Source: Thermodesulfobacteriota bacterium (GTDB taxonomy: Bacteria > Desulfobacterota > QYQD01). Taken from it: 64,000 nucleotides of DNA. Below are positions 1-64,000 of this stretch, piece by piece (within the stretch, counting starts at the first letter, position 1; the number at the start of each line of letters is the position of its first letter). The position numbers and the translations under genes are program-made. The stretch lies in contig JBFMAZ010000013.1 of the NCBI GenBank assembly GCA_040755415.1, positions 10,877 to 74,876 of the forward strand. Reading direction: 5' to 3'. The notes beneath the pieces were generated by a model. The model searched no databases, was not told the DNA's origin, and worked only from the letters and a program-made list of their open reading frames with translations.

Positions 1-605
1 TCACCCTCTGCCTGCGTATATTGAAGAACCACCAATCCTTCTGTATGTAATCTTTCTAATACAGAGGCGTCCCGGGTAATGAATTTCCCCTCGCCATGCC
101 GTACCGGTAAGTAGAGGCGGTCAATGCCCTTTGTAAGCACGCAGGGAGAATGGCTGTTCACCCGGAGGCTGGTCCAGCGATCTTCAAAGCGGCCGGAGTC
201 GTTATAGGTCAACGTTACCTCCCGTTCCGTATAGCGGCCGTCAAAGCCAGGCAAAAGGCCCAGCTTGACCATCAACTGGAAACCATTGCAGACGCCGAAG
301 ACAAGTTTGCCTGCATTAATAAAACGAAGCAACTGTTCCAGGAGGCGCTCCCCGCTGCCCCGGACCGTGGCATAGCGAAAACGATTGGCGCCGGCCTGGG
401 CGGCGCCAAGATCATCTCCATCCAGGAATCCGCCCGGCAGATTCAGAAAGTGGTACTCATCCAGGCGTTTGACACCATAAATAAGATCGCTGATATGTAT
501 GATATCTATTTCGTCCGAACCGGCCAAACGGCAGGCATGAGCCATCTCCATCTCACAATTTGTGCCATTGCCGGAAATAACAATAGAACGCACTTTCTTT
601 ACCAT
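1..605 (-). CDS. purQ: Phosphoribosylformylglycinamidine synthase subunit PurQ (glutamine amidotransferase), N-terminal ~200 aa; gene continues beyond window start
   Basis: Reverse-strand translation from ~605 reads MVKKVRSIVISGNGTNCEMEMAHACRLAGS...GVCNGFQLMVKLGLLPG (class-I GATase GVCNGFQ motif, PurQ-like). GGAGG Shine-Dalgarno complement at ~612-616. Not in supplied ORF track because truncated; the listed +strand ORF 150..632 is its antisense shadow. Confidence 0.8.
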   Translation of the reverse strand, partial: MVKKVRSIVISGNGTNCEMEMAHACRLAGSDEIDIIHISDLIYGVKRLDEYHFLNLPGGFLDGDDLGAAQAGANRFRYATVRGSGERLLEQLLRFINAGKLVFGVCNGFQLMVKLGLLPGFDGRYTEREVTLTYNDSGRFEDRWTSLRVNSHSPCVLTKGIDRLYLPVRHGEGKFITRDASVLERLHTEGLVVLQYTQAEG

Positions 606-874
606 CTGTCCTCCAAAGCGAGGCCATTATAGTCCAAGGGGGTAAAAAATCAAGCTATTCAAACCCGCTGAGACTTCCCAAGTTTTTTAAGAAATATTCG
701 CATAACGGAGTCTCTGAAGGGCGGGCTTTCCCCTCCTCGCTTGTACTCGAAGGAGGCCCGCTGTTTCAGCAGGTGACAAAAATACAGGAGATAACAGAGG
801 GGAGAAGCCAAAATCTGCTCTAGCTTATTGATATTTTTATTTTCTCTGTGCCCTGGTTAACTTTTTGACAATAC

Positions 875-2656
875 TCAAATTTCTACGAGGAGGACATGGA
901 TGTAACGCGGATCCAGGGGGGTGTGAATATCAAGAAATCCCATGTCTTCTTCTATGCGTTTATAGCAGGCTTCAAGATAGCGGGTAATACGCCCCCGCTC
1001 TTCGGGTGCAGGAGAAAAAAACGGCCCCAGCAGGGTCTTCTCCATCTCTTCTTTTATATCTAATGAAAGCTTCCGCCCCTTTTCTTTGCTGTCTCCTGTC
1101 CAAAGCCTGGGGAAAAGGATATGAAGTTCCTCAATCGTAAGAGGCCAAAGACGCGGGGTGTTTTTTAACAGCTTTTGGGCCACGACAGTAAACAGCATTG
1201 CGCTCCAGGTGAGGTCTGTGGCCATCTGAATATTGCATGCGGCCAGAGGAAGGTCCTTGATCAGGCCATAATCGGTAAAATGTTCTTTCATCAACCTGCC
1301 GATGAGTTCTGCCTCTTCCAGCCTTTCCTTAGTCTCCTCCACCTCACGTAGTGTACCAAAGTCACGATAATCATCGTCCCTACCCATTCTGTCTTCACCA
1401 AAGGGGTCGTAATAAAGCGGATGCCTCCGTAATAACCCGGTCAGGAGCGAACGCCAGGGTTCATCCGCCGGAGAAAGGTCCTTATCCACATATCCCTTAT
1501 CGACTATAGATACGGCCTTCTTCTTCAAGGCTATAGCCTGCGCATAGCCGAAGCGAAAGATTTCAGTCAGAGGTATAGCTTGAAGGAGTCCCCGGGCCCG
1601 TTCGGCTTGCCCCTGGCCGATATATTCTAAGCCGATATTAAGATAGCGGGAGGCCTTCTGAATCCCCCTCTTAATATCCTTCATCTCGTCGAAGTCAAGG
1701 ACATCTGCCATAACCACATGGTTGCATACATGGGCCCACCCGCGCTTGATGCGGTCCAGAGGCTCCTGATCCCTTATTAGTTCAAGGACCTTCAGTACAA
1801 AAGAGGGGCGTTCGGAAACAGACAGCGGATATACAGGCGCCGGAGCCATTGACTCAATATCGGATTCGATCAGAGGTAGAGGCACAGCCGCCTTTACCCG
1901 GGAAGGGTCGGGTATAGAAGGCGGTTTGTATATATCCAGGGCCTCATGAAAGGTGGGGACACCATGGTCTGCCAGCCTGGCCTGCCGCCATTTATAGGCC
2001 TCCTCCTCTATCTCCACTTCAACGTCCCAGATTATGGATTCCATTAGATCAAAGTAGAGCTTTGGATTTATCTCCCGGGCAATCTCTACAACCCTGCCTA
2101 ACGTGTCCTGCACGCCTGGCTTCTTAAAGCGAATAAGGTAATAATTATCCACGGTAAAAGGCGGGAAGGCGTCAATATCTTCAAGCCTGTCCTCTTCCAT
2201 ACCTACCTTAAAGACGCTAGCAAAATGTTTAAACAGACTCACTATGAGAGAAAAATCCACGGTATTAAGCCACGCGGCTACTTTGTCCTCGCTGCAGGCA
2301 AATAGGAGGCGCAGCCACTCAAAAATCTTATCGGGTTTAAGGCGGTCCCTTTCCCACCAATCAATATCCAGGATGAGATGTAGCTGCTCAGGGGTGATCA
2401 GACTAATGAGCGGCAGGGCATCTGTGGCCCCGATCTCTTTTATCGTAAAAAACAACTCTTCCGGCGGGAAAAGGGCCACAACCTCTTCCGGACGGCTCGT
2501 CAGTAGCACCAGGGCCTGTCTTTCCTTTGCGGAGGCGCGCATTATAAAGTCAACCCGATCCGGCAGAGGCAACCGATCCAGAAAACGGCCTGCTTCCCGG
2601 GCCTCCAGTTTCAGTAACTCACCCGGTGATTTTTCTGTATATGACTTCTCTTTCAT
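875..2656 (-). CDS. Conserved hypothetical protein, 593 aa, no recognisable motif
   Basis: Long uninterrupted ORF with good codon usage; no catalytic or transmembrane signature that I can assign. Confidence 0.6.
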   Translation of the reverse strand: MKEKSYTEKSPGELLKLEAREAGRFLDRLPLPDRVDFIMRASAKERQALVLLTSRPEEVVALFPPEELFFTIKEIGATDALPLISLITPEQLHLILDIDWWERDRLKPDKIFEWLRLLFACSEDKVAAWLNTVDFSLIVSLFKHFASVFKVGMEEDRLEDIDAFPPFTVDNYYLIRFKKPGVQDTLGRVVEIAREINPKLYFDLMESIIWDVEVEIEEEAYKWRQARLADHGVPTFHEALDIYKPPSIPDPSRVKAAVPLPLIESDIESMAPAPVYPLSVSERPSFVLKVLELIRDQEPLDRIKRGWAHVCNHVVMADVLDFDEMKDIKRGIQKASRYLNIGLEYIGQGQAERARGLLQAIPLTEIFRFGYAQAIALKKKAVSIVDKGYVDKDLSPADEPWRSLLTGLLRRHPLYYDPFGEDRMGRDDDYRDFGTLREVEETKERLEEAELIGRLMKEHFTDYGLIKDLPLAACNIQMATDLTWSAMLFTVVAQKLLKNTPRLWPLTIEELHILFPRLWTGDSKEKGRKLSLDIKEEMEKTLLGPFFSPAPEERGRITRYLEACYKRIEEDMGFLDIHTPLDPRYIHVLLVEI

Positions 2657-2728
2657 AATAATCTAACGCCTTCTAAGGCCATCAGCTTTCAGCGGTCAGC
2701 GAAAAAGAGATTTCAAATTTCAAATCTC

Positions 2729-2890
2729 GTAACACTTTAGCTGTTTGAAAAGAGCTAGTCGTCCAGAAAACGGCGCCTCGAAAATCCCCCTTAATCCCCC
2801 TTTTTCAAAGGGGGAAATGTTTCTCCTCCCTTTGGAAAAGGGAGGTTGGGAGGGATTTTAAAATACTTTTTCAAACAGCTAAACTGATAC
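2729..2890. mobile_element. MITE copy 1 (162 bp). TIR GTAACACTTTAGCTGTTTGAAAAG / CTTTTTCAAACAGCTAAACTGATAC; flanked by 8-bp direct repeat CAAATCTC.
   Basis: Same element recurs at 34540-34701, 60802-60994 and partially at 54486-54594. Internal hairpins CCCCCTTTTTCAAAGGGGG and CTCCTCCCTTTGGAAAAGGGAGGTTGGGAGG. Direct repeats CAAATCTC at 2721-2728 and 2891-2898. Confidence 0.8.
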
Positions 2891-2954
2891 CAAATCTCAA
2901 ATTTGAGATCATGAATACTGAAAGCTGAACGCTGATAGCTAAATGCTTATAATC

Positions 2955-3323
2955 TCAATAGCTAACATCGAAGGCATTCTTGATAAGTTCAAATTGCGGC
3001 TGGCCATCTACAAACTGGATGGTCACCACGTCGAAGCGGGCTCGCTGGCCGAAGAGCCCCTTCTTATTTATAAACGCCAGGGCCGTCCTGGACAACTGTC
3101 TTTTTTTGTGGGCAGTTATGGCCTCTTTGGGATCTCCATACCTGAAGGAGCCACGGGATTTAACCTCTATGAATACCAGCGCCCCATCTTCTTCCGCAAT
3201 AATGTCCAGCTCTCCCATGCGGTCCCGGTAGTTTCTGGCCAGAATAAAATAGCCGGCTTTTTTGAGAAATTTTATGGCTAAGTCCTCTCCTTTTTTTCCG
3301 GCGAGTATCTTATCCAACCACAT
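2955..3323 (-). CDS. yraN: YraN-family (UPF0102) endonuclease
   Basis: 122 aa, ...GEDLAIKFLKKAGYFILARNYR...GELDIIAEEDGALVFIEVKSR..., typical UPF0102, and the usual position next to rnhB. Confidence 0.85.
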   Translation of the reverse strand: MWLDKILAGKKGEDLAIKFLKKAGYFILARNYRDRMGELDIIAEEDGALVFIEVKSRGSFRYGDPKEAITAHKKRQLSRTALAFINKKGLFGQRARFDVVTIQFVDGQPQFELIKNAFDVSY

Positions 3324-3951
3324 ACTCCCTTACACCGCGAAAGCTCTGCCGGTGTATTGGACAGCAGCCATGTTTCTTAATGGCCTGGCGGTGTTCTCTG
3401 GTGCCATAGCCCTTGTTCCGGCCAAAGTTATACATCGGATATTGCTCATGGTACTTATCCATAAGCGCATCCCGATATACCTTGGCAATGATGGAGGCCG
3501 CGGCAATAGATACGCTTCGGGAGTCCCCCTGGGCTATGGTTTTTTGGGGAATAACGGCGGGCATAGGCACAATGCCGTCCACCAGGAGATAATCCGGCCT
3601 GGGATTGAGCTGAGCCACGGCTATTTGCATAGCCTTAAGGGTGGCCTGAAGGATATTGATTTGATCGATCTCTTCTGACTCTACGGCGCCGATGCCTATA
3701 GATATGGCCTGCCTACGGATAAGTTCATCACAAATAGCTCGCTGCCGGGCAGAAAGGGCTTTAGAATCATCTACCCCCGTAAACTCGCCGGTAGGGGGCA
3801 GAATAACAGCGGCAGCCACTACCGGTCCTGCCAACGGCCCCCGCCCGGCCTCATCTACCCCGGCTATAAACCTCACACCCTGAACGTGGAGTTTTTTCTC
3901 CCAGAATAGACGTCCGCCTCCTTCAAATTCGGGCGAGGCAAGCTCCCACAT
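3310..3951 (-). CDS. rnhB: Ribonuclease HII
   Basis: AGVDEAGRGPLAGPVVAAAVIL motif and RNase HII length. Confidence 0.9.
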   Translation of the reverse strand: MWELASPEFEGGGRLFWEKKLHVQGVRFIAGVDEAGRGPLAGPVVAAAVILPPTGEFTGVDDSKALSARQRAICDELIRRQAISIGIGAVESEEIDQINILQATLKAMQIAVAQLNPRPDYLLVDGIVPMPAVIPQKTIAQGDSRSVSIAAASIIAKVYRDALMDKYHEQYPMYNFGRNKGYGTREHRQAIKKHGCCPIHRQSFRGVREYVVG

Positions 3952-3953
3952 AG

Positions 3954-4304
3954 CTATCCCTGCCGCTGTTCCTTAATGCGAGCCGCCTTCCCGGACAGTT
4001 TGCGGAGATAGTAGAGTTTTGCCCGGCGCACCTTGCCGTTAGAGACGACCTCTACACGATCAATGCGTGGCGAATGTAGAGGAAAAGTCCTCTCTACACC
4101 TACGCCATAGGAGACCTTCCTCACAGTAAAGGTAGTGTCAGCAAGGCTCCCGCGCATACGGATAACTACCCCCTCAAAGACCTGAACGCGCTCTTTTTCC
4201 TCGCCTTCTTTTATCTTGACGTGGATCTTTACCTTGTCACCCGGTCTAAAATCAGGCAGGTCGCCCCGCATCTGTTCACGTTCAATCAATTCCATTGCAT
4301 CCAT
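3954..4304 (-). CDS. rplS: 50S ribosomal protein L19
   Basis: 116 aa, L19 signature ...[30 protein letters not shown].... Confidence 0.95.
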
Positions 4305-4315
4305 AAGGTACCTCC

Positions 4316-4885
4316 CTATCCTCTGTCACCCAAAAATCTATCTACTATAATAGCCGCAGCGCTGCGCACAGAAAGGTGATTGTACCGTGCACTTTTTTGC
4401 ACCGGGCTTAACACATAATCGGCTTGTTCTATTACCTCTCCGGCTAATCCCCAGGCCGTGCCGAAGATCAACAATAGCGGGCGTTCTCCCGCTAACAGTG
4501 TCCGGGCCTCTTCTATACCAAGCGCCGGCCCCCTTTCCCTGGCGCCTGTAGCCAGGACAACGGGTTCCTTGCCGGTTCCGGCCTGAATACTATCCCGGAC
4601 CTGTTCAATGGAATCGCTGACCCGCACCAAATTAAGGGCATCTACCCGGTCCTTATTGTACGCGCCGCCCCAGCCTGAAAGCCAATGGTCAAGTATCCGC
4701 CCTATAAGAACCTGTTGTTCTTTAACCGGGGTTATAACATGGAAGGCACCCAGACTGTATGTCTTCGCCAGCCGTGCTAAATCATGTAAGTCTAAATTGG
4801 TTACGGCTGAGGCGATAATGGAGCCTTTTTTATTATACACAGGATAGTGGACAAGCGCTATGTCCACCCGAACCTTATTTTGCAT
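4316..4885 (-). CDS. Conserved uncharacterised protein between trmD and rplS, possibly a predicted SPOUT-class RNA methyltransferase-like protein
   Basis: 189 aa. The conserved position inside the rpsP-rimM-trmD-rplS cluster is the main support for the call; the [11 protein letters not shown] segment is only a weak hint. Function is inferred, not recognised with certainty. Confidence 0.45.
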
Positions 4886-5628
4886 CAGCCGGCCTTAGGT
4901 TTGCGCTCTCTTTCGATCTCTTCCAGCAAACGGCGGTCCTCAACAGAAAGGTCAGCGGTCTTCAACAAATCCGGCCTCTTGAGCAGGGTCTGCTTCAGGG
5001 CCTCTTTGCGGCGCCAGAGAGCGATCTTCTCATGATCCCCGGACAATAAAATAGACGGAACCTCCAATCCCTGCCATACCTGCGGCCTGGTAAACTGGGG
5101 ATACTTCAGGAGGCCGCCCATAAAAGAATCTCTGGCCGCCGAGTCTGGCGAACCCAGCACACCCGGTAAGAGCCGGGTTATCGAATCAATAAGCACCAGG
5201 GCAGCTAATTCGCCCCCGGAAAGGACATAGTCACCGATAGATATCTCGTCATCTACAAAATGAAGAATCCGTTCATCAATGCCTTCATAACGCCCGCATA
5301 TAAGGAATAAATGATTATATGTACTCATTTCTCTGGCTACGGCTTGTGTATAAAGCCGGCCTTGCGGGCTGAGCAAAACCACTCGTGTTCTCGCATCTTC
5401 AGCCTTTATGGCCCGGATGGCCCGGTAGATTGGTTCGGGCTTCATCACCATCCCTTCACCACCGCCATAAGGACGATCATCCGTTACCTGATGTTTACCC
5501 GTGGTGTAGTCCCGCAGATTTATAATTCTAACGGTGGCCTTGCCTTCCTTGATGGCCTTGCCCAGGATACCCTCGGCCAGGACTGAAGATGGCAGTTGTG
5601 GGAATATGGTCAAGATATCAAATATCAT
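4885..5628 (-). CDS. trmD: tRNA (guanine37-N1)-methyltransferase
   Basis: 247 aa, [10 protein letters not shown]...PYGGGEGMVMKPEP...GRYEGIDERI... TrmD hallmarks. Confidence 0.95.
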   Translation of the reverse strand: MIFDILTIFPQLPSSVLAEGILGKAIKEGKATVRIINLRDYTTGKHQVTDDRPYGGGEGMVMKPEPIYRAIRAIKAEDARTRVVLLSPQGRLYTQAVAREMSTYNHLFLICGRYEGIDERILHFVDDEISIGDYVLSGGELAALVLIDSITRLLPGVLGSPDSAARDSFMGGLLKYPQFTRPQVWQGLEVPSILLSGDHEKIALWRRKEALKQTLLKRPDLLKTADLSVEDRRLLEEIERERKPKAG

Positions 5629-6157
5629 TCATATTCAACAAACCTTCCAGCGGGCGGACCGTTATGATCTTATTCGCCAGGTCTATTTTGACCACTACGT
5701 CCTCGATAGCCGGAATAAGATATTCTTTCGGTCCGTTTTCGACTACATAAACATCATTGCTGCCGGTCGGAAAGACGGCCTTTATCTTTCCCAACACAGA
5801 GCCATCTTCTAATTGGACCGTCAGCCCTATAATCTGGTGCCAGTAATATTCGTCAGCCGGTATTTTTCTAAGCCACTTCTTTGGACAATAGACCTCTGAA
5901 TGGATAAATGACTCCGCCTTTGTGCGGGAATCCACTCCCGATAGACCAAGAAGGACAACCCGCCCTTTCACGCCGGCAGATTCCAGCCTAAGCTCTTGAA
6001 GTCCACCTGCTTTATCTTTCAACCAGACAGCTTTTAATGCCTTGAAGCCGTCGGGCGATTCGGTGTAGGGTAAGACCTTCAATAGTCCCCTGACACCATG
6101 AGCACCAACTACTTTTCCGATGAGGATGTAATCCTCAGCCATTAGCCTGCTACTCAA
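5618..6157 (-). CDS. rimM: Ribosome maturation factor RimM
   Basis: 179 aa, [16 protein letters not shown]... RimM N-terminal motif and PRC barrel C-terminus; overlaps trmD start by 11 nt. Confidence 0.9.
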
Positions 6158-6401
6158 TGATCTCGAGGACTGCCCTCTTCCTTAACTTAGTCGAGGCAGC
6201 GCTTAAGATAGTACGCATAGATCGGGCAGTACGTCCCTGTTTGCCAATAACCTTCCCCAGGTCCTCCTTGGCCACCTTCAATTCGATGACGGAAGTCTGC
6301 TCGCCCTCTATCTCATTAACTTCCACTGCATCCGGATTATCGACCAAAGCACGTGCAATATACCTGATCAATTCCTTCATCTCTCCAAACCTCCCTAGCA
6401 T
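6150..6401 (-). CDS. KH-domain RNA-binding protein (UPF0109)
   Basis: 83 aa, ...[16 protein letters not shown]... KH motif; canonical position between rpsP and rimM. Confidence 0.85.
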
Positions 6402-6465
6402 TAGGCTCGCTCGACAATCATGCCATGCAAAAATTATTCTATACGCTATCCATTCAAAGTGGAAG

Positions 6466-6714
6466 TTATTTTTTTAACAATCCGCCACTGATAAGTAAGC
6501 TCCTTACCGTGTCTGTAGGCTTAGCTCCTTTCTGCAGCCAATCGGCCAGCTTTTGCCCGTCCACCTGGACGGCATGAGGCGTCTGCTTAGGATCATAACT
6601 ACCTATTTTATCAATAAACTTACCATCCCGCGGTGATTCCGAGTTTGCCACTACTAAACGATAAAATGGGCTTTTTTTGTCCCCTCGCCGCGCCAATCGA
6701 ATTCTAACCGCCAT
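6466..6714 (-). CDS. rpsP: 30S ribosomal protein S16
   Basis: [31 protein letters not shown]... S16. Confidence 0.95.
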
Positions 6715-6747
6715 ACTATCTTTTACCTCCCCGGTTGTTGGTTTTTA

Positions 6748-8076
6748 CTATAACGAGAATAGATTCTGTATATTTCTTAATCCACCCTTTTTGAGTTTTT
6801 TCATCATCTTTTGCATGTGCGCGAAATTTTTTAGCAACTTATTTACGTCCTGCACTGAGGTACCGCTGCCTTGAGCGATGCGCCGCCTACGGCTTCCATT
6901 TATGATTGTATAATTGTTTCGTTCCGCCTTGGTCATGGAATTTATAATAGCCTCTATCCTGACTAACTCGCTCTCGTCCGGACGTAATCCTTGCAACGAT
7001 TTGATCTTGTTTAGACCAGGAATCATGCCGATAAGCTGTTCCAGAGTCCCCATCTTTTTTATCTGCTGAAGTTGATCCCGGAAGTCCTCCAGGGTGAAAG
7101 ACTCTTTTCTGATCTTTTTCTCAAGTTCTACGGCCTTCTTAGCATCAAGAGTGGCCTGGGCCTTCTCAATAAGAGTAAGGACATCGCCCATCCCCAGTAT
7201 GCGGGAAGCCATGCGATCCGGATAGAACGGCTCTAAAGCATCCAGTTTCTCCCCCACACCAACAAATTTAATCGGCTTCTGAGTAACCGCTTTTATAGAT
7301 AGAGCCGCTCCTCCGCGGGCATCGCCATCCATTTTAGTGAGAATTATACCGGTTAGCCCCAGGGTCTGGTTGAACTTCTCGGCTATATTAACCGCATCCT
7401 GACCGGTCATGGCGTCGGCTACCAGAATAATTTCCGAAGGATCGATGGCCGCCTCGATGCCTTTAAGCTCATCCATAAGAACCGTATCAATGTGTAGGCG
7501 CCCCGCCGTATCTATGATGACGGTATCATAGGCCTTCTCCCTGGCCAGGGCCATAGCCCCTTGACAAATATCCAGGGGCTTCATGTCCGGCACAGACGGA
7601 TAGGCGGCTATATTCAAATCATTAGCTAGTTTTTGCAACTGTTCGATAGCCGCCGGCCTATAGATATCGGCCGGCACCAGGTAAGGACGCCTTCCCTTCC
7701 CCCGCAGGTGTAAGGCCAGCTTACCTGCCGTGGTGGTCTTGCCCGAACCCTGCAGACCAACCAGCATGATAGACACCGGCCATTTCCCTGAAAAATTAAT
7801 ATCTTGTTTCTGCCCCCCCATCAGGGCGGTCAATTCCTCGTGAACTATCTTAACAAGTTGCTGCCCCGGGGTAAGGCTATCCAATACCTCCTGTCCGATA
7901 GCGCGTTCCTGAACTGTATTGACAAAATCTTTAACGACTTTATAGTTTACATCAGCTTCTAAAAGGGCAAGGCGCACCTCACGCAGGCCGTCCTGGATAT
8001 TTTGCCCTGTTAATTTGCCGTACCCCCGGAGCTTCTTGAAAACGAGGTTGAGGCGTTCAGTTAAGCTTTCAAACAA
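6748..8076 (-). CDS. ffh: Signal recognition particle protein Ffh (start corrected to TTG; ORF-track start 8142 is inside the promoter)
   Basis: GTP-binding motifs GLQGSGKTTTAGKLA, DTAGR, TKMDGDARGG and M-domain. In-frame TTG at 8074-8076 gives canonical MFESLTERL N-terminus with GGGAG SD 7 nt upstream. The track's first codon (8140-8142) is the TTGACG -35 box. Confidence 0.9.
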   Translation of the reverse strand: MFESLTERLNLVFKKLRGYGKLTGQNIQDGLREVRLALLEADVNYKVVKDFVNTVQERAIGQEVLDSLTPGQQLVKIVHEELTALMGGQKQDINFSGKWPVSIMLVGLQGSGKTTTAGKLALHLRGKGRRPYLVPADIYRPAAIEQLQKLANDLNIAAYPSVPDMKPLDICQGAMALAREKAYDTVIIDTAGRLHIDTVLMDELKGIEAAIDPSEIILVADAMTGQDAVNIAEKFNQTLGLTGIILTKMDGDARGGAALSIKAVTQKPIKFVGVGEKLDALEPFYPDRMASRILGMGDVLTLIEKAQATLDAKKAVELEKKIRKESFTLEDFRDQLQQIKKMGTLEQLIGMIPGLNKIKSLQGLRPDESELVRIEAIINSMTKAERNNYTIINGSRRRRIAQGSGTSVQDVNKLLKNFAHMQKMMKKLKKGGLRNIQNLFSL

Positions 8077-8113
8077 AACACTACTCCCTGGTTTTTTGAA
8101 ACATAAAAGTGTA

Positions 8114-8142
8114 TTTATAAAATTTCTTTTGACAACCGTCAA
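8114..8142 (-). promoter_or_regulatory. Putative sigma70 promoter for ffh operon: -35 TTGACG (8137-8142 comp.), 17-nt spacer, -10 TATAAA (8114-8119 comp.)
   Basis: Read directly on minus strand: cTTGACGgttgtcaaaagaaatttTATAAAtacac; located 38-66 nt upstream of TTG start. Confidence 0.4.
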
Positions 8143-8219
8143 GCAAATTATATTTACAATTTCTTCACATAATAGTAAGCCCGAATTCTAACAATCAAAA
8201 ATAAAGAACCAAAAAAACA

Positions 8220-8247
8220 TTGCTAAGTAGAATAAACTTATTATAAT
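8220..8247 (+). promoter_or_regulatory. Putative sigma70 promoter for rpoZ-dnaJ: -35 TTGCTA, 16-nt spacer, -10 TATAAT
   Basis: tTTGCTAagtagaataaacttatTATAATttttg, ~95 nt upstream of rpoZ ATG in AT-rich divergent intergenic region. Confidence 0.35.
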
Positions 8248-8342
8248 TTTTGTTTTATGTTTCTTATGTAGCGGTAATTAGTTACCAAAAATCATGTCCG
8301 TAGGCTTTTCAGGCCCAGGGTCTAAAGAAAGGATGATATAAC

Positions 8343-8585
8343 ATGGCACGAGTTACGGTTGAAGATTGTTTAAAAAAGGTTAACAGTCGATTTGTCCTGG
8401 TTAATCTGGCGAAAAAAAGGGTTCAACAGCTACGTACCGGCGCACAACCTCTGGTTCAATCCAGAAATAAGGAAATCGTCGTGGCCTTACGCGAGATAGC
8501 GGCAGGGAAGGTCACGCATGAAAATATAGATGAATTAGGAAAGGTTGAAAAAGGGCTGCAGGTAGAAGGGGAGATTAAAGAGTAG
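8343..8585 (+). CDS. rpoZ: DNA-directed RNA polymerase subunit omega
   Basis: 80 aa, [30 protein letters not shown]... canonical RpoZ N-terminus. Confidence 0.9.
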
Positions 8586-8597
8586 AACAGTAAAGAT

Positions 8598-9689
8598 ATG
8601 ATCAAACGCGATTATTACGAGGCACTTAATGTTCCGCGGGATGCTTCTGAGGAGGAGATAAAAAGGAGCTATCGCCGCCTGGCTATGAAGTATCATCCAG
8701 ACCGAAACCCCGGAGATAAAGAGGCAGAAGAGCGTTTCAAGGAAGCGGCTGAGGCCTACGAAGTCCTTATGGATCCCCAGAAAAGAGAAATTTACAATCA
8801 TTATGGACATGAAGGACTACAGGGCGCCGGATTTAGGGGGTTCAGCGGTTTTGATGATATATTTGCCAGTTTCAGTGATATATTTGAGGAATTCTTCGGC
8901 TTTGGAACTACGAGGCAAGGTCGAACCGCTCCCAGACCGGGGGCCGACCTGCGCTATGATCTGAACATTTCATTTACCGATGCAGCGTTCGGTAGGGAAA
9001 CAGAGATAGAAATAAGTAGACTGGAGACCTGTTCGGCCTGCGGAGGCAGCGGGTGTAAAGAAAATTCCCGTCCCGGCACCTGTCCAACCTGCCGCGGAAG
9101 AGGGCAGGTCGTACGCGCAGAGGGCTTCTTCCGTATCAGCACCACCTGCCCCCACTGCCGCGGCGTAGGGACCATCATCACTAATCCTTGTTTAAATTGC
9201 GCCGGTAGTGGGCAGACACGAGTCAAAAAGAAAGTGGCCATTAAGATCCCCCCTGGTGTGGACACTGGAGCAAGGCTTCGATTGCGGGGAGAAGGGGAAA
9301 GCGGAGAAAGAGGCGGCCCACCAGGTGATCTTTACGTAGTTTTACATGTTGAGCCTCACGATTTTTTTGAACGGAAAGGCTATGATATTTATTGTCATGT
9401 ACCTATTCCCTTCACTCAGGCCGCCTTAGGCGACAAAATCGAAGTCCCTACCCTGAAAGGAATTAAAAAAGTTACTATCCCTGAGGGCATACAATCAGGC
9501 GAAACCATCGTCTTAAAGGGCGAGGGCATACCTTTTTTGCAAGGGCACGGGAAAGGGGATCAAATAATAGAGGTGATTGTCAACACACCGGTATCCCTTA
9601 CTGCCCGTCAGAAAGAAATTTTACGCGAATTTGCCGAAATCGAAGCAGAAAAACACGCCGGGTTTTTTAAGAAAATATTCCGTAAGTAA
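8598..9689 (+). CDS. dnaJ: Chaperone DnaJ (J domain + CxxCxGxG zinc finger)
   Basis: DYYEALNV...[10 protein letters not shown] (HPD J-domain), four CxxCxGxG repeats ([32 protein letters not shown]), C-terminal DnaJ_C. Confidence 0.9.
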
Positions 9690-9707
9690 AGTAGGGACTC
9701 ACAGACT

Positions 9708-10193
9708 ATGCAACCTCTAAGCCATTTTGATGCCCAGGGGAAGGCGGTCATGGCGGAGGTCGGCCATAAAGAAACCACCTATCGTCGCGCCCGGGCCACT
9801 GGTTCAGTCTTGGTAAACGCCGAAACCCTGCAAATAATTAAGGAAGGACGGGCTGATAAAGGGGATGTCCTGGGACTAGCCCGTGTGGCCGGCATCATGG
9901 CCGCCAAAAAGACCGGCGAACTCATCCCTCTCTGCCATCCATTATTCATCAGCAGTGTAGATATTACCTTTTCCCTGGATGAAACAAATAATAAGGTGTT
10001 AATCGAGGCCACGGTGAATAGCCAGGGTAAAACCGGTGTGGAGATGGAGGCATTGGCAGCGGTCTCTATCGCCGCCTTGACCATTTATGATATGTGTAAG
10101 TCAAAGGATAGAGGAATAATTATCACGGACATCTGCCTCCAGGAAAAAGAAGGAGGGAAGAGCGGCCACTATACAAGGCCAAGTGTACCGTAA
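9708..10193 (+). CDS. moaC: Cyclic pyranopterin monophosphate synthase MoaC
   Basis: 161 aa, ...KGDVLGLARVAGIMAAKKTGELIPLCHPL... MoaC. Confidence 0.9.
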   Translation: MQPLSHFDAQGKAVMAEVGHKETTYRRARATGSVLVNAETLQIIKEGRADKGDVLGLARVAGIMAAKKTGELIPLCHPLFISSVDITFSLDETNNKVLIEATVNSQGKTGVEMEALAAVSIAALTIYDMCKSKDRGIIITDICLQEKEGGKSGHYTRPSVP

Positions 10194-11016
10194 TTATCAG
10201 TTAACAATGCGCCCTCCAGAACTCGACCCTATAGATGTTACGTTACTTACCAGGAGGCTTAAAACCACGCCTTTCGCACGAGGAGAGATTCAGTATCTAC
10301 CAACCACTGGCTCCACAAATGATGTAGCGAGAGACCTGGCAGAAAAAGGCGCTCCGGAAGGGACTATAGTTATTGCCGAAAGCCAGACTAGGGGACGGGG
10401 GCGTCTGGGCCGGACGTGGCATTCACCACCGGGTACCGGCCTCTATTTTTCCATCGTCCTCCGGCCCTCGCTCGATCCATCCGACCTCCCCAAAATCACG
10501 CTGCTGGCCGGAGTAGCCGTTGCTGAAGCTATAGAAGAAACCACCGGCCTTCACCCGCTCATCAAGTGGCCGAACGACCTCCTGTTGGCAGGTAAAAAAT
10601 TAGCCGGCATACTGGCAGAGCTTTATGGCGATATTACCTCACCTTATGTTATCCTTGGGATTGGCATAAATGTTCACACGCGCCGCGAAGAGTTCCTCCC
10701 TGAACTGCAAGAAACCGCCACCTCTCTGGACATGGCCGGCGGACAAAACATCTCGCGCGCCAATCTCCTGCAGGCCATACTTACGCATCTGGGAAGGTGG
10801 TATGAATCATTCAAGAAGGGAGCGTTTCAGCCCATCCTGGACGCCTGGCGTAAGAGATGTGTTATCATCGGCGCCCGAGTCAGGATACTCTCTGGAGAAA
10901 AAGAACTGGAGGGAACCGTTGTCGATATGGATGTGACGGGCGCTTTGCTCCTTAGGGATCAGGCCGGACAGATCCAGCGTATCTTATCCGGTGAAGTCAT
11001 ACGGTGGGAAAAATGA
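10183..11016 (+). CDS. birA: Biotin--[acetyl-CoA-carboxylase] ligase
   Basis: GRGRLGRTWHSPPGTGLYFS... (BPL GRGRxGRxW motif), C-terminal BirA_C; 277 aa without obvious N-terminal HTH. Confidence 0.85.
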   Translation: MYRNYQLTMRPPELDPIDVTLLTRRLKTTPFARGEIQYLPTTGSTNDVARDLAEKGAPEGTIVIAESQTRGRGRLGRTWHSPPGTGLYFSIVLRPSLDPSDLPKITLLAGVAVAEAIEETTGLHPLIKWPNDLLLAGKKLAGILAELYGDITSPYVILGIGINVHTRREEFLPELQETATSLDMAGGQNISRANLLQAILTHLGRWYESFKKGAFQPILDAWRKRCVIIGARVRILSGEKELEGTVVDMDVTGALLLRDQAGQIQRILSGEVIRWEK

Positions 11017-11076
11017 GTTATTCGCACCCCAGCGCATCTTCGAACCGTAAGGGACATGACGACCTGAGAATTTATA

Positions 11077-11110
11077 AAAGAGGCGGGAGATTCATCCCGC
11101 CTCTTTTTTT
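11077..11110. terminator. Bidirectional rho-independent terminator between convergent birA and adk
   Basis: aaaagAGGCGGGAgattcaTCCCGCCTcttttttt: 8-bp GC stem, 6-nt loop, A-tract upstream and T-tract downstream. Confidence 0.7.
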
Positions 11111-11126
11111 GCAAATGTAGAGGGCA

Positions 11127-11804
11127 TTAGGCCAACTGGGCCATCAATTTCTCTGAGACTACATTGATGGGCGGCGCACCATCCACGGCAACTACCTTTG
11201 GCCCCGGCACTTTCTTGAAATAATTGACTGCCGCCATGGTGCCGCTGTTGGTATCGTAATAAATATCATGCCTTTTATCAATAGCGACCGTATCCTGGTC
11301 ATCGGCCCGCGTCTTTAAATCACCTCCGCAGACCCGGCAGACCAATTTCCCATCCTTTTCTACCGGCTTGATGGCATCAATATAGACATGGTTGGGATGG
11401 TTGTTGTCATTGACGCAAAGCCTTCTGCCCATAATCCTTTCCGCGGCTGTCTTGCGGTCCAGGGCGATCTCCACGACATAGTCAAGCTTGATGCTGGCAT
11501 CATTAAGCGCCTTGTGCAGGGCCTCGGCCTGGGCCACGTTACGCGGGAAGCCGTCCAGAAGCCACCCTTTTTTACAGTCATCCTCTTTAAGCCGGTTGAG
11601 GATCATGGGGATGGTGATGTCATCCGGTACCAGATCTCCCCGGTCAATGTATGCCTTGGCCTTTTTCCCCAGCTCTGTGCCCCCGCCTATATTCTTTCTG
11701 AATATAGCGCCCGATTCGATGTGGGGTATATTATACTTCTTCTGAACAATTGCCCCCTGCGTTCCCTTGCCACTCCCATTTGGACCAAAAATTAAGATGT
11801 TCAT
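11127..11804 (-). CDS. adk: Adenylate kinase (start moved to MNIL..., AGGAGG SD)
   Basis: MNILIFGPNGSGKGTQG P-loop; LID region with CRVCGG zinc-knuckle remnant; SD aaAGGAGGagtttcATG on minus strand. Confidence 0.9.
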   Translation of the reverse strand: MNILIFGPNGSGKGTQGAIVQKKYNIPHIESGAIFRKNIGGGTELGKKAKAYIDRGDLVPDDITIPMILNRLKEDDCKKGWLLDGFPRNVAQAEALHKALNDASIKLDYVVEIALDRKTAAERIMGRRLCVNDNNHPNHVYIDAIKPVEKDGKLVCRVCGGDLKTRADDQDTVAIDKRHDIYYDTNSGTMAAVNYFKKVPGPKVVAVDGAPPINVVSEKLMAQLA

Positions 11805-11923
11805 GAAACTCCTCCTTTCGCAAAAAATCACTGTTAGGACTATAGCAAAAAACCATTAATTATTTCCAGAATAAAATGAATATACATTCAAAAAATATTT
11901 GCCCCCTTCTCTATCAGCCATCT

Positions 11924-12077
11924 GAGGCTCTTGCAAAAGTCTTATGATCGGGTTGCCGTCATTCCGGCGAACTCCGGATCAGGTCCGGGGCAGGCGCCGG
12001 AATCCAGTGATTCCGACCAGATTAAGACACTACTGGACACCGGTTTTCACCGGTGTGACGACTTTTGCAAGAGGCTC
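11924..12077. repeat. TIR element family 3, copy 1: TIR GAGGCTCTTGCAAAAGTC...GACTTTTGCAAGAGGCTC, internal GNRA-tetraloop hairpin TTCCGGCGAA(C/A)xCCGGAA and CACCGGTtttcACCGGTG hairpin
   Basis: Near-identical ends and core at 25969-26099; partial related hairpin at 17552-17631. Gives spurious small ORFs ending ...VTPVKTGVQ on minus strand. Confidence 0.7.
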
Positions 12078-12248
12078 ATCTGTAAAGACTTGTATGCCCA
12101 CCCGGGCCTTTCCGCCTTTGTCCTTGACAATCATATCTAACTCATATAAAGCAGAAAAAGTTTTCTTATTTCCCCCTTTTCTTAATGACGGAAGTGGCCG
12201 ATATAGTAATAGATACAAGGGCCTTTGTGCCCTCAAGGAGGAGGATGC

Positions 12249-13835
12249 ATGTACAGAATCCTTCATAAATATTACTTGCTTTGTCTGTCTCTCCTTCTCG
12301 TAATTACTTCGTGCTGGGGCTGCGCCCGGCTAAAGGACAAACATCCGGCCGAACCGGTGGATAGCCGGCCACAGGGCAGACTCGTTATGTTTTTAAATGG
12401 CCCGCCGCAGGCCAGCCTGAATCTCACCTTTAGCCTCAGCAGCATTGCCGTCTTCAGCGAAGAAGGCGGGTGGGAAGAGTTGCCGCTTAAACCGCAACCG
12501 ATAAACTCCCGGGGTATAATCGGACGCCAGATCATCCTCGTGGAAAGCAAGCTTGTGGCCAGGACCTATGAAAAGGTGCGCTTTACCTTTGACCGGGCGC
12601 AGATCATTAAGGAAAATAAGGCCGCAGACCTTTCCATCCCTTCTGAAGGCCTGGAGATGGATTTTAAATTCAGGATAGTCAAAGGGCAGGATACTTCAGT
12701 TTTTATCAATTGGGATGTAGATGGGTCTATAGCGGATAATTATCTATTTATCCCCGCATTTGCGCTAAAGACAGAGATTCGCGGGGTAAGAAGCCAACTG
12801 GCTTATGTAACCAATGAAGAGTCAGACAATGTAACCGTTATTAATAGAGAATGGGACGAGGTTGTTTCTACCATAGCGGTAGGAAAGGCGCCATGCGGTC
12901 TGGCCGCCGGTACAAAGAAGACCAGGCTAAGGGTATATGTGGCCAATGCCAGGTCGAATAACATCACGGTCATCGATCCGACCCTAAACCAGGTTGAGCA
13001 GGCCGTACCGGTATCATTTGGTAAACAACCCCGGGCCATTGCCGCAGCGCAGACCCGGTCGGGCAAGGAATGTCTGTTTGTGGCCAATTATGCCTCTAAC
13101 AATGTCTCCATAATTGATACGGATAATTATGAAGAGATTGCACAGGTCAGGGTAGGGGTTGGCCCCATCGCCGTAATCACCGACCCCCCCACGGACACCA
13201 TATATAATATGAAAGGGCTGACGGCCAGCCAGTTGAGTCGCTGGAGGGATTACCGGGATCAACACCTGCATATATATGTAGCCAACAGTAAGACCAACAC
13301 CGTATCCGTTATTATTTTTAATACTTCTACACTTGCTGTGCAAGATACCCATACCTTAACCGTGGGCTGGAATCCGATGGCCCTGGACGTAGATGTGGAG
13401 CGGGGTAAGGTCTATGTAGCTAATAACGCCTCTGATACGCTCTCAGTCATCGATGCATTAAAGATCATGGATGGCTCCACCTCGGACGCAGTAACCACCT
13501 TAACCAATGTAGGCACGGGTGGGGTGGACATTGCGGTTGATGCCTACTTTATGAGGCTGTATCTTTTAAAGGACCGGCCCGGTGAATTGCTCTTTCTTAA
13601 GACCCCGGTGGAGGCCATCGCTGCATCCCTGAAGTCTATCATGACACCCATAACCGGATTGATCAATATGGACGGTTCTCCCCGGTCTATGGCCCTGGAC
13701 CCTGAAAGTAGAAAGTTTTATGTCGTGGATAGTGGGGGAGATGCAGTTCACGTTATAGATAAGACTACCCGACGTCAGATAAAGAGCATTCCCGTGGGTC
13801 GTAAGCCTTATGAGATTACGATGGTTCCTTTTTGA
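12249..13835 (+). CDS. YVTN-family beta-propeller repeat lipoprotein (start at MYRIL..., lipobox ITSC)
   Basis: At least five repeats of YVAN(A/Y/S/N)xSNN(I/V)(T/S)VID type; N-terminal signal peptide with lipobox; AAGGAGGAGG SD. Confidence 0.8.
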   Translation: MYRILHKYYLLCLSLLLVITSCWGCARLKDKHPAEPVDSRPQGRLVMFLNGPPQASLNLTFSLSSIAVFSEEGGWEELPLKPQPINSRGIIGRQIILVESKLVARTYEKVRFTFDRAQIIKENKAADLSIPSEGLEMDFKFRIVKGQDTSVFINWDVDGSIADNYLFIPAFALKTEIRGVRSQLAYVTNEESDNVTVINREWDEVVSTIAVGKAPCGLAAGTKKTRLRVYVANARSNNITVIDPTLNQVEQAVPVSFGKQPRAIAAAQTRSGKECLFVANYASNNVSIIDTDNYEEIAQVRVGVGPIAVITDPPTDTIYNMKGLTASQLSRWRDYRDQHLHIYVANSKTNTVSVIIFNTSTLAVQDTHTLTVGWNPMALDVDVERGKVYVANNASDTLSVIDALKIMDGSTSDAVTTLTNVGTGGVDIAVDAYFMRLYLLKDRPGELLFLKTPVEAIAASLKSIMTPITGLINMDGSPRSMALDPESRKFYVVDSGGDAVHVIDKTTRRQIKSIPVGRKPYEITMVPF

Positions 13836-13852
13836 TAGGCCGAGGATAAGGG

Positions 13853-16198
13853 TTGGATGTTAAACTTTTAAAGGTGATGGCCAGTCGTGCCATAGGCAGA
13901 TTCGCACGCCCAGGCGTATCTTCGACCGGGGCAAACAAAGTGCCTGCCCTACGGAGGTTGTGGAGGGTAGTTATAGCCCTGGCTGTGCTTATAACTTACC
14001 CCGGCCCATCTGCCTGGGCGGTAGGTATAGGCGGCACGGCCGATATTCGTTATAACGCAACCAAACAAAAAAAGGATGGAGTCAAAACAAGCGACGGTTA
14101 TAACTTTTCTCAAAATTATTATTTAAATCTGGCCGATGAAATTACCCCTGCGCTTTCTTATAGTCTCAATTTCCGGGCCAATCACAACAAAACTTCTACT
14201 ACCCAGGACAGCATAACCACAAAAACTTACAGCCAGGGCGCTGAGCCGCAGATTGAATTCAGCCTGCATAACCCTTTTTATAATGCCAGCGCCGGCTATC
14301 AACGTACAGAGAGATGGAGCGGGGCATCTATCGCTAATGAGATACGGAAGACCGGCGATTATACCTATGCCCGGTTTGATATATCCCCACGTGACTTGCC
14401 GACTCTGGCCCTGCAGTGGGGCCGTAAACGGGATTTTGATTATCTTTCGCCCACGCGCCTCGATACCACCACCGACACCTATCTCCTGAATACAAGTTAT
14501 GATTATGCCCCTTTCAGGCTTTACTACAATTATTACCTTACCCAGACCACAGATGATGCCCCCTCAGGCAATATCTATCGCACCGAGAGAGAGGCGCACA
14601 CGCATAATGGCCGGCTGGATTACGGCCAATCATTTTTTGACGGCAAGCTGCCGGTTAATGCCAGTTACCAGGCCAACTATAACCGGAATATTATGGATAT
14701 CTTTTCCACCGCCGCCGTGGTTACAGTACAGCGGACGCCTTTTCTGGGGCTTCATAAGAGGGATACGAACACAACTCCGACTCCAACCACACTCGAGCTC
14801 GCGACCCAAAACCTCCTTACAGATGGTGAAAAGAAGCCCGATGATACAAGTACAAACATCAACGTCGGGAAAACCGGATTGCCAAATTGGAACCTTAGTT
14901 CAAATCTACAGCACAATATAGGTCTGGAGCTGACCAGTACCAAATCAGTTAAGACCCTTCGCATTTACACAAACATACCCAAGAGCGACACCTCTTTTAA
15001 CGTCCCCGGGAACGCCTTGGACCTTACCGTTTACTCAGGCACCACAGCATCCAATTGGACCGCGATAACCGGTGTTGCTTCTCCGGCTCCGAGCACCTCG
15101 GCGACAGAAGACGTTTATTTTTACGAGGTAAACTTTACTGCCCAAGAAGCCAGATTTTTCAAGGTCGTCAATACCTCAGAAACAGACCGTACTAACGTAT
15201 ATATCACAGAGATAGAAGCCTATGGGGATGAGACGGAAAAAACGGATATTACTGACCGGTTCGATCAGGGTCTGAATTTTAATACCAGCCTGAAGGCCAG
15301 GCCTGATCTGTCGGTTTCCTTCAGTTTTTACCTGACGCGCAATGACGAAGAACCATCATCCCTTCCCGAGGCGGCGAGTAATCTGTTGTCAACCATTTTT
15401 AGTAAGACCCAAAAAGGGGGGGAGGGTATATCCAGGGGGACCACTACGCGGAGCTGGGGTCCTTCTGTTAACTGGCAGCCTTATAGCAAGCTCTTGACCT
15501 CTTTGCGTTTCCAAAGGCAGGATTCGTGGGATACGGAGGGGACCACCGACTCGGCATCCAATACGTATGCCTTTTCTCTTAATTCCCCGCTTCTGGATAC
15601 GCTGGATGCCACGTTTTCGGCGACCCGCAGTGAGCAGTACAGCTTTTCTGAGAAACAGACCATAAGCGACTCCCTTCTCTTCAGTACGCTGGCTAAATTG
15701 TACGACGGCGTCAACATGGTTACAGACCTGAACTATACCACCTCGGAGTCCTTTCAAACTAATATCACTACTGATACCCTTTCCCTTAATGGTAATATAA
15801 ATGCTATACTGACACGCAGGCTGAGTGGAACCTTCACTTATGGTTTTAGCTGGCCTTCGCCTGGTACGGCCTCCAACCAGCAGTCTCTGGTGTTGACTTA
15901 TCGCCCCAGTGCGCTGTTAAATTTTATGGCCTCGCTTCAGGCCGCCGATACTGGAACCGCCCATACTTTTGGCCAGAATTACAGTATAGACTGGCTCCCA
16001 GTCCCCGTACTTAATTTTAATCTGAGCGCCCAGGAGACGGAATCAGGAGACACAAAAAACCAGACCCTTACCTTCCAGAACAGGTGGCAGATAAATAGGT
16101 ATATGGATTTTCAGTTTAATTATTCCTTTGGGCGTGTTAAATCATCGTCTGAAACGGATACCCATACCTGGGGGTTCTCGTTTACCGGACGGTTCTGA
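13853..16198 (+). CDS. Large outer-membrane beta-barrel-like protein with embedded discoidin (F5/8 type C)-like domain
   Basis: 781 aa, signal peptide ...AVLITYPGPSAWA, alternating Y/T/S/N-rich amphipathic strands, C-terminal ...WGFSFTGRF (terminal aromatic F typical of OMP barrels); central segment ...VYFYEVNFTAQEARFFKVVNTSETDRTNVYITEIEAYG resembles discoidin/F5_F8_type_C C-terminal signature. Confidence 0.6.
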   Translation: MDVKLLKVMASRAIGRFARPGVSSTGANKVPALRRLWRVVIALAVLITYPGPSAWAVGIGGTADIRYNATKQKKDGVKTSDGYNFSQNYYLNLADEITPALSYSLNFRANHNKTSTTQDSITTKTYSQGAEPQIEFSLHNPFYNASAGYQRTERWSGASIANEIRKTGDYTYARFDISPRDLPTLALQWGRKRDFDYLSPTRLDTTTDTYLLNTSYDYAPFRLYYNYYLTQTTDDAPSGNIYRTEREAHTHNGRLDYGQSFFDGKLPVNASYQANYNRNIMDIFSTAAVVTVQRTPFLGLHKRDTNTTPTPTTLELATQNLLTDGEKKPDDTSTNINVGKTGLPNWNLSSNLQHNIGLELTSTKSVKTLRIYTNIPKSDTSFNVPGNALDLTVYSGTTASNWTAITGVASPAPSTSATEDVYFYEVNFTAQEARFFKVVNTSETDRTNVYITEIEAYGDETEKTDITDRFDQGLNFNTSLKARPDLSVSFSFYLTRNDEEPSSLPEAASNLLSTIFSKTQKGGEGISRGTTTRSWGPSVNWQPYSKLLTSLRFQRQDSWDTEGTTDSASNTYAFSLNSPLLDTLDATFSATRSEQYSFSEKQTISDSLLFSTLAKLYDGVNMVTDLNYTTSESFQTNITTDTLSLNGNINAILTRRLSGTFTYGFSWPSPGTASNQQSLVLTYRPSALLNFMASLQAADTGTAHTFGQNYSIDWLPVPVLNFNLSAQETESGDTKNQTLTFQNRWQINRYMDFQFNYSFGRVKSSSETDTHTWGFSFTGRF

Positions 16199-16213
16199 AA
16201 GGAGAAGGCATTA

Positions 16214-16825
16214 TTGTTGACAGTGATACATAAAACTGATAAAAGCCGAACGTGGGCGGTTGTTTTGTTATTTTGTTTATGCTTGACTTTTGTATTATTC
16301 TTGCCTGCCTGCGCACCCGGCCGAAAGACTTATCTGCGTTCGGGCGTTGATATTCGTCAGATTACAAAGGTGGCAGTTATGCCTTTTGAGAATCTGACCA
16401 ATGATCCGTATGCAGGTAAAAAGGTGCAAGATCTCATGATTACAGAACTTTTGCGCGGGGGGCGTGTGGATGTTATCGAGCCCGGCGAGGTATTAAATGC
16501 TATACGGAGTAGCGGGATTACCTCCATCAGTGCCTTGCATATTGAAAATATAAAGATTATCGGTCAGCGGCTGCGGGTCCCGGCGGTAGTGGTGGGTTCA
16601 GTCCATGCCTTCGGCGTAACGCGGGGCGTTACGATATCCTATCCCGAGGTAACTATTCACTGTATTGTGGTGGAAACCACTTCGGGGGCAATTATTGCTT
16701 CGACCCAGTACACGTCCGGTGGAACCGGCTTCTGGAGCAGGCATTTCAAGGCGGAAGGGCCTACCTTGGGCGAGACAGCCGAGGATGCGGTAAACGTTAT
16801 AGTAAGGAGTCTGTTTTTACCATGA
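16214..16825 (+). CDS. Lipoprotein, CsgG/LpoB/PelC (TolB-N-like fold)-like single-domain, paralog 1
   Basis: Lipobox LPAC; motif VAVMPFENLTNDPYAGKKVQDLMITELLRGGRVDVIE. Confidence 0.65.
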   Translation: MLTVIHKTDKSRTWAVVLLFCLCLTFVLFLPACAPGRKTYLRSGVDIRQITKVAVMPFENLTNDPYAGKKVQDLMITELLRGGRVDVIEPGEVLNAIRSSGITSISALHIENIKIIGQRLRVPAVVVGSVHAFGVTRGVTISYPEVTIHCIVVETTSGAIIASTQYTSGGTGFWSRHFKAEGPTLGETAEDAVNVIVRSLFLP

Positions 16826-17403
16826 AGCAACGGGGGGCTTATCACTTTATAATTTGTCTTTTACTGGCGTTCACCTTTTCTGGTTGCGCCCGTGCGCCCA
16901 AGCCGAGTTTTTATATACGCCAGGACTTTGACTTTAGCTTTATAAAGAGGGTAGCCGTATTGCCCTTTGATAATCTTACCAATGAGAAGTTTGCCTCGGA
17001 AAGGATTAGAAGACTGGTAATTAATGAACTTCTGGCCTCGGGCCTGATGGATGTGGTCGTAGCCGGCGATCTTTCAGCCGCCCTTAAGGCGGCCAGGGTG
17101 GAATCAGTAACGGCCCTGCCTCCCCAGCAGATCAAGGAAATTGGCAGGGCATTAAATGCGCAGGCCATTCTTACCGGCTCAGTCGAAAGATATGAGGAAC
17201 CCAAAGGTGGAACCTTTGCCGCCCCTGAAATTTCCATTTCCTTAGTGATGGCGGAGACCGATTCTGGTTCCATTGTCTGGTCAGTAAGTGTTTCTACCGG
17301 TGGGGCAGGTTTTGGGACCCGCCATTTTGGGGCACGTGCAGATACGATCAGTGAGGCATCTGAAAAGGCGGTTAAAAAGGCGATCCGGACGCTGTATCCA
17401 TGA
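16822..17403 (+). CDS. Lipoprotein, same family, paralog 2
   Basis: Lipobox FSGC; VAVLPFDNLTNEKFASERIRRLVINELLASGLMDVV; 4-nt overlap with upstream paralog (coupled). Confidence 0.65.
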   Translation: MKQRGAYHFIICLLLAFTFSGCARAPKPSFYIRQDFDFSFIKRVAVLPFDNLTNEKFASERIRRLVINELLASGLMDVVVAGDLSAALKAARVESVTALPPQQIKEIGRALNAQAILTGSVERYEEPKGGTFAAPEISISLVMAETDSGSIVWSVSVSTGGAGFGTRHFGARADTISEASEKAVKKAIRTLYP

Positions 17404-17409
17404 GAGATA

Positions 17410-17444
17410 AAATTCGAAATACGAATATCGAAATTCGAAACAAG
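17410..17444. repeat. AT-rich cgaaat repeat (family 2) short copy
   Basis: aaattcgaaatacgaatatcgaaattcgaaacaag; same words as 45471-45630, 50473-50633, 55908-56025. Confidence 0.6.
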
Positions 17445-17551
17445 ATATTGATGGTAGAGGTACGAGATTTGCCCTGCTCAATAGTTTTTTGAACCTAGTG
17501 TAGTACGCTATAAATAGCGCAACATATATTCTGGTATTCTGGTAACAAAAA

Positions 17552-17631
17552 CCGTCATTCCTGCGAAAGCAGGAATCCAGAAAGACAAAAAGACTAGATT
17601 CCGGGTCAAGCCCGGAATGACAATTAAAGTA
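17552..17631. repeat. Partial family-3-related hairpin element (GTCATTCCTGCGAAAGCAGGAATCCAG + ATTCCGGGTCAAGCCCGGAATGAC)
   Basis: Two perfect hairpins with GAAA/tcaag loops; related to core of 11924-12077. Confidence 0.55.
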
Positions 17632-17686
17632 ACGGAACTTATAGCGCACTACACTAGACACCTCCAAGTAATTATGAAACAGCCCT

Positions 17687-18733
17687 ATGTGGAAAATACT
17701 ATCCTTTCTCTTAACTCTCCTTATTTTTTTACCTTCCTGTGCCGGGCGGACAGCACTCGATAGCGATGCCAGGCTGCCGCTGGCCCGAAAAGCTATAGCG
17801 TTGATGCCTTTTGAGAACCTTTCTGATGATAAAGAGGCCATCGAAAAGGTTATGCCCTATATACGTCAGTGGTTCAAAGACGCCGGTTTTGAAATAGTAC
17901 CCGATGAAGTAGTTGAAAGATTTCTGTTGCGGCATGAAATTAGAAGTACCGGGCGTTTTTCAGATAAAACTATCCATGGTATGGAACGCGGGCTTGGAGC
18001 CGCTTATATTCTGCTGGGAAATGTAAATTCGTGCTCTGATGACCCGTTACTATCCATCTCTACCCGCCTGGTATCCGTGCCGGATGGGAATATTGTCTGG
18101 GGCGGGCATGCCAGCCGCAGTGGGGAGGAATTTAAAACGGTTCTGGGCCTGGGTAAGATTACGACCCTGGCCGGGCTTGCCCCTGTAGTAGTTGACGAAC
18201 TTTTCTCTTCCCTCAAGCGGTTCGTGCCTCCGGATAAGGCAGAACGTGAAAAATGGCGTTTCCGGGTGGCGGTAATGCCCTTTGGAAACTTGAGCGCGCG
18301 CAAGGATGCCGGGGTTATCGCCACGTATCTATTCCTTTCGGGCATAGCGCAAAAACCGGGCTGGGCGACTGTTGAATATGGTAAGGTCTGGAATACCCTG
18401 GTTTCAGAGAACTATCCATACCGTGGAGAACTGGACTATGATACGTTGCAGGCGCTGGGCAGGAAACTTGAAGTCGATGGCATCCTGCTCGGAACAGTGG
18501 AAAAATATACTGAAGATCTGGGCGCCAAAGGACAGGTTATCCCGGAGGCAGCTATCAGCCTGCGTCTTTTATATGTTCCGAATAAAACCATTATCTGGGC
18601 AGATCGACTGGGGGCTACCGGCGAAGATGATATTTTAGTCCTGGATTGGGGGCTAATAAGAACGGCCGATAAGGTTGCCGAAAAGGTAATTAAAAAGTTA
18701 GTCACGCGTCTTCCATATATTGAGGTTAGATAA
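17687..18733 (+). CDS. Lipoprotein with tandem duplication of the same CsgG/LpoB-like domain, paralog 3
   Basis: Lipobox LPSC; two copies of the (A/V)xxxMPF(E/G)NLS motif (IALMPFENLSDDKEA..., VAVMPFGNLSARKDAG...). Confidence 0.65.
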   Translation: MWKILSFLLTLLIFLPSCAGRTALDSDARLPLARKAIALMPFENLSDDKEAIEKVMPYIRQWFKDAGFEIVPDEVVERFLLRHEIRSTGRFSDKTIHGMERGLGAAYILLGNVNSCSDDPLLSISTRLVSVPDGNIVWGGHASRSGEEFKTVLGLGKITTLAGLAPVVVDELFSSLKRFVPPDKAEREKWRFRVAVMPFGNLSARKDAGVIATYLFLSGIAQKPGWATVEYGKVWNTLVSENYPYRGELDYDTLQALGRKLEVDGILLGTVEKYTEDLGAKGQVIPEAAISLRLLYVPNKTIIWADRLGATGEDDILVLDWGLIRTADKVAEKVIKKLVTRLPYIEVR

Positions 18734-18761
18734 AATGGCCCTCTAGGAAGCGAAAAAATAA

Positions 18762-18897
18762 CAAATTCCAAAGCCAAAAGTTCAAAACAATGACAAAGTT
18801 CAAATAATACCCGACAGACTTAATGGCAGAACTTATGTGCCTCTTTATAGTTGGACTTTGAATTTGATTTGACATTTGGATTTTAGGTTTTGAAATT
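18762..18897. repeat. AT-rich imperfect palindrome (family 2-like) immediately upstream of SurA-like gene
   Basis: caaattccaaagccaAAAGTTCAAAACAATGACAAAGTTCAAATaat ... inverted partner ggactttgaatttgatttgacatttggattttaggttttgaaatt. Confidence 0.55.
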
Positions 18898-18952
18898 ATA
18901 CAGTTACCTTACCTCTGACTTGCCAGAGTTAGGTTCGGTAAAGGGGTTAGAT

Positions 18953-20635
18953 ATGTCACTATTTATATTGTTACGAAACTGTATGGTGATCGGGTTGCTC
19001 CTGTTGCTTGCGGCCTGTAGCGGATTCATGACCACAGGGGGAACCCCTGTGGCCTGGGTGGATGGCGTACCGGTAACTGAGGGAGATCTAAAAGAGGCAC
19101 TAAAGATAACCCATCGCACTGAGGCCGTACGGCCGGGTGAGCATCCCGATCTTATGGTTTATGTCAATAAATTGATCGATGAGCGCCTGATTGTCCAGGA
19201 GGCCTATCGGATGGGACTGGACAAGGACCCCTGGGTGCAAAATAAAATGCACGAGTATAAACTCAGGGAATCCGTGGTACGCCTCTATAAAGAAGAGGTT
19301 CAAGACAGGATCAGGATGAGCGATGACGAGATGCGGCGATTTTATAACGAGCAGATGGAGGAGGCACATATTCGCCAAATAACACTGGGGACTGAGGAAG
19401 AAGCCCTGAATATACGGGACCAGATTGAGGCTGGTTCTGATATGGCCGCTCTCGCCCGGGAGCATTCTATCGATATATTTAAAGATAAGGGGGGCGACCG
19501 TGGGTTTTTACGCCGGTGGCAGCTCCCGGAATCAGTTAGAGATGCGGCTTTCTCCCTCAAGGATGGCCAGATAGCACCCGTGATTAAGACTTCCTCCGGT
19601 TATCAAATAATAAAAATTGAGGAGAAGAAGGCCGCACCAGAGAAAAATTTAGAGGAGATAAGGCGGGTTGCGGAGAAATCACTGCGCAAGAAAAAAGAAG
19701 AGGCGTTAGGTCAGGAAGTTTTAAAGGGATATCGAAAGCAGGCCGATATAGTCATAAGCGGAGATTTATTGGCAGAGTTGCCGGTTTCTATTGATGCAGC
19801 AAAAGATGAAAAATGGGCCAAGGATGAACGGCCTATTGCAAAAATTGGAGAAGAAATATTGACGGTTGGCCAGTTCTGTCAACAGCTCAAAGATATGCCG
19901 GAGTCTAAGTTGGTTACCGACGATCCACTGGCCTTAAAGCGCAAGTTCATAGATAGCTGGATCGACCGCAAACTTGTAGATATAACTGCCTTGAATCGAC
20001 ATTATGAGCGGGATGAAGATTTCGGTCGTATGCTTAAGTATTATGAAGAATATTTACTAAAGAAGTTGTTTGCCCAGAAGGTTATATACCCGCAGATAAA
20101 GATTTCGGACGAACTTCTCAAAAATTATTACGACAACCACCGCGATAATTATCTTAAACCGGTTCAATACCGGATACGGCAGATTACTGTAACTGACGAG
20201 GCGCAGGCCCGGACCATCCTGGAACAACTGCGCGGGGGAGCTGATTTTGCCTGGCTGGCAAAAAATAAGTCCGAAGACGGCCTGGCTGAAAAGGGAGGAG
20301 ACAGAGGCTGGATTTCAGGAGATAGCCTACCTTCTTCCTTCGCTAAGGCTGTTTGCGACCTTAAGGTTGGGGAATTGAGCGACATATTTTCAGAAAACGG
20401 CGCATATTTTATCGTAAAGTTGGAGGCCAAATCCGATGTTGAATATGAGGACTTTGAACAAATAAAGGATGCCGTGCAAAAGGACTACGTCAAGGAAAAC
20501 TATGAGCAATTATGGACAAATTATGCCGGAGAGTTACGACAGGATGCTGAAGTCAGTATAAATACCCCCTTTATCCAGGAATTGGCGGAAAGATTCTTGC
20601 CTTCAAAAAAGGCCTCGTCCCTTGACAAGCAATGA
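18953..20635 (+). CDS. SurA/PpiD-like periplasmic chaperone lipoprotein with two parvulin PPIase domains
   Basis: Start at MSLFILL... (AAAGGGG SD; lipobox LAAC). An upstream in-frame ATG at 18890 is possible. Parvulin signatures ...SSGYQIIKIEEKK and ...NGAYFIVKLEAK; SurA_N-like region. Confidence 0.75.
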   Translation: MSLFILLRNCMVIGLLLLLAACSGFMTTGGTPVAWVDGVPVTEGDLKEALKITHRTEAVRPGEHPDLMVYVNKLIDERLIVQEAYRMGLDKDPWVQNKMHEYKLRESVVRLYKEEVQDRIRMSDDEMRRFYNEQMEEAHIRQITLGTEEEALNIRDQIEAGSDMAALAREHSIDIFKDKGGDRGFLRRWQLPESVRDAAFSLKDGQIAPVIKTSSGYQIIKIEEKKAAPEKNLEEIRRVAEKSLRKKKEEALGQEVLKGYRKQADIVISGDLLAELPVSIDAAKDEKWAKDERPIAKIGEEILTVGQFCQQLKDMPESKLVTDDPLALKRKFIDSWIDRKLVDITALNRHYERDEDFGRMLKYYEEYLLKKLFAQKVIYPQIKISDELLKNYYDNHRDNYLKPVQYRIRQITVTDEAQARTILEQLRGGADFAWLAKNKSEDGLAEKGGDRGWISGDSLPSSFAKAVCDLKVGELSDIFSENGAYFIVKLEAKSDVEYEDFEQIKDAVQKDYVKENYEQLWTNYAGELRQDAEVSINTPFIQELAERFLPSKKASSLDKQ

Positions 20636-22635
20636 AGGCTAATGATATGGTGCTGCGCATGAAAAATTCGAAATTCGAAGCTCGAAATTCGAAAATTAAA
20701 GTAGTTGGCCTTGTACTATTTGTCTGCCTTATCATTTTAAGTTGTGCTGAGGCGCCGACCAGGCCTCAGCGAGGTTTCGCTCCGAAGGCATGTCTGGACT
20801 GCCATGGCAAGAAGTTCGATGATCTCAAAAAACCTTATGTCCATGGTCCGGCGCTCGAAAAAGACTGCGAAGTATGCCATGATCGCCATGGTAAGATACC
20901 CATCAGGACATTCAAAAAACCGGGTGCCGCATTGTGTTATACCTGCCATGCCGCGGAAAAACTAGGGATAAGTGAAAAAGCTGCGGTTCATACCCCTATA
21001 AAAGAAGGCAAATGTATACCCTGTCATGCCCCGCATGCCGGTGACAATAAACTCTTCTTAAAAAAGCAGGGTAATAGCCTTTGCTTTGATTGTCACCAGG
21101 AGACTCTATTTAAAGGCGCTAAAATCCATGCCCCGTTAGAAAAGGGGTGCTTGACCTGCCACAGACCTCATGCCTCACCCCAGGCCGATCATCTTGTCAA
21201 ACCAGAGACAGAGCTTTGCCTTGGTTGCCACAACTCAGGGAGCGCCTCTTTCCGGACAGCCCATCAGAATTACCCAGTGGAAAAGGCGCATTGTACGGGA
21301 TGCCATGACCCGCATGCCACGGCCCATCCTAAGTTACTAAGACCTTCTATACATAAGCCGCTGGCGGAAAAAAGGTGTAGTTCCTGCCACCGTCCATCTG
21401 CAGATAAAGAGCCGCTAAAGGCCGTGGCTCAGGATGGCGCCCTTTGCTACTCCTGCCACGAGCAGGTGGCCAGGCGATTTGAACAGGTCTGCCGGCATAA
21501 GCCCATACAAGAGGGCAAGTGCCTGGTCTGCCATAGTCCCCATGCCACGGATTTTGTCCCCCAGTTGGTTAAGGATGTCAACTCTCTTTGTTTTGCCTGT
21601 CATAAAGAGAAGGCAGGTTCTTTGAAGGCAGGTGTGCCGCATGCGCCACTCAAAAAGCAGGGTTGTACGGCCTGTCATGATGCACATGCCTCGGCTAATA
21701 CTAGATTGCTCAAGATGGAAAAAGAGAAGCTCTGTCTCGAGTGTCATAAGAAGACAGAGGAAGAACTAAGGGCAACTTATGTACATAAACCCCTTGCATC
21801 TGATCAGTGTACGACCTGCCACAACGCCCATGGATCCAATTATAAGGGAATGCTGGGCGTATCCCCGGAGGCCCTGTGCTACAGTTGTCATAAGGAGGCC
21901 AGAGATAAATTTTATAAGGCATACGTTCATACCCCGGTAAGTAAAAAGAATTGTACAGGATGTCATAAGCCGCATGGAGCAAATTATAAATCTCTTCTCA
22001 AGCATTCCAAGGTGGATATTTGTTTCTCCTGTCATGTAGAAATGAAGAACATAGGTGCAGAAGGCAAGGGTCATCCGCCATTTATGAGGAAGGAATGCCA
22101 GGGCTGTCACGACCCCCACGCCAGTAATTATCCGATGCAGCAAGCGCTTCCACCTTCTGAACTCTGTCTGAGGTGTCATAAGAACTTCGTGGCCAAAGGA
22201 AAAGACGCCCCGGCCGTACATCAGCCGGTAAAGGAAGGAAACTGTATCAGTTGCCATAGCCCGCACGGTACAAAACTGGCCAGTTTGCTCCTCAATCAAA
22301 CCGGTGAGTTGTGTCTGTCCTGTCATGGCCAGCTAAAGGAGGCGCTGCGTTCGGCCCGGGGGCATACGCCGGTCAAGCAAGGTAATTGCCGCGGCTGCCA
22401 TCTGCCCCATTACGGAGAAGAAAAAGGGCTCTTGGCCAACCGGGATCCATTCCTCTGTCTCCAGTGCCATGCTGCCGATAAACCTACCAATATCAAGGCG
22501 CATCAGGGATTGCTCCAAAACACCAGCTTATGTCTGGAGTGTCATGAGCCGCATATATCCGCCAAAGGGAGTTTGTTGAAGAAAAATGAGCACAGTCCTT
22601 TTGCCAAGAGAGATTGCAGGCTGTGTCATAAATAA
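20632..22635 (+). CDS. Multiheme c-type cytochrome, 26 CxxCH motifs, probable lipoprotein (lipobox ILSC)
   Basis: 26 CxxCH counted by eye, many as CxxCHxPH(A/G) paired-CxxCH/c7-like repeats. N-terminal 20 codons overlap a cgaaattcgaa repeat (20661-20696); alternative start ATG 20659. Confidence 0.85.
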   Translation: MKANDMVLRMKNSKFEARNSKIKVVGLVLFVCLIILSCAEAPTRPQRGFAPKACLDCHGKKFDDLKKPYVHGPALEKDCEVCHDRHGKIPIRTFKKPGAALCYTCHAAEKLGISEKAAVHTPIKEGKCIPCHAPHAGDNKLFLKKQGNSLCFDCHQETLFKGAKIHAPLEKGCLTCHRPHASPQADHLVKPETELCLGCHNSGSASFRTAHQNYPVEKAHCTGCHDPHATAHPKLLRPSIHKPLAEKRCSSCHRPSADKEPLKAVAQDGALCYSCHEQVARRFEQVCRHKPIQEGKCLVCHSPHATDFVPQLVKDVNSLCFACHKEKAGSLKAGVPHAPLKKQGCTACHDAHASANTRLLKMEKEKLCLECHKKTEEELRATYVHKPLASDQCTTCHNAHGSNYKGMLGVSPEALCYSCHKEARDKFYKAYVHTPVSKKNCTGCHKPHGANYKSLLKHSKVDICFSCHVEMKNIGAEGKGHPPFMRKECQGCHDPHASNYPMQQALPPSELCLRCHKNFVAKGKDAPAVHQPVKEGNCISCHSPHGTKLASLLLNQTGELCLSCHGQLKEALRSARGHTPVKQGNCRGCHLPHYGEEKGLLANRDPFLCLQCHAADKPTNIKAHQGLLQNTSLCLECHEPHISAKGSLLKKNEHSPFAKRDCRLCHK

Positions 22636-22680
22636 CATGGATATCTACCGCAGAGGCACAGAGGCCGTATAGATAAATGA

Positions 22681-22740
22681 CAAATATCAAAATCCAAAGT
22701 TCAAATCAATGACAAAGTTCAAATGATGAAACATTGACAA
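22681..22740. repeat. AT-rich motif copy (AAAGTTCAAATCAATGACAAAGTTCAAATGA) upstream of 16-heme cytochrome
   Basis: Near-identical 30-mer to 18779-18808. Confidence 0.55.
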
Positions 22741-22778
22741 TACCCGGAAGGTTTATGGAGTGGAGAGATATTAACAAG

Positions 22779-24011
22779 ATGAAGGTTAAGTTAGCTATAT
22801 GGCCTTTACTGGGCTTTTTTGCCTGGATACTTACGGGCGAGGCGGCGGCAAAGCCTTCGGCTGATACCTGTTATAGCTGCCATAGCCAGTTAAAAAAGGA
22901 ATTTGCGCAAAAAACCATACATGATCCAGTAGACAAGGGCCAGTGCACAGCCTGTCACAATCCTCACGCCACGAACCAGGATAAGTTTTTAAAAGACGAG
23001 ATAAACAAGGTCTGTTATAGTTGTCACAAGGGATTGGCACAGGAACTGGGGCGTGGGCACGTTCATTCCGTACTTTTGCATGATAAATGCACGCGCTGTC
23101 ACAGTCCCCATGCCTCTGCACACAGAAATCTGCTGGCTAAAGAAGCAAATAGTTTATGCCTGGACTGCCATGAAGGTGTAAAAAAGCAGCTTGCCTTTTC
23201 CTACTCTATACCGCCCTTCCGGGAGAAGAAGTGCCTTTCTTGTCACGAACCACATGTCTCCAGGGAGGAAGGGTTGGTAAGGAAAAGTATAAATCGTCTT
23301 TGCCAGGACTGTCATGGCATTAAGTGCAAGAGTAAAGGCGTTTCTCTGGCCTTTGCCCTCCAGGATGCCGACTGCACTAACTGCCATAATCCCCACGCCT
23401 CAAACAAGAAAGGGGTTTTCAACCCTGTAGCCCATCAGTCTTTCGTTGATCAAAAATGTGAGGCATGCCACGATGCGATTGCAGCAAATAAGCCCCTTAC
23501 GACAAAGCTAACCGGCCGGGCATTATGCTTTGATTGCCATGGCAATAAGAAAGATATGCTATCTAAGATATACGTTCACGCCGGAGGAGGTACCTGCACC
23601 ACCTGTCATAATCCTCATGCCTCGCAGGATAAGGGCCTTATCTGGAAGAAAGAGAAATGGCTCTGCATCTCCTGCCATTCCGACACAGACCGGCGTGAGA
23701 AGGCATCCATTGAGAAGCAAAAAGACATCCGCTGTACGGCCATAATAGAAGGGAAATGCTCCCATTGTCATGATCCACACGCCGCAAATATGCCCCGTTA
23801 CTTTAAAGGCGATGGCGTTGATATCTGTGTAAGTTGCCATAAAAGAGAACACAGCTTATCGCATCCCCTCAGGGAAAAATCTATAGATCCGCGGACTAAC
23901 CAGCCGACTTATTGCACTACCTGTCACGGAATGCATACTGCTGAAAACAAATTTATGCTCTATTTCGACCGCAAAAGGGAACTGTGTATAGAGTGTCATA
24001 AAAGGGATTAA
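22779..24011 (+). CDS. Multiheme c-type cytochrome, 16 CxxCH motifs, secreted
   Basis: Start at MKVKLAIWPLLGFFAWILTGEAAA (signal peptide); 16 CxxCH; same repeat architecture as upstream 26-heme protein. ORF-track start 22734 also possible. Confidence 0.85.
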   Translation: MKVKLAIWPLLGFFAWILTGEAAAKPSADTCYSCHSQLKKEFAQKTIHDPVDKGQCTACHNPHATNQDKFLKDEINKVCYSCHKGLAQELGRGHVHSVLLHDKCTRCHSPHASAHRNLLAKEANSLCLDCHEGVKKQLAFSYSIPPFREKKCLSCHEPHVSREEGLVRKSINRLCQDCHGIKCKSKGVSLAFALQDADCTNCHNPHASNKKGVFNPVAHQSFVDQKCEACHDAIAANKPLTTKLTGRALCFDCHGNKKDMLSKIYVHAGGGTCTTCHNPHASQDKGLIWKKEKWLCISCHSDTDRREKASIEKQKDIRCTAIIEGKCSHCHDPHAANMPRYFKGDGVDICVSCHKREHSLSHPLREKSIDPRTNQPTYCTTCHGMHTAENKFMLYFDRKRELCIECHKRD

Positions 24012-24023
24012 GGAGCTTGCGGT

Positions 24024-24983
24024 ATGGCTTTGATATTTGGCAGGATCAGGTTTTTATTAATTGTCCTTGTGCTGTGTAGCATTATGTCGGTTTTTTTCGC
24101 ACTTAATCCTTGTATTGCCCAGCAAAAGGCACCCTTTGCCCTCCAGGTTGGTTTTACACAACTGGAAGGCATGGGCAAATTGAAGCAGATCCGGAGCCTT
24201 TTCTGGTCACAGGCCAAAAATAGACTGCTTGTGGCCGATACCGGCAATAACCGCCTGCTTTTCTTTGGCGACAGCGAGGGTAAATTCCGGTTCCTGTCTG
24301 AATTTAAATCTGACAAAATGGTGTTACCCATTAGCGCTGTAGAGACCAGCCAGGGGACGATTATAGTCATTGAGCGAGGTGCTCAGAGTATTATCAGTTA
24401 TAATCCTGAGACCGGCGAGAGACGCGGCATTCTTGGGGATGAATTTCCTGATGCCTCGTCCTTCTGGCCTACTTATCTGGCCTTAGATGATAAGGACAAT
24501 CTTTATGTCGTGGATCAAGGGAACCAGAGAATTTACATTTTTGATGGAAGTCTAAGGTATAAGCTCCATATAAATTCTCCTGAACCGAAGTTCACAGGAT
24601 TTTCAGCGGTGGCAGTTGATAAGGACGGGAACATAATTGCGCTTGAGGCCCAGCGCGGTATAATCTATGTCTTCGATAAAGAAGGAAAGATTATCCGCCA
24701 GGTTAGTAAGCGCGGGGAGCTCCGCGGAGAAACTGAATTTCCGGTGGACATAGCTGTGGACGGACAGGGGCGCATTTACATCCTGGATTCTCACCGGCAT
24801 CAGGTCGTTCTTCTTGACCGGGAAGGAAATTGGCAGGGGGAGATAGGCGAAAAGGGGTGGAAGGAAGGAAAGCTCATATTCCCCCATCGGATAGCGGCAG
24901 CTTCTGATTACCGCCTGTTTATCGTTGATGCCGATGATAATCGCCTGCAGGTTTTTATCCCGGCCGGGGGATCGGGGCAATAG
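24024..24983 (+). CDS. NHL-repeat beta-propeller protein, secreted
   Basis: Signal peptide; repeats ...LLVADTGNNRLLFFGD..., ...LYVVDQGNQRIYIFD..., ...IYILDSHRHQVVLLD..., ...LFIVDADDNRLQVF... (NHL). Confidence 0.8.
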   Translation: MALIFGRIRFLLIVLVLCSIMSVFFALNPCIAQQKAPFALQVGFTQLEGMGKLKQIRSLFWSQAKNRLLVADTGNNRLLFFGDSEGKFRFLSEFKSDKMVLPISAVETSQGTIIVIERGAQSIISYNPETGERRGILGDEFPDASSFWPTYLALDDKDNLYVVDQGNQRIYIFDGSLRYKLHINSPEPKFTGFSAVAVDKDGNIIALEAQRGIIYVFDKEGKIIRQVSKRGELRGETEFPVDIAVDGQGRIYILDSHRHQVVLLDREGNWQGEIGEKGWKEGKLIFPHRIAAASDYRLFIVDADDNRLQVFIPAGGSGQ

Positions 24984-25002
24984 TTAGTGTTCATCCGGAA
25001 AC

Positions 25003-25142
25003 CCCGGTTTTTTCCCTCTCCCCTGGCGGGAGAGGGTTAGGGTGAGGGGGATAACCTAGCGATTTTCCTATCAGTTCACCCTCCCCCCCAACCCCCTCCC
25101 GTCGAGGGAGGGGGGAGTTTTTAGGGGTTTCCGGATGGACAC
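25003..25142. repeat. Complex ~140-bp GC-rich palindromic element (CCCTCTCCCCTGGCGGGAGAGGG and CCCTCCCGTCGAGGGAGGG hairpins nested in outer TCCGGAAACCCC...GGGGTTTCCGGA arms)
   Basis: Read directly; shares CCCTCCC/GGGAGGG and CCCCCTCACCC words with MITE core and in-frame palindromes. Confidence 0.6.
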
Positions 25143-25262
25143 TAGTTAGATTAACTGTAACGAGATCTTCTGAGTCATAAAATAATAAACTTAGAACCCC
25201 TCACCGTGGTCTTTAGTCTAGCCACGTGAGGGGTTTTATACTAATACGGAGGGTATAGGATA

Positions 25263-25883
25263 ATGGGTACATTCAAAAAAATCAGGATCATTGCAGTTCC
25301 ACTTATTGCAGGGGGGATTTTGTTGGCCGGCGGATGTCAGAAAAAGGAAGACATAAAAACGGCGCAAAAGGAACCGGCAATGCCTTCTGAACCGTCTATG
25401 CACGGACCTGCTTCAGCCGGGCAAGAGCAGATGCCCCCGGCCATGGGAAAACAATTCCCGAAAGAGATGCTTGAAGCCATCCGTGAAATGGAGCAAAAAC
25501 CGGATGTGAAGCCTGTTAAAAAAGGTCATGCACCGGTGGTTGTCCCCCAGGATGTCCAGGGCAAATGGAAAGCGGTAGTAATAGTAGTGGTTAATAAACA
25601 AACGAACGAAAAAAAGGATTATGTAGTAGGGATTAACAAGGAATTTGCAGTTCCCAATAGTAAGATAAAAATTAAGGTATTAAATTTCCTGCCTAATTTT
25701 TCTATGTCTCCCCAGGGGATAACATCGCTTTCTAATGAACCTAAAAACCCGGCTGCCCAAGTGATCGTTTATGAGGACGACAAGAATGTTTTTGAAGGCT
25801 GGCTGTTTGAAAAGTTTCCTCAGGTACACCCTTTCCAGCACAGGGTGTATGCTCTGTTGCTGAAAAACCAAATACCGATTTAG
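25263..25883 (+). CDS. Lipoprotein of unknown function (206 aa, lipobox LAGGC)
   Basis: Signal peptide + lipobox; Pro/Lys-rich linker; no catalytic motif. Confidence 0.6.
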   Translation: MGTFKKIRIIAVPLIAGGILLAGGCQKKEDIKTAQKEPAMPSEPSMHGPASAGQEQMPPAMGKQFPKEMLEAIREMEQKPDVKPVKKGHAPVVVPQDVQGKWKAVVIVVVNKQTNEKKDYVVGINKEFAVPNSKIKIKVLNFLPNFSMSPQGITSLSNEPKNPAAQVIVYEDDKNVFEGWLFEKFPQVHPFQHRVYALLLKNQIPI

Positions 25884-25968
25884 ATGTGTTAGCCACGAAT
25901 ACGCACGAATGTACACAAATTATACAAATAAAACAGACGCAATGAGATGCTATAAAATGGTTTCTATC

Positions 25969-26099
25969 GAGCCTCTTGCAAAAGTCTTGTAAATGGCGTT
26001 CTTGTCATTCCGGCGAAAGCCGGAATCCAGTAATTTCAAGCAGTTTAGATACCTCTGGACACCGGTTTTCACCGGTGTGACGATTTTTGCAAGAACCTC
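25969..26099. repeat. TIR element family 3, copy 2
   Basis: GAGCCTCTTGCAAAAGTC...GTCATTCCGGCGAAAGCCGGAATCCAG...CTGGACACCGGTTTTCACCGGTGTGACGATTTTTGCAAGAACCTC; matches 11924-12077. Confidence 0.7.
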
Positions 26100-26142
26100 T
26101 ATCTGTTCGAGTTTATTCGTGTCAATTTGTGGCAAGCAGTTC

Positions 26143-27147
26143 TTAATGATTGCGGTGACAGGTGCGGCAAGAGCCTGAAGAGGACATATTCGCGCCGTAT
26201 TCGAAGCGGAGGATGCTTGGATAGGGAGAACCGTGGGCACGGTGGCACGACAGACACATTACTACCTCATTGCCTGACGGGACGTTTACTTCTGACGGAT
26301 TTTTTGTACAATCGAGATTAAGCCTGGCTACGGGCACAATCGGGTTATATTCTGTATAACCGGAGAATTCCCCGTCCGGAATGGGAATATCTGTCGGGTG
26401 CCTTAACCAGGGGCTCTTGCCCCCGGTACCGGCCGCACCGTGAAAGTTACCTGCATTGGTGCCCAGGGCATCGCTGCCATGGCATTGACCGCATAAATAG
26501 CTTATGCTCTTTGGATCACGCCAGTTATCAGCCCCCTGGTATTCGTTATGCTTATCAGAGGCAGTCTTGCATTCCCATTTGTAGCCGTCTTCATTCATCT
26601 CCCGCCCGGTAACCCCCAACAGAAACCGATAACTTGTTGCTACCGTCTTTCCATCGGACGGTTTGGCAGGGTTATAGGCATGATGGGCTCCCTTCATGGC
26701 TTCGCGTGGCGAGATCTTGGTGCGGTCGCCATGGCAGCCATATTTACCGGCACATGTGAGCCGGACGCTGGTGAAATTCAAGAAGGGGTCATTTAGCCCT
26801 GGTGCGTTAATGGTATCCGGTCCTATATCCGTAAACCCATCCACATTATGGCCATGGCGACTGCCGTGAAGGCCGACATAATAAAAATTGCCGCCGGCTA
26901 AGTCTGTTCCGGAATTATGATAAACATAAGGGGTTGATCCGGCCTTACCGGTATTGCCTGTTTGTATGGCAGCGTGGCAACGGGTACAATGCTCTGCACC
27001 TTGATCTTGTGTGTCTTTTGTAACTACGGCCTTGTAGGAGGCATGACATCTTTCACAATTAGTATCTAATGCCAGTGCATTAGAACTTACCCATGTGAAA
27101 TAAGTCCATAATACAGGTATTATCAACCAACGGGACGCCGTTTTCAC
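26143..27147 (-). CDS. Multiheme c-type cytochrome (5-6 heme sites incl. one Cx4CH-type), secreted
   Basis: Signal peptide; CERCHA, CTRCHA, CAGKYGCHG, CGQCHG, CLSCHRAHG, CRTCHR. Confidence 0.8.
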   Translation of the reverse strand: MKTASRWLIIPVLWTYFTWVSSNALALDTNCERCHASYKAVVTKDTQDQGAEHCTRCHAAIQTGNTGKAGSTPYVYHNSGTDLAGGNFYYVGLHGSRHGHNVDGFTDIGPDTINAPGLNDPFLNFTSVRLTCAGKYGCHGDRTKISPREAMKGAHHAYNPAKPSDGKTVATSYRFLLGVTGREMNEDGYKWECKTASDKHNEYQGADNWRDPKSISYLCGQCHGSDALGTNAGNFHGAAGTGGKSPWLRHPTDIPIPDGEFSGYTEYNPIVPVARLNLDCTKNPSEVNVPSGNEVVMCLSCHRAHGSPYPSILRFEYGANMSSSGSCRTCHRNH

Positions 27148-27232
27148 TATTATTCCTATCTATGGATTAGGCCGGTGGTCAGAGATTTTATTATCTTATC
27201 GGCGTCCCGTTGGTTTTCTTTAGTACATGGCC

Positions 27233-28249
27233 TTAAATCCCCTTTTCGGCTATAAGGTTAGCCAGGTCTGCAAGGCGACAGGAATAACCCCATTCATTGT
27301 CGTACCAGCAAACGACTTTGGCCAGGTTGCCTCCCAGCACCTGTGTGAATTCGGCATCTATTACGCTGGAATGGGGATCCCCCTTAAAGTCAGAGGAAAC
27401 CAGGAAATCCTCCGAATAAGACATGATGCCCTTTAGCGGACCGTTAGCCGCGTCTTTCAGTGCCTTCCTGAGGTCATCTGTAGCGACATCTTTTTCCAGT
27501 AGCGCTACGAAATCTACCACGGATACGGTAGGCGTAGGAACCCTTAATGAATATCCGTCGAATTTGCCTTTGAGTTCCGGTATTACAAGCGCCAGGGCTT
27601 TTGCTGCTCCGGTCGAGGTGGGAATTATATTGCAGGCCGCAGCGCGTGCCCTTCGCAGGTCTTTATGCGGTAGATCGAGGATACGTTGATCATTGGTATA
27701 GGCATGTACAGTGGTCATAACACCTTTCACAATTCCAAATTGATCGTTAACGACCTTTGCCGGTGGAGCGAGACAATTAGTGGTACAGGAGGCATTGGAG
27801 ATAATATGGTGGCGGTCCGGGTCGTAAGCCTTCTCGTTAATCCCCATAACAATGGTGATATCTTCTTCCTTAGCCGGAGCGCTTATGATTACTTTTTTGG
27901 CCCCTGATTCCCTGTGCATATTGGCCTTGGGCCCGGTGCGAAAGAGGCCGGTGCATTCCATAACGATGTCCACCTCGACCTCATGCCAGGGTATCTGGGC
28001 GGGATCCCGTTCTGAAAAATTGCGAATTCTCCAATCACCAACGACCATTTCGCCGTCCCGGATTTCTGCCGGAACATTAAATTTTCCGTAATTGGTATCA
28101 TATTTGAGCAGATGGACGTTGGTAGGCGCATCAAACAGATCGTTAATAGCTACTACCTGCAAGTTTTCCGGGTGTCTTTCCAGTATAGCCTTTACCGCCT
28201 GGCGACCGATGCGGCCAAACCCGTTTATACCTATTCTTGCCTTTCTCAT
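27233..28249 (-). CDS. gap: Glyceraldehyde-3-phosphate dehydrogenase, type I (start corrected to [16 protein letters not shown])
   Basis: NAD-binding [10 protein letters not shown], active site SCTTNCLAP; GAGGGGAG SD before corrected ATG at 28247-28249. The track's extended N-terminus is unsupported. Confidence 0.9.
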
Positions 28250-28265
28250 GGCTTTTCTCCCCTCT

Positions 28266-28829
28266 TTAATCATCAAAAAGTCTGTATTCATAAGCAGCCA
28301 GAAGTTCATAATCTGCTTTAAGGGCTTGATGCAAGCGGGCATTCTCAATGGCGATGGCGCTGAGGTTGGCGATGGCCGTCAAGAACTCTACCTCCTCAGG
28401 GGCAAAATCCCTGCACGTGGCGGTATAGACGCGTAGTACGCCTATAGCTCGATCTTCAAGCATAAGGGGTACTACCATTACCGAGGCAATGCCTTCTTCC
28501 CTTGCCTTTTCCGGATATTGGAAGCGCGGATCAGTGCACGCGTCGCGGATAGTGACTTTCTTACCGGCCAGGGCCTCCCGGTCAATACCGCTTTTTTCTA
28601 CTTCTACTGCACCCTTACGTAAATACCCCTTACTCAATCCATAAGAGGCCCCTAGGAGCAGCCGCTTACCTTGCTTATCAAGGAGTCTTATAGAACAAGC
28701 CTTGGCCTCTACGGCCGAAGTAACTTGTTCTGCTATTTTCGCCAGGACCGTAACCGGATCCAGACTAGAATTTATTACCCTGGCTACCTCGTATAGAGAC
28801 CGGTAATAGTCCCTTTCTTTGCTTTTCAT
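28266..28829 (-). CDS. Stand-alone GAF-domain protein
   Basis: 187 aa, GAF-like fold-wide pattern (...ACSIRLLD..., ...[10 protein letters not shown]...[10 protein letters not shown]...). Confidence 0.7.
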
Positions 28830-29003
28830 AAAAATGCCTCCTTCCTCAGTGGGCTTTGGTCTTCACGAAATGCGCTATAGTTTTATATTATTAGGGAAAA
28901 ATATCTTTTTGTAAATGTAAAGATTGAAGTAAAGGATCTTGAAACGTGTGTCTTGTTGTTTAAGATGTGATGGCTATGATTTTAAAAAGGACTGGATTTT
29001 TAG

Positions 29004-31391
29004 TTAGTTCTCAATTGTACCTATGGACTGAAGTGCGGTCCGGGCCTCTTTAAAAAGGGGATTAACCTTAAGCGCCTTTTGCCATTTTCTCCTAGCCTCA
29101 GCTATGTGTCCCATTTTTTCATAAACCAGGCCCAGATGATAGTAGATTTCGTGATCTTTTTTCATCCGTTGCTGTGCTTCTTTAAGATGGTGGAGGGCTT
29201 GGGGATAATTATTTTTGAGATAATAAATCCGCCCTACTGTCTTCCAATAGAGGCTGTTTTGGTGATCGAGTTCGAGCGCTTTTTGACATAATGTATGGGC
29301 AATTTCCAGGTCGTTTTTTAGTTCAGCATAAAGCATACCCAACCAACTGAAGGAAAAGGCGTCAGCAGGGTTGCTCTTGACCGCCCTTTTAAATGCAGCC
29401 ATAGCATCTTTTTTTAGATTCAAGCCGAGATAAGCCTCACCCAGGTATCGGTATATATACCCCTTAGCATCCGGGCACTTCGCTGCTTTTTGAAAATAAC
29501 CAACGGCCTCCGTCCCTCTTTTCTGTTCTTGCAATAACTTTCCCATCTGAAAGAGGATCTCAAAATGATTCCCATTTAATGAAGCCGCCTGTTGCAGGGC
29601 CAAAAAGGCCTTGTCCGGGATGCCGGTTTTGAGATAGGCCAAACCCAGATTGTATTGGGCCATAAAATTATCTTTTTCCAGGGACAGGGTCTTCTCAAAA
29701 CAGGAAATGGCCCTTTTATACCATTTAAGCCGGGCATAGCAAACGCCCAGGCTATTTAAGAGATTGACGTCTTGCGGATCGAGGGACAGCCCCTTTTTAT
29801 ATTCCATTATGGCGCCATGGATATGGCCTGCATTGAAGAGCATATCCCCGCTTATATTGAGACTTACGGCATTAAAGGCGGTAATGGTGTCCGGGCCAAA
29901 GAAATCAGTATGTACAAGCGCCTTGTAGGCGTTAAAAGGGATCTCCTCTTTTTCATAATTGAGCGCCGGATAGCCGGCCAGGCCCATAGATACGGTCCTG
30001 CCGCACTCTTCCTTGATCTGAGATTTCAAATGCTTTCCTGCAAGAAGGGCCTCTTCCGGGCTAATATCCGGCAGGTAAATGAAAAAGGAGTCCTCAGTAC
30101 ACGGAAGGATCGACTGCCCCGGCGATAACCAGGAGTTTATCTTTTCCAGAAAAGGACTATAATCCCCTCCCCCATCCCGGGCGTCATATCTTGCCAATAT
30201 CAAGGAAAACTTCTTTGTTTTTCTCCACTTCCTTCCCAGTTTATCCGTAACCCGATGAATATTTACTGCCATTTTAAGGCTGATGGTCTCTTCGAGCTCC
30301 CGGGAAAAACAAAGAGGATAATCGAACCTGCCTTTGGCGACGGCCAGAGTCTCTTTACCTTTCTCGATAATAAGATCATATAACTTTTCTGGCGGCAGAT
30401 TCCGGCATTTTTCGTCTGAAAATCCCCCCAACCCCCCTTTACTAAAGGGGGGTGAGGGGGGATTATTTTCATTGTCCTTTGTGTCACTACACGACTTGTG
30501 TGTTTCGTTGCTGTTTATCGGATAGGTCAAAAGCCCTATAGCCGCCTTAATCCCATCCTTAAGGCGTCTTTTATTAAAAAGTTCAAATATAGCCAGACTT
30601 ATATTGCGGCCTCTCTCCTCATCACAAAAGGGCAGGACCAGGGCTAGGGTTGACTTATCTCTGCGGAACAGGCAGGAAAGAGCGATGCCTTTCAGCTCAT
30701 TTTTTATGGCCGGGATAATATCCGCCCAGAATTCACTGCGGCGGCCCGGTTTAAGGCTCGGGTTAGGGCGGCGCTTTAATGGATGATTAAAGAGTATCTC
30801 CATGAAAATTATTGAAAAGTTGGTATGCAAAGCAGGCAAATCCGGAAAGCCCTCTAGTTCGGATACAGGTTTGGTATCCCTGCCCTTCTGGCCCGTAGTT
30901 ATAAGCCGGATAAGGGTATCTTTAAAAAGTCCCGGGGCTAGTGCGCCGCTTTCCGCATCCGTAAAATAGGTCTTATATACCCGGACTTTTTCCAGGATTA
31001 ATTGGCTGAGCTTCGACCATTGGCTGGATAGTATATCTTTGTCAAATGTCCCGTCTGTATCTTTAAGTACAGCTATGCCGAGGGGCTTATTTTGCCATAT
31101 AAAAGGCAAGGATACGGAGTCGGTGTTTTTTTCAACGACAGGGACACTATTTGAAAAGACCTCTTTTATCTGAAAATCCCCCCATCCCCCCTTTAGCAAA
31201 GGGGGGTGAGGGGGGATTATTTTCATTTTGCTTTCGGTAATCAGGGGGCTAAGGATATCCGGCGCACAGTTCGCAGGCCAAAGGAGTACATCCTGGGCCT
31301 GAAAGAGAAGGCTTAAGTCATTCCTTATATCTTCCTGGAAAAGGAATATATCCTGTGGTTCTAATGAAGCTATGGAGGGCCTTTTTTCCAT
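29004..31391 (-). CDS. TPR-repeat protein (C-terminal ~300 aa of TPRs) with N-terminal uncharacterised region carrying two in-frame palindromic-element insertions
   Basis: Multiple 34-aa TPR-like repeats (…AISCFEKTLSLEKDNFMAQYNLGLAYLKTG…); insertions at 30422-30463 and 31177-31217 translated as NNPPSPPFSKGGLGGFSD and KIIPPHPPLLKGGWGDFQ. Confidence 0.75.
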   Translation of the reverse strand: MEKRPSIASLEPQDIFLFQEDIRNDLSLLFQAQDVLLWPANCAPDILSPLITESKMKIIPPHPPLLKGGWGDFQIKEVFSNSVPVVEKNTDSVSLPFIWQNKPLGIAVLKDTDGTFDKDILSSQWSKLSQLILEKVRVYKTYFTDAESGALAPGLFKDTLIRLITTGQKGRDTKPVSELEGFPDLPALHTNFSIIFMEILFNHPLKRRPNPSLKPGRRSEFWADIIPAIKNELKGIALSCLFRRDKSTLALVLPFCDEERGRNISLAIFELFNKRRLKDGIKAAIGLLTYPINSNETHKSCSDTKDNENNPPSPPFSKGGLGGFSDEKCRNLPPEKLYDLIIEKGKETLAVAKGRFDYPLCFSRELEETISLKMAVNIHRVTDKLGRKWRKTKKFSLILARYDARDGGGDYSPFLEKINSWLSPGQSILPCTEDSFFIYLPDISPEEALLAGKHLKSQIKEECGRTVSMGLAGYPALNYEKEEIPFNAYKALVHTDFFGPDTITAFNAVSLNISGDMLFNAGHIHGAIMEYKKGLSLDPQDVNLLNSLGVCYARLKWYKRAISCFEKTLSLEKDNFMAQYNLGLAYLKTGIPDKAFLALQQAASLNGNHFEILFQMGKLLQEQKRGTEAVGYFQKAAKCPDAKGYIYRYLGEAYLGLNLKKDAMAAFKRAVKSNPADAFSFSWLGMLYAELKNDLEIAHTLCQKALELDHQNSLYWKTVGRIYYLKNNYPQALHHLKEAQQRMKKDHEIYYHLGLVYEKMGHIAEARRKWQKALKVNPLFKEARTALQSIGTIEN
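30422..30463. repeat. 42-bp GC-rich palindrome inserted in-frame in TPR gene (copy 2)
   Basis: ATCCCCCCAACCCCCCTTTACTAAAGGGGGGTGAGGGGGGAT; near-perfect inverted repeat with central TTTACTAAA. Confidence 0.75.
31177..31217. repeat. 42-bp GC-rich palindrome inserted in-frame in TPR gene (copy 1)
   Basis: ATCCCCCCATCCCCCCTTTAGCAAAGGGGGGTGAGGGGGGAT. Confidence 0.75.
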
Positions 31392-31397
31392 GTTGGC

Positions 31398-32816
31398 TTA
31401 CTCCGAAAGGACTGTTTTGATGGCTTCGACAATATGTGGAATTTCTTCCGTGCTCACTGTGCGCATGTCTATGATAAATTGATCGTTTTCAATACGGCCG
31501 ATGACCGGGCGAGGAAGGCTTCGCATCCTGGCCTCCAGTTCTGTGACGGAAAATCCCCTTGGCCTGACGGCTACGGCCCGGCTGGGCAATTTCTGAAGCG
31601 GCAGTGCCCCCCCGCCTACCTGGGAATCAACATCTATAACCTGCAACGAAAGATGCTCCACGGCTATCTTTGTCAGGCGGCGGTAAAGCTGCAATGCCTT
31701 TCGGTTGATTTCAGAGATGGGCATGGTCAATAAATGTAGTGTAGGTATCTGCTTGACGGCCTCTTCCTCGTCAAGGTACAACCTTAACGTGGCCTCCAGG
31801 CTGGCCAGAGTTAACTTGTCGATTCTTAGCGCCCTATTCAGGGGATTACTTCGGATCTGTCTGACAAATTTATCCCGGCCCAGGATGATACCGGCCTGGG
31901 GCCCTCCCAGTAATTTGTCCCCGCTAAAGGTCACTATATCTGCCCCGGCCTGGAGCGCTTCCTGGACGGTGGGCTCTTTAAGCAGCCCGTAGCGGGAAAG
32001 ATCGGCAAAACATCCGCTCCCCAAGTCCTCCACCACTGGAAGACCATGTCTTTTACCCAGCGCCACCATATCCGCTAATGGAACCTCAGAAGTAAAGCCC
32101 AATATGTGGAAGTTGCTGGTATGGACCTTCATTAGAAAGGCCGTACTCTCAGTTATAGCCCGTTCATAATCTGTCAAATGGGTTCGGTTGGTCGTGCCCA
32201 CCTCCACCAGTTGTGCCCCGCTCCTGGCCATTATATCCGGGATGCGGAAGGATCCCCCAATTTCTACCAACTGCCCGCGGGAGACAATAACCTCTTTGCC
32301 CCTGGCCAGGGTATCAAGTACCAGGAGCACGGCCGCCGCGTTATTATTGACGACGAGAGCGGCCTCGGCGCCGGTCAACCGGCGGAGTATCTCTTCCACA
32401 TGCACATACCGGCTGCCGCGCTGCCCGGCAGACAGGTCAAATTCGAGGTTTGAGTAGCCGGCAGCGACGGTGTTCATCTGGTCAACCGCTGCGTCCGCTA
32501 ATAATGACCGGCCGAGGTTGGTGTGGATGACCACTCCCGTGGCGTTTATAAGTGGGCGGAGACTGGGCCGGCCAGCCTGACTTAAAAATTCCTTTAACGA
32601 TTCCGTGATATTGTCCAGAGAGGTATCCACGTGGGATGCCTGACTATTTGCGGCCAGGATTTGGCCGCGGATTTTTTCCAATACCTGGCGGATGACGGAT
32701 ACCACCAGGCGGCGGGGATATTTTTCAAGTAATGATTGTGTCTCTGAAAGAGATAATATTTCATCTACCGGAGGGATGCTTCGTAGCAGGTTATTGGTAT
32801 CTTCCCTGGATGGCAT
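31398..32816 (-). CDS. selA: L-seryl-tRNA(Sec) selenium transferase
   Basis: ...INATGVVIHTNLGRSLL... PLP-lysine region ...FSGDKLLGGPQAGII...; 472 aa. Confidence 0.9.
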   Translation of the reverse strand: MPSREDTNNLLRSIPPVDEILSLSETQSLLEKYPRRLVVSVIRQVLEKIRGQILAANSQASHVDTSLDNITESLKEFLSQAGRPSLRPLINATGVVIHTNLGRSLLADAAVDQMNTVAAGYSNLEFDLSAGQRGSRYVHVEEILRRLTGAEAALVVNNNAAAVLLVLDTLARGKEVIVSRGQLVEIGGSFRIPDIMARSGAQLVEVGTTNRTHLTDYERAITESTAFLMKVHTSNFHILGFTSEVPLADMVALGKRHGLPVVEDLGSGCFADLSRYGLLKEPTVQEALQAGADIVTFSGDKLLGGPQAGIILGRDKFVRQIRSNPLNRALRIDKLTLASLEATLRLYLDEEEAVKQIPTLHLLTMPISEINRKALQLYRRLTKIAVEHLSLQVIDVDSQVGGGALPLQKLPSRAVAVRPRGFSVTELEARMRSLPRPVIGRIENDQFIIDMRTVSTEEIPHIVEAIKTVLSE

Positions 32817-32837
32817 GTTTTAACTAGGCGTAACTCC

Positions 32838-33608
32838 TTAGCCCTTAGAAACAGTCATTGATCCCGAACGTTCCGATTGCTGTTCAAGTTGGCCGACCTT
32901 ATTAACATAAGAGCTTATACGGTCTCTATCTTCGGTTTTCAGACCTATAAATTGTAGTCCAGCCATTACTATCTTTTTATCTCCTTCCGTCCCCAGGCTT
33001 GACCATACCACCTGGCAATCCGTTTCAATAGGAAGGCTTTCGCCCGGAAGATTGAAGCGTACTGCACATCTCGCCCCCACAGACACCGGGTCATCAACTC
33101 TTACCAGTAAGCCGCCTCCTCCTATATTGACGGCATAAGCCTTGGCGAAATCCCGGCCGGATTTGAATTGAATGTCCAGGGTCTTCGCTGCACGTTGATC
33201 CTGGCGGCCGGAAAATGCGCTAATTCTAGCAGTCGTTTCACGCAGACGTTTTACCAAGGCCCTGAATACCATGCGCATATCCTGCGACAGTTTATTATAT
33301 TCATGGTCCAGGAGATCACGGTCCACGATACCTAGGGAGACGTTACCCCTGGCTATGGCCGAGGCGGAGCGCGGCGTTTTATCGACAAAACTCATTTCTC
33401 CAAAGACGTCGCCTTCTTTTAGGGTCTCTACGATAACCTTTTGCCCCCGGCAATATTTTGAGATTTCAACCTGGCCAGATAAGATCACATAGATCCAATC
33501 TCCGTAACTTCCCTCTTTAAATATATAGTCTCCGTCTTTAAACTGCATTTCATTCACAATGGAAAGCATGGGCTTCTTTTGCTCCTTGAGGGTTAAAGAC
33601 CAAAGCAC
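32838..33608 (-). CDS. Cyclic-nucleotide-binding (cNMP) domain fused to C-terminal PilZ-like domain; start uncertain (GTG 33608 or ATG 33569)
   Basis: cNMP: ...FKDGDYIFKEGSYGDWIYVILSGQVEIS...GEMSFVD...RSASAIA...; C-terminus has PilZ-like ...NIGGGGLLVRVDD...VRFNLPG... pattern. Confidence 0.7.
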   Translation of the reverse strand: MLWSLTLKEQKKPMLSIVNEMQFKDGDYIFKEGSYGDWIYVILSGQVEISKYCRGQKVIVETLKEGDVFGEMSFVDKTPRSASAIARGNVSLGIVDRDLLDHEYNKLSQDMRMVFRALVKRLRETTARISAFSGRQDQRAAKTLDIQFKSGRDFAKAYAVNIGGGGLLVRVDDPVSVGARCAVRFNLPGESLPIETDCQVVWSSLGTEGDKKIVMAGLQFIGLKTEDRDRISSYVNKVGQLEQQSERSGSMTVSKG

Positions 33609-34539
33609 CTATCCTTAACGTAAAAGATTATTTAGTAGCCCTATAAATGGGAATATTTCTTTGTTGAATTGGTACGTTACTCATTTTACATAGGTATGTC
33701 AAGATGTTATCACTTTTATGAGTGCCGGAAGGCATAATCTATCCCTCAAGACCTTAGTATTATTGAAGACATGCAAGAAGTGCCGGAGGGATAACCTATG
33801 GCCTGAATTTCGTGTTACGGTTTATATGCTGTAGAATTTGGTCGTAAATTCTGCTAGGATGTGACGGTGAGATCCGCCTCCGGCGGCATGGGACACGGCC
33901 TGGGTAACGCGCTGCAAGGCATATTAACCATAAGGAATTGTTTGACAATGGACAACGGCAGGATTCGCAAAAGAGATTCGGCAAGGCTGGTGTGGGATAG
34001 TAAGCCCCGCCGTGCGCCGAATCCCAAAGATATAGAGTTTCAGACCGCAGAGGTGGTCATCCTCAACCCTGTACATAGAGGACAGCTCCCTTTATCATTT
34101 AAAGACGGAATCTTGGGTGAGGCGGACATTGACAAGCAGAAGATGAACCGGCTCATCTGGGGTGACAACCTCCTGGCTATGCAGGCCCTGTTGGCCCAGG
34201 GATATGAAGGGAAGATAAACCTTATCTATATCGACCCGCCCTTTGACTCCAAGGCTGATTATTCCCACAAAATGACCATTCCCACTAATCCCTCTGGGAG
34301 AGGGCAGGGTGAGGGTCTTGAATTCACCAAAGAACCCTCGGTCATAGAGCGTCTCGCCTACAAAGACACCTGGGCCGGAGGCACGGACTCTTACCTTGAT
34401 ATGCTCTATCCCAGATTGCAGTTGATGAAAAGGCTGCTGGCAGAGGATGGGAGTATATATGTGCATACAGATTGGCATGTAGGGCATTATGTGAAGGTGC
34501 TGATGGATGAGGTGTTTGGGAAGGAAAATTTTATTAGCG

Positions 34540-34701
34540 GTAACACGTTAGCTGTTTGAAAAGAGCTAGTCGTCCAGAAAACGGCGCCTCGAAAATCCCC
34601 CTTAATCCCCCTTTTTCAAAGGGGGAAATGTTTCTCCTCCCTTTGGAAAAGGGAGGTTGGGAGGGATTTTAAAATACTTTTTCAAACAGCTAAACTGATA
34701 C
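34540..34701. mobile_element. MITE copy 2 (162 bp) inserted in mod; 8-bp flanking direct repeat TATTAGCG
   Basis: TIRs GTAACACGTTAGCTGTTTGAAAAG / CTTTTTCAAACAGCTAAACTGATAC. TATTAGCG at 34532-34539 and 34702-34709. Confidence 0.85.
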
Positions 34702-35665
34702 TATTAGCGAAATAGTATGGAAACGAACTGGCGCGAGGTCGATGTCAAAATATATTAATGCGATTCATGACGCAATTTACATTTATGCAAGAAATATCAA
34801 CAAAATGCTGTGGAACGGATATGTTACTGACTTTTCTGATGAGTATAAAAAGCGTTATTACAGGAATAAGGATGAACGTGGTAGATATTTTCAAGATACC
34901 TCTTTGATAGCTCCGGGCGAAGGATATTTATATGAGTGGAAAGGTATTGCAAAGCGCTGGAGATACAAAAAAGAAAAGATGGAGGAATTAGAAAAAGAAG
35001 GGAGACTTATCTATACAAATAAAGGGGGTGCCAGATATAAAAGATATTTAGATGAAATGCCCGGAGTTGCTCCTCAAGATATATGGTTAGACATCCCGCC
35101 TGTAAACTCACAGGCTTTAGAAGATACTAATTTTGACACCCAAAAACCCGAAGCCCTCCTCGAACGCATCATCAAAGCATCTTCCAATGAGGGCGATCTT
35201 GTCGCTGACTTTTTTAGCGGCTCAGGCACAGCACTTGCTGTTGCGGAAAAACTTAACCGTCGCTGGATTGGCTGCGAGCTTGGGAAGGTGGGCATACAGG
35301 TCACCCGCGCAAGGCTTGTAGAACAGCAGGCCAGGCCCTTCCTTATTGAGAACATAGGCAACTATCAAAGGGAGATGATCTATCTCACCGGCGGCAGGAT
35401 TTATGAGATGCAGCATCTCATCCTCAAGCTTTACGGCGCAACTCCCCGTGATAAATTAAGCGGACTTGGGATAAGAAAGGGTGAAGACGGCATAGAGGAG
35501 CTGGTTTATGTTGGTTACCCGGACCGGCCGGTTACCGCAAGCAAGGCGGAGGAACTGGCCATCCAGGCGCAAAAACTAGACGGCAGGGGCTATAAGAGAC
35601 TCATAATCCTGGGCTGGGATTATGAATACAACTATCATCAGGCGCTTGAATCAAGAAAGAAGGCA

Positions 35666-35707
35666 ATCCCCCCTCACCCCCCTTTACCAAAGGGGGTAAG
35701 GGGGGAT
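35666..35707. repeat. 42-bp GC-rich palindrome inserted in-frame in mod (encodes IPPHPPLPKGVRGD)
   Basis: ATCCCCCCTCACCCCCCTTTACCAAAGGGGGTAAGGGGGGAT. Confidence 0.75.
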
Positions 35708-36294
35708 TTTGTTGAGGTTATAAGCCGGGACATCCCGCCGGATATATACGATTATTTAAAAAAGGCAAGGACAGAGGAAGACATCGAAGCCCTTTCAGAC
35801 AAGGTTACCTTCTATGAAAGGCCATACCTGAAGATGGATGAACCAAGGATAAGCGATTTAAAAGACGGCAAGGTTGAGATTAGCCTGTCCATGAAACGCT
35901 ACGTCCTAATGGACATTCCCATAAGCCAGACCTCCAAGAAAGGGCAGGAAGACTATGCCGCCCTGATGAAGATAGCAAAGGATAATTTTGCGGTGCTTAT
36001 CGACTACTGGGCGGTTGACTGGGACTATGACGGTTTTACCTTCAAGAGCCAGTGGCGGGCATTCCGGGGCAACGGCAAAAAGGCCAGGACCGTTACCACC
36101 GAGGCAAAGGAGATTTTGGAAAAGAAAAGACGCATGATTGCTGTGAGGGTGGTGGATATATTCGGGAATGATGCCGGGGCTACGGTTGATTTACAATCCT
36201 GAAATAAGCAAGGGGATTATTGCATGATTTATGCGTAATCTGCAATAAGGGCCGATGTTATTGCAATATTCATCAATAAGCAAAAGAGGCTGGT

Positions 36295-37467
36295 GTGAAC
36301 CCAAAGGATTTTAAAAGTTCACCGTCAGGTGAGTGTATAAAGACTTTAAGAGACTATTGGGCGTTCATTCCTCATCCATTACCCCCTTTAATCAATTATA
36401 ACAAGGGCCTAATTCGCCTGCTCTCCGAGGCGGACCGGTTGCTGGGAGAATTATCGGGAACAGGTAGATTATTGCCTAATCCTTACCTCCTCATTGCGCC
36501 ATACAGCCGTCGTGAAGCGGTGTCAAGTTCAAGGATAGAAGGGACTCAGGCCTCTCTTAGTGATCTATTTTTCTTTGAAGCCGCAGAATTTGAGGAACCC
36601 AAAGTACCTGATGTCCGGGAAGTGCGTAATTATGTTCGAGCCATGGAATATGGGGTCGAGCGGCTAAAAGATCTGCCGGTTTCGGTAAGGCTAATTAAAG
36701 AGATACATAAAATTCTAATGAAGAATGTAAGAGGTGAGCACGCCACCCCTGGAGAACTCCGATGTAGCCAAAACTGGATAGGCCCACCGGGATGTACTCT
36801 TAACGAAGCTAAGTACGTTCCCCCGCCTGTTGAAGAAATGCACCAGGCATTAAGTAAGTGGGAAAAATATCTTCATTCAAGTGCTGATGAGCCTCCATTG
36901 ATTCAGTGTGCCTTGTTACACTACCAGTTCGAAGCAATCCATCCTTTTCTTGACGGCAATGGCCGTATTGGGAGACTTTTAATAACCTTTTTTCTTCTTG
37001 AAAAAGGATGCCTGACCCAACCTTTGCTTTATCTATCGGCATTTTTTGATAAATTCAGAGAGGAATATTATTCCAAGCTTCTTGCCGTAAGCCAAAAAGG
37101 AGATTGGCGGGGTTGGATTGAATTCTTTTTGCGCGGCGTAGCAAATCAAGCAAATGATGCTATAGCAGATGCAAAAAAAATCCTTGAACTACATGCTGAA
37201 TATCAAAAAGTCCTCAAGAGAACTAAAAAGGTTCCTGAATCTGCCCATCGGTTAATAGATGAGCTTTTTGTAAATCCTGTTATTTCGATCTCCCATTTGA
37301 GCAAAAAATGGAATATTTCGTTTAATTCTATAAAAACAGGCGTGTCAAGACTTATTGCAGTTGGCATTCTTCGTGAAGCCACAGAAAGAAAAAGACACAG
37401 ACTTTTTATTGCCCCTAGATTAATGGAACTTTTGACGGCTACGGATAAAAGGGAAACAGTAAAATAG
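36295..37467 (+). CDS. Fic-family protein (Fic_N + Fic core HPFLDGNGRIGR + C-terminal wHTH)
   Basis: Canonical Fic motif HPFxDGNGRxxR; GTG start with AAGAGG SD; stop overlaps res start. Confidence 0.85.
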   Translation: MNPKDFKSSPSGECIKTLRDYWAFIPHPLPPLINYNKGLIRLLSEADRLLGELSGTGRLLPNPYLLIAPYSRREAVSSSRIEGTQASLSDLFFFEAAEFEEPKVPDVREVRNYVRAMEYGVERLKDLPVSVRLIKEIHKILMKNVRGEHATPGELRCSQNWIGPPGCTLNEAKYVPPPVEEMHQALSKWEKYLHSSADEPPLIQCALLHYQFEAIHPFLDGNGRIGRLLITFFLLEKGCLTQPLLYLSAFFDKFREEYYSKLLAVSQKGDWRGWIEFFLRGVANQANDAIADAKKILELHAEYQKVLKRTKKVPESAHRLIDELFVNPVISISHLSKKWNISFNSIKTGVSRLIAVGILREATERKRHRLFIAPRLMELLTATDKRETVK

Positions 37468-37468
37468 G

Positions 37469-40294
37469 ATGGCCAAGAAAAAGAATCAAGAGGCATTTTC
37501 TCAGTTATATCTCGCTAATGCCCTAGAAGGCGAGGTTCAGGCATGGGTAGAACAGGGCTGGTCTGGGGTTACTCAGACCACCCTGGAGCTTTTCAATTAC
37601 TGGTTCAAAAGGGATGAAGATGCCACGGAAAGGTTTCACCCCTGCCAGCAGAGGGCCATTGAGACCGTCGTATATTGCCATGAAATCCTTCAAGCCAAGA
37701 CCCTGCCGGAAGTATTTGAGAGGGTAGCCCCGGAGGCTATTTATCAACACCTTCCATTGAAACAGGAAGTGGAGACCATCCCCTTCCCTAAGTATGCCTT
37801 GAAGATGGCAACCGGATCCGGGAAGACATGGGTGCTGGCTGCCCTCCTTGTCTGGCAATATTTCAATAAGCTTAAGGATGAGCGTCCTGGAAGTTATTCT
37901 TACCGTTTTCTGGTTGTGACCCCTGGGCATGAGGTCTTAAACAGGCTTCTTGATTCCTTTAAAGGGAAAAGGGACTTAAAGACAGACAATAGATTGCCTG
38001 AGACATCGGATTATAAACGCCCTCTGTTTATGCCCGAAGGGTCACTCTGGCGTGAAAGATTTCATCTGGATATCCTTGAGCCTGATGATGTTAAGCCTAA
38101 CACAACACCACCTGACGGTCCCTTTGTCTTTATAACCAACTGGCAGCAGTTCAGGCTTAAGTCCTCTGTATCCAGTTTATGGGATCAATTCACAGGCGCT
38201 GATGTTGAGGAAATGCCGAGAGGTGAGGTAATAGCCGATTTTCTCTCTGAGTATCCTGACCTTGTGATAATGAATGATGAGGCCCACCATGTGCATGGGA
38301 AGAAGTCTGCAAAAGGTGAAGAACTTGTCTGGCGGCAGTTTATGAATGTGCTTTATGCGAGGTTGAAGGAAAACCACAAAAAAGAACCGGGCGTATTTTT
38401 ACAGATTGATTACTCAGCCACCCCATTTTATGGAAGCGCAGAAAAAAGGGAATATTTCCCGCATATTATCTATAACTACGACCTGTTAAGCGCCATGCAG
38501 GACATGTTGGTAAAACAGCTTTTCCTTGAGCAACGACAGGCTATTGCCGGGGAATCTTTAGAAGAACTCGACTTTAGGGCTGAAAGATATGAGGCAGAAG
38601 GCGGCCATAAGAGGGGTGAAATAAAGGCCCTCTCAGCAGGACAGAAATTGTTGCTTGATATCGGCAGGAAAAAACTTGAACAACTTGCTGTTGAATTTAA
38701 AAAGAAGGGCATAACCAAAAAGCCCGTTATGATGGTCCTGTGTGAAGACACAACGGTTGCCGACCTTACAGCCGAGCATTTCGCGAGACTTACGGATGAA
38801 AACGGTCAGTATTACGATGGCACCAGGGCCCTCGTTATCCATTCCGACCTCCCTGGTAAGGAAATTGAAACAGCGAGAAAGAATCTCGACAGAATAGATA
38901 TAGATGATGATCCGCTAAGGATTGTCATTTCTGTTCTGATGCTCAGAGAAGGTTTTGATAAAAACAATATATGCGTTACCGTAGTCCTCAGGGCAACAGA
39001 GGCTGACTTATTGCTTGAGCAAATAGTCGGCAGAGGCTTGCGGCTGATGTTTCCGTCTTATGAATATCCGGAATTACAGGACGCAAAAGCAAAGGCTTAT
39101 CACCAAATAAAAAGAAAGAAAAATCCCTCCAACTCCTTTGATTTTCTTTTTGTCGTAGAGCATCCGAGATTTATAGAGTTTTATAATAAGCTTAGAGAGC
39201 AGGGATATGTATTCGGAGTGGGCGATACGAGTAAAGAGACATCAACCGGCGATATTATCCCTGTCGATGCCGTAACAGAGAGGATTCCTCTTTTTGATAT
39301 CGCCTGGCCCATACAGGTCTTTGACGAAGGAAAGATGCCCGAACTTTCGCAGATTGATATTAAAAGCCTTCCTAAGTACCGGGTTGACTTTAATCAACTA
39401 AAAAAATACCTCTCAAAGCTCATTATCCAGGAAACTCACGTGCAAACCGGCGCAAAGACAAGGGCCTGGAAATTGGACAATGAGTACTTTGACTACTCAT
39501 TTTTCTTAAGACAGGCATCAAAGGCCGTGGCTACGAGGGGAAAGACATCGATTCTTTCAGCAAAACAGGCGCAGATTGCCGAGACCATTGATGAGTATGT
39601 GTCAGAATATTGTTTTGGCAAACCCATAGATTTCTCCTCTCCGGAAAACTATCCGGTTCTCAACTATCAGCCTGTCTTCGACCATGTTGTCGAAGCGGCG
39701 AGCAACTCTATTATCAAACTCATCGAAGGCCATAAATTTGAAGTTAAGAAGGGTACATGGGGAAGACTATGCGATGTCCCGCGCATTATGGTAAGAGAAA
39801 GTAAATCGGTTGATACCGAAAGAAGCATTTACCCTAAAAACGGCTATCAACCAAAAGGTGGGGGATTTGAAAGAGATTTTATGCGGGAGGCGCTCAACAA
39901 CTCCGCCGATGTGCTTGCCTTTGCAAAGTTGGATAGACGGCATAAACTTAAAATTACCTATAGAGATGAGACAGGTATATTGAGAAATTACGAGGTTGAC
40001 TTTATAGTTAAGGCACCGGACAAAATATACCTTGTTGAAACAAAGGCGGACAAAGATATTGATAACCCTAATGTCGCCGTCAAGGTGCAGGCTGCTACCG
40101 CCTGGTGTGAGCAGGCGTCATTGGTGCCGCCACCGGAAGGTATGAACCAACCCCAACAATGGGAATATCTTATTCTTTCCGAAAGCCTGTATAAAAGTAA
40201 TAGGGGACTTTCGTTTGAAGCGCTTGTGCCTTTCTGTAAAGGGCTTAGGGATAATATTATTGCCAGGGCAAAAAGCCAACTATTTTTGTTCTAA
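37469..40294 (+). CDS. res: Type III restriction enzyme Res subunit (SF2 helicase + C-terminal PD-(D/E)xK nuclease)
   Basis: Walker A KMATGSGKTWV, DEAH box VIMNDEAHHV, motif VI QIVGRGLRL, C-terminal ...YEVDFIVKAPDKIYLVETKADKD nuclease-like motif. Confidence 0.8.
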   Translation: MAKKKNQEAFSQLYLANALEGEVQAWVEQGWSGVTQTTLELFNYWFKRDEDATERFHPCQQRAIETVVYCHEILQAKTLPEVFERVAPEAIYQHLPLKQEVETIPFPKYALKMATGSGKTWVLAALLVWQYFNKLKDERPGSYSYRFLVVTPGHEVLNRLLDSFKGKRDLKTDNRLPETSDYKRPLFMPEGSLWRERFHLDILEPDDVKPNTTPPDGPFVFITNWQQFRLKSSVSSLWDQFTGADVEEMPRGEVIADFLSEYPDLVIMNDEAHHVHGKKSAKGEELVWRQFMNVLYARLKENHKKEPGVFLQIDYSATPFYGSAEKREYFPHIIYNYDLLSAMQDMLVKQLFLEQRQAIAGESLEELDFRAERYEAEGGHKRGEIKALSAGQKLLLDIGRKKLEQLAVEFKKKGITKKPVMMVLCEDTTVADLTAEHFARLTDENGQYYDGTRALVIHSDLPGKEIETARKNLDRIDIDDDPLRIVISVLMLREGFDKNNICVTVVLRATEADLLLEQIVGRGLRLMFPSYEYPELQDAKAKAYHQIKRKKNPSNSFDFLFVVEHPRFIEFYNKLREQGYVFGVGDTSKETSTGDIIPVDAVTERIPLFDIAWPIQVFDEGKMPELSQIDIKSLPKYRVDFNQLKKYLSKLIIQETHVQTGAKTRAWKLDNEYFDYSFFLRQASKAVATRGKTSILSAKQAQIAETIDEYVSEYCFGKPIDFSSPENYPVLNYQPVFDHVVEAASNSIIKLIEGHKFEVKKGTWGRLCDVPRIMVRESKSVDTERSIYPKNGYQPKGGGFERDFMREALNNSADVLAFAKLDRRHKLKITYRDETGILRNYEVDFIVKAPDKIYLVETKADKDIDNPNVAVKVQAATAWCEQASLVPPPEGMNQPQQWEYLILSESLYKSNRGLSFEALVPFCKGLRDNIIARAKSQLFLF

Positions 40295-40363
40295 GTAAAC
40301 ACACAGAAGAAAGCGGCCCCTCCACCGTTAAATCAATCTCATAATCATGAGCCTAAGAAAGGC

Positions 40364-41161
40364 ATGCAAACAACAATGAACAATTTGATTCGTAAGATTC
40401 AGATAAATGTCCCTTTTGTCCTCCTCAAGAATAAATACCTGCCCATCATATTAAAGAACCGTATCAATCCAGAGATCGGCATAGATTGCCGGGCCCTGGA
40501 TGAATTTTCCCTGGATCAGTTTACAGAGATAGCACACCTCCTGCGTCAGGAAGACCTTTCGGTTACCCTGCACGCCCCTTTTATGGATATGGTACCGGGT
40601 TCGCCCGATCTACTTATGCGAAAAGCGACTATAAAGCGGCTACGGCAGGCATTTGAATTACTGCCGGTATTTGAGCCGCTCAGTATAATCTGCCACACTG
40701 GCTTTAACAGCCAAAGCTATCAAAATCAAGTCGATTCCTGGCTGGAAAGGAGTGTTGAGTCCTGGTTACCTTTGACAGAGCTGGCCCAGAGTGCGGGAAC
40801 AAAGGTGATGCTGGAAAACGTTTATGAGGAAAATCCAGACCTCCACGTAGCCCTACTCTCAAGGCTTAATTCACCCTGCGCTGGCTTTTGCTTTGATTTA
40901 GGGCACTGGCATGTGTTTGGCCGTACGGATATTGGCGAGTGGCTGGGAAAACTGAGGCCTTATCTGGGACAGCTTCACCTGCATGACAATTTAGGGGATA
41001 CCGATTCCCATCTAGCCCTCGGGCGTGGCAATATAGATTTCAGATCAGTTTTTTCCTGCCTGAAGAATTGCTCCCCTAAGCCGATAATTACCCTTGAACC
41101 CCATCGTGAGGAAGATGTTTTTAAGAGTGTAGAGGCCCTTAGCACCCTGTGGCCTTGGTGA
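40364..41161 (+). CDS. Xylose-isomerase-like TIM-barrel (sugar-phosphate isomerase/epimerase family) protein
   Basis: ...MLENVYEE...FCFDLGHWHVFG...GQLHLHDN... AP_endonuc_2-type metal-binding pattern. Confidence 0.65.
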   Translation: MQTTMNNLIRKIQINVPFVLLKNKYLPIILKNRINPEIGIDCRALDEFSLDQFTEIAHLLRQEDLSVTLHAPFMDMVPGSPDLLMRKATIKRLRQAFELLPVFEPLSIICHTGFNSQSYQNQVDSWLERSVESWLPLTELAQSAGTKVMLENVYEENPDLHVALLSRLNSPCAGFCFDLGHWHVFGRTDIGEWLGKLRPYLGQLHLHDNLGDTDSHLALGRGNIDFRSVFSCLKNCSPKPIITLEPHREEDVFKSVEALSTLWPW

Positions 41162-41345
41162 GAAAGGAACCCCGATGTGGTCCCCCCCTGCTTCAGCAAA
41201 TTTCGCTCAGGAACATCGGATTCCATAAAAAATGGGAGAAAACCGGAGCCATAAAGCCCTTGTAACACGAGATGCAATCTGGTAAGTTACGCAAGATTCG
41301 AAACTTATTTCTATGGGGCGATAGCCCGGGCTTGTTCTGCATAAA

Positions 41346-42482
41346 ATGGCACTAAACAGGGTTGAAATTGACCTCTCGGCCGTAGGGCATAACTTCAGAG
41401 AGGCAAAACGGCTGGTCGAGCCGGGAACGGCAGTTTTCCCGGTGGTAAAATCAGATGCCTATGGACATGGTCTTATTCCGGTTGCACAGGTCCTTCAAGA
41501 GCAGGGCGCCGATGGATTATTCGTCTCCATAATGGCGGAGGCCGTAACTTTAAGGCAAGCCGGCATCTGGGCTCCTGTTATCCTGCACCTGCCGGAATCA
41601 AAGCGGGACGCATTTGAGATTGTTGAGTTCAATATTTCTCCCGTGGTCTATAACTTTGAGCTTATAGATGCCCTTTCCAGGGAATCCCAAAATAGAGACA
41701 GGGTGGTAGGCATTTACATAAAAGTTGATACGGGCATGGGGCGCCTGGGTGTAAGCATAACTGATTTGCCGGCCATCCTTTCTTACGTTCGTGGAGAGGC
41801 CCGCCACGGCGAATCTTCGAAAGGCATCAAAGTCTTAGGGCTTATGTCCCATCTATCCTGCGCAGATGGTGGTGACCGGGACTACACTTTGATGCAATTA
41901 GATCGCTTTAATGAGGCCGTCGATATCGGCAGGCGTTTAGGGTTTGAGCTTCCTCAAAATCATATTGCCAATTCGGCCGGGCTGCTGGCTTACCCGGCGG
42001 CATGGATGAACCTGGTACGGCCGGGTATCATGATCTATGGTGCATATCCCGGTAAGGACATGCAAGGCGTAGCGGCACTAAGGCCGGTCATGACCTTTAA
42101 AAGTAAGGTGATCCAGGTTAAAAAAGTACCGGCAGGCGCCTCGATTAGTTATGGCCGGAGGTATGTTACACCCGAGGCAAAAACCATCGCTGTGGTGCCG
42201 GTAGGCTATGATACCGGATACAGCCGCTCTCTTTCCAACCGGGGAGAGGTATTGGTACGTCAAAAACGGGCGCCCGTGCTGGGCACGGTGTGTATGTGCC
42301 TGACCATGATTGATGTGAGCCACATTGAAGGCGCAGCCGTAGGTGATGAGGTGGTCATTTTCGGAAGACAGGGGGATCAGGTGATCTCCGTGGATGAGGT
42401 GGCGGACCGGGCCGGGACTATCAGTTATGACCTTCTCTGTGCGGTAGGCAGCCGTAATCCGCGACTTACAGTCAATCCTTGA
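41346..42482 (+). CDS. alr: Alanine racemase
   Basis: PLP-lysine motif VFPVVKSDAYGHG; 378 aa. Confidence 0.9.
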   Translation: MALNRVEIDLSAVGHNFREAKRLVEPGTAVFPVVKSDAYGHGLIPVAQVLQEQGADGLFVSIMAEAVTLRQAGIWAPVILHLPESKRDAFEIVEFNISPVVYNFELIDALSRESQNRDRVVGIYIKVDTGMGRLGVSITDLPAILSYVRGEARHGESSKGIKVLGLMSHLSCADGGDRDYTLMQLDRFNEAVDIGRRLGFELPQNHIANSAGLLAYPAAWMNLVRPGIMIYGAYPGKDMQGVAALRPVMTFKSKVIQVKKVPAGASISYGRRYVTPEAKTIAVVPVGYDTGYSRSLSNRGEVLVRQKRAPVLGTVCMCLTMIDVSHIEGAAVGDEVVIFGRQGDQVISVDEVADRAGTISYDLLCAVGSRNPRLTVNP

Positions 42483-42530
42483 CAACACAGCCAAACGGCT
42501 TATAAATTTAAAGACATTAATGGATTAGAG

Positions 42531-44195
42531 ATGCGAAAAAAACTACAACTATTAGTTTTAAATAGTATAAAGGCCTTTTTTGACCGGCAGGGAATAGAAT
42601 ATAAAGACGTTCCCGGCTTTCAACTTGAAAGGCCCAAAACAGAGGCCCATGGCGATTATTCGTCGAATGTAGCCTTAGTCATGGCCGGTTCTCTCAAAAA
42701 GAGCCCGCGTGATGTTGCTCAGGCGCTGTCTGAAGAGATAGAAAAAAGCGCCAATTTTTTGTCGAAAGTAGAGGTGGCAGGCCCGGGTTTCATTAATTTT
42801 TTTGTAAACGATAGCTGCTGGCGGGAGGCGTTAGCGGAGATTGACCGGGAGCGCAAGAATTATGGGCGATCTAAAATAGGCCAGGGACGAAAAGTACAGG
42901 TGGAATTTGTCAGCGCCAACCCTACCGGCCCTCTGCACATAGGACATGGGAGGGGGGCAGCCGTAGGAGACAGTCTGGCCAATCTCCTGGATGCAGCCGG
43001 ATTCCAGGTGGAAAGGGAATATTACATAAATGATATCGGCACCCAGATGGAGACCTTAGGGGCCTCCACCTATCTGCGTTACCGGGAGCTTTTAGGGGAG
43101 AAGGTTGACTTTCCAGCCAATTACTATCAGGGCGATTATATAAAGGATATTGGCCGGGCCATTATTGAGCAGGAAGGCCGGCGTTTTCTAAACGAACCTG
43201 CGGAGTCGGCCATACCATATTTTACCCGGGAGGCGCAGCGGGTAATTCTGGAGGGCATCAAGAGAGATCTTACGGATTTCAATGTCCTTCACGATCACTG
43301 GCTTAGTGAAAAGAGCCTTTTTGACACGGGTACAGTAGATAGGGCGATAGAAATACTTAAAGAAAAAGGGATGCTCTATGAAGCAGAGGGGGCGTTATGG
43401 TTTAAAGCCACGGCCTTCGGTGATGAAAAAGACCGGGTAGTGGTACGCGGGAAGGGGGCTACTACTTACTTTGCCTCAGATATCGCCTATCATCTCAATA
43501 AATTTGATAGGGGTTTTGACCTCATAATTGATATATGGGGAGCTGATCACCACGGTTATGTCCCGCGGCTTAAAGCCGCGGTTGAGGCCCTTGGCCTGCC
43601 CAAAGAAAAAGTACATATCATCCTGGTGCAGTTAGTAAATCTGATGCGCGGCGGCAGTCCGGTGGCTATGTCCACCCGTGCGGGTGAATTTGTTACGCTG
43701 CGCGAGGTTATAGATGAGGTGGGCAAGGATGCAGCCCGCTTCATATTCCTGACCCGGCGGTCGAACAGTCACCTGGATTTCGATCTCGACCTGGCCAAGA
43801 GCCAGAGCCAGGAAAACCCGGTTTATTATGTGCAATACGCCCATGCCCGCATATCCAGCGTTTTTGAGATGGCGGCAGAGAAGGATATCGAGCTATGGCC
43901 CTTAGCTAAAGTGGATCCATCCCTTTTGACTGCTCCGGAAGAGCTTCGCTTACTGAAAATGCTTTCTTTTTATCCTGAAGTAATCGAGGATAGCGCCACC
44001 ACCCTTGAGCCGCACCGCATAGCCTTTTATCTGGGCGATCTGGCCGCTGCGTTGCATAATTTTTATAATAAGCACCGCATCATCGGTGACAACGAGCCGC
44101 TTATGCAGGCCCGATTGGCCATGATCCAGGGGGTACGGCAGGTATTGAAAAATGGTCTTAAGACACTGGGTGTCTCGGCGCCGGATAAGATGTAA
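42531..44195 (+). CDS. argS: Arginine--tRNA ligase
   Basis: HIGH-type motif SANPTGPLHIGHGRGA; DALR anticodon-binding C-terminus. Confidence 0.95.
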   Translation: MRKKLQLLVLNSIKAFFDRQGIEYKDVPGFQLERPKTEAHGDYSSNVALVMAGSLKKSPRDVAQALSEEIEKSANFLSKVEVAGPGFINFFVNDSCWREALAEIDRERKNYGRSKIGQGRKVQVEFVSANPTGPLHIGHGRGAAVGDSLANLLDAAGFQVEREYYINDIGTQMETLGASTYLRYRELLGEKVDFPANYYQGDYIKDIGRAIIEQEGRRFLNEPAESAIPYFTREAQRVILEGIKRDLTDFNVLHDHWLSEKSLFDTGTVDRAIEILKEKGMLYEAEGALWFKATAFGDEKDRVVVRGKGATTYFASDIAYHLNKFDRGFDLIIDIWGADHHGYVPRLKAAVEALGLPKEKVHIILVQLVNLMRGGSPVAMSTRAGEFVTLREVIDEVGKDAARFIFLTRRSNSHLDFDLDLAKSQSQENPVYYVQYAHARISSVFEMAAEKDIELWPLAKVDPSLLTAPEELRLLKMLSFYPEVIEDSATTLEPHRIAFYLGDLAAALHNFYNKHRIIGDNEPLMQARLAMIQGVRQVLKNGLKTLGVSAPDKM

Positions 44196-44224
44196 TAAAT
44201 GACGGCGGTTAACAGGTAGGGAAT

Positions 44225-44875
44225 ATGGCTTCTAAAGGAAAGAAAGACCGGCGTATATACCAATTTGAGATCAGTCGTGGCGGATTAGTAGCCATGGGCA
44301 TAGCCGCCTTTGGCGTTCTTCTCTGGATGTTTATCTTTGGCATATGGGTAGGCCGGGATTTATTTAGCAGTGTTAACAAAGAATTTGAAGCTATGACCTT
44401 GCCTCCGGCGACGACTCAAGGTGGACAGCAACTTGAGGAACATAAACCCCTGCCGCCGGTCACCACTCCACAAGGAGAGGCTCTCTTAGGGCAAGAGATG
44501 GGCCAGGGCGGTCAACCTGTGCCAGGTCCTGAGGAGCCTGGGAACCTTCAAACAGAAGAGGCAACAGGTACTGAAAGTACAACACCTTCTCCGAAGGTAT
44601 TTTATACCTTACAGGTGGCCTCTCTTCGCGACGTAGCTAAGGCCGAAGAATTAAAGGCCGTGTGGGAAAAGAAAGGGTACGAGGTCTTTATTGTCAAGGG
44701 TGAGATACCACGGGCCGGTGTATGGTACCGGGTACAGATTGGGCGGTTTGGTACCGTAAGCGACGCCAATAGCGCTGCCAACCGTATAGCAGAGAAGGAA
44801 AACACAAAGCTATTCATAACTACGATTTCCATTCCGGTTCCCCCTGGCGAGGCTACCAAAGCAGCAAAGGAATAG
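44225..44875 (+). CDS. SPOR-domain (peptidoglycan-binding) membrane protein
   Basis: N-terminal TM helix, low-complexity linker, C-terminal SPOR ...FYTLQVASLRDVAKAEELKAVWEKKGYEVFIVKGE...WYRVQIGRFGT.... Confidence 0.75.
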   Translation: MASKGKKDRRIYQFEISRGGLVAMGIAAFGVLLWMFIFGIWVGRDLFSSVNKEFEAMTLPPATTQGGQQLEEHKPLPPVTTPQGEALLGQEMGQGGQPVPGPEEPGNLQTEEATGTESTTPSPKVFYTLQVASLRDVAKAEELKAVWEKKGYEVFIVKGEIPRAGVWYRVQIGRFGTVSDANSAANRIAEKENTKLFITTISIPVPPGEATKAAKE

Positions 44876-44878
44876 TCG

Positions 44879-45334
44879 ATGATCCGCAAGGCCCGCATAT
44901 CTGATGTCGCCAATATCCATCAATTGCTTAGCACATTTGCCAAACAAGGCGATCTACTGGGTCGATCATTAAGCGAGCTTTACGATAACCTGCGCGATTT
45001 TTATGTTTATCAGGATGGCGACCATGGGCCGGTCGTAGGTAGCTGCGCTTTGCATATCTGCTGGGAAGACCTTGCAGAGATCAGGTCTCTGGCTGTAGTT
45101 GAGGATTTCCAGAGGCGTGGCATAGGGAGAAGTCTGGTGGAGGCCTGTATCAGCGAGGCCATTACCCTGGGTATTTACAGGATATTTACCCTGACAAACC
45201 GGCCGGATTTCTTTATGCGCCTTGGATTTATAAAGATTGATAAGGCGACCTTGCCGCAAAAGATCTGGAGCGATTGCATAAAATGTTACAAATTCCCCCA
45301 GTGTGACGAGGTGGCATTGCTGTTACAGGTATGA
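44879..45334 (+). CDS. GNAT-family N-acetyltransferase
   Basis: ...IRSLAVVEDFQRRGIGRSLVE... acetyl-CoA binding motif A. Confidence 0.75.
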   Translation: MIRKARISDVANIHQLLSTFAKQGDLLGRSLSELYDNLRDFYVYQDGDHGPVVGSCALHICWEDLAEIRSLAVVEDFQRRGIGRSLVEACISEAITLGIYRIFTLTNRPDFFMRLGFIKIDKATLPQKIWSDCIKCYKFPQCDEVALLLQV

Positions 45335-45470
45335 GATGGTGGGGGCACTCAGCAGTCAGCGTGGAGAAATTTGCTGAAAGCTAATAGTTTGGGTATATTA
45401 ATAAAAAATATGACTTTAGCTTTTTGAAACAGTTATTAAGTCCGAAGGCTGACTGCTTCGAGATCAGGGC

Positions 45471-45630
45471 CAAATCCGAAATTCGAATATCGAAATTCGA
45501 AGCAAATCCAAATTCCTAATGTCTCAATGTTCAAAACCGCAGCATGAACAATTCGTTTTGGCAATTCGGATTTTGATCATTTGATATTGTTTCGGGATTC
45601 GTGCTTCGGATTTCGAATTTGAAATCACGC
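45471..45630. repeat. AT-rich palindromic element family 2 (cgaaat/ttcgaa words), diverged copy
   Basis: ccaaatccgaaattcgaatatcgaaattcgaagc ... gggattcgtgcttcggatttcgaatttgaaatc arms around ~70-bp centre. Confidence 0.65.
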
Positions 45631-45721
45631 TGTATCCTGGAATCCAGCGTATTTCGTGGCCCATAGCGTTTCAAAAACCTAAACTGTTACAATAAAAATT
45701 GATTATTAATTCGGTGTAAAG

Positions 45722-48250
45722 ATGATAGGCAGTCTATTAGCCAAGGTATTTGGCACAAAAAATGAGCGGGAAATAAACCGGTTAAGCTCAATGGTCGGTT
45801 ACATAAACAGCCTTGAGCCCGCGTTGCGTACTCTGGGCGATGAGGCGCTGCGGGGGAAGACGGCAGAGTTTAAAAACCGCCTGGTAAACGGGGAATCTCT
45901 CGATGATCTCTTACCGGAGGCCTTTGCCGTAGTTCGGGAAGCTGCCCGCCGGGTCCTGGGACAGCGCCATTTTGACGTGCAGATTATGGGCGGCATAATC
46001 TTACACCAGGGTAAGATTGCGGAGATGAAAACGGGCGAAGGGAAGACCCTGGTAGCTACCTTACCGGTCTATCTCAACGCCCTTATCGGACGCGGCGTAC
46101 ATGTGGTGACCGTGAATGATTATCTGGCCAGGCGCGACGCCGAATGGATGGGTGGAATTTATAAGTTTCTGGGCCTTTCGGTCGGGGTAATAGTGCACGG
46201 GTTGAACGATGCCGAACGCAAGCAGGCCTATTTTTCGGATATTACTTATGGCACTAACAATGAATTCGGTTTTGACTATCTCCGCGATAACATGAAGTTT
46301 AATCTTGACGATTTTGTGCAGCGTGATTTCTACTACGCCCTGGTGGACGAGGTCGATAGCATCCTTATAGATGAGGCCCGTACTCCTCTTATCATCTCCG
46401 GACCGGCGGAAGAGTCCACAGAACTTTATTATCGTGTAGATAAGATTATCCCAAAGCTCCGGGCAGAACAGGACTACGTGGTGGAGGAAAAAACCCGCAC
46501 CGTGGTCCTGACCGAGGAGGGTGTAACCAGGGCAGAAAAATTGCTCAAGACAGACAATCTCTATGATCCTAAAAACATAGAGACATTGCACCATGTGAAC
46601 CAGGCCCTTAGGGCCCATACCCTTTTTAAGAAAGATGTTGATTATATAGTCAAAGATGGCGAAGTTATCATCGTGGATGAGTTTACAGGCCGGCTCATGC
46701 CTGGTCGTCGTTACAGTGAAGGGCTGCATCAGGCCCTGGAAGCCAAGGAAGAAGTTAAAATTGAAAGCGAGAACCAGACCCTGGCCTCCATTACCTTCCA
46801 GAATTATTTCCGCATGTATGAGAAACTGGCCGGCATGACCGGTACGGCGGATACGGAAGCGGTGGAGTTTCAAAAGATCTATAATCTTGAGGTAGTCGTT
46901 ATCCCCACCAATATGCCTATGATCCGTACCGATTATCCGGATGTCATCTACAAGACAGAGAATGAAAAATTCAAGGCTGTCACACGGGAAATAAAGGAAC
47001 TTCATGCCAAGGGGCAGCCGGTTCTGGTAGGCACTATATCTATCGAGAAGTCGGAGCGCTTGAGCAGCCTCTTACGCAAGGAAGGCATCAGGCATTCCGT
47101 GCTCAATGCCAAACACCATGAAAAGGAGGCGGAGATCGTGGCCCAGGCCGGCCAGAGAGGGGCCGTGACCATCTCCACGAACATGGCTGGCCGGGGTACG
47201 GACATTGTCCTCGGCGAGGGTGTGTCTGAGTTGGGCGGGTTGCATATTGTGGGCACGGAGAGACACGAGGCCAGGCGCATTGATAATCAGCTGCGTGGCC
47301 GGGCCGGACGTCAGGGCGACCTGGGGTCTTCGCGGTTTTATCTCTCTTTAGAAGATGATCTGTTGCGCATATTCGGTTCAGAACGTATCTCCTCTATCAT
47401 GGAAAAACTGGGTATGGAAGAGGATCAGCCCATTGAACACACCCTGGTTTCTAAGGCCATTGAAAATGCGCAAAAGAGGGTAGAGGCGCAGAATTTCGAG
47501 ATCAGAAAACGCCTCCTGGAATATGACGACGTTATGAACCAGCAAAGGGGGGTTATATACAGGCAGCGGCGCGAGATTTTGGGCAGCGATAACTTGCAGG
47601 AATATACTGGAGAAATGATAGAAGATATTGTTTCGGCTATGGCGGATGCCGTGGTGGATGAAAAGAGTCTGCCGGAAGAATGGGACTTAAAGGAATTAGC
47701 AGATCGGTGTTACAGCCAGTTTTCGATTCACTTATCCTTTACCCCTGAAGAAGTCCGTAATTTAAACCGGAACAGTCTGGAAGAGCTGGTGCTGGCCAGG
47801 TTGAAAGAGGCGTATGCGGCCAAGGAAGGAGAGTTCGGTTCAGAAACACTCCGCTCCCTGGAGCGCTTTATCACCTTACAGACCGTAGATAGTCTCTGGA
47901 AGGATCACCTGCTCAACATGGATCATCTGAAAGAGGGGATAGGACTCCGTGGTTACGGACAGAAAGACCCCCTACAGGAATATAAGAAAGAAGGGTACGA
48001 GATGTTTATGGCCATGGTGGAACGCATAAAAGAAGAGACGGTTTCTACCCTCTTCCGCGTTCAGTTGGCCAGGGAGGCGGATTTAGAGACTTATCAGCGT
48101 CCCAAAAGGCAGGGGTTATCTTTAACCCGTGGCGACGAAAACGAAGGAGAAAAAGAACCCGTACGGCGGCAGACCGAGAAAATCGGGCGTAATCAACCCT
48201 GCCCGTGCGGCAGCGGCAAGAAATACAAGAAGTGCTGTGGAAGAAAATAA
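45722..48250 (+). CDS. secA: Preprotein translocase ATPase SecA
   Basis: [19 protein letters not shown]-terminus, Walker [10 protein letters not shown]-terminal zinc motif [14 protein letters not shown]. Confidence 0.95.
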
Positions 48251-49436
48251 CCTGCAGATAAAAGGCTTTTTATTTTCAGCTACCGAGGCCTCCATCAAAA
48301 AGCCGGGGCGTTTAGACGTAGGGCTTATTTATGCGGATAAGCCGGCTGTAGCGGCGGGCGTATTTACCAGAAATCGCGTCAAGGCTGCACCAGTTATTGT
48401 AAGCCGGGAGCGCCTGCGTCGGGGAACGGCTCAGGCCATCCTTGTAAACAGCGGTAATGCTAACGCCTGTACCGGAGAGCAAGGGCTGAAGGATGCCCGG
48501 GAGTCAGCGCGGGTTCTGGCCAAACATTTGAAGATAAAAGAAGGCCTGGCGCTGGTGGCCTCGACCGGCGTCATTGGTCAGTTTCTGCCGATGGAGAGGA
48601 TTAAGGAGGCCGTTCCCCCCCTGGTACAGTCCCTTTCGCCGAACCGACTGGCTGAGGTCAGCCGGGCTATCCTGACCACAGATAAGGTAAGCAAGACAGC
48701 CTTTCGCGAAGGTAATATCGGTGGCGTTCCCGTCCGTGTGGTAGCTATAGCCAAGGGGGCAGGAATGATTATGCCGCAGATGGCTACCATGCTCTGTTTT
48801 GTCATGACCGACGCCACTATAAAGGCTGATGCCCTGAGGGCATCTTTGCGTCGTGCGGTTTCGCTGTCTTTTAACCGGATCACGGTAGATGGAGATATGA
48901 GCACTAACGATTCGGTGATAATCCTGGCCAGTGGCGAAGCTAATAATAAGTGCATAAATATTGATGATTCTGCAGGCCGAAGCGTTTTTGAAAGGCTGCT
49001 GGGCGAGCTTCTTATGGACCTGGCCAGGATGATCGTACGGGATGGGGAGGGAGCCACGAAGCTGGTGGAGGTTCGGGTCACTGGCGCCGGCACGGTTGGC
49101 GAGGCCCGTAAGGCCGCTTACGCCGTGGCTAATTCCAGCCTGGTGAAGACAGCGCTGTTTGGGGAAGATGCTAACTGGGGGCGAATTATGGCCGCCCTGG
49201 GAAGGTCCGGGGTTCCCCTCGATCCGGGACGGGTGAGTATTGCCATAAATACGTTCCCCCTGGTCAAAAACGGCCTGGGTTGCGGACCGGCGGCAGAAAT
49301 GGCGGCTACCGGGGCTATGCGTCAGGAAGAATTCATCCTACACATAGACCTGGACCGGGGTTCTTCTGATTTTAACGTCTGGACATGCGACCTGTCTGCG
49401 GATTATGTACGTATAAATGCCTCATATCGCACCTGA
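48237..49436 (+). CDS. argJ: Bifunctional glutamate N-acetyltransferase/amino-acid acetyltransferase ArgJ (start moved to in-frame GTG just before secA stop)
   Basis: ...[22 protein letters not shown]..., ...[11 protein letters not shown]... (autoproteolytic ATML site). Track ORF start 48129 lies inside secA; GTG 48237 gives ~399 aa. Confidence 0.85.
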
Positions 49437-49614
49437 TCAGTATATAATCCCTTTAAAGAACTATTTGATTTTAATTGCAAAGGCGGCATTTTTGTGTTAG
49501 AAGACAACGTTTTAAATACACACACCCTCTGATTAGCCTTGGTGTCCGCTCCGGGCGGGTTTAACGGTGAAATACGGAGGGTGGTGGAACTAACCAAGGA
49601 GCAGGAGGAATATT

Positions 49615-50433
49615 ATGACTTATGTTACCATGAAACAATTATTGGAAGCCGGGGTCCACTTTGGTCACCAGACCAAGCGGTGGAATCCCAAGATGAAACC
49701 TTACATTTTCGGCACTAGAAACGGTATCTATATTATCGACCTGCAAAAGACCGTGCAATTATTCAAGGCTGCTTACGATTTTATTGCGCAGGCGACAAGC
49801 GAGGGAAAATCTGTTTTATTTGTGGGAACGAAGAAACAGGCCCAGGAGTCTATTGTAGAAGAAGCCAAGCGCTGCGGTATGTTTTATGTGAACAATCGCT
49901 GGTTGGGAGGTACCTTAACTAATTTCCAGACTATCCGTAAAAGCATTGACCGCCTGAAGACCCTGGAGGCCATGAAAGAGGATGGAAGCATCCAGCGCTT
50001 CACAAAAAAAGAAATCCTTCAAATGGAAAAGGAGATCGTTAAGCTGGAGAAATCACTGGGGGGTATCAAAGAAATGGAAAAATTGCCCGGGGCCCTCTTC
50101 GTGGTTGATCCCCGGAAGGAGTATATTGCCATAAGCGAGGCCCGGAAGCTGGGTATCCACGTTGTTGCTATTGTTGATACTAATTGTGATCCCGACGGCA
50201 TTAATTACTTAATACCCGGAAATGATGATGCGATAAGGGCTATCAGGCTTCTCACCTCACGAATAGCCGATGCCTGCCTGGAAGGCAAAGGGCGTTTAGA
50301 GGAGGCCCTTCAGTCCGAAAGTGATAAAGCTGCTGCTGCGCTTGAGACCGAGTCTCCGGCAGAGGCGGGGTTGGAAGGGGATACTGGTCTACAAGAAGAA
50401 TTGTTACCGGCCTCAGCAGAGGATGAAGGTTAA
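49615..50433 (+). CDS. rpsB: 30S ribosomal protein S2
   Basis: [33 protein letters not shown]... Confidence 0.95.
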
Positions 50434-50472
50434 CCCTGGCGATGTCAAGTTGAGAAGGAAGCGACAATTGGG

Positions 50473-50633
50473 AAATTCTAAATCCGAAACACGAAACTCG
50501 AAACAAATTCAAATGACCAAATGAGGGCAATGACCAAAACAAAAGATCGAAGAAGTTGCTGATAGACGTTTCAAACATTCGATATTTGAATTTCGGATTT
50601 GTTTCGGATTTCGGATTTCGATATTCGGATTTA
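50473..50633. repeat. AT-rich palindromic element family 2, full copy, in rpsB-tsf spacer
   Basis: gaaattctaaatccgaaacacgaaactcgaaacaaattcaaatgaccaaatga...gtttcaaacattcgatatttgaatttcggatttgtttcggatttcggatttcgatattcggattt; ~85% identical to 55908-56025. Confidence 0.75.
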
Positions 50634-50713
50634 GGTGCAGTTTTGCCACTCTGTGCGCTTCGTGGTTAATCTTTTGATAATAATATCTCAGTTGTTAAGG
50701 GGGAAGAACATAA

Positions 50714-51316
50714 GTGGAAATTTCGGCAAATGCTATAAAGGAATTGCGGGATAAAACCAATGCGGGCATCATGGATTGTAAGCTAGCTCTTAAGGAATGC
50801 CAGGGAGATATGGAAAAGGCAGTTGCCTACCTTCGTAAAAAGGGATTGGCCGTGGCCGTTAAACGCGCGGGCCGGGCGATGACCGAAGGAGCTGTTCAGG
50901 CTTATATCCATGCCGGCGGCAAAATAGGAGTGCTGGTAGAGGTCAATTGTGAAACAGATTTTGTGGCCAAGACAGACCAATTCCAGGAATTTGTTAAGAA
51001 TATAAGTATGCATATCGCTGCGGCCAGTCCTCTTTATCTCCGCAGGGAGGATGTCCCGGCCGCGGTGATAGAAAAAGAGAAGGAGATTTACCGCGCTCAG
51101 GCCGTTGAAACCGGAAAGCCGGAGAAGATCCTGGATAAGATAGTTGAGGGACGGCTAGAGAAATATTATGGTGAAATCTGCCTCTTAGAGCAAAAATACG
51201 TCCGCGATCCTGACCTTACCATCCAGGATGTCTTAAATGAGTTAATAACCAAGACCGGAGAAAATGTTTCTATCCGGCGCTTTATACGGTACCAACTCGG
51301 TGAGAATGGTGAATAA
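50714..51316 (+). CDS. tsf: Elongation factor Ts (short form, GTG start)
   Basis: [28 protein letters not shown]... Confidence 0.9.
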
Positions 51317-51321
51317 GTCTG

Positions 51322-52047
51322 ATGACCCGGCCCACCTATAAACGAGTCTTACTAAAATTAAGTGGTGAGGCCCTGATGGGCGGTCAATCCTTTGGCATAA
51401 GCCACGATGTCCTGACTTTTATCTCTGAAGAGATTAAAGAGATAATGGGCCTGGGCGTACAACTGGCGGTAGTCATTGGTGGCGGCAATATCTTTCGGGG
51501 CATAGCCGGTGCTTCCCATGGCATGGATAGGGCCTCTGCCGACTATATGGGCATGTTGGCTACGGTGATAAATGCCCTGGCCCTCCAGGATGCCCTGGAA
51601 AAAAAGGGCGTCCAGACCCGGGTGCAGACTGCCATAGAGATGCGGGAAGTAGCCGAACCCTATATAAGACGGCGCTCGATCCGGCATCTGGAAAAAGGGA
51701 GGGTGGTTATATTCGGGGCCGGTACCGGTAACCCTTATTTTACCACGGACACCACCGCTGCCCTCCGCGCCATGGAGATTCATGCCGATGTTATACTTAA
51801 GGCCACGCGAGTGGACGGGGTCTATGACCGTGATCCTCTTAAGGATAAAAAGGCCAAGAAGTTCCGTAAGTTGACCTACATGGATGTATTGCAGAGAAAT
51901 TTACGCGTTATGGATGCCACGGCTATTTCTTTAGCTATGGATCATCAAAAGCCTATAATAATCTTCAATATTCAAAAAAAGGGAAGTATTAAAAAGGCTA
52001 TCTTTGGAAAACCAGTCGGAACGATAGTGCAGGGTGCCGGACAATGA
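51322..52047 (+). CDS. pyrH: UMP kinase
   Basis: ...[11 protein letters not shown]..., ...[11 protein letters not shown].... Confidence 0.95.
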
Positions 52048-52601
52048 AGGACGAGGTCTTAAAAGATTTAAAGGCTAAAATGGAAAAGGCCATCGAGGTC
52101 TTTAAGCATGAACTGGCCAGGGTGCGTACCGGAAGGGCCTCTGTCTCCTTGCTTGACGGCATCAAGGTGGACTATTATGGCTCCATGTTGCCGCTTAACC
52201 AGGTGGCCTCCCTTACTGTACCGGAGCCCAGGCTTATTACTATTCAGCCCTGGGATACTAATGCCCTGGCCAATATTGAGCGGGCTATACTTAAATCAGA
52301 ACTGGGACTTACACCGGCAAATGACGGGAAAATTATACGGATAGCCATCCCGCCTCTTACAGAAGAACGGCGGAAAGAGATCGTTAAATTAGCTAAAAAG
52401 ATTGCTGAGGAATATCGGGTTATCCTTCGGAACTTACGCCGCGATGCCAATGAAGAACTTAAGGATTTAAAAAAAGAAAAGGTAATTTCAGAGGATGAAT
52501 CCTTTGCTGCGCAGGAAGAGGTACAAAAGATAACAGATACCTATATTCAAAAGGTGGAGCAGCTTTACACTGAAAAGGAGAAAGAGATATTGGCGTTTTA
52601 A
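52044..52601 (+). CDS. frr: Ribosome recycling factor
   Basis: 185 aa, ...[24 protein letters not shown].... Confidence 0.95.
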
Positions 52602-52605
52602 TAAA

Positions 52606-52665
52606 TAGCTCATGGCTGATAGCTGATAGCTCATGGTTAAGAGCTATGAGCCATGAGCTATGAGC
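52606..52665. terminator. Long imperfect hairpin after frr (possible terminator/mRNA stabiliser)
   Basis: TAGCTCATGGCTGATAGCTGATAGCTCATGGttaaGAGCTATGAGCCATGAGCTATGAGC followed by gaTTTTcTcT. Confidence 0.4.
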
Positions 52666-52732
52666 GATTTTCTCTCCCTGGAAATTATCCGGTCATTCTC
52701 TAACTTATCTCTCGATGTAGAGGTCGGAGACT

Positions 52733-53503
52733 TTGCCTCGCTCAGATAGCCCGTTGTTAGAACCAACAAAATTGCCCCGGCATTTAGCCATAATCATGGA
52801 TGGAAATGGACGCTGGGCAAAATTGCGTTCTCTACCCCGTATTGCCGGTCACCGGCAAGGTGCTGAATCTGTACGCGAGGTAGTCCGGGCTTGCCGGGAA
52901 ATAGGGATCAAGTTTCTTACCTTATATGCCTTTTCTCAAGAAAACTGGCAACGTCCGCCGGCTGAAGTCAAGGCCCTTATGGGTCTCCTTTCTGATTATT
53001 TAGAAAAAGAACTGGCGGAGATGCTCGCCAATGGGATATCGCTAAGGACTGTCGGGGATATAAAAAGGCTCCCCCCTCCTATTTATGAGCTATTGTTGCG
53101 TACGATTAAACAAACGAAATCTAATCAGGATATGGTTCTCACCCTGGCCTTAAGTTACAGCGGCCGTGATGAGATCGTGCGTGCCGCGCGGGAGATGGCC
53201 CGCAGGGTAAAACAGGGCATCTTACAACCAGATGAAATAAGCGAAGAATATATAAGCCAGACCCTGGATACCGCCACCGCCGGCCTACCTGATCCAGACT
53301 TCCTTATAAGAACCAGCGGCGAATATCGTATAAGTAATTTTCTCATCTGGCAAACGGCCTACACGGAAATTTATATCACCGCCGTCTTATGGCCAGACTT
53401 CCGTAGAGAGGACCTTATACAGGCACTTCTGGATTACCAGGGAAGAGAGCGGCGTTTTGGCCTGACCAGTGAACAGATTGAAAGCGCCCATGCAGCACCT
53501 TAA
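52733..53503 (+). CDS. uppS: Isoprenyl transferase (undecaprenyl-diphosphate synthase)
   Basis: HLAIIMDGNGRWA..., ...FSQENWQRP..., C-terminal ...ERRFG. Confidence 0.9.
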   Translation: MPRSDSPLLEPTKLPRHLAIIMDGNGRWAKLRSLPRIAGHRQGAESVREVVRACREIGIKFLTLYAFSQENWQRPPAEVKALMGLLSDYLEKELAEMLANGISLRTVGDIKRLPPPIYELLLRTIKQTKSNQDMVLTLALSYSGRDEIVRAAREMARRVKQGILQPDEISEEYISQTLDTATAGLPDPDFLIRTSGEYRISNFLIWQTAYTEIYITAVLWPDFRREDLIQALLDYQGRERRFGLTSEQIESAHAAP

Positions 53504-54296
53504 ACGTATAATAACCGCTCTGATTGCTACGCCCCTTCTAATAGCCATTATATGGTACGGGCCCAGGTCTGTTTTTTTGTTGGTGATTCTGGCCACGGTA
53601 GTGATTAGTTTGCTGGAGTACTACGCCCTGGCCAGGAGAACTGATCTCTCCCTCCCGGTTTATCTCGGCATCTTGTTAGGCGGCCTCATCGTCCTTTCCA
53701 GTTATAACTTTTCCTTCCCCTGCACCCTGGCCATGCTTTTCTTAGTCACGGCCTCGAGTCTTGCATACTATTTGTTCACTTATGAGCCTCATCCCAAGGT
53801 CATTCATTCAATGGGCATCTTCATTTCTGGTCTGGTATATGCGGCCTTTTTTCTATCCCACCTGGTTCTTATAAGACACCTGGCCATGGGACGTATCTGG
53901 ATCTTGTTCCTCTTGGCCGTAGTCTTTGCAGGTGATGCCGGCGCTTACTGCGTGGGCGTTCTCTTGGGACGTCGCAAGCTTTATCCGCGCGTAAGCCCGG
54001 GAAAGACCATAGAAGGAGCTATCGGGGGACTGGCGGCCAGTATCGGCGCAGCCTATCTCATGAGGATCTATTTTATCCCCTGGATGACTGTGAGACAGGT
54101 TATTTTTCTGGCCCTTTCCCTGGGGATTGCCGCTCAAATTGGAGACCTTGTGGAGTCTATGTTTAAACGGTCTGCTCAGGTGAAAGACTCAGGGAAACTC
54201 TTTCCAGGGCATGGGGGGATGCTGGATCGCATAGATGGGGTTATCCTGGCCGCACCCGTCCTGTTTTACGAGCTGGTGTTTTTCATCCGGCCATAA
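53469..54296 (+). CDS. cdsA: Phosphatidate cytidylyltransferase
   Basis: Multi-TM; C-terminal CTP-transferase signature ...SMFKRSAQVKDSGKLFPGHGGMLDRIDG.... Confidence 0.9.
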   Translation: MNRLKAPMQHLKRIITALIATPLLIAIIWYGPRSVFLLVILATVVISLLEYYALARRTDLSLPVYLGILLGGLIVLSSYNFSFPCTLAMLFLVTASSLAYYLFTYEPHPKVIHSMGIFISGLVYAAFFLSHLVLIRHLAMGRIWILFLLAVVFAGDAGAYCVGVLLGRRKLYPRVSPGKTIEGAIGGLAASIGAAYLMRIYFIPWMTVRQVIFLALSLGIAAQIGDLVESMFKRSAQVKDSGKLFPGHGGMLDRIDGVILAAPVLFYELVFFIRP

Positions 54297-54360
54297 GCTG
54301 GTTGTGAATTATATATCGATGTCATTGGCTTAGAGCGGGTGGAGCGATTTTTCTAATAAT

Positions 54361-54700
54361 TTCGAAATCCGAAGCACGAAATACGAAACAAATTCAAATG
54401 CCTAAAATACAAAATTCAAAATATAATTTGGAGTAACATTTTAGGTTTTTGAAAAATATACCTAAGCAAGGCGCTATAAGGGCCAAAATCCCCCTCAATC
54501 CCCCTTTTCCAAAGGGGGAAGTGTTTCTCCTCCCTTTGGAAAAGGGAGGTTGGGAGGGATTTAAGAATACTTTTTCAAACAGCTAAACTGATACAATTTG
54601 GAAGATCGCGCCCTTGGTTCGCTGAAATTGAATAAGGTTTTGAAAATTTGATATTTGAATTTCGGATTTGTTTCGGATTTTGATATTCGATATTCGAATT
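54361..54700. repeat. Composite: family-2 AT-rich palindrome arms (54361-54425 and 54646-54700) with a 5'-truncated MITE (54486-54594) nested at its centre
   Basis: Left arm tcgaaatccgaagcacgaaatacgaaacaaattcaaatgcc...; right arm ...tttgaatttcggatttgtttcggattttgatattcgatattcgaa; centre carries aaaatccccctcaatcccccttttccaaaggggg...ctttttcaaacagctaaactgatac. Confidence 0.7.
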
Positions 54701-54739
54701 TTTTAAAATATATTAGCTTAGAAGGGGCGGGGCGGCCTT

Positions 54740-55909
54740 TTGAAAAGACTATCTATCCTGGGTTCTACCGGCTCTATTGGGCGCAACGTCCTGGAAGTGG
54801 TAGCGCGTTTTCCGGAACGTTTCCAGGTAGCCGGCCTTTCTGCCGGCAAGAACATCGGATTGTTGATAGAACAGATTGAACGATTTAGGCCGCGCCTGGT
54901 CTCTGTTCAGGATGAGAGACTGGCTGTGGAGTTAAAGGCCCGGATCCCAGCGGGGCTGGGCGTGGAGGTTGCTTCCGGTATAAACGGGTATAGAGAGGTG
55001 GCTACGCTGCCGGAAGTTGATATGGTCGTCTCGGCTATGGTGGGTGCAGCCGGTCTCGTGCCCACTTATGAGGCCATCTGTGCGGGGAAGAATATTGCCC
55101 TGGCCAATAAAGAGGTCCTGGTTACCGCCGGTTCGCTGATTATGAAAGCAGTCAGGGATAAGGGCGTCTCCATTATTCCTGTGGATAGTGAGCATAACGC
55201 TATTTTCCAGTCCCTGTCAGGACACCGTAAAGAAGATGTCAGAAGGATCATACTTACAGCCTCAGGTGGACCGTTCTTACATTATTCTCCTGAGATGATG
55301 CACAGCATAACCCCGGCCGAGGCCTTAAAACATCCCAACTGGCAAATGGGCAGGAAAATAACTGTTGACTCTGCCTCTTTGATGAACAAGGGACTGGAGG
55401 TCATAGAGGCCAGGTGGCTTTTTGATCTCTCCGTCGAGCAGATAGCCGTGCAAATACACCCACAGAGTATAGTGCATTCTATGGTGGAGTATATAGATGG
55501 TTCCATAATTGCTCAACTGGGCATGCCGGACATGCGTATCCCGATTGCCTATGCCCTTTCCGTCCCGGAGCGGATCGATATGGGGCTTCCCCGGTTGGAC
55601 CTCCCGTCAGTAAATAACCTGACTTTTTTAGAACCGGATATGGACAAATTTCCGTGCCTGCGGCTGGCGTATGAGGCCTGTAAGCAGGGGGGGACCCTGC
55701 CCGTTGTCCTTAATGCGGCCAACGAAGTAGCGGTAGATGCCTTTCTCGAAGGCAGTATTCGATTCACGGATATTGCCCGTGTCGTGGAAGGTACCATGTA
55801 TGGTCTGGAAACTCCTGTAATCAATTCGATCGAAGATGTTCTCAGGGTAGATCATCTGGCCAGAATCCGGGCTGAAGAAGAGGTTAAAGCTTATTCACCG
55901 CAGAGATGA
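54740..55909 (+). CDS. dxr: 1-deoxy-D-xylulose 5-phosphate reductoisomerase (TTG start)
   Basis: MKRLSILGSTGSIGRNVLEVV N-terminal NADPH motif; 389 aa. Confidence 0.9.
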   Translation: MKRLSILGSTGSIGRNVLEVVARFPERFQVAGLSAGKNIGLLIEQIERFRPRLVSVQDERLAVELKARIPAGLGVEVASGINGYREVATLPEVDMVVSAMVGAAGLVPTYEAICAGKNIALANKEVLVTAGSLIMKAVRDKGVSIIPVDSEHNAIFQSLSGHRKEDVRRIILTASGGPFLHYSPEMMHSITPAEALKHPNWQMGRKITVDSASLMNKGLEVIEARWLFDLSVEQIAVQIHPQSIVHSMVEYIDGSIIAQLGMPDMRIPIAYALSVPERIDMGLPRLDLPSVNNLTFLEPDMDKFPCLRLAYEACKQGGTLPVVLNAANEVAVDAFLEGSIRFTDIARVVEGTMYGLETPVINSIEDVLRVDHLARIRAEEEVKAYSPQR

Positions 55910-56025
55910 AAAATTCGAAATCCGAAGCACGAAACTCGAAACAAACTCAAATGACCAAATGAAAGCAATGACTAAAACGAAAAATCGAAGGCGTTGCTGA
56001 TGGACGTTTCGAACATTCGATATTC
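55908..56025. repeat. AT-rich palindromic element family 2, copy in dxr-rseP spacer
   Basis: gaaaaattcgaaatccgaagcacgaaactcgaaacaaactcaaatgaccaaatgaaagcaatgactaaaacgaaaaatcgaaggcgttgctgatggacgtttcgaacattcgatattcggattt. Confidence 0.75.
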
Positions 56026-56102
56026 GGATTTGGTCGCGGCTATGCCGCGCTGTGTACTCTGTGGTTAGGCTTTGAAATACCGTGTGTAGGGAAAGAGGAT
56101 AG

Positions 56103-57170
56103 ATGACGACTGTTTTTACCGTGATAATAGTCCTGGGCGTATTGATCCTGGTGCATGAACTGGGACATTTTTTGCTGGCCAAAGTCTTTAAGGTCAGGGT
56201 CGAAAAATTTTCTTTGGGCTTTGGCCCCAGGATATGGGGCAAGGTGGCTGGTGAAACGGAATATCGAATATCAGCCGTACCCCTCGGTGGTTATGTCAAA
56301 CTTTTTGGCGAAAACCCCGGAGAAACCATCGAAGTTGATGAAAGGAACAGATCCTTTATTCATAAGAAGATATGGCAACGGGGGCTTATCGTAGCAGCAG
56401 GGCCTTTTTCCAATCTTATTTTTGCCTTTTTCATATTTTTTATCACTTTCATGATCTTCGGGCAACCTACACTACCAACGACCATAGGGGGCGTGGAAGA
56501 TAGGCTACCTGCGCAAGCGGCCGGCCTTAGGCCCGGCGATCGGATCACCCATATCAACGGCCGCCCCGTAAAAGAGTGGGATGAACTTGCCGGGATGGTC
56601 CGCAAGGGCGGTAAACAGCCGCTGGATATTTACGCGGTACGCGACGGCAAGGCCTTCAGGGTACAGATAACGCCGGTTATAACTGCGCATCGCAATATAT
56701 TTGGTGAGGAAGTTATGGTCCCGGTGATCGGGGTATCGGCTTCTGACGATATTGTTATGGACAAGATGAATCCCATCGAGGCTTTTGTAGCCGGAATCGA
56801 CCGGACCGGAAAAATTGTATATATAACATATGTAAGTATTATAAAACTGGTACAGCGGATTGTGCCGGTGTCTACCCTGGGGGGGCCTATTCTTATTGCT
56901 CAATTAGCCGGTGAGCAGGCACAGGCAGGGATGGTTCCACTTCTCTTTTTTGTGGCCTTATTGAGCATCAATCTGGGTGTTCTAAACTTGTTACCAATAC
57001 CCATCCTGGATGGTGGACATCTTCTGTTCCTGGGTATCGAGCTGATCCTGGGGCGGCCGGTCAGTCTCAAAAAAAGGGAGATTGCCCAGCAAATCGGGCT
57101 GGTTATTCTTATTTCCCTTATGGCCGTGGTCTTTTACAATGATATCGTTCGCCTCCTGGTAAAAGGGTGA
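56103..57170 (+). CDS. rseP: RIP metalloprotease RseP (site-2 protease, HExxH + PDZ)
   Basis: VLILVHELGHFLLAK (HExxH in TM1), PDZ ...GLRPGDRITHINGRPV..., LDG motif ...PILDGGHLLF.... Confidence 0.9.
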   Translation: MTTVFTVIIVLGVLILVHELGHFLLAKVFKVRVEKFSLGFGPRIWGKVAGETEYRISAVPLGGYVKLFGENPGETIEVDERNRSFIHKKIWQRGLIVAAGPFSNLIFAFFIFFITFMIFGQPTLPTTIGGVEDRLPAQAAGLRPGDRITHINGRPVKEWDELAGMVRKGGKQPLDIYAVRDGKAFRVQITPVITAHRNIFGEEVMVPVIGVSASDDIVMDKMNPIEAFVAGIDRTGKIVYITYVSIIKLVQRIVPVSTLGGPILIAQLAGEQAQAGMVPLLFFVALLSINLGVLNLLPIPILDGGHLLFLGIELILGRPVSLKKREIAQQIGLVILISLMAVVFYNDIVRLLVKG

Positions 57171-57186
57171 ATAGAGCGGGTAATAT

Positions 57187-57891
57187 TTGAAGATTCTGGC
57201 TGTCGATACGGCTACTCATACCGGTAGTGTAGCCCTCACGGATAATGAAGTAGTACTGGCTGAATACAACCTCTTCAGTAAAGAGACGCATAGCCGGCGT
57301 TTATTGCAGGCGGTAGATTATCTTTTGGCCCAAACCAGATTAGCCTTGAACGATATTGATGGCCTGGCCGTGACTATAGGGCCGGGCAGCTTTACCGGTA
57401 TCCGGATCGGCCTGGCTACTTTCAAGGGATTGGCCCTGGCCACCGGTAAACCGGTCATGGGCATATCAACTCTGGATGCCCTGGCCGCAAACTTTCCCGT
57501 GGCCGACCGTCCTGTGTTTCCGGTTATTGATGCCCGAAAGAGAGAGGTTTTTACGGCTGCTTATTATCCAGATGAGGCAGGTCGCTTGATAAAGGCCTCG
57601 CCTGAGTTAGTCCTCTTGCCGCAGGACCTTGCCGCACGGATAGAAGAGCGGGTGATACTGGTCGGAGATGGTCTCTGGTCTTACGGAGAGTTCTTTGAAA
57701 AGGAGCTTGGTGACAGGGCATTCTTTGCACCCGGCTCCCTTTCTTTTATCCGGGCTTCTAATGTGGCTTTCCTGGCTGAAGAGAAGTTTAAGGCCGGAGA
57801 GCAGGCCGATATTGTTACCATGGTTCCTACATATATCCGGCCATCCGAAGCCGAGCTAAAATGGGCCGGAAAAGATGGGGGCATATCCTGA
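57187..57891 (+). CDS. tsaB: tRNA threonylcarbamoyladenosine biosynthesis protein TsaB
   Basis: MKILAVDTATHTGSVAL... YeaZ/TsaB N-terminal fold; 234 aa. Confidence 0.85.
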   Translation: MKILAVDTATHTGSVALTDNEVVLAEYNLFSKETHSRRLLQAVDYLLAQTRLALNDIDGLAVTIGPGSFTGIRIGLATFKGLALATGKPVMGISTLDALAANFPVADRPVFPVIDARKREVFTAAYYPDEAGRLIKASPELVLLPQDLAARIEERVILVGDGLWSYGEFFEKELGDRAFFAPGSLSFIRASNVAFLAEEKFKAGEQADIVTMVPTYIRPSEAELKWAGKDGGIS

Positions 57892-57938
57892 TCAGCTTTA
57901 AGGCATAAAACAAATGTACTAAAATCGATGATAATCAG

Positions 57939-57968
57939 TTGACAAATCAGGCGGTTATTTCTTATAGT
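57939..57968 (+). promoter_or_regulatory. Strong sigma70-like promoter: -35 TTGACA, 18-nt spacer, -10 TATAGT, driving DUF465-ilvBNC leader
   Basis: cagTTGACAaatcaggcggttatttctTATAGTggac. Confidence 0.5.
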
Positions 57969-58017
57969 GGACAAGGTTCAATGAACTCGTAAAAGGTCAA
58001 ATTTACCGCAGAGGTCG

Positions 58018-58074
58018 CCTGTCTGCGTCTGCCTGTGCGTGTCCGCACGCAGACAGGTGCAACGCACAGGCAGG
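58018..58074 (+). promoter_or_regulatory. Leader RNA structure with interleaved inverted repeats (pseudoknot or mutually exclusive hairpins)
   Basis: seg1 CCTGTCTGCGT(58018-28), seg2 CTGCCTGTGCGT(58029-40), seg1' ACGCAGACAGG(58047-57), seg2' ACGCACAGGCAG(58062-73): 1 pairs 1', 2 pairs 2' in 1-2-1'-2' order. Confidence 0.45.
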
Positions 58075-58197
58075 CTGAGAACGCCGAGATAATATTCAAT
58101 AGTCAGTTGTAACGGACAACGGACAATGAGTGCTCAGCGGTGAAAAGGCTTTTTTACGGATTGATAAAGTTTAGTTCGCGAGGGATGGTAATAAGGT

Positions 58198-58416
58198 ATG
58201 GAAGAAAAAGACAAGGCGTTGATGGCTCTTTGGATAGATAAAGATGAAGAGCTTAAGAGGGCGGTAAAGGAACATCAATCGCTGGAGAGAAAACTGGAGG
58301 AGTTTAACCAGAGGCCTTATCTAACTACAGAAGAAACCATGGAGAAGAAGCATATTCAGAAGCTGAAACTAGCCGAGAAGGATAAAATAATGGCCATATT
58401 GGCCAAGTATCGATAG
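58198..58416 (+). CDS. DUF465 (YdcH-like) small coiled-coil protein
   Basis: 72 aa ...LKRAVKEHQSLERKLEEFNQRPYLTTEETMEKKHIQKLKLAEKDKIMAILAKYR matches DUF465 pattern. Stop TAG at 58414-58416 is followed 1 nt later by ilvB ATG at 58417 (adjacent, not overlapping). Confidence 0.65.
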   Translation: MEEKDKALMALWIDKDEELKRAVKEHQSLERKLEEFNQRPYLTTEETMEKKHIQKLKLAEKDKIMAILAKYR

Positions 58417-60114
58417 GTGATTCTTATGAAACTGACAGGTGCACAGATTTTGATCGAATGTTTGAAAAAGGAAGGCGTGGATCTGATCTTTGGATTTCCA
58501 GGTGGGGCGGTAATAGACATCTATGACGAACTCATGAAGTCTCCCATCCGTCACGTACTGGTAAGGCATGAGCAGGCGGCGGTCCATGCCGCTGATGCCT
58601 ACGCCCGTGTAACCGGCAAAGTGGGTGTGGTTCTCGTCACCTCCGGGCCGGGAGCTACAAATACGGTTACTGGCATTGCGTCGGCTTATGGGGATTCCAT
58701 ACCCGTGGTGGTTATGACCGGCCAGGTGCCCACCAAGCTCATTGGTAATGACGCCTTTCAAGAGGTGGATATTGTCGGCATTACCCGGCCATGTACCAAG
58801 CACAATTATCTGGTAAAGAATGTTAAAGATGTCGCACAGACTGTAAGGGAAGCCTTTCACCTGGCCCGCTCAGGACGGCCCGGGCCGGTGTTAATGGATT
58901 TACCAAAGGACGTAATGGTTGACAGGACTGAATTTAAGTATCCGGAAGTCATCAAGATGCGTACCTATAATCCGACCTATGAGGCGCATCCGGGCCAGAT
59001 AGAAAAGGCCGGCAAGTTAATCGTCCAATCCAGGCGCCCGGTCCTCTATGCCGGTGGCGGGATCATAGCCTCCAATGCGGCAGCCGAGTTGACCGAGTTG
59101 GCCACCCTCGCACAGATACCAACTACTGCTACTTTGATGGGTTTAGGCGGGTTCCCGGGCACGCATCCGCTCTGGATGGGAATGCTGGGAATGCATGGCA
59201 CCTATTGTTCGAATATGGCTGTGGCGAATTGTGACCTCCTTATCGCGGTAGGGTCTCGATTTGATGACCGGGTTACCGGTAAACTGGATGCCTTTGCTCC
59301 CCATGCCAAGATTATTCATATTGATATTGATCCCACGTCGATCAGCAAAAATGTCAGGGTGGATGTCCCGATAGTGGCTGACTGCAAAAACGCCCTTGGA
59401 AAGCTCGTCACTTTCCTCAAAGGGGAAAAGGGGATAAACTGGAAAGAAAAACATGAAGAGTGGCTGGCCCAGGTGCGTGATTGGGATAAAAAACATCCCC
59501 TTTCCTATAAAGAAGAAAAAGGGGTAATAAAGCCGCAGTATGTAGTAGAAAAACTTTATGAACTCACGAAGGGTAAGGCGATTATTACCACAGAAGTCGG
59601 TCAAAACCAGATGTGGGCCGCGCAATTTTATAAGTTTGCCGAGCCGCGTTCCCTTATGACCTCAGGTGGCCTGGGAGTTATGGGATATGGATTCCCGGCC
59701 GCCATTGGGGCCCAACTGGCAGCGCCGGATCGGACAGTCATAGACATAGCCGGAGACGGCAGTATCCAGATGAACATCCAGGAGATGGCCACGGCCATGG
59801 AACAGCGGTTGCCGGTAAAAATTGCCATCCTAAATAATCAGTATCTGGGTATGGTGCGCCAATGGCAAGAGCTCTTTTACGGAAAGCGGTATGCCGCCAC
59901 CTCACTGGCTACCGCACCTGATTTCGTCAAATTGGCGGAGGCCTATGGCGCGGTGGGGCTCCGGGCCACGAAGCCGGAAGAGGTGGAGCCGGTTATCAAG
60001 AAGGCCCTGAAAACCAAGAACCTTGTGATCATGGACTTCGTCATTCCGCAAGAGGAAAAGGTTTATCCCATGGTGCCGGCTGGTAAGGCAACTACCGAAA
60101 TGCTCTTGGTTTAA
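58417..60114 (+). CDS. ilvB: Acetolactate synthase large subunit
   Basis: ThDP motif ...[16 protein letters not shown]...[12 protein letters not shown]..., FAD region; 565 aa. Confidence 0.9.
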
Positions 60115-60251
60115 CAACGGGTAACTGTTCAGATAGCCACTAAGGCACAAAGGCACAAAGGCCTGCACTTAGATGTTTTGAAAGGATAAATCTCTAATCT
60201 TAGTGTCTTGGTGTCTTAGTGGTCGAATAGTTAAAAAACGGGAGATTGCTC

Positions 60252-60737
60252 ATGAAACACACATTTTCAGTTCTGGTTGAAAATAAGCCCGGTGTTCTTT
60301 CGCGAGTGGCAGGGCTCTTTAGCGGCCGGGGTTTTAATATTGAGAGCCTCTGCGTAGCTGAAACCCTGGACCCGGAGTTATCACTTATGACTTTAGTGAC
60401 CCGGGGTGACGAACAAATTATTGAGCAGATCAATAAGCAGTTGAATAAACTGATCAATGTGCTCAAGGTAGTGGACGTAAGTGAAGGGGATTTTGTAGAA
60501 AGGGAGATGGCTCTGGTTAAAGTCAAGGCAGAAGGGAATACCCGTGCCGAGGTCCTGCGCATGGCGGATATCTTTCGGGGCAAGATAGTAGATGTCAGCC
60601 CGAGGGAATATACCATTGAACTCACTGGTGACGAAAAGAAGATAAAAGCGGTCCTGGAATTGTTAAGACCGCTGGGGATAAAAGAGGTGGCCCGTACCGG
60701 AACCATTGCCATGCCTCGCAGCAAAAAGACGCCGTAG
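60252..60737 (+). CDS. ilvN: Acetolactate synthase small (regulatory) subunit
   Basis: [33 protein letters not shown] (ACT domain); GGAG SD 7 nt upstream. Confidence 0.9.
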
Positions 60738-60801
60738 TTATACTGAACGTCATTAGTCAATTGTCGTTTATTACTTACAGAAGTTGCAAACTTGTAATTT
60801 G

Positions 60802-60994
60802 GTAACACTTTAGCTGTTTGAAAAGAGCTAGTCGTCCAGAAAACGGCGCCTCGAAAATCCCCCTTAATCCCCCTTTTTCAAAGGGGGAATGTAGGGGGAT
60901 CCCCTTTTTCAAAGGGGGAAATGTTTCTCCTCCCTTTGGAAAAGGGAGGTTGGGAGGGATTTTAAAATACTTTTTCAAACAGCTAAACTGATAC
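60802..60994. mobile_element. MITE copy 4 (193 bp; has 31-bp internal duplication of a hairpin module); 8-bp direct repeat GTAATTTG
   Basis: TIRs as in other copies; GTAATTTG at 60794-60801 and 60995-61002; extra GGGGGATCCCCTTTTTCAAAGGGGGAA module. Confidence 0.8.
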
Positions 60995-61081
60995 GTAATT
61001 TGCAACTTGCAACTTGTAACTATCCTATTTGCTGATGACTAATGACCAGTGACGTTGCCTATAGATAAGGGAGGAAGATGG

Positions 61082-62083
61082 ATGCGGATTTATTATGACA
61101 AAGATGCTGACCTGAAAAAGTTTAAGAACAAAAAAATAGCTATTGTCGGCTATGGCAGCCAGGGACACGCCCAGGCTCAGAATCTGCGCGACAGCGGCCT
61201 TAATGTTATCGTGGCGCAGAGACCGGGTTCGGCTAATTACGATCTGGCAGTAAGCCATGGATTTAAACCCGTTAGTGCTTCCGAGGCCAGTAAGGAAGCC
61301 GATGTTATTCAGATACTAACCCAGGACCACATCCAGGCCATGCTTTATGAAAAGGATGTCCTGCCCCACCTTAAGAAAGGAAAGACCCTGGTTTTTTCCC
61401 ATGGGTTTAATATCCACTACGGGCAGATCATGCCTCCCGGGGATATTGATGTGGTCATGGTTGCGCCTAAGGGCCCGGGTCACCTGGTGCGCTCAGAGTA
61501 TGAGAAGGGGGCGGGGGTACCGGCGTTGGTGGCTATTCATCAGGATGCCAGCGGCAAGGCCATGGAAACCGCTCTGGTTTACGCCAAAGGTATCGGCGCC
61601 ACGCGGGCCGGCGTTATTGAGACTACCTTTAAAGAAGAGACCGAAACCGATCTTTTTGGGGAGCAGGTCGTTCTCTGTGGCGGAGTAACAGAACTCGTAA
61701 AGGCCGGATTTGAGACCCTGGTAGAGGCCGGTTATCAGCCGGAAATCGCTTATTTTGAGTGTCTGCATGAGCTGAAACTGATAGTTGACCTCTTTTATCA
61801 GGGAGGTATCCGCTATATGCGATATTCGGTCAGTGATACCGCAGAGTATGGCGACCTGACCAGGGGTAAAAGAATCATTACCACCGAGACGCGGCGGGAA
61901 ATGAAACGCATCCTTGAGGAGATCCAGGGCGGCGTCTTTGCCCGGGAATGGATACTGGAAAATAAGGCCAACCGGCCGGTATTCAATGCCTTGCGGCGCA
62001 AGGAGGCGGAACATCCGATAGAAGAAGTCGGCGAACGCCTGCGGGCTATGATGAGCTGGCTACAGGAAAAGAAGAAAAAATAG
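61082..62083 (+). CDS. ilvC: Ketol-acid reductoisomerase (start at [18 protein letters not shown])
   Basis: [11 protein letters not shown]..., NADPH motif [15 protein letters not shown]. Confidence 0.95.
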
Positions 62084-62093
62084 GCATTAGCCG

Positions 62094-62738
62094 ATGTTGC
62101 AGCCTAGAATCCCTGTGGCCAAAGAAGGTTACCCCTTTATTTTTATCGCCGCCTTTACGGCGTTGCTGGCAGCGCTATTAAACTGGGTTATCGTCTCCGT
62201 ATTTTTTTGGGCGGCAAGCATCTTTATCCTGTATTTTTTCCGGGATCCAGAGCGGGTGGTCCCGGACGATCCGCGCGCCATAGTCTCGCCGGCAGATGGC
62301 AAGGTCATACTGATTGAAAAGGTGACCGATGAGCGTTTCTTGCATGACCGGGCCTTGAAAGTCAGTATCTTTATGAATATCTTTAATGTCCATGTCAATC
62401 GCATGCCGTATGATGGCGTGGTAAAGGAGATACGGTATCAGGCCGGACAATTTCTGGCCGCCGATCAGGATCGGGCCAGTTTTGAGAATGAAAATAACGC
62501 AATTTTTTTTGAGATAGAGGAGAATCGGCGCATAGTTGTCGTTCAGGTGGCTGGCATACTGGCCCGGCGCATTGTCTGCTGGGCGGAGACTGGCGATAAG
62601 GTAAAGAAGGGGCAGCGGTTTGGTATGATCCGTTTTGGGTCGCGCCTCGATGTTTATTTACCTTTAAACACCCAGGTAGAAGTGAAGACAGGCCAGCCCG
62701 TTGCGGCCGGACAGACTCTTTTGGGGTATCTGACATGA
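62094..62738 (+). CDS. psd: Phosphatidylserine decarboxylase proenzyme (short archaeal-type)
   Basis: 214 aa; C-terminal FGSR self-cleavage region ...GQRFGMIRFGSRLDVYLP. Confidence 0.85.
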   Translation: MLQPRIPVAKEGYPFIFIAAFTALLAALLNWVIVSVFFWAASIFILYFFRDPERVVPDDPRAIVSPADGKVILIEKVTDERFLHDRALKVSIFMNIFNVHVNRMPYDGVVKEIRYQAGQFLAADQDRASFENENNAIFFEIEENRRIVVVQVAGILARRIVCWAETGDKVKKGQRFGMIRFGSRLDVYLPLNTQVEVKTGQPVAAGQTLLGYLT

Positions 62739-63508
62739 TCAAGAGAAGAAAAAAGAAAAGGGATAAGAGGAGACGGGGCATCTATATCCTGCCCAATCTT
62801 TTTACGACGGCCAGCCTGTTTAGCGGGTTTTATAGTATTGTTTCTGCTATGGGAGGCCATTATTACGCGGCTGCAGTGGCCATACTTATTTCCTGTGTCT
62901 TTGACATGCTGGACGGCAGAATTGCCCGTTTGACCAGGACCACCAGCCGGTTTGGGCTGGAATACGACTCCCTCTCGGATCTCGTGGCCTTTGGCGTAGC
63001 CCCGGCTATACTGGCATTTCTCTGGGCATTGCAGCCCTATCGCCGTCTGGGCTGGCTGGCTGCCTTTCTTTATGTGGCCACGTGCGCATTGCGGCTGGCC
63101 CGGTTTAACACCCAGGTTAACAACATTGACAGCCGCTATTTTAACGGCCTCCCTTGTCCTAGTGCCGCCGCCCTGGTAGCTACGAGTATTTTGCTGCACC
63201 ACGAATTATCAGGTAGTACGGGGACGTTTCAGCATCCGGGTGTGCTTATAATGATATATATCCTTTCTTATCTTATGGTCAGCACTATACCCTATCATAG
63301 TCTTAAAAGTTCACAAATCTTTCAGAAGAAGCCTTTTCATGTCCTGGTAGCGGCCATCTTGCTCATCATGGTTATAGCTATGGAGCCCCATATCACCCTG
63401 TTCATATTAACGGCACTCTATGTTGCTTCCGGGCCGGTCCTTTTTGTAGCCCTTTACCGCCGCCGGAAAGCGGAGAAACTCCTGGCTGAACAAGGCCAAA
63501 CCCACTAA
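62735..63508 (+). CDS. pssA: CDP-diacylglycerol--serine O-phosphatidyltransferase
   Basis: CDP-alcohol phosphatidyltransferase motif DMLDGRIARLTRTTSRFGLEYDSLSDLVAFGVAP. Confidence 0.9.
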   Translation: MIKRRKKKRDKRRRGIYILPNLFTTASLFSGFYSIVSAMGGHYYAAAVAILISCVFDMLDGRIARLTRTTSRFGLEYDSLSDLVAFGVAPAILAFLWALQPYRRLGWLAAFLYVATCALRLARFNTQVNNIDSRYFNGLPCPSAAALVATSILLHHELSGSTGTFQHPGVLIMIYILSYLMVSTIPYHSLKSSQIFQKKPFHVLVAAILLIMVIAMEPHITLFILTALYVASGPVLFVALYRRRKAEKLLAEQGQTH

Positions 63509-63525
63509 AAGAGAATCGCTAAGTC

Positions 63526-64000
63526 ATGAAGGATAAGATTTTTATTTTTGATACAACCTTGCGGGATGGCGAGCAATCGCCAGGCGCCAGCATGAATATC
63601 AGCGAGAAGGTGCGCATAGCGCATCAACTGGAAAAATTAAATGTGGATGTCATAGAGGCGGGATTCCCCGTGGCCTCCAGGGGCGATTTTGAAGCCGTAA
63701 AGGCCGTGGCCAAAGAGATAAAAAATATCCAGGTGGCGGCCCTGGCCCGGGCCAATACCAAGGACATCGACCGGGCCGCAGAGGCCCTTAAGGTGGCCAA
63801 ATACCCATGTATCCACACATTTATTGCCACTTCGGATATCCATCTCAAGTATAAGCTGAAAAAGAGCCGTGAAGAGGTCTTTAAAATGGCGGCGGAGGCT
63901 GTAAAGTACGCCCGGCGTTTTACGGACAGCGTAGAGTTTTCCGCCGAAGATGCCTCACGCAGTGACCTGGACTTTGTCTGCAAGGTCTTTGCCTCGGTGA
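63526..64000 (+). CDS. leuA: 2-isopropylmalate synthase / citramalate synthase family, N-terminal part (continues beyond window)
   Basis: [51 protein letters not shown]...[13 protein letters not shown]... Not in ORF track because truncated. Confidence 0.8.

Follow-up and report, generated by a model that had tools for sequence, protein, structure and literature searches.

Organization of the locus

[quoted passage not shown] Both R-M proteins match the corresponding PADLOC profiles (Mod to MTase_III, 4.9e-78; Res to REase_III, 3.5e-29), and Res also matches Pfam ResIII. The best solved relatives of Mod are the Type III Mods 6K0W and EcoP15I 4ZCF; no sequence relative of Res was detected among solved Type III Res structures. 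As in classical Type III systems (EcoP15I, EcoP1I, and the phase-variable mod genes of Haemophilus and Neisseria), mod precedes res, Mod runs from motif IV through a variable recognition domain to motif I, and Res joins a DEAH ATPase to a nuclease motif at the C terminus. The pairing of a hypervariable central mod region with a conserved res also agrees with what has been described for mod of H. influenzae (PMC1557822). Unlike the classical systems, the operon described here encodes a Mod with an additional conserved C-terminal extension of ~300 aa, in the 3' part of the gene, and a Res too diverged for a sequence match to EcoP15I Res, and it holds cargo in the mod-res gap. The reading of Res as intact in the earlier note on this DNA, with Walker A, DEAH, motif VI, and nuclease motifs, was confirmed: the protein displays GSGKT, NDEAHH, QIVGRGLR, and D844...E857-x-K859 and keeps all columns that are invariant in 22 Res homologues.

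Table 1. Features of the interrupted mod-Fic-res operon (window coordinates)
Feature	Position	Strand	ORF extent	Description
mod 5' part, codons 1-197	33948..34539	+	33861-34559	Conserved N-terminal catalytic region, motif IV (DPPF); colinear with intact Mods
Left 8-bp target-site duplication	34532..34539			TATTAGCG
MITE, copy 2 of 4 in the window	34540..34701			162 nt; terminal inverted repeats GTAACACGTTAGCTGTTTGAAAA and TTTTCAAACAGCTAAACTGATAC; non-coding
Right 8-bp target-site duplication	34702..34709			TATTAGCG
mod 3' part, codons 198-694	34710..36202	+	34742-36202	Recognition region, motif I (FSGSG), C-terminal extension
Short palindromic repeat, G/C-rich	35656..35710			In-frame insert within mod; encodes ...PHPPLPKGVRGDF...
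mod-Fic spacer	36196..36294	+		Clustered TTATTGCAGGAT-like repeats, then Shine-Dalgarno (AGAGG)
TTATTGCAGGAT-like repeats	36196-36207, 36217-36228, 36237-36248, 36258-36269	-, +, -, +
Fic, embedded cargo, 390 aa	36295..37467	+	36295-37467	SoFic-type class II Fic AMPylase
res, 941 aa, intact	37469..40294	+	37469-40294	SF2 helicase-type ATPase and C-terminal nuclease motif

A recent MITE insertion splits mod

The two mod fragments derive from a single gene of 694 aa when restored, broken between codons 197 and 198 by the MITE. In silico deletion of the element and one duplication copy gives an uninterrupted reading frame, in which a single PF01555 match extends over the junction. The restored Mod aligns end to end with single intact Mods at more than 20 loci, and an intact Mod with the same recognition domain (P0241, 86% identity) is colinear with the restored frame through ...FISEIVWKRTGARSMS.... 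These alignments bear out the claim that mod is one MITE-cut gene rather than a natural split methylase; the 5' half carries DPPF and the 3' half FSGSG. The cut had also been placed correctly in the target-recognition area; it lies at the 5' edge of the hypervariable region (residues ~201-340; ~34710-35200), immediately ahead of a conserved (I/V)(I/V)W motif. The gene had, by contrast, been drawn from 33861; alignment of homologues puts the start most likely at ATG 33948, leaving GTG 33861 as a mere upstream extension of the ORF.

The 5' frame continues into the element and ends at an in-frame TGA (34557-34559) which, like the target-site duplication, had been reported before. Each of the four MITE copies in the window is flanked by an 8-bp duplication of its own, and the terminal repeat core occurs seven times, against 0.02 expected by chance. 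As RNA, the element folds into a very stable hairpin (-73 kcal/mol, z -8.8), with a terminator-like stem at 34606-34626. In its length, terminal inverted repeats, duplication, multiple non-coding copies, and strong self-folding it resembles MITEs with 8-bp target duplications, which are non-autonomous IS derivatives. Its parent IS was not identified within the 64-kb window; an IS66-like element (ends GTAA..., 8-bp duplication) may be the parent. The insertion is young, and the element is 99% identical to a copy 32 kb away (2729-2890). In a contig from a MAG, such near-identity might reflect repeat-induced mis-joining, an origin that is extremely improbable given the perfect duplication around the element, the exact restoration of the frame upon excision, which is a signature of real transposition, and the synteny of both flanks with a sister genome. 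The palindromic repeat farther downstream in mod has related copies at 30419-30473 and 31173-31227; this insertion is absent from P0241 and from 14 of 15 aligned homologues, and a sister locus (L007) has a shorter version of it.

With Mod cut by the MITE, the methylase is very probably inactive, in support of the earlier reading. Since a Type III Res depends on Mod, and a whole Mod is missing, Res should be inert and restriction at this locus is probably dead. Two-piece methyltransferases do occur naturally, and both Mod fragments are otherwise undamaged; the public record even lists the 3' part as a 496-aa product beginning MVWKRT..., started at ATA 34712. Production of both fragments and their reassembly into a functional restriction system is nonetheless very unlikely: the break stems from a transposon rather than from an evolved split, it falls right ahead of the conserved (I/V)(I/V)W motif, and every homologue examined is a single protein. 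Moreover, the second part has neither a canonical start codon (the earliest in frame is ATG 34742) nor an obvious ribosome-binding site before it, and the MITE brings its hairpin and terminator-like stem.

The embedded gene encodes a SoFic homologue

The Fic gene is complete between mod and res, as first described. Its product comprises Fic_N, the Fic core (HPFLDGNGRIGR, HPFLDGNGR), and a winged-helix region at the C terminus, and it carries the inhibitory motif SSRIEG in its N-terminal part; the Fic_N and Fic domains were also recovered by a Pfam search. The protein has a full-length hit to the SoFic profile of PADLOC (E 2.7e-125), matches the SoFic structures 9TCH/3EQX in the PDB over residues 45-383 (E ~1e-44), and scores 209.6 bits with the NCBIfam SoFic model, under the equivalog cut-off of 550. 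Judged from these matches, Fic is a SoFic homologue without certification as a functional equivalent. It shares with Shewanella oneidensis SoFic the Fic_N, Fic core, and winged-helix architecture, and the motifs HPFLDGNGR and SSRIEG, but it differs in sequence, with roughly a third of the aligned positions identical in a HMMER alignment. SoFic is a class II single-protein defence system that is toxic upon expression; in E. coli, a small antitoxin is encoded downstream of it (PMC12249575). The AMPylation target of SoFic is EF-Tu, and the protein also binds to its own promoter, at most 100 bp from the start codon (bioRxiv 10.64898/2026.07.09.737422). The full-length match to this defence family supports the earlier suggestion of a toxin of the abortive-infection type.

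In contrast to SoFic, the Fic gene studied here sits inside a Type III R-M operon and has no space for an AS1-like downstream antitoxin. Its stop had been thought to overlap the res ATG; the two are in fact adjacent, with one base between them (TAG 37465-37467, G, ATG 37469), so that no small ORF can follow Fic. This arrangement bears on whether Fic is mainly an addiction (toxin-antitoxin-like) module or a housekeeping regulator that stabilizes the locus rather than defending the cell against phage. The toxicity of SoFic, its E. coli antitoxin, and the classical toxin-antitoxin genes among cargos of related operons (HicA, PIN, DUF4258 with DUF2283) would fit such a role, which we consider quite improbable given the missing room for an antitoxin, the class II inhibitory helix built into Fic itself (SSRIEG), and the classification of its family as defence, with the full-length PADLOC match.

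The inverted-plus-direct repeat layout of the mod-Fic spacer (triple-repeat motif) recurs upstream of each of the 10 Fic genes of the close clade, irrespective of genomic context, and we propose that the spacer is a putative promoter/operator of the Fic cassette. The position of the operator-like repeat, less than 100 nt from the Fic start, is consistent with the reported binding of SoFic to its own promoter. A simple scan of 36203-36294 found no sigma-70 promoter; hence, the conserved repeats are the sole basis for proposing independent Fic transcription.

Among the 10 closest Fic relatives, a Type III mod adjoins Fic in five, against R-M neighbors in ~10% of the wider Fic family, an excess that leaves room for a functional link. 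Fic occupies the mod-res gap in the window, in an Ignavibacteria MAG with an intact Mod-Fic-Res (L013), and on a short contig from a metagenome (L097), which besides Fic shows just the 3' end of mod and a res 5' end with an interrupted reading frame; the recurrence of this synteny, an issue raised by the earlier note, is thus established. At these three loci res begins 1 to 8 nt after Fic. In the remaining two (L087 and L090) Fic lies upstream of mod, which follows within 21-30 nt. The close clade is also found alone, and its R-M partners belong to two different Type III families and take two different positions. Fic probably still works on its own despite the broken mod.

This distribution also bears on a regulatory role in which the winged helix and repeat operator switch res, or the whole operon where Fic precedes mod, to impose a C-protein-like delay on the nuclease after transfer. 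Such a switch would agree with the conserved repeats that immediately precede Fic in every context, the tight spacing of res or mod behind Fic, and SoFic binding to its own promoter. It is decidedly unlikely, however: loci with other cargo or none do without Fic, res follows equally closely behind any upstream gene, and Fic genes that stand alone retain this operator, which suggests that it serves Fic itself.

The mod-res junction is a cargo slot

The mod-res gap contains cargo in 15 of 28 species-level loci of the family, always on the operon strand, whereas mod and res are 1-8 nt apart in most empty loci. The gap is thus either nearly closed or occupied by defence or toxin-antitoxin cargo that runs in the direction of the operon. 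This cargo is of at least 12 unrelated kinds, among them DarT/DarG (DarTG), a Ppl-like PHP-ATPase, DUF3800, DUF1828/PDC-M24B, PDC-M30A, an SDH-type protease, DndB, HicA, PIN, DUF2283, DUF4258, and DUF4325. Because the gap holds other cargo at these loci, Mod-Fic-Res is no dedicated three-part machine.

PrrC, which is encoded within the Type IC locus EcoPrrI, senses inhibition of the restriction enzyme (PMC12707154). By analogy, Mod/Res might keep Fic silent until a phage anti-restriction protein disables the enzyme and sets Fic free as a translation-blocking toxin or, in a variant, Fic might AMPylate Res or Mod, as the earlier note had entertained. Besides this precedent, the five closest relatives adjoining a Type III mod and the tight Fic-res spacing at three loci speak for such a partnership. 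We nonetheless regard it as unlikely. The gap accommodates many unrelated cargos, the same Fic clade occurs alone and alongside two Type III families in different positions, and SoFic protects as a single gene (PMC12249575). With Mod broken here, the guardian would be either permanently released or useless, yet Fic is intact. Modification of Res or Mod in particular finds no support, Fic being one of many interchangeable cargos and half of its closest relatives examined lying away from a Type III mod.

[quoted passage not shown] Several cargos here match PDC-M24B, PDC-M30A, and PDC-S04, models built in turn from genes that BREX, DISARM, or Type I RM systems carry as embedded cargo. In contrast, the host here is a Type III R-M system with a single slot at the mod-res junction. 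Embedding has been published for Type I RM, BREX, DISARM, and Hma; we found no report of it for Type III R-M in the searchable literature.

A sister genome documents cassette replacement

The operon also occupies this chromosomal site in a sister genome (~90% nt identity), where the flanks on both sides are syntenic, mod is intact, the recognition domain differs, and another cargo stands in place of Fic. Relative to the sister locus (L001), nucleotide identity is ~90% up to 34533, vanishes over 34533-35201, and returns to ~89% over 35201-36248, followed by the differing cassette (36249-37468). This pair directly displays cassette replacement at a fixed chromosomal locus, a further difference from the embedding systems. 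Half of the Fic operator is kept in the sister, which has no Fic, although this half could be partly backbone rather than a Fic remnant.

The locus had been described as a decaying or phase-locked island. Decay is not seen: res and both mod halves are under strong purifying selection relative to the sister (dN/dS 0.04-0.08; Res, 95% aa identity and dN/dS 0.076) and show no lesions beyond the MITE. Phase-locked is an unfit term, as no repeat tracts for phase variation were found; unlike phase-variable mod genes, this one was inactivated by a MITE. The AT-richness taken to suggest horizontal origin is real but modest (45.2% GC versus 48.8%). None of 448 other 6.4-kb windows across the 64 kb is as low in GC as this locus. 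The dip falls mainly on Fic (42.2%), the recognition region (38.5%), and res (44.8%), whereas conserved mod parts reach 50%. An island of horizontal origin is too simple a description: the R-M backbone is shared with the sister at the same site and is as diverged as the housekeeping flanks, and only the recognition domain and the cargo differ between the two genomes.

Proposed model: a mobile operon with autonomous cargo

In the scenario that we favor, lack of a whole Mod would abolish methylation and DNA recognition, leaving Res inert, and for this reason the MITE insertion would be non-lethal. Fic would act as an independent abortive-infection toxin that, as with characterized SoFic, blocks translation by AMPylating EF-Tu, and would be restrained by its N-terminal inhibitory helix and winged-helix autoregulation. 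Driven by its own promoter, which might also serve the closely trailing res, Fic would thus escape the polarity of the MITE. Cargos would be swapped by recombination between the conserved mod 3' end and res 5' end; the sister breakpoint, apparently inside the Fic operator, suggests that Fic was the earlier occupant of the site. Overall, the locus probably represents a family of chromosomal Type III mod-res operons that spreads widely by horizontal transfer and here harbors in its gap an autonomous SoFic-type anti-phage gene.

A Type III system interrupted by a MITE

[quoted passage not shown] The observation reported in the earlier note, including its four forward-strand ORFs, was confirmed with small corrections, and the interpretation placed on it proved partly right. 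When the MITE and one copy of its target duplication are taken out, the two mod ORFs fuse in frame into 694 aa from ATG 33948, and the restored protein gives a single PF01555 match running through the junction. By tblastn it aligns end-to-end with uninterrupted single Mod genes at more than 20 loci of other genomes (52-74% identity), and protein searches returned intact Mods at 86% and 84% identity. The closer of these, P0241 (contig L092), has the same central domain and is colinear across the junction, with ...FGKKNFISEIVWKRTGARSMS... for the ...FGKENFISEIVWKRTGARSMS... of the restored protein. In-frame rejoining, the single Pfam match, and the colinear intact homologues bear out the proposal that the two ORFs are halves of one gene. 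The naturally split two-subunit methyltransferase for which the earlier note had allowed is excluded, since a transposon, flanked by its target duplication, fills the gap between the ORFs and every orthologue examined is a single ORF. Mod homologues begin MDNG..., so GTG 33861 marks a mere upstream extension of the ORF.

Alignment of 16 Mods shows conservation over residues 1-200 and 341-694 and, between them, a hypervariable stretch at ~201-340 (11-38% mean identity per 20-residue window), at the position where the recognition domain of a Type III Mod would be expected. The MITE separates S197 from E198; this point is the 5' edge of the hypervariable region, and a conserved (I/V)(I/V)W motif follows directly. 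Downstream of the break, ATG 34742 is the first canonical start codon; public annotation of the 3' part of mod (P0253) takes ATA 34712. An active Mod seems unlikely, given that the reading frame ends early, the element brings a hairpin, and a proper restart is missing. With mod interrupted by a MITE that brings a premature stop, the intact Mod of a currently functional Type III system is missing, and the locus is best described as Type III R-M by descent, probably inactive today. No simple-sequence repeat tract was found in or before mod within 33600-40400; a phase-variable Type III mod (phasevarion) was accordingly rejected, and the suggestion of a phase-locked island is not apt. The search for structured RNA yielded no Rfam family at the gathering threshold in 33000-41000.

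Type III character was assessed on both subunits. mod stands upstream of res on the same strand, in the two-gene layout of these systems, and Mod shows the motif order of the beta-class amino-methyltransferases (DPPF, hypervariable segment, FSGSG), a PADLOC MTase_III match (4.9e-78), and Type III Mod subunits (6K0W and EcoP15I 4ZCF) as its best solved relatives. Res, putatively an SF2 helicase-like ATPase with a PD-(D/E)xK nuclease domain, matches Pfam ResIII (1.3e-10), PADLOC REase_III (3.5e-29), and, partially, the NCBIfam BPTD_3080 restriction endonuclease; searched by sequence against solved structures, it matched none of the Type III Res entries significantly. It keeps every column invariant in 22 homologues, i.e., GSGKT, NDEAHH, QIVGRGLR, and the nuclease motif D844/E857/K859. 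Across Thermodesulfobacteriota, Nitrospirota, Nitrospinota, Planctomycetota, and others, members of the Res family share 68-95% identity, which points to frequent horizontal transfer.

The element in mod is a genuine, recently active MITE, because each of the four copies in the 64 kb has its own 8-bp duplication (CAAATCTC, TATTAGCG, AATTTGGA, and GTAATTTG in an alignment of the copies with their flanks), all share the ends GTAACAC... and ...CTGATAC, the window has 7 occurrences of the terminal-repeat core where chance predicts 0.02, and the element folds strongly as RNA (-73 kcal/mol, z = -8.8), with a terminator-like stem inside. It is short and noncoding, with terminal inverted repeats, and the copy in mod is bordered on both sides by TATTAGCG. 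The copies near 54433 and 60802 are more diverged than the other two, and the latter has a ~31-nt internal duplication. The ends (GTAA...) and the 8-bp duplication are presumably reminiscent of IS66-type elements.

Other small repeats were seen in the window, and the genome appears to be rich in them. A second abundant, AT-rich dispersed family (AAATTCGAAATCCGAAGCACGAAA...-like) has inverted partners, and one of its copies directly adjoins MITE copy 3; a 56-nt sequence in two copies, 88% identical, contains the hairpin GGACACCGGTTTTCACCGGTGTGAC. Within the conserved C-terminal part of mod, a G/C-rich palindromic repeat (CCCCCC...GGGGGG hairpin) adds ...PHPPLPKGVRGDF... in frame. It is missing from 14 of 15 aligned Mod homologues and from P0241, and its shorter form in the sister genome makes it older than the MITE and tolerated within coding sequence.

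Features of the locus and repeats in the window
Feature	Position	Remark
mod-Fic-res operon	33861-40294 (+)	
mod, first ORF	33861-34559 (+)	
mod, second ORF	34742-36202 (+)	
Fic	36295-37467 (+)	
res	37469-40294 (+)	
MITE copy	2729-2890	
MITE copy in mod	34540-34701	162 nt; 99% identical to copy at 2729-2890
Target duplication in mod	34532-34539, 34702-34709	
MITE copy	54433-54594	
MITE copy	60802-60994	
Fic upstream repeats	36217-36228, 36237-36248 (-), 36258-36269	fourth overlaps mod stop codon
First similarity gap versus sister genome	34533-35201	
Second similarity gap versus sister genome	36249-37468	
G/C-rich palindromic repeat in mod	35656-35710	
Related copies of that repeat	30419-30473, 31173-31227	
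56-nt repeat	12022-12077, 26044-26099	
AT-rich dispersed repeats	17410, 18757, 20664, 22683, 45472, 50473, 54358, 55911	families D2-D4, D6, D8

The embedded gene is a SoFic homologue

The Fic protein combines Fic_N (PF13784, 1.2e-27) with the Fic core (PF02661, 1.3e-22), and the motif HPFx[D/E]GN[G/K]R is present as HPFLDGNGR. Its residues 20-381 cover positions 5-359 of the 361 in the PADLOC SoFic profile (E 2.7e-125), and residues 45-383 align to 38-365 of the SoFic crystal structure 9TCH (E ~1e-44), so that the likeness is full length and includes the C-terminal winged-helix domain. Class II Fic proteins are defined by an N-terminal inhibitory helix motif, (S/T)xxxE(G/N) (PMC12249575), which here reads SSRIEG opposite the SSEIEN of SoFic. 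The score against the NCBIfam equivalog NF046030 is 209.6 bits, below the cut-off of 550. Judged by sequence, the protein is a SoFic-family homologue rather than a certified functional equivalent. SoFic itself belongs to class II; one protein suffices for protection, and its expression is toxic (PMC12249575). It functions as a dimer and binds to its own promoter no more than 100 bp from the start codon (bioRxiv 10.64898/2026.07.09.737422). Anti-phage protection and EF-Tu AMPylation are known from characterised homologues only (PMC12249575; bioRxiv 10.64898/2026.07.09.737422).

The mod-res junction as a cargo slot

Gene contexts were examined through protein look-ups and 80 loci from species-representative genomes. 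Among the 28 loci with both genes visible, mod-then-res order, and Res identity of at least 46%, the mod-res gap is empty in 13 and holds same-strand ORFs in 15. The mod-res junction of this R-M family is thus a defence-cargo hotspot, and Mod-Fic-Res is one filling of a general slot. Recurrence of the latter synteny, raised as a check in the earlier note, was found: an Ignavibacteria MAG (L013) has the arrangement intact, with identities of 67% (Mod), 74% (Fic), and 73% (Res), and it is seen again on a short contig (L097), a third example that is only partly usable, as this 2.8-kb contig has the 3' end of mod only and a res frame interrupted after ~34 codons.

Cargo between mod and res in relatives (L numbers denote loci or contigs of relatives)
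Cargo	Where found
SoFic	L013
DarT + DarG	L022, L028
Ppl-like PHP-ATPase + DUF4325 or + HicA	L008, L018
281-aa protein + DUF4325	L007
DUF1828/PDC-M24B	L010, L014
DUF3800	L021, L034
PDC-M30A + spore-photoproduct-lyase-like protein	L041
SDH-type ClpP-like protease + DUF2283	L009
PIN	L027
DUF2283 alone	L026
DUF4258 + DUF2283	L038
Further context: 192-aa protein + DndB + SDH-type protease	L092
Further context: two small ORFs, then HicA	contig of P0242

Fic is nested between the genes of a multigene defence system on their strand, as in the embedded defence genes defined by Payne et al. 2024 (bioRxiv 10.1101/2024.01.29.577857), and several of the cargos match PDC models derived in that study (bioRxiv 10.1101/2024.01.29.577857). 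Known embedded cases include PrrC in EcoPrrI (PMC12707154) and TgvAB in a Type I system of V. cholerae. A nonexhaustive literature search found no report of genes embedded in Type III R-M, only embedding in Type I, BREX, DISARM, and Hma loci.

Several details of the slot were recorded alongside. A small DUF4325 (STAS-like) protein is twice the last cargo gene before res (L007, 6766-7994; L008, 7526-7960), with a different partner each time, and both cargo proteins of L007 are similar (PADLOC) to the N-terminal part of DrmA, a DISARM protein. In Nitrospira sp. (L028) and Candidatus Brocadia sp. (L038) the R-M genes are degraded, with mod internally deleted or reduced to remnants and res frameshifted or truncated, and the gap ORFs (DarT/DarG-like in the former; DUF4258 and DUF2283 in the latter) are still open; cargo may therefore outlive its host R-M system. 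Two more distant members (L033 and L035; Res ~53% identity) have the reverse order, res upstream of mod.

Fic may favour R-M neighbourhoods and bring its own promoter

Context was available for ten close-clade Fic loci. Fic lies between mod and res of this R-M family in three (the window, L013, and L097), directly ahead of a different Type III-like mod in two (L087 and L090), and without an adjoining Type III mod in five. The Fic relatives immediately 5' of mod in L087 and in L090, a Nitrospirota MAG (6001-13158), are close ones (79-82% identity), and L090 also carries a UvrD-like helicase and a DUF3800 protein between its other-family mod and res. Fic association and cargo embedding therefore reach a second Type III family. 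A wider set of ~83 more distant SoFic-like genes gave 133 first neighbours; R-M genes, although few (~10%), are among the most frequent classes there (ResIII, 4; HsdM-type, 3; N6_N4_Mtase, 3). Such a proportion leaves an obligate Fic-R-M partnership unsupported and fits a defence gene that favours R-M neighbourhoods without being an obligate subunit.

The 200 nt before Fic were set against the corresponding stretch in nine close relatives, which are 71-82% identical and differ in context. All ten loci share one operator-like layout: TTATTGCAGGAT, ~8 nt, ATCCTGCAATAA, ~11 nt, TTATTGCAGGAT, ~15 nt, a Shine-Dalgarno sequence, and the start codon. In the two Mod-Fic-Res loci measured (the window and L013) the spacer before Fic is 92-185 nt; non-Fic cargos usually begin at the mod stop or a few bases from it. 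A simple scan found no sigma-70 promoter in the mod-Fic spacer, and the total sites of the region do not exceed those of shuffles. It is therefore from the conservation of the repeats that we infer an autoregulated promoter of Fic's own. The conserved TTATTGCAGGAT repeats offer a candidate binding site, open to testing, for SoFic-type autoregulation.

At the other end of the gene, the overlap of the Fic stop with the res ATG claimed previously gives way to a 1-nt spacer (TAG-G-ATG). In L013 there is an 8-nt overlap between Fic and res, and in L097 a 4-nt gap. The proposed translational coupling of res to Fic is plausible but not Fic-specific, as other cargos abut res equally closely; mod-res spacing is 1-8 nt in most empty loci.

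A more elaborate reading would take the slot to be dedicated and serviced by recombination, with cargo functionally wired to the enzyme and SoFic acting as a PrrC-like back-up that also sets res expression. If so, SoFic would AMPylate EF-Tu and stop translation once a phage neutralises the Mod/Res complex, and res expression would be set via Fic's own operator and the tight Fic-res junction. We hold this to be improbable and favour the simpler reading, in which independent defence genes in the slot are simply transferred and regulated together.

Cassette exchange on an ancestral backbone

The sister MAG (L001, the same genome as L007) has a Res of 95% amino acid identity and ~90% nucleotide identity across both the R-M backbone and the housekeeping flanks (selA, a cNMP/PilZ gene, an AP-endonuclease-2 family gene, and alanine racemase). 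Similarity is broken by two gaps. The first starts exactly at the MITE site and spans the recognition domain, and the second is the Fic cassette, instead of which the sister has the 281-aa protein and DUF4325. Between the two genomes dS is 0.25-0.45, similar in R-M genes and flanks, and dN/dS is lower in the R-M genes (res, 0.076; conserved parts of mod, 0.035 and 0.082) than in selA and alr (0.145-0.154). From the shared site, the flank-like dS, and the low dN/dS, it follows that the common ancestor already had the R-M system at this site and that strong purifying selection has acted on it since. The MITE insertion is recent, and the same dN/dS values contradict the view of a decaying island.

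Composition had been read as a sign of horizontal origin. The interval is indeed the lowest-GC 6.4-kb stretch of the window (45.2% versus a mean of 48.3%, sd 1.2%), and none of 448 non-overlapping windows is as low. The backbone is ancestral at the site and common to the sister genome, with flank-like dS, and a recently acquired low-GC island was rejected as the main explanation. Instead, the low GC comes from parts that are swapped or mobile, Fic (42.2%; GC3, 35.5%) and the recognition domain (38.5%), with res at 44.8% and the conserved parts of mod at 50%.

In the sister, which lacks Fic, the first operator palindrome (GTTATTGCAGAAT...ATCCTGCAATAAC) lies directly after the mod stop (L007, 6701-6768), followed immediately by the ribosome-binding site of a different cargo gene. 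This looks like a scar of cassette replacement. Since the palindrome is retained without Fic, the cargo swap would have broken inside the Fic operator, and that breakpoint suggests Fic as the earlier occupant of the site.

Significance

Each component of the locus (a Type III R-M system, a SoFic gene, a MITE knock-out) is ordinary, and it is the comparison that adds more. In a single Type III family that moves horizontally, cargo is present at about half of the sampled species-level loci, and the slot holds validated systems (DarTG and SoFic), candidate families earlier found inside Type I/BREX/DISARM loci, and unannotated proteins. "Guilt by embedding" is thereby extended to Type III systems, with a short list of candidates (the 281-aa protein with DUF4325; the 192-aa protein with DndB and the SDH-type protease; DUF3800). 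The sister pair, in which recognition domain and cargo were replaced on an otherwise vertically inherited backbone, affords a direct view of cassette exchange and a clean example of in-place diversification of defence loci. As a natural knock-out, the locus further indicates that Type III systems tolerate the loss of Mod, with the embedded gene left as the surviving defence.

Follow-up and report, generated by a model that had tools for sequence, protein, structure and literature searches.

The AT-rich palindromic elements found in operon spacers of an uncultured Thermodesulfobacteriota genome are probably miniature, gene-less derivatives of a small selfish IVS-like cassette that encodes an S23p protein. 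The DNA analysed, referred to here as the window, is a stretch of 64,000 nucleotides from contig JBFMAZ010000013.1. The full cassette would comprise ~500 nt: an A-rich arm of ~4-5 CGAAnnn heptamers followed by CAAAnnn heptamers, a gene for a four-helix-bundle protein, and the inverted complement of the arm closing the cassette around this gene. Internal deletion of the gene would leave palindromes of 110-200 nt in which the arms, and in some cases the first 17-27 codons, survive. Such copies would have entered at least four operon spacers of the genome after its split from relatives that are ~90% identical, and some of them would have been made along with a few dozen bases of flanking DNA. The heptamer unit, the MITE nested in copy 54358 and the gene-bearing origin of the family were all absent from the original prediction made for this DNA.

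Of the copies in the window, four are full palindromes, two are solo arms and two belong to a CAAA variant (Table 1); all lie between or within protein-coding genes, and repeat families D2, D5 and D8 of the window also reflect the family. All eight loci listed in the original prediction are present, at or within a few bases of where it placed them, and NCBIfam bears out the gene names (GNAT, secA, argJ, rpsB, tsf, cdsA, dxr and rseP). Its description of a dispersed family of imperfect palindromes in intra-operon spacers is borne out by 15 matches to the triplet pattern CGAANNNCGAANNNCGAA (CGAA-N3-CGAA-N3-CGAA) in the window, the expectation from 100 dinucleotide shuffles being 0.00. The repeat unit, taken at that time for a 5-6-mer, is a heptamer, CGAAnnn, with a strict 7-nt period and the variants CGAA(ATC/ATT/GCA/TAT); the arms are ~55 nt long, are made of these heptamers and pair with each other in the window copies. 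A conserved ~70-bp centre had also been proposed, and this holds for copies 50473 and 55911, which are 88% identical over 121 nt, but not for copies 45472 and 54358, whose centres differ. A search of JGI metagenomes with the centre sequence TCAAATGACCAAATGARRGCAMTGAC gave 0 matches, and the subfamily that carries it is known only from the window and from L044.

Table 1. Heptamer-armed elements and associated features of the window (L122 is a collinear relative)
Feature	Position	Strand	Context or remark
Solo arm, five CGAAnnn heptamers	17410-17443	+	7 nt past the stop of ORF 16822-17403
CAAAnnn-variant full palindrome (CG -> CA)	18757-18897	+	Repeat D6
Solo arm	20659-20694	+	Within the 5' end of ORF 20632-22635
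CAAAnnn-variant left arm only	22675-22737	+	Repeat D6; 85% identity to 18756-18808
Gene-less palindrome, opposite orientation	45472-45620	-	GNAT-secA spacer; GCAC-type arm on the right
Gene-less heptamer-armed palindrome, focal copy	50473-50632	+	rpsB-tsf spacer
3' tail of focal copy (short GC hairpin + CTGTGCGCTTCGTGGTTAATC)	50633-50671	+	Repeat D10
Left arm and start of vestigial S23p frame (ATG 54398), cdsA-dxr copy	54358-54433	+	
Nested, unrelated MITE, repeat family D1	54434-54594	+	Inserted in the vestigial frame of the cdsA-dxr copy
Rest of vestigial frame (TGA 54649-54651) and right arm, cdsA-dxr copy	54595-54701	+	
Gene-less palindrome, shortened right arm	55911-56031	+	dxr-rseP spacer
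3' tail of copy 55911 (GGTCGCGGCTATGCCGCGCTGTGTACTCTGTGGTTAG)	56032-56068	+	Within the 158 nt missing from L122

The left arm of the focal copy is AAATTCTAAATCCGAAACACGAAACTCGAAACAAATTCAAATGACC and its right arm is an imperfect complement of the left with GATAT replacing GTGT. The tail that follows was copied along with the palindrome: it is common to copy 55911 and L044, and it falls within the 249 nt missing from L122. Copy 55911 begins 1 base past the dxr stop codon. The MITE nested in the cdsA-dxr copy is bordered by an 8-bp duplication, AATTTGGA (54425-54432 and 54595-54602), and its D1 family shows 8-bp duplications at three further sites. One of the two solo arms lies in coding sequence: ORF 20632-22635 is a multihaem-cytochrome-like lipoprotein and, read directly from the sequence, the arm codes for (M)KNSKFEARNSKIK, the charged start of its signal peptide.

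Comparison with relatives dates the window copies. L122 is collinear with the window at 88-92% nucleotide identity over 20 kb and has none of the four full copies, its GNAT-secA, rpsB-tsf, cdsA-dxr and dxr-rseP spacers measuring 44, 8, 23 and 15 nt where those of the window measure 398, 249, 443 and 158 nt. The sites are likewise empty in L117, L118, L119, L123 and L124 at whichever junctions each covers, so that the rpsB-tsf copy 50473 is missing from L122, L123, L124 and L118, and the GNAT-secA copy 45472 from L122 and L118; no arm matches were found in L117-L119, and a 21-kb stretch of a syntenic relative has no match to CGAANNNCGAANNNCGAA. Since the sites are empty at all four junctions in the relatives L122/L123, L122 being ~90% identical in DNA, the four operon-spacer copies are recent insertions, made after divergence from such relatives, and are not conserved RNAs. 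The inflation of normally tight junctions and the recent spread that had been claimed for the family are thus both real. A side observation at one of these junctions is that the dxr-rseP filler of L117 differs from that of the window, yet ends in the same CTCTGTGTACTCTGTGGTTAGG.

The same comparison weighs on a reading in which the elements are functional cis-regulatory RNAs (attenuators, terminators or processing signals) selected at operon junctions. Three of the four full copies point the same way as their operon, the focal copy sits between cistrons whose ratio matters (rpsB/tsf), and a long stem is predicted; however, the junctions are empty in close relatives, and the gene contexts of the elements across phyla are tandem, convergent and divergent (25, 8 and 10 cases). 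Among elements whose flanking genes are co-directional, 16 had the same and 8 the opposite orientation, which is not a significant bias in a hand count with crude ORF calls. Rfam at the gathering threshold yielded no family for the elements and no rRNA in the whole window, and a search of 50400-50720 at E up to 10 gave only chance-level microRNA and snoRNA matches. Covariation of the outer arms is nil, 20.2 of 28 positions being identical within an element against 20.0 with permuted partners, while the inner arms show a weak excess of own-partner similarity (0.124 vs -0.003). When synteny was proposed as the means of telling a dispersed repeat from a conserved structured RNA, the repeat was expected, and the relatives indeed carry no conserved sequence at these positions. 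In the proposed folding check, three hairpins folded as single-strand RNA are only modestly more stable than shuffles at z = -0.9, -2.3 and -3.7, of which the focal value, -0.9, does not stand above its shuffles. Promoter and terminator scans gave counts no higher than in shuffles, and there were no terminator-like sites in the elements; selection as a regulatory RNA is therefore extremely unlikely as the source of the family. One outward-facing TTGATA-18-TAAAAT was seen at 54680-54709.

The origin of the elements is indicated by gene-bearing copies. In Patescibacteria the same arms enclose a 120-aa gene of family PF05635 (23S-rRNA-IVS protein S23p, Avd-like) at 7 of 7 independent loci. A PF05635 ORF lies between the arms of L039, and when homologues of this ORF were collected by protein search alone, arms were present at all six of the further independent loci; the gene-bearing loci include pheS-pheT and RNase J-trpS spacers. 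The S23p ATG directly follows CGAAACAAATTCAA in L245, L246, L256, L258 and L261, and in L260 the S23p gene is flanked by arms of the CAAA type. In the predicted fold of the L246 cassette the arms form the terminal stem (-116 kcal/mol; z = -4.2, a value that none of 100 shuffles reached). Among 14 ORFs compared, those with CGAAATC arms share 68-78% mutual identity, whereas PF05635 ORFs beside other 7-8-nt arrays are 23-39% identical to them; in this sample, S23p protein and repeat diverge together. The nearest solved structure to the L039 ORF is 2RLD, which has five chains. To our knowledge no catalytic function is known for PF05635, a family of which a single protein query returned more than 8000 homologues. 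No gene-bearing copies were seen outside Patescibacteria, and a six-frame jackhmmer search found no PF05635 ORF in the 64-kb window.

Two gene-less copies retain vestiges of such a gene. With the nested MITE removed, copy 54358 reads MPKIQNSKYNLEDRALG, the N-terminus of the S23p protein, and the joined vestigial frame of this cdsA-dxr copy reads MPKIQNSKYNLEDRALGSLKLNKVLKI up to its stop, a vestige of 17-27 codons. Aligned to positions 1-18 of a profile of PF05635 homologues (MPKIQNSK-YNLEDRALG vs mteiqnskqydleertlk), it scores 8.6 bits with E 1e-4, a value reached by 0 of 300 shuffles. A Pirellulales copy, L058, reads MTKIQNTKQYDLEDRTLAL followed by a stop. The similarity in IQNSK is partly encoded by the heptamers, and only YNLEDRALG / YDLEDRTLAL falls beyond the repeats. 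BLASTP of the 27-aa vestige from 54358 gave no match, and a profile search of all gene-less centres gave at most 6.7 bits, most copies being without a recognisable coding vestige. It is because of the two vestiges, together with the shared position of the start codon, that change is taken to have run from the gene-bearing to the gene-less form.

The arms are spread far beyond this lineage. Among the matches listed, a 25-nt pattern of the arm, AAATYCGAAATCCGAAGCACGAAATCCGAAACAAAT, occurs in at least 116 stretches of species-representative genomes, all of them MAGs, which by the taxon labels in their record titles belong to at least 12 phyla (labelled Thermodesulfobacteriota, Planctomycetota, Patescibacteria, Omnitrophota, Victivallales, Hydrogenedentota, Acidobacteriota, Nitrospirota, Nitrospinota, Bacteroidota, Deferribacteres and Pseudomonadota). 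The GC content of these loci ranges from 0.33 to 0.69, from 33%-GC Saccharibacteria to 69%-GC Proteobacteria. Near-identical arms across such a range imply that they have either spread horizontally to an unusual extent or been held under strong constraint by a conserved partner that binds them. The pattern also occurs in at least 120 metagenome contigs, yet in only 2 viral contigs, and neither 72,556 plasmids nor 50,697 phages matched the focal copy in BLASTN, although the low-complexity filter may hide some. A full-text literature search with arm strings found no paper, and literature on MITEs combined with the phylum names supplied analogies only. The Tsf protein of the window has no exact counterpart among recorded proteins. 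The arms have a sharp outer boundary and an unvarying CGAA skeleton with a period of 7 nt, an invariance that is partly by construction, the left arms of the survey having been chosen by the search pattern; the three bases between CGAA units vary independently on the two arms, and the flanks of 128 arms show no conservation. Of 57 paired elements, 54 measure 111-202 nt, and another 45 elements outside this set measure 116-334 nt, the largest arm-to-arm distance in 236 loci being 661 nt (all among the matches listed). The three longest arm pairs contain nested repeats (L092, L049) or the PF05635 ORF of L039.

Small size, lack of coding sequence, multiple copies, inverted arms and presence/absence between close relatives are also what would be expected of a classical MITE, i.e. 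a deletion derivative of an IS that is moved by cut-and-paste by a DDE transposase recognising its terminal inverted repeats, and the true MITE with 8-bp duplications in the same genome implies that transposases are active there. The heptamer elements differ from such a MITE on several counts. Their heptamer number varies, which leaves the termini without an exact base boundary, and the search for a regular target duplication was negative: a flanking direct repeat was not significant at four of five sites tested, the cdsA-dxr copy alone having a 23-nt imperfect one. Duplication of the ancestral rpsB-tsf spacer on both sides of the element was considered as well and failed a shuffle test (126/500). 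In ~100 paired elements from ~240 loci, among the matches listed, there was neither a transposase nor a transposase-sized insert between the arms, and the sole gene found there is PF05635. Clustering of neighbouring genes at 238 loci brought out only generic families (sensor kinases, ABC ATPases, SDRs) and no recurrent transposase or Y1-like family. Flanking DNA, finally, was co-copied: L044 has 14 nt of dxr 3' sequence beside its copy, which argues for imprecise copying rather than cut-and-paste. Descent from a DDE element is thus very unlikely.

Still less can be said for REP/BIME or REPIN elements, domesticated palindromes that are spread by a single-copy RAYT (Y1 HUH) and serve mRNA stability or the binding of gyrase or IHF, the original prediction having likened the family to REP/BIME. 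The likeness is one of architecture: the elements are extragenic, often directly after stop codons, are without target duplication, pair as hairpin doublets and form mosaics with other small hairpins. Each REP or REPIN sequence is confined to its lineage, but the arms are near-identical across at least 12 phyla; the conserved tetranucleotide at the hairpin foot is absent (positions -12 to -8 are unconserved), a Y1-type gene does not recur among the 238 loci, and the elements are wholly absent from close relatives. That they belong to this class is extremely unlikely.

The suggestion that the periodic words form a protein-binding array fits the conserved CGAA skeleton at a 7-nt period with freely varying intervening bases. 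One form of this idea, compatible with derivation from an S23p cassette, is that the arrays are bound by a host protein that recognises RNA or DNA (S1, Csp or CsrA-like) and that arms have been co-opted as 5' leaders or coding linkers. Solo arms do occur immediately before gene starts or within the first codons (window 20659, L107, L110), directly after TATAAT boxes (L094), and in frame within ORFs (L021, L038, L188), and a published precedent exists in the TAACTGA repeats (PMC4679880). However, the arrays occur in every orientation relative to genes and relatives manage without them, which makes a host-binding role rather improbable.

If the gene-less copies are derivatives of the S23p cassette, they would be non-autonomous and would need a factor supplied in trans, for which the best candidate is S23p, whose pentameric ring would bind the heptamers of both arms, perhaps with help from a reverse transcriptase (of the host or of DGR type) or from a recombination function. 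In the 23S IVS of Coxiella, terminal inverted repeats form a stem cut by RNase III (PMC4990558), and by analogy the arms in rpsB-tsf and cdsA-dxr-rseP read-through transcripts are predicted to pair into a long stem that RNase III would cut, uncoupling the stability of the flanking cistrons; otherwise the gene-less copies would be neutral passengers. A bolder proposal, possible although unlikely, is that heptamer-armed S23p cassettes form a mobile-element class of their own, in which the only gene product, a pentameric Avd-related ring, binds one heptamer per subunit on each arm and then brings in a reverse transcriptase, from the host or of DGR type, or a recombination function, by which the hairpin is copied to new sites. 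If this were true, one system without a canonical transposase would account for the 23S IVS, the orphan "four helix bundle protein" genes in their thousands and the palindromes found across phyla.

The family links three puzzles, namely the 23S IVS, the multicopy AT-rich operon-spacer palindromes of uncultured bacteria and the orphan PF05635 genes, and it offers handles for tests in a defined 7-nt candidate binding unit, in gene-bearing and gene-less forms, and in filled and empty sites of near-identical genomes. It also matters for annotation: because of the elements spacers are lengthened, false ORFs appear (KSEIRNPKQ..., ...FGFRISDF), genuine proteins acquire low-complexity stretches, and assemblies are probably interrupted.

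Several known repeats resemble the elements in part. Correia/NEMIS of Neisseria, ERIC/IRU of enterobacteria, RUP and Nezha are imperfect palindromes of 100-200 nt that are intergenic or intra-operon, strain-polymorphic, form mRNA hairpins and are internal-deletion derivatives of a longer parent. The heptamer elements differ from these in being without a DDE parent, a fixed target duplication or sharp terminal bases, in having a parent that encodes only a 120-aa helical-bundle protein, and in their cross-phylum distribution. E. coli REP/BIME and Pseudomonas REPINs are likewise extragenic palindromes without target duplication that form mosaics with other motifs; they are lineage-specific and linked to a Y1 transposase, whereas the present arms cross phyla and have no recurrent Y1-type gene at the 238 loci, and the REP unit is a palindrome of 20-40 nt with a head tetranucleotide, as against arms of ~55 nt. 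The TAACTGA repeats of Beggiatoaceae, Cyanobacteria and Bacteroidetes (PMC4679880) and the cyanobacterial STRR also consist of tandem 7-nt units in variable copy number, are intergenic, often sit right against start codons, among them those of ribosomal-protein operons, and are patchy across phyla with no known vector. Their unit sequence is different, however, and the present arrays are paired in inverted orientation, which makes a palindrome, and go with one particular gene.

The closest comparisons are with systems that contain PF05635 proteins. PF05635 proteins are homologous to Avd, a pentameric four-helix-bundle ring that DGR retrohoming requires and that works with nucleic acid and reverse transcriptase (PMC10053308); unlike Avd, the cassettes examined have no reverse transcriptase, template repeat or variable repeat beside them. 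The 23S IVS with its S23p ORF (Leptospira, Coxiella, Brucella, Xanthomonas-type; PF05635/TIGR02436) has been called selfish for ~30 years, its mode of mobility and the function of its protein not being known, and a role of the ORF in mobility was proposed by Ralph and McClelland (PMC4990558). Whereas the IVS lies in helix 25 or 45 of 23S rRNA, the cassette and its derivatives sit in protein-coding operon spacers, multicopy in one genome, with a CGAAATC heptamer that fills both arms and is conserved across phyla, with window copies that lack the ORF, and with stems whose cutting by RNase III is predicted. The likenesses are nevertheless extensive: the size of the IVS (~430-760 nt), the protein family, terminal inverted repeats that pair around the ORF, and decay of the ORF, as in the gene-less copies, are all shared. 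So are variable tandem heptamers directly before the start codon, since in Coxiella a variable number of tandem GACAGAT heptamers lies just before the ATG of S23p, itself a pentameric protein (PMC4990558).

The focal element, copy 50473 (copies are named by their window start), is an imperfect palindrome with arms of tandem 7-nt units, AAATTCT AAATCCG AAACACG AAACTCG AAACAAATTC AAATGACC... Repeat finding and sensitive BLASTN recovered all eight loci of the original prediction, whose gene names agree with NCBIfam; the window has 15 runs of three successive CGAA-N3 units, as compared to 0.00 in shuffles, and no Rfam match. The conserved center that had been proposed holds for copies 50473 and 55911 (88% identity over 121 nt), whose shared sequence also takes in ~40 nt beyond the right end of the palindrome, but no other copy has that center. 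Copy 54358 owes its length to D1, an unrelated repeat inserted within it. At 20632-20700 a solo heptamer arm makes up the opening codons of an ORF for a multihaem-cytochrome-like lipoprotein (MKNSKFEARNSKIKVVGLVLFVCLIILSC) and codes for the charged beginning of its signal peptide.

Heptamer-armed elements and D1 repeats in the window
Feature	Position	Orientation
Full copy (focal)	50473-50632	
Full copy	45472-45620	inverted
Full copy	54358-54701	
Full copy	55911-56031	
Solo arm	17410-17443	
Solo arm	20659-20694	
CG-to-CA variant copy	18757-18897	
CG-to-CA variant copy	22675-22737	
D1	2729-2890	
D1	34540-34701	
D1	54434-54594	
D1	60803-60994	

The heptamer-armed elements are insertions. Among syntenic contigs of relatives, reached via Dxr and Tsf homologues, that of L122 (GCA_040961635.1) aligns collinearly to 20 kb of the window (88-92% nucleotide identity), and this alignment is interrupted exactly at the elements. 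The inflation of operon spacers claimed earlier is borne out at GNAT-secA (44 nt in L122, 398 nt in the window), rpsB-tsf (8 and 249 nt), cdsA-dxr (23 and 443 nt) and dxr-rseP (15 and 158 nt); the ilvN-ilvC spacer is likewise 1 nt in L122 and 324 nt in the window, whose D1-containing palindrome block at 60739-61062 L122 lacks. Five further relatives (L117, L118, L119, L123 and L124) give the same picture at whichever junctions each covers, and an arm search in L117-L119 matched none. Since the junctions are empty in relatives, the elements arrived after the split from genomes ~90% identical in DNA, in keeping with the predicted recent spread, and they are not conserved regulatory RNAs. The dxr-rseP insert starts one base past the native TGA. 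To the right of the rpsB-tsf and cdsA-dxr inserts, the ancestral Shine-Dalgarno and start codon are retained. A separate ~2.7 kb (37663-40367) stands where L122 has ~70 nt.

A 25-nt arm pattern occurs, among the matches listed, in over 116 species-representative genome stretches and over 120 contigs from metagenomes; of 2.9 million viral contigs, only 2 match. The arm-bearing records listed span at least 12 phyla, as labeled by the MAG record titles, at locus GC of 0.33-0.69; all 116 genome records listed (L001-L116) are MAGs, with no cultured isolate among them. Anatomy was surveyed in ~240 loci matched by this pattern, by which the left arms were thereby selected. The outer boundary is sharp in an alignment of 128 arms, whose consensus is AAAT(T/C)CG AAATCCG AAGCACG AAATCCG AAACAAAT(T/C)CAAAT. 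In right arms, which lie outside the pattern selection, CGAA recurs strictly every 7 nt (84-100% per position) with three variable bases between (ATC, ATT, TAT, GCA, TCT and others). Outer arms of the same element are no more alike than those of different elements (20.2/28 versus 20.0/28 identities), and inner arms show a weak own-partner excess. As own-arm identity is no higher while the CGAA period is kept, the conserved thing is the periodic heptamer skeleton rather than base pairing. Lengths are 111-202 nt for 54 of 57 elements and 116-334 nt for another 45, and the elements lie between tandem (25), convergent (8) or divergent (10) genes; by these crude ORF calls no recurrent neighbor family or transposase is found near the surveyed loci. 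Centers are common to copies of one genome or close taxa, not across phyla.

Several arms have other settings. Heptamer arms run in frame within real genes of other phyla, namely a DNA ligase-like ORF, two paralogous zinc-ribbon-like ORFs and a glycosyltransferase (L021 5570-5699; L038 1874-1906 and 4387-4418; L188 2107-3120), giving KSEIRSTKSET-type hydrophilic segments in the manner of Rickettsia palindromic elements. In a Paceibacterota MAG (L094, 2300-2328 and 2717-2741) solo arms begin 4 nt after TATAAT boxes (..TATAATGAGA AAATCCGAAGCACG..) and would be the extreme 5' end of transcripts. A Desulfobacterales subfamily (L072, L073, L105, L011, L116) has the palindrome flanked by two extra small hairpins (left TTGACCGAAAA..TTTTCGGTCAA, right GCCTGAAC..GTTCAGGC), a mosaic found entire in different gene contexts.

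One of the three long elements, in the patescibacterial stretch L039, encloses a 122-aa ORF of the PF05635 (S23p) family between its arms. Its nearest solved structure is 2RLD, with five chains, and it has >8000 homologues, the best of them ~70% identical and spread over many candidate-phyla-radiation lineages. In DNA taken for six homologues picked on protein similarity alone, a heptamer arm reaches the start codon in all six (...CGAAACAAATTCAA ATG ACA GAA ATT CAA AAT TCA AAA CAA TAY GAT YTR GAA...) and an inverted arm follows the stop codon in five; one locus has CAAATnn-variant arms resembling the variant copies of the window. These cassettes occupy spacers including pheS-pheT, RNase J-trpS, gyrA-MBL and downstream of dnaX, and in the predicted fold the arms form a terminal stem enclosing the ORF. 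Among the loci examined, gene-bearing copies are confined to Patescibacteria. The other PF05635 ORFs within surveyed loci (L232, L074, L058, L148 and two genes in L244) are all bracketed by inverted arrays of other 7-8-nt units ~380-420 nt apart, namely GAAGACN, GCATGGG, AGTGGTAA, ATGGGTAT, AAGCAAG and TTCAAAA, which suggests that genes of this large orphan family are generally bracketed in this way. The repeat unit tracks the protein clade, since identity is 68-78% within the CGAAATC-armed clade and 23-39% between it and proteins with other arrays.

The window copies are derivatives of this cassette. The D1 insert of copy 54358 is flanked by an 8-bp duplication, AATTTGGA; deletion in silico of D1 and one duplication gives ATG CCT AAA ATA CAA AAT TCA AAA TAT AAT TTG GAA GAT CGC GCC CTT GGT..., a restored frame reading MPKIQNSKYNLEDRALGSLKLNKVLKI*. 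It matches positions 1-18 (mteiqnskqydleertlk) of the PF05635-homologue profile with 8.6 bits and E 1e-4, a score matched by 0 of 300 shuffles. A gene-less element of a Pirellulales MAG (L058) has the frame MTKIQNTKQYDLEDRTLAL*. The IQNSK part of these vestiges is heptamer-encoded; the Pfam domain begins with (Y/F)(D/N)LEDR(T/A)L, outside the repeats. An ATG persists at unchanged offset (CAAATGAC) in about one-third of gene-less copies, and most gene-less centers searched for coding vestiges retain nothing recognizable.

D1 itself is a bona fide MITE, with terminal inverted repeats GTAACACTTTAGCTGTTTGAAAA / TTTTCAAACAGCTAAACTGATAC, a CCCCC...GGGGG core and 8-bp target duplications at every copy (CAAATCTC, TATTAGCG, AATTTGGA, GTAATTTG). 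Three of its four sites are within heptamer palindromes or arrays, and small elements such as D1 prefer the center of heptamer palindromes. The copy at ~34540 splits a DNA methyltransferase gene (in the region 33400-35700), which without the MITE and one duplication copy has an unbroken frame of 557 aa containing the motifs IYIDPPF and FFSGSGT. Shells of other heptamers are layered round D1 inserts at 2680-2940 (CAGCnnn and TTCAAAT) and 60739-61062 (GTCAnnn and AAGTTGC). Separate repeats are a palindromic family, D4/D7 (AAAATCCCCCCAACCCCCCTTTACTAAAGGGGGGTGAGGGGGGATT; 30410-30480, 31164-31234, 35656-35710), and a 78-88% identical pair, D9/D17/D18 (11947-12077 and 25993-26099), that includes GTCATTCCGGCGAA..CCGGAATCCAG and GGACACCGGTTTTCACCGGTGTGACG.

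Some elements were copied along with adjoining flanking DNA. The tail of copy 55911 is also present on copy 50473, and in an unrelated gene context a Thermodesulfobacteriota MAG (L044, 7754-7966) is 89-94% identical to window 55897-56068 and 50469-50671. Because the L044 copy bears the same right-hand tail and a 14-nt match to the 3' end of dxr, the copied unit included flanking host DNA. No regular target duplication was found for heptamer-armed elements; the cdsA-dxr copy lies between 23-nt imperfect direct repeats (ATTGGCTTAGAGCGGGTGGAGCG at 54324-54346, ATTAGCTTAGAAGGGGCGGGGCG at 54711-54733; 18/23 identical, 0 of 500 shuffles as good), with none comparable at other sites tested. Copying is probably imprecise, and cut-and-paste would fit this less well than a replicative or RNA-mediated route. 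Gene-less copies would need a trans factor, for which S23p binding to the heptamer arrays is the leading candidate, and in operon transcripts the arms may pair into a predicted RNase III substrate. The right arm of copy 54358 with its flank (54680-54709) forms a promoter-like TTGATA-18-TAAAAT (10/12 matches) directed outward toward dxr; across the region promoter-like counts are no higher than in shuffles.

The 23S rRNA intervening sequence (IVS) of Coxiella has been described as a 428-nt selfish element with a stem of terminal inverted repeats cleaved by RNase III, two to three tandem heptamers (GACAGAT) immediately 5' of the S23p start codon, and an S23p ORF in decay; S23p is a homopentameric four-helix-bundle toroid, and a mobility role for the IVS ORF was proposed by Ralph and McClelland (PMC4990558). 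PF05635 is similar to Avd, the DGR accessory protein essential for retrohoming (PMC10053308), and heptamer direct repeats of TAACTGA are reported to occur across phyla and are not known to have a vector (PMC4679880). No description of IVS-design, heptamer-armed multicopy elements in protein-coding operons was found in the literature. The present elements share the IVS design but, unlike the 23S rRNA IVS, reside in protein-coding operons, are multicopy and mostly gene-less, and have arms that are common across phyla.

Follow-up and report, generated by a model that had tools for sequence, protein, structure and literature searches.

What separates cdsA from dxr in this genome, and in what order were the parts of that sequence put together? 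In the window (the whole 64-kb stretch of DNA that was analysed), a first-pass annotation had read the spacer as a nested repeat, in which a MITE truncated at its 5′ end had taken the place of the centre of an AT-rich palindrome belonging to a dispersed family, here called family 2. Its assignment of the flanking genes to cdsA and dxr agrees with Pfam, and the locus is laid out as follows.

53469-54296, plus strand: cdsA, phosphatidate cytidylyltransferase, the upstream gene (Pfam CTP_transf_1, E 7e-61)
54297-54739, unstranded: cdsA-dxr spacer, 443 nt
54655-54879, plus strand: spurious ORF of 74 codons
54740-55909, plus strand: dxr, the downstream gene (Pfam DXP_reductoisom and its C-terminal domains)

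The dxr start at 54740 is kept in orthologues, and the DXP_reductoisom match runs from residue 4. The 74-codon ORF had been regarded as an artefact of the repeat, and we agree: it begins in the right arm of the palindrome and overlaps dxr, with its conserved start, out of frame.

The inner part of the spacer is a complete MITE. A repeat finder aligned 54433-54594 without gaps over 162 nt with 2729-2890 and 34540-34701, which are copies 1 and 2 of the same MITE in the window, and copy 3, the one between cdsA and dxr, has the same length of 162 nt. Its parts, including the terminal inverted repeats (TIRs) and the target-site duplication (TSD), are these.

54425-54432, unstranded: left TSD of copy 3, AATTTGGA, 8 bp, abutting the TIR
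54433-54594, plus strand: MITE copy 3, complete, variant subfamily, 162 nt, in full-length register with copy 1
54433-54455, plus strand: left TIR of copy 3, GTAACATTTTAGGTTTTTGAAAA, 20/23 against the family consensus GTAACACTTTAGCTGTTTGAAAA
54456-54484, plus strand: 29-nt variant subterminal segment of copy 3
54486-54562, plus strand: MITE core hairpin, C5/G5-rich, with two 36-nt arms and a 5-nt loop
54572-54594, plus strand: right TIR of copy 3, TTTTCAAACAGCTAAACTGATAC, identical at 23/23 positions in 4/4 window copies
54595-54602, unstranded: right TSD of copy 3, AATTTGGA, identical to 54425-54432, abutting the TIR

A four-way alignment together with inspection of the ends gave GTAACAC(T/G)TTAGCTGTTTGAAAA as the left end of the MITE and TTTTCAAACAGCTAAACTGATAC as the right end. 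In copy 3 the two TIRs are complementary at 83% over 24 nt (54433-54456 against 54571-54594). The 25-mer CTTTTTCAAACAGCTAAACTGATAC, which ends at 54594 in copy 3, is present at 2866, 34677, 54570 and 60970, four times in the window as against 0 times in 100 shuffles, and all four window copies are bracketed by perfect 8-bp TSDs. Copy 3 has a predicted fold of -68.8 kcal/mol (z -6.9), and 54433-54594 contains no ORF of at least 50 codons. It has the features by which prokaryotic MITEs are recognized, being small (under about 500 bp) and non-coding, with both TIRs, a TSD of constant length and dispersed copies.

How, then, did copy 3 come to be read as truncated? Compared with copy 1 segment by segment, it matches at 20 of 23 positions in the left TIR (1-23), 5 of 29 in the variant segment (24-52), 82 of 87 in the core (53-139) and 23 of 23 in the right TIR (140-162). 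Identity to the common MITE type therefore falls sharply to the left of 54485, which speaks for a truncation. To the right of that point the first-pass annotation was sound: homology to the MITE extends well beyond the short G5/C5 words (54485-54594), and the right TIR is kept. The truncation at 54486 itself is contradicted by the left TIR at 54433, exactly 162 nt from the right end, and by the presence of both TSDs. We looked for a residual TSD around 54486 and found none there; it sits at 54425-54432. The divergent segment has the same length in the other copies and recurs, at 27 of 29 positions, in a copy from another genome (L056, QYQD01000020.1) that shares 97.5% identity with copy 3 across 122 nt and lies at an unrelated, non-palindromic site. 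Because it recurs in another genome, the segment marks a subfamily and not decay. Judged from these alignments, copy 3 is a full-length member of a variant MITE subfamily and no deletion derivative; with three mismatches in its left TIR, it may have lost its mobility.

The density of this MITE is four copies in 64 kb, the other three being the following.

2729-2890, plus strand: MITE copy 1, 162 nt, TSD CAAATCTC, apical in a heptamer palindrome
34540-34701, plus strand: MITE copy 2, 162 nt, TSD TATTAGCG, interrupting a DNA methyltransferase gene
60802-60994, plus strand: MITE copy 4, 193 nt including an internal duplication of 31 nt, TSD GTAATTTG, apical in a heptamer palindrome

The gene split by copy 2 encodes an N6/N4 DNA methyltransferase and lies at 33861-36202. 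Deleting 34540-34709 (copy 2 and one TSD) joins two ORFs into a single methyltransferase ORF of 724 codons, and the Pfam N6_N4_Mtase profile is divided between the halves around copy 2 (1-74 and 93-213). Copies 1 and 2 differ at one of 162 positions, and the MITE family has therefore been mobile recently; the disruption of the methyltransferase gene also looks recent. The window also holds further MITE-like elements, about 155-165 nt long and bounded by terminal inverted repeats of 19-36 nt, at 11923-12078 and 25993-26099 (a pair), at 24985-25144 and at 17495-17657; the pair carries GTCATTCCGGCGAA...CCGGAATC hairpin modules, which are present too in several loci from other genomes. Unrelated to the MITE finding, CxxCH haem-binding repeats at 20632-24011 indicate multihaem cytochrome genes, which fits a metal- or sulfur-respiring anaerobe.

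The outer part of the spacer is a family-2 palindrome, and the claim that the repeat is truly nested, with a member of the MITE family inside, held up. The family-2 stretches in question are listed here.

45472-45620, unstranded: family-2 copy in reverse orientation, from the repeat comparison
50473-50633, unstranded: reference family-2 palindrome upstream of tsf, uninterrupted, missing at the same site in the related contig L177
54358-54432, unstranded: left half of the palindrome around copy 3, with a heptamer-repeat arm (about 54358-54399) and the left 33 nt of the centre
54603-54703, unstranded: right half of the same palindrome, with 50 nt of centre and a heptamer-repeat arm (about 54653-54703), 86% identical to 50568-50632
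55911-56031, unstranded: family-2 copy between dxr and rseP, with the left arm, the centre and, from the right arm, only the final ~16 nt, 88% identical to 50473-50593

The AT-rich arms, 54358-54406 and 54637-54701, share 86-88% identity with those of the 50473-50633 element, and the left half is 86-88% identical to 50473-50521 and 55911-55959. The centre had been described as replaced; instead it is split, since removal of the MITE and one TSD leaves 33 nt (54400-54432) and 50 nt (54603-54652), or 83 nt in all, compared with 78 nt in 50473-50633. The excised element has a predicted fold in which both arms pair (-41.5 kcal/mol, z -2.6), and the insertion point of copy 3 is about 8 nt left of the geometric centre of the palindrome.

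Another MAG carries a family-2 relative (L091) that is 86.6% identical over 82 nt to the left half (54354-54432) and runs as ...ATGATTTGGAAGACC... unbroken through the target. Therefore, AATTTGGA|AGATC is native family-2 centre sequence. This supports the reading that copy 3 entered a pre-existing family-2 sequence, with a TSD that consists of family-2 centre sequence. Of the order of events first proposed, the succession of family 2 and then MITE stands for the sequences, and the partial deletion that was to follow falls away, the MITE being of full length with its TIRs and TSD intact. The converse idea, that the MITE made the flanking palindromes, was rejected, as L091 has the palindrome without the MITE.

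Tandem Repeats Finder reports a period of 7 in this palindrome at 54363-54388, 54404-54423 and 54682-54697 and in other family-2 copies at 50485-50505, 50590-50632 and 45472-45501; the period-7 units across the arms are AAATTCG, CGAAACA, ATTTCGG, CGAAATA and GATATTC. The copies share conserved termini (AAATTCGAAATCCGAA... and ...TTCGATATTCGGATTT), and the right-arm region of the dxr-rseP copy is gapped in the alignment. Neither a TSD nor a defined transposition signature was found among the aligned family-2 copies. Direct repeats of ~20 nt beside the block (GGCTTAGAGCGGGTGGAGCG / AGCTTAGAAGGGGCGGGGCGG) were considered as a general family-2 TSD and rejected, the other copies being without them. 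Family 2 is a set of dispersed AT-rich imperfect palindromes with heptanucleotide arms (AAATYCG / CGRATTT) and a centre of about 80 nt. Heptamer arms also characterize the palindromes flanking MITE copies 1 and 4, as well as others in the window, and heptamer-repeat palindromes are a general feature of the genome. Further intergenic palindromes with arms of 7-nt (some 8-nt) tandem repeats lie at 52605-52668, 58111-58126, 60137-60222, 61000-61021 and 2690-2728 / 2899-2945; their units are ATAGCTG, AACGGAC, CACAAAGG, TTGCAAC and CTGAWNG.

The account that we consider very probable has two layers: a complete 162-bp MITE inserted in a family-2 palindrome, with no later deletion. The outer layer (54358-54432 and 54603-54703) is a member of the palindrome family, and the inner layer (54433-54594) is a MITE that a transposase acting in trans would have put into the left-central part of it. 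This transposase would make 8-bp staggered cuts, as the TSD suggests, and would favour a symmetric AT-rich target of roughly aTTn|nAwwwwTn|nAAt, and repair of the staggered ends would have duplicated AATTTGGA. No deletion followed, and the seeming truncation is a 29-nt subterminal segment that differs between two MITE subfamilies.

Did the nesting take place between cdsA and dxr? Two metagenome contigs (L098 and L177) share 90-92% nucleotide identity with the window at 50100-60100. In both, the cdsA-dxr spacer is 22 nt long (CTTGCAATAAAGGTATGCCACA), as against 443 nt in the window, and contains neither palindrome nor MITE. By comparison with these relatives, the cdsA-dxr block is lineage-specific, and it places a doubly nested hairpin of ~420 nt inside an essential operon that the relatives keep tightly packed. 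The family-2 site upstream of tsf is empty in L177 and holds a different heptamer palindrome in L098, and the dxr-rseP site is empty in L098 and holds other sequence in L177. Family 2 is thus variably present at operon sites, and the operon spacers are therefore hot spots for the gain and loss of palindromic modules. In the spacers at 50449-50655, 55906-56071 and 57978-58167 of the tsf-pyrH-frr-uppS-cdsA-dxr-rseP region, whole palindromic modules differ from those of L098 and L177; a GC-rich 55-nt hairpin at 58018-58074 is missing from L098, and the insert between the arms of an outer inverted repeat (CACCGCAGAG...CTCTGTGGTTA) is not the same in L177 as in the window.

These comparisons leave some room for a composite origin, in which the nesting arose elsewhere and copying or recombination later brought the nested unit, or a block larger than it, to the space between cdsA and dxr; the nesting would in that case be uninformative about how events followed one another here. 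Both orthologous loci are without family 2 and the MITE together, with no intermediate state seen, and the flanks of the block (54297-54357 and 54704-54739) are unlike the 22-nt ancestral spacer, which points to a spacer remodelled wholesale. The presence or absence of family 2 at three sites among close relatives also implies that these palindromes are themselves gained or lost. Nevertheless, we think a composite origin unlikely: a second copy of the nested composite was found neither in the window nor in the loci from other genomes, family 2 is without TSDs or a defined transposition signature, and the relatives are only two and at ~90% identity, so that missing intermediates are to be expected. 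Comparison with L091 shows, as far as sequences can, that the palindrome preceded the MITE, and it does so for the sequences and not for the cdsA-dxr locus specifically.

The TIR of this MITE is found well beyond the window. A degenerate TIR pattern scanned against species-representative genomes gave at least 97 matching stretches; the matches listed are mainly in MAGs of Deltaproteobacteria / Thermodesulfobacteriota and also include Candidatus Brocadia and Kuenenia (anammox), other Planctomycetota, Nitrospinota and Syntrophorhabdus. Many of the elements that share the TIR are 66-300 nt long, with unrelated cores and perfect 8-bp TSDs, and such TSDs were found in 29 further elements from other genomes. 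Copies with the same core occur in at least seven other MAGs (L035, L037, L048, L050, L056, L072 and L092). As aligned here, these elements are a TIR-defined superfamily with one 23-bp TIR and many cores. The MITE family is widespread and appears to be undescribed, and no description of this TIR family was found in the papers searched. Of wider interest is that many different MITE cores, in Thermodesulfobacteriota, Nitrospinota and anammox Planctomycetota, have in common a single 23-bp TIR for which no parent IS is known.

We searched for an autonomous element with these TIRs in about 1.2 Mb (177 loci from other genomes), in the window and in viral contigs and found none. The viral contigs gave 0 matches, a search for TIR pairs separated by 450-4000 bp and flanked by a TSD with at least 7 of 8 positions in agreement found none, and the inward ORFs beside solo TIRs, at 39 loci, are ordinary genes or further MITEs. 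At two contig ends, L052 (5142-5397) and L024 (JAFDED01, Meg19_1012_Bin_441), a MITE-type TIR has, ~108 nt inward of it, the start of an ORF, MEPVVFRYRCLNLRPEDICFIQQVIAQWRGKGRSHISRVICRAWGWVQP, that is cut by the contig end. This 49-residue start has no Pfam or NCBIfam match and no detected homologue, and it is the sole candidate start of an autonomous element. We infer an autonomous partner, its transposase family and a DDE-type mechanism.

A search of plasmids returned the C5/G5 core module alone and no annotated IS. The module has 77-91% matches in plasmid p2 of Planktothrix agardhii (L178, NZ_LR882940.1, 250-370), where it lies within an annotated 4-kb N-6 DNA methylase CDS, and in an Acinetobacter plasmid (L179, NZ_CP090068.1, 1500-1591). 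With matches in cyanobacterial and Acinetobacter plasmids, the small palindromic module therefore occurs across phyla. C6/G6 palindromic modules of ~50 nt (AAAATCCCCCCAACCCCCCTTTACTAAAGGGGGGTGAGGGGGGATT), of the same kind as the MITE core, are found inside long ORFs of the window, at 30419-30473 and 31173-31227 in the ORF of a 795-codon TPR protein (29004-31391, minus strand) and at 35656-35710 in the methyltransferase ORF. Their in-frame translations are IPPHPPLLKGGWGDF, NPPSPPFSKGGLGGF and IPPHPPLPKGVRGDF, and they resemble the in-frame Rickettsia palindromic elements. One genome thus carries both heptamer-repeat palindromes and small C/G-rich palindromic modules that are read in frame within proteins.

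Why did copy 3 insert where it did? To the first reading, its position suggested that the MITE prefers hairpin centres. Our sample comprised 33 TSD-bearing insertions (4 in the window and 29 from other genomes). Their TSDs are 76% A+T (background 52.5%), with A at position 2 in 25 of 33 and T at position 7 in 24 of 33, and the flanks are mirrored, with TT upstream and AA downstream; the result is the symmetric consensus aTTn|nAwwwwTn|nAAt. The TSD of copy 3 agrees with it in part (G at position 7).

Insertion at palindromes could also be directed by structure: the transposase would recognise extruded hairpins or cruciforms and insert at the apex, so that the palindrome would be a cause and not a by-product of AT-richness. 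Copies 1 and 4 argue for this, in each of which the TSD forms the loop at the apex of a strong palindrome and 13 of 19 mirrored positions are complementary, against a mean of 5.8. Among intergenic AT-rich 8-mers in the window, 2.6% qualify as an apical loop, which gives P of about 0.002 for two of three copies, and the same-core copies L048 and L072 also lie between inverted heptamer arrays. Against it, the reconstructed empty sites of the 29 relatives from other genomes show no excess of palindromy over controls matched for AT content (p = 0.65 for spanning pairs), and they have less structure. Moreover, copy 2 is in coding sequence, L056 is at a non-palindromic site, and copy 3 sits off-centre in a weak palindrome. 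The number of sites is very small, and the symmetric AT-rich consensus, which heptamer palindromes meet well, would suffice to explain most of the pattern; we therefore regard structure-directed targeting as improbable. A preference for hairpin centres is thus weakly indicated, by copies 1 and 4, L048 and L072 and not by the 29 TSD-bearing relatives, and is local at best, to a handful of sites.

A bolder proposal, which we rate as quite improbable, is that the MITE subfamily and its transposase prefer the apices of inverted heptanucleotide arrays that are gained and lost between relatives, stacking ‘Russian-doll’ spacers in essential operons (uppS-cdsA-dxr-rseP). If true, it would mean structure-directed targeting by a TSD-generating transposase, together with an STRR-like repeat system outside cyanobacteria, for a TIR present in at least three phyla.

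Is the block instead a selected cis-regulatory or structured-RNA element (a terminator, attenuator or promoter cassette), and not mobile DNA? The predicted fold of 54340-54720 is very stable (-122.5 kcal/mol, z -7.3), and as RNA the nested hairpin (-122 kcal/mol) may affect cdsA-dxr co-transcription. Terminator-like hairpins, which are weak, occur in the core, and there is one promoter-like match.

54680-54709, plus strand: sigma-70-like match TTGATA-18-TAAAAT facing dxr, a consensus match only, 10/12, where shuffles of the AT-rich region average 1.2 sites

Counts of both kinds of site are within shuffle expectation. At gathering thresholds Rfam gave 0 matches in the window, and at permissive thresholds only generic miRNA-precursor hairpin models far under the cut-offs; no Rfam family matched, and the idea that the block is an established riboswitch or another structured RNA already described was rejected. 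Since this element, TSDs included, also disrupts a coding gene (copy 2), and a 22-nt spacer suffices in close relatives, we hold a regulatory origin to be very unlikely. Least credible is the first-pass model of a MITE inserted into family 2, followed by deletion of its 5′ part and of the 70-bp centre to leave 54486-54594, which accords with a centre sequence unlike that of the 50473 copy but would need the TIR and TSD at 54425-54455 to be products of chance (for example, family-2 centres with GTAACATTTTAGG without a MITE), and which sits badly with a divergent segment of unchanged length and with an 83-nt centre that is kept, its left part homologous to L091. For annotation, the two-layer account means that the cdsA-dxr spacer is mobile or repetitive DNA and not a gene, that ORF 54655-54879 is to be dropped, and that the complete MITE at 54433-54594 is to be entered with its TSD.

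Biologically, this is one more case of a MITE nested in an intergenic palindrome, an instance of ordinary mobile-DNA nesting, and none of its extensions opens a long-standing question. In the passages of PMC3184786 and PMC10969869 that deal with Nezha of Anabaena/Nostoc and Chunjie of Geobacter uraniireducens, bacterial MITEs are small, non-coding and multicopy, with TIRs, a fixed TSD and a stable hairpin; they are mostly intergenic and sometimes interrupt genes, and filled and empty sites are found between relatives. Copy 3 is like them in its TIRs, fixed-length TSD, multiple copies and very stable predicted hairpin. Chunjie is described there as 178-235 bp long, with TIRs of 21 bp and direct repeats of 9 bp (PMC3184786). 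By that description, and not by sequence, our MITE is set apart, with its 23-bp TIRs, 8-bp TSD and 162 bp.

Family 2 has several counterparts among intergenic repeats. ERIC-type repeats of the Enterobacteriaceae are imperfect palindromes of about 130-180 nt in transcribed intergenic operon spacers, variably present, with no TSD and no known transposase. Family 2 is like them in form, with no sequence similarity, arms of low-complexity heptamers and a far more AT-rich composition. Cyanobacterial STRR sequences are intergenic tandem heptanucleotide repeats, with CCCCAGT, TTGGTCA and CAACAGT as canonical units in a cyanobacterial host. The family-2 arms are of the STRR type in being tandem arrays of a 7-nt unit in intergenic DNA, whereas their unit is AAATYCG / CGRATTT and the nearest repeat matches listed are in MAGs of Deltaproteobacteria / Thermodesulfobacteriota and not in cyanobacteria. 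Judged by those matches, the host would be a bacterium resembling Thermodesulfobacteriota. The TAACTGA heptamer arrays of Beggiatoaceae are likewise intergenic tandem heptanucleotides, of 2-7 units, and close relatives have shorter spacers without arrays (PMC4679880). Unlike both, family 2 consists of inverted pairs around a ~80-nt centre that is conserved between copies and genomes. REP and BIME sequences are GC-rich imperfect palindromes of 20-40 nt mobilised by RAYT (TnpA-REP). Family 2 is neither, with its length of about 160-180 nt, its AT-richness and its heptamer-repeat arms.

The nesting itself has its closest parallel in IS1397 / ISKpn1 and IS621, which insert into REP (palindromic unit) sequences and so give nested repeats (PMC3184786). 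Those are autonomous IS with strict targeting of GC-rich REP stem-loops, whereas the element here is a non-autonomous MITE whose target is symmetric, AT-rich and only loosely defined, and most of its relatives lie outside palindromes. Like them, copy 3 would be a mobile element inside a pre-existing extragenic palindrome.
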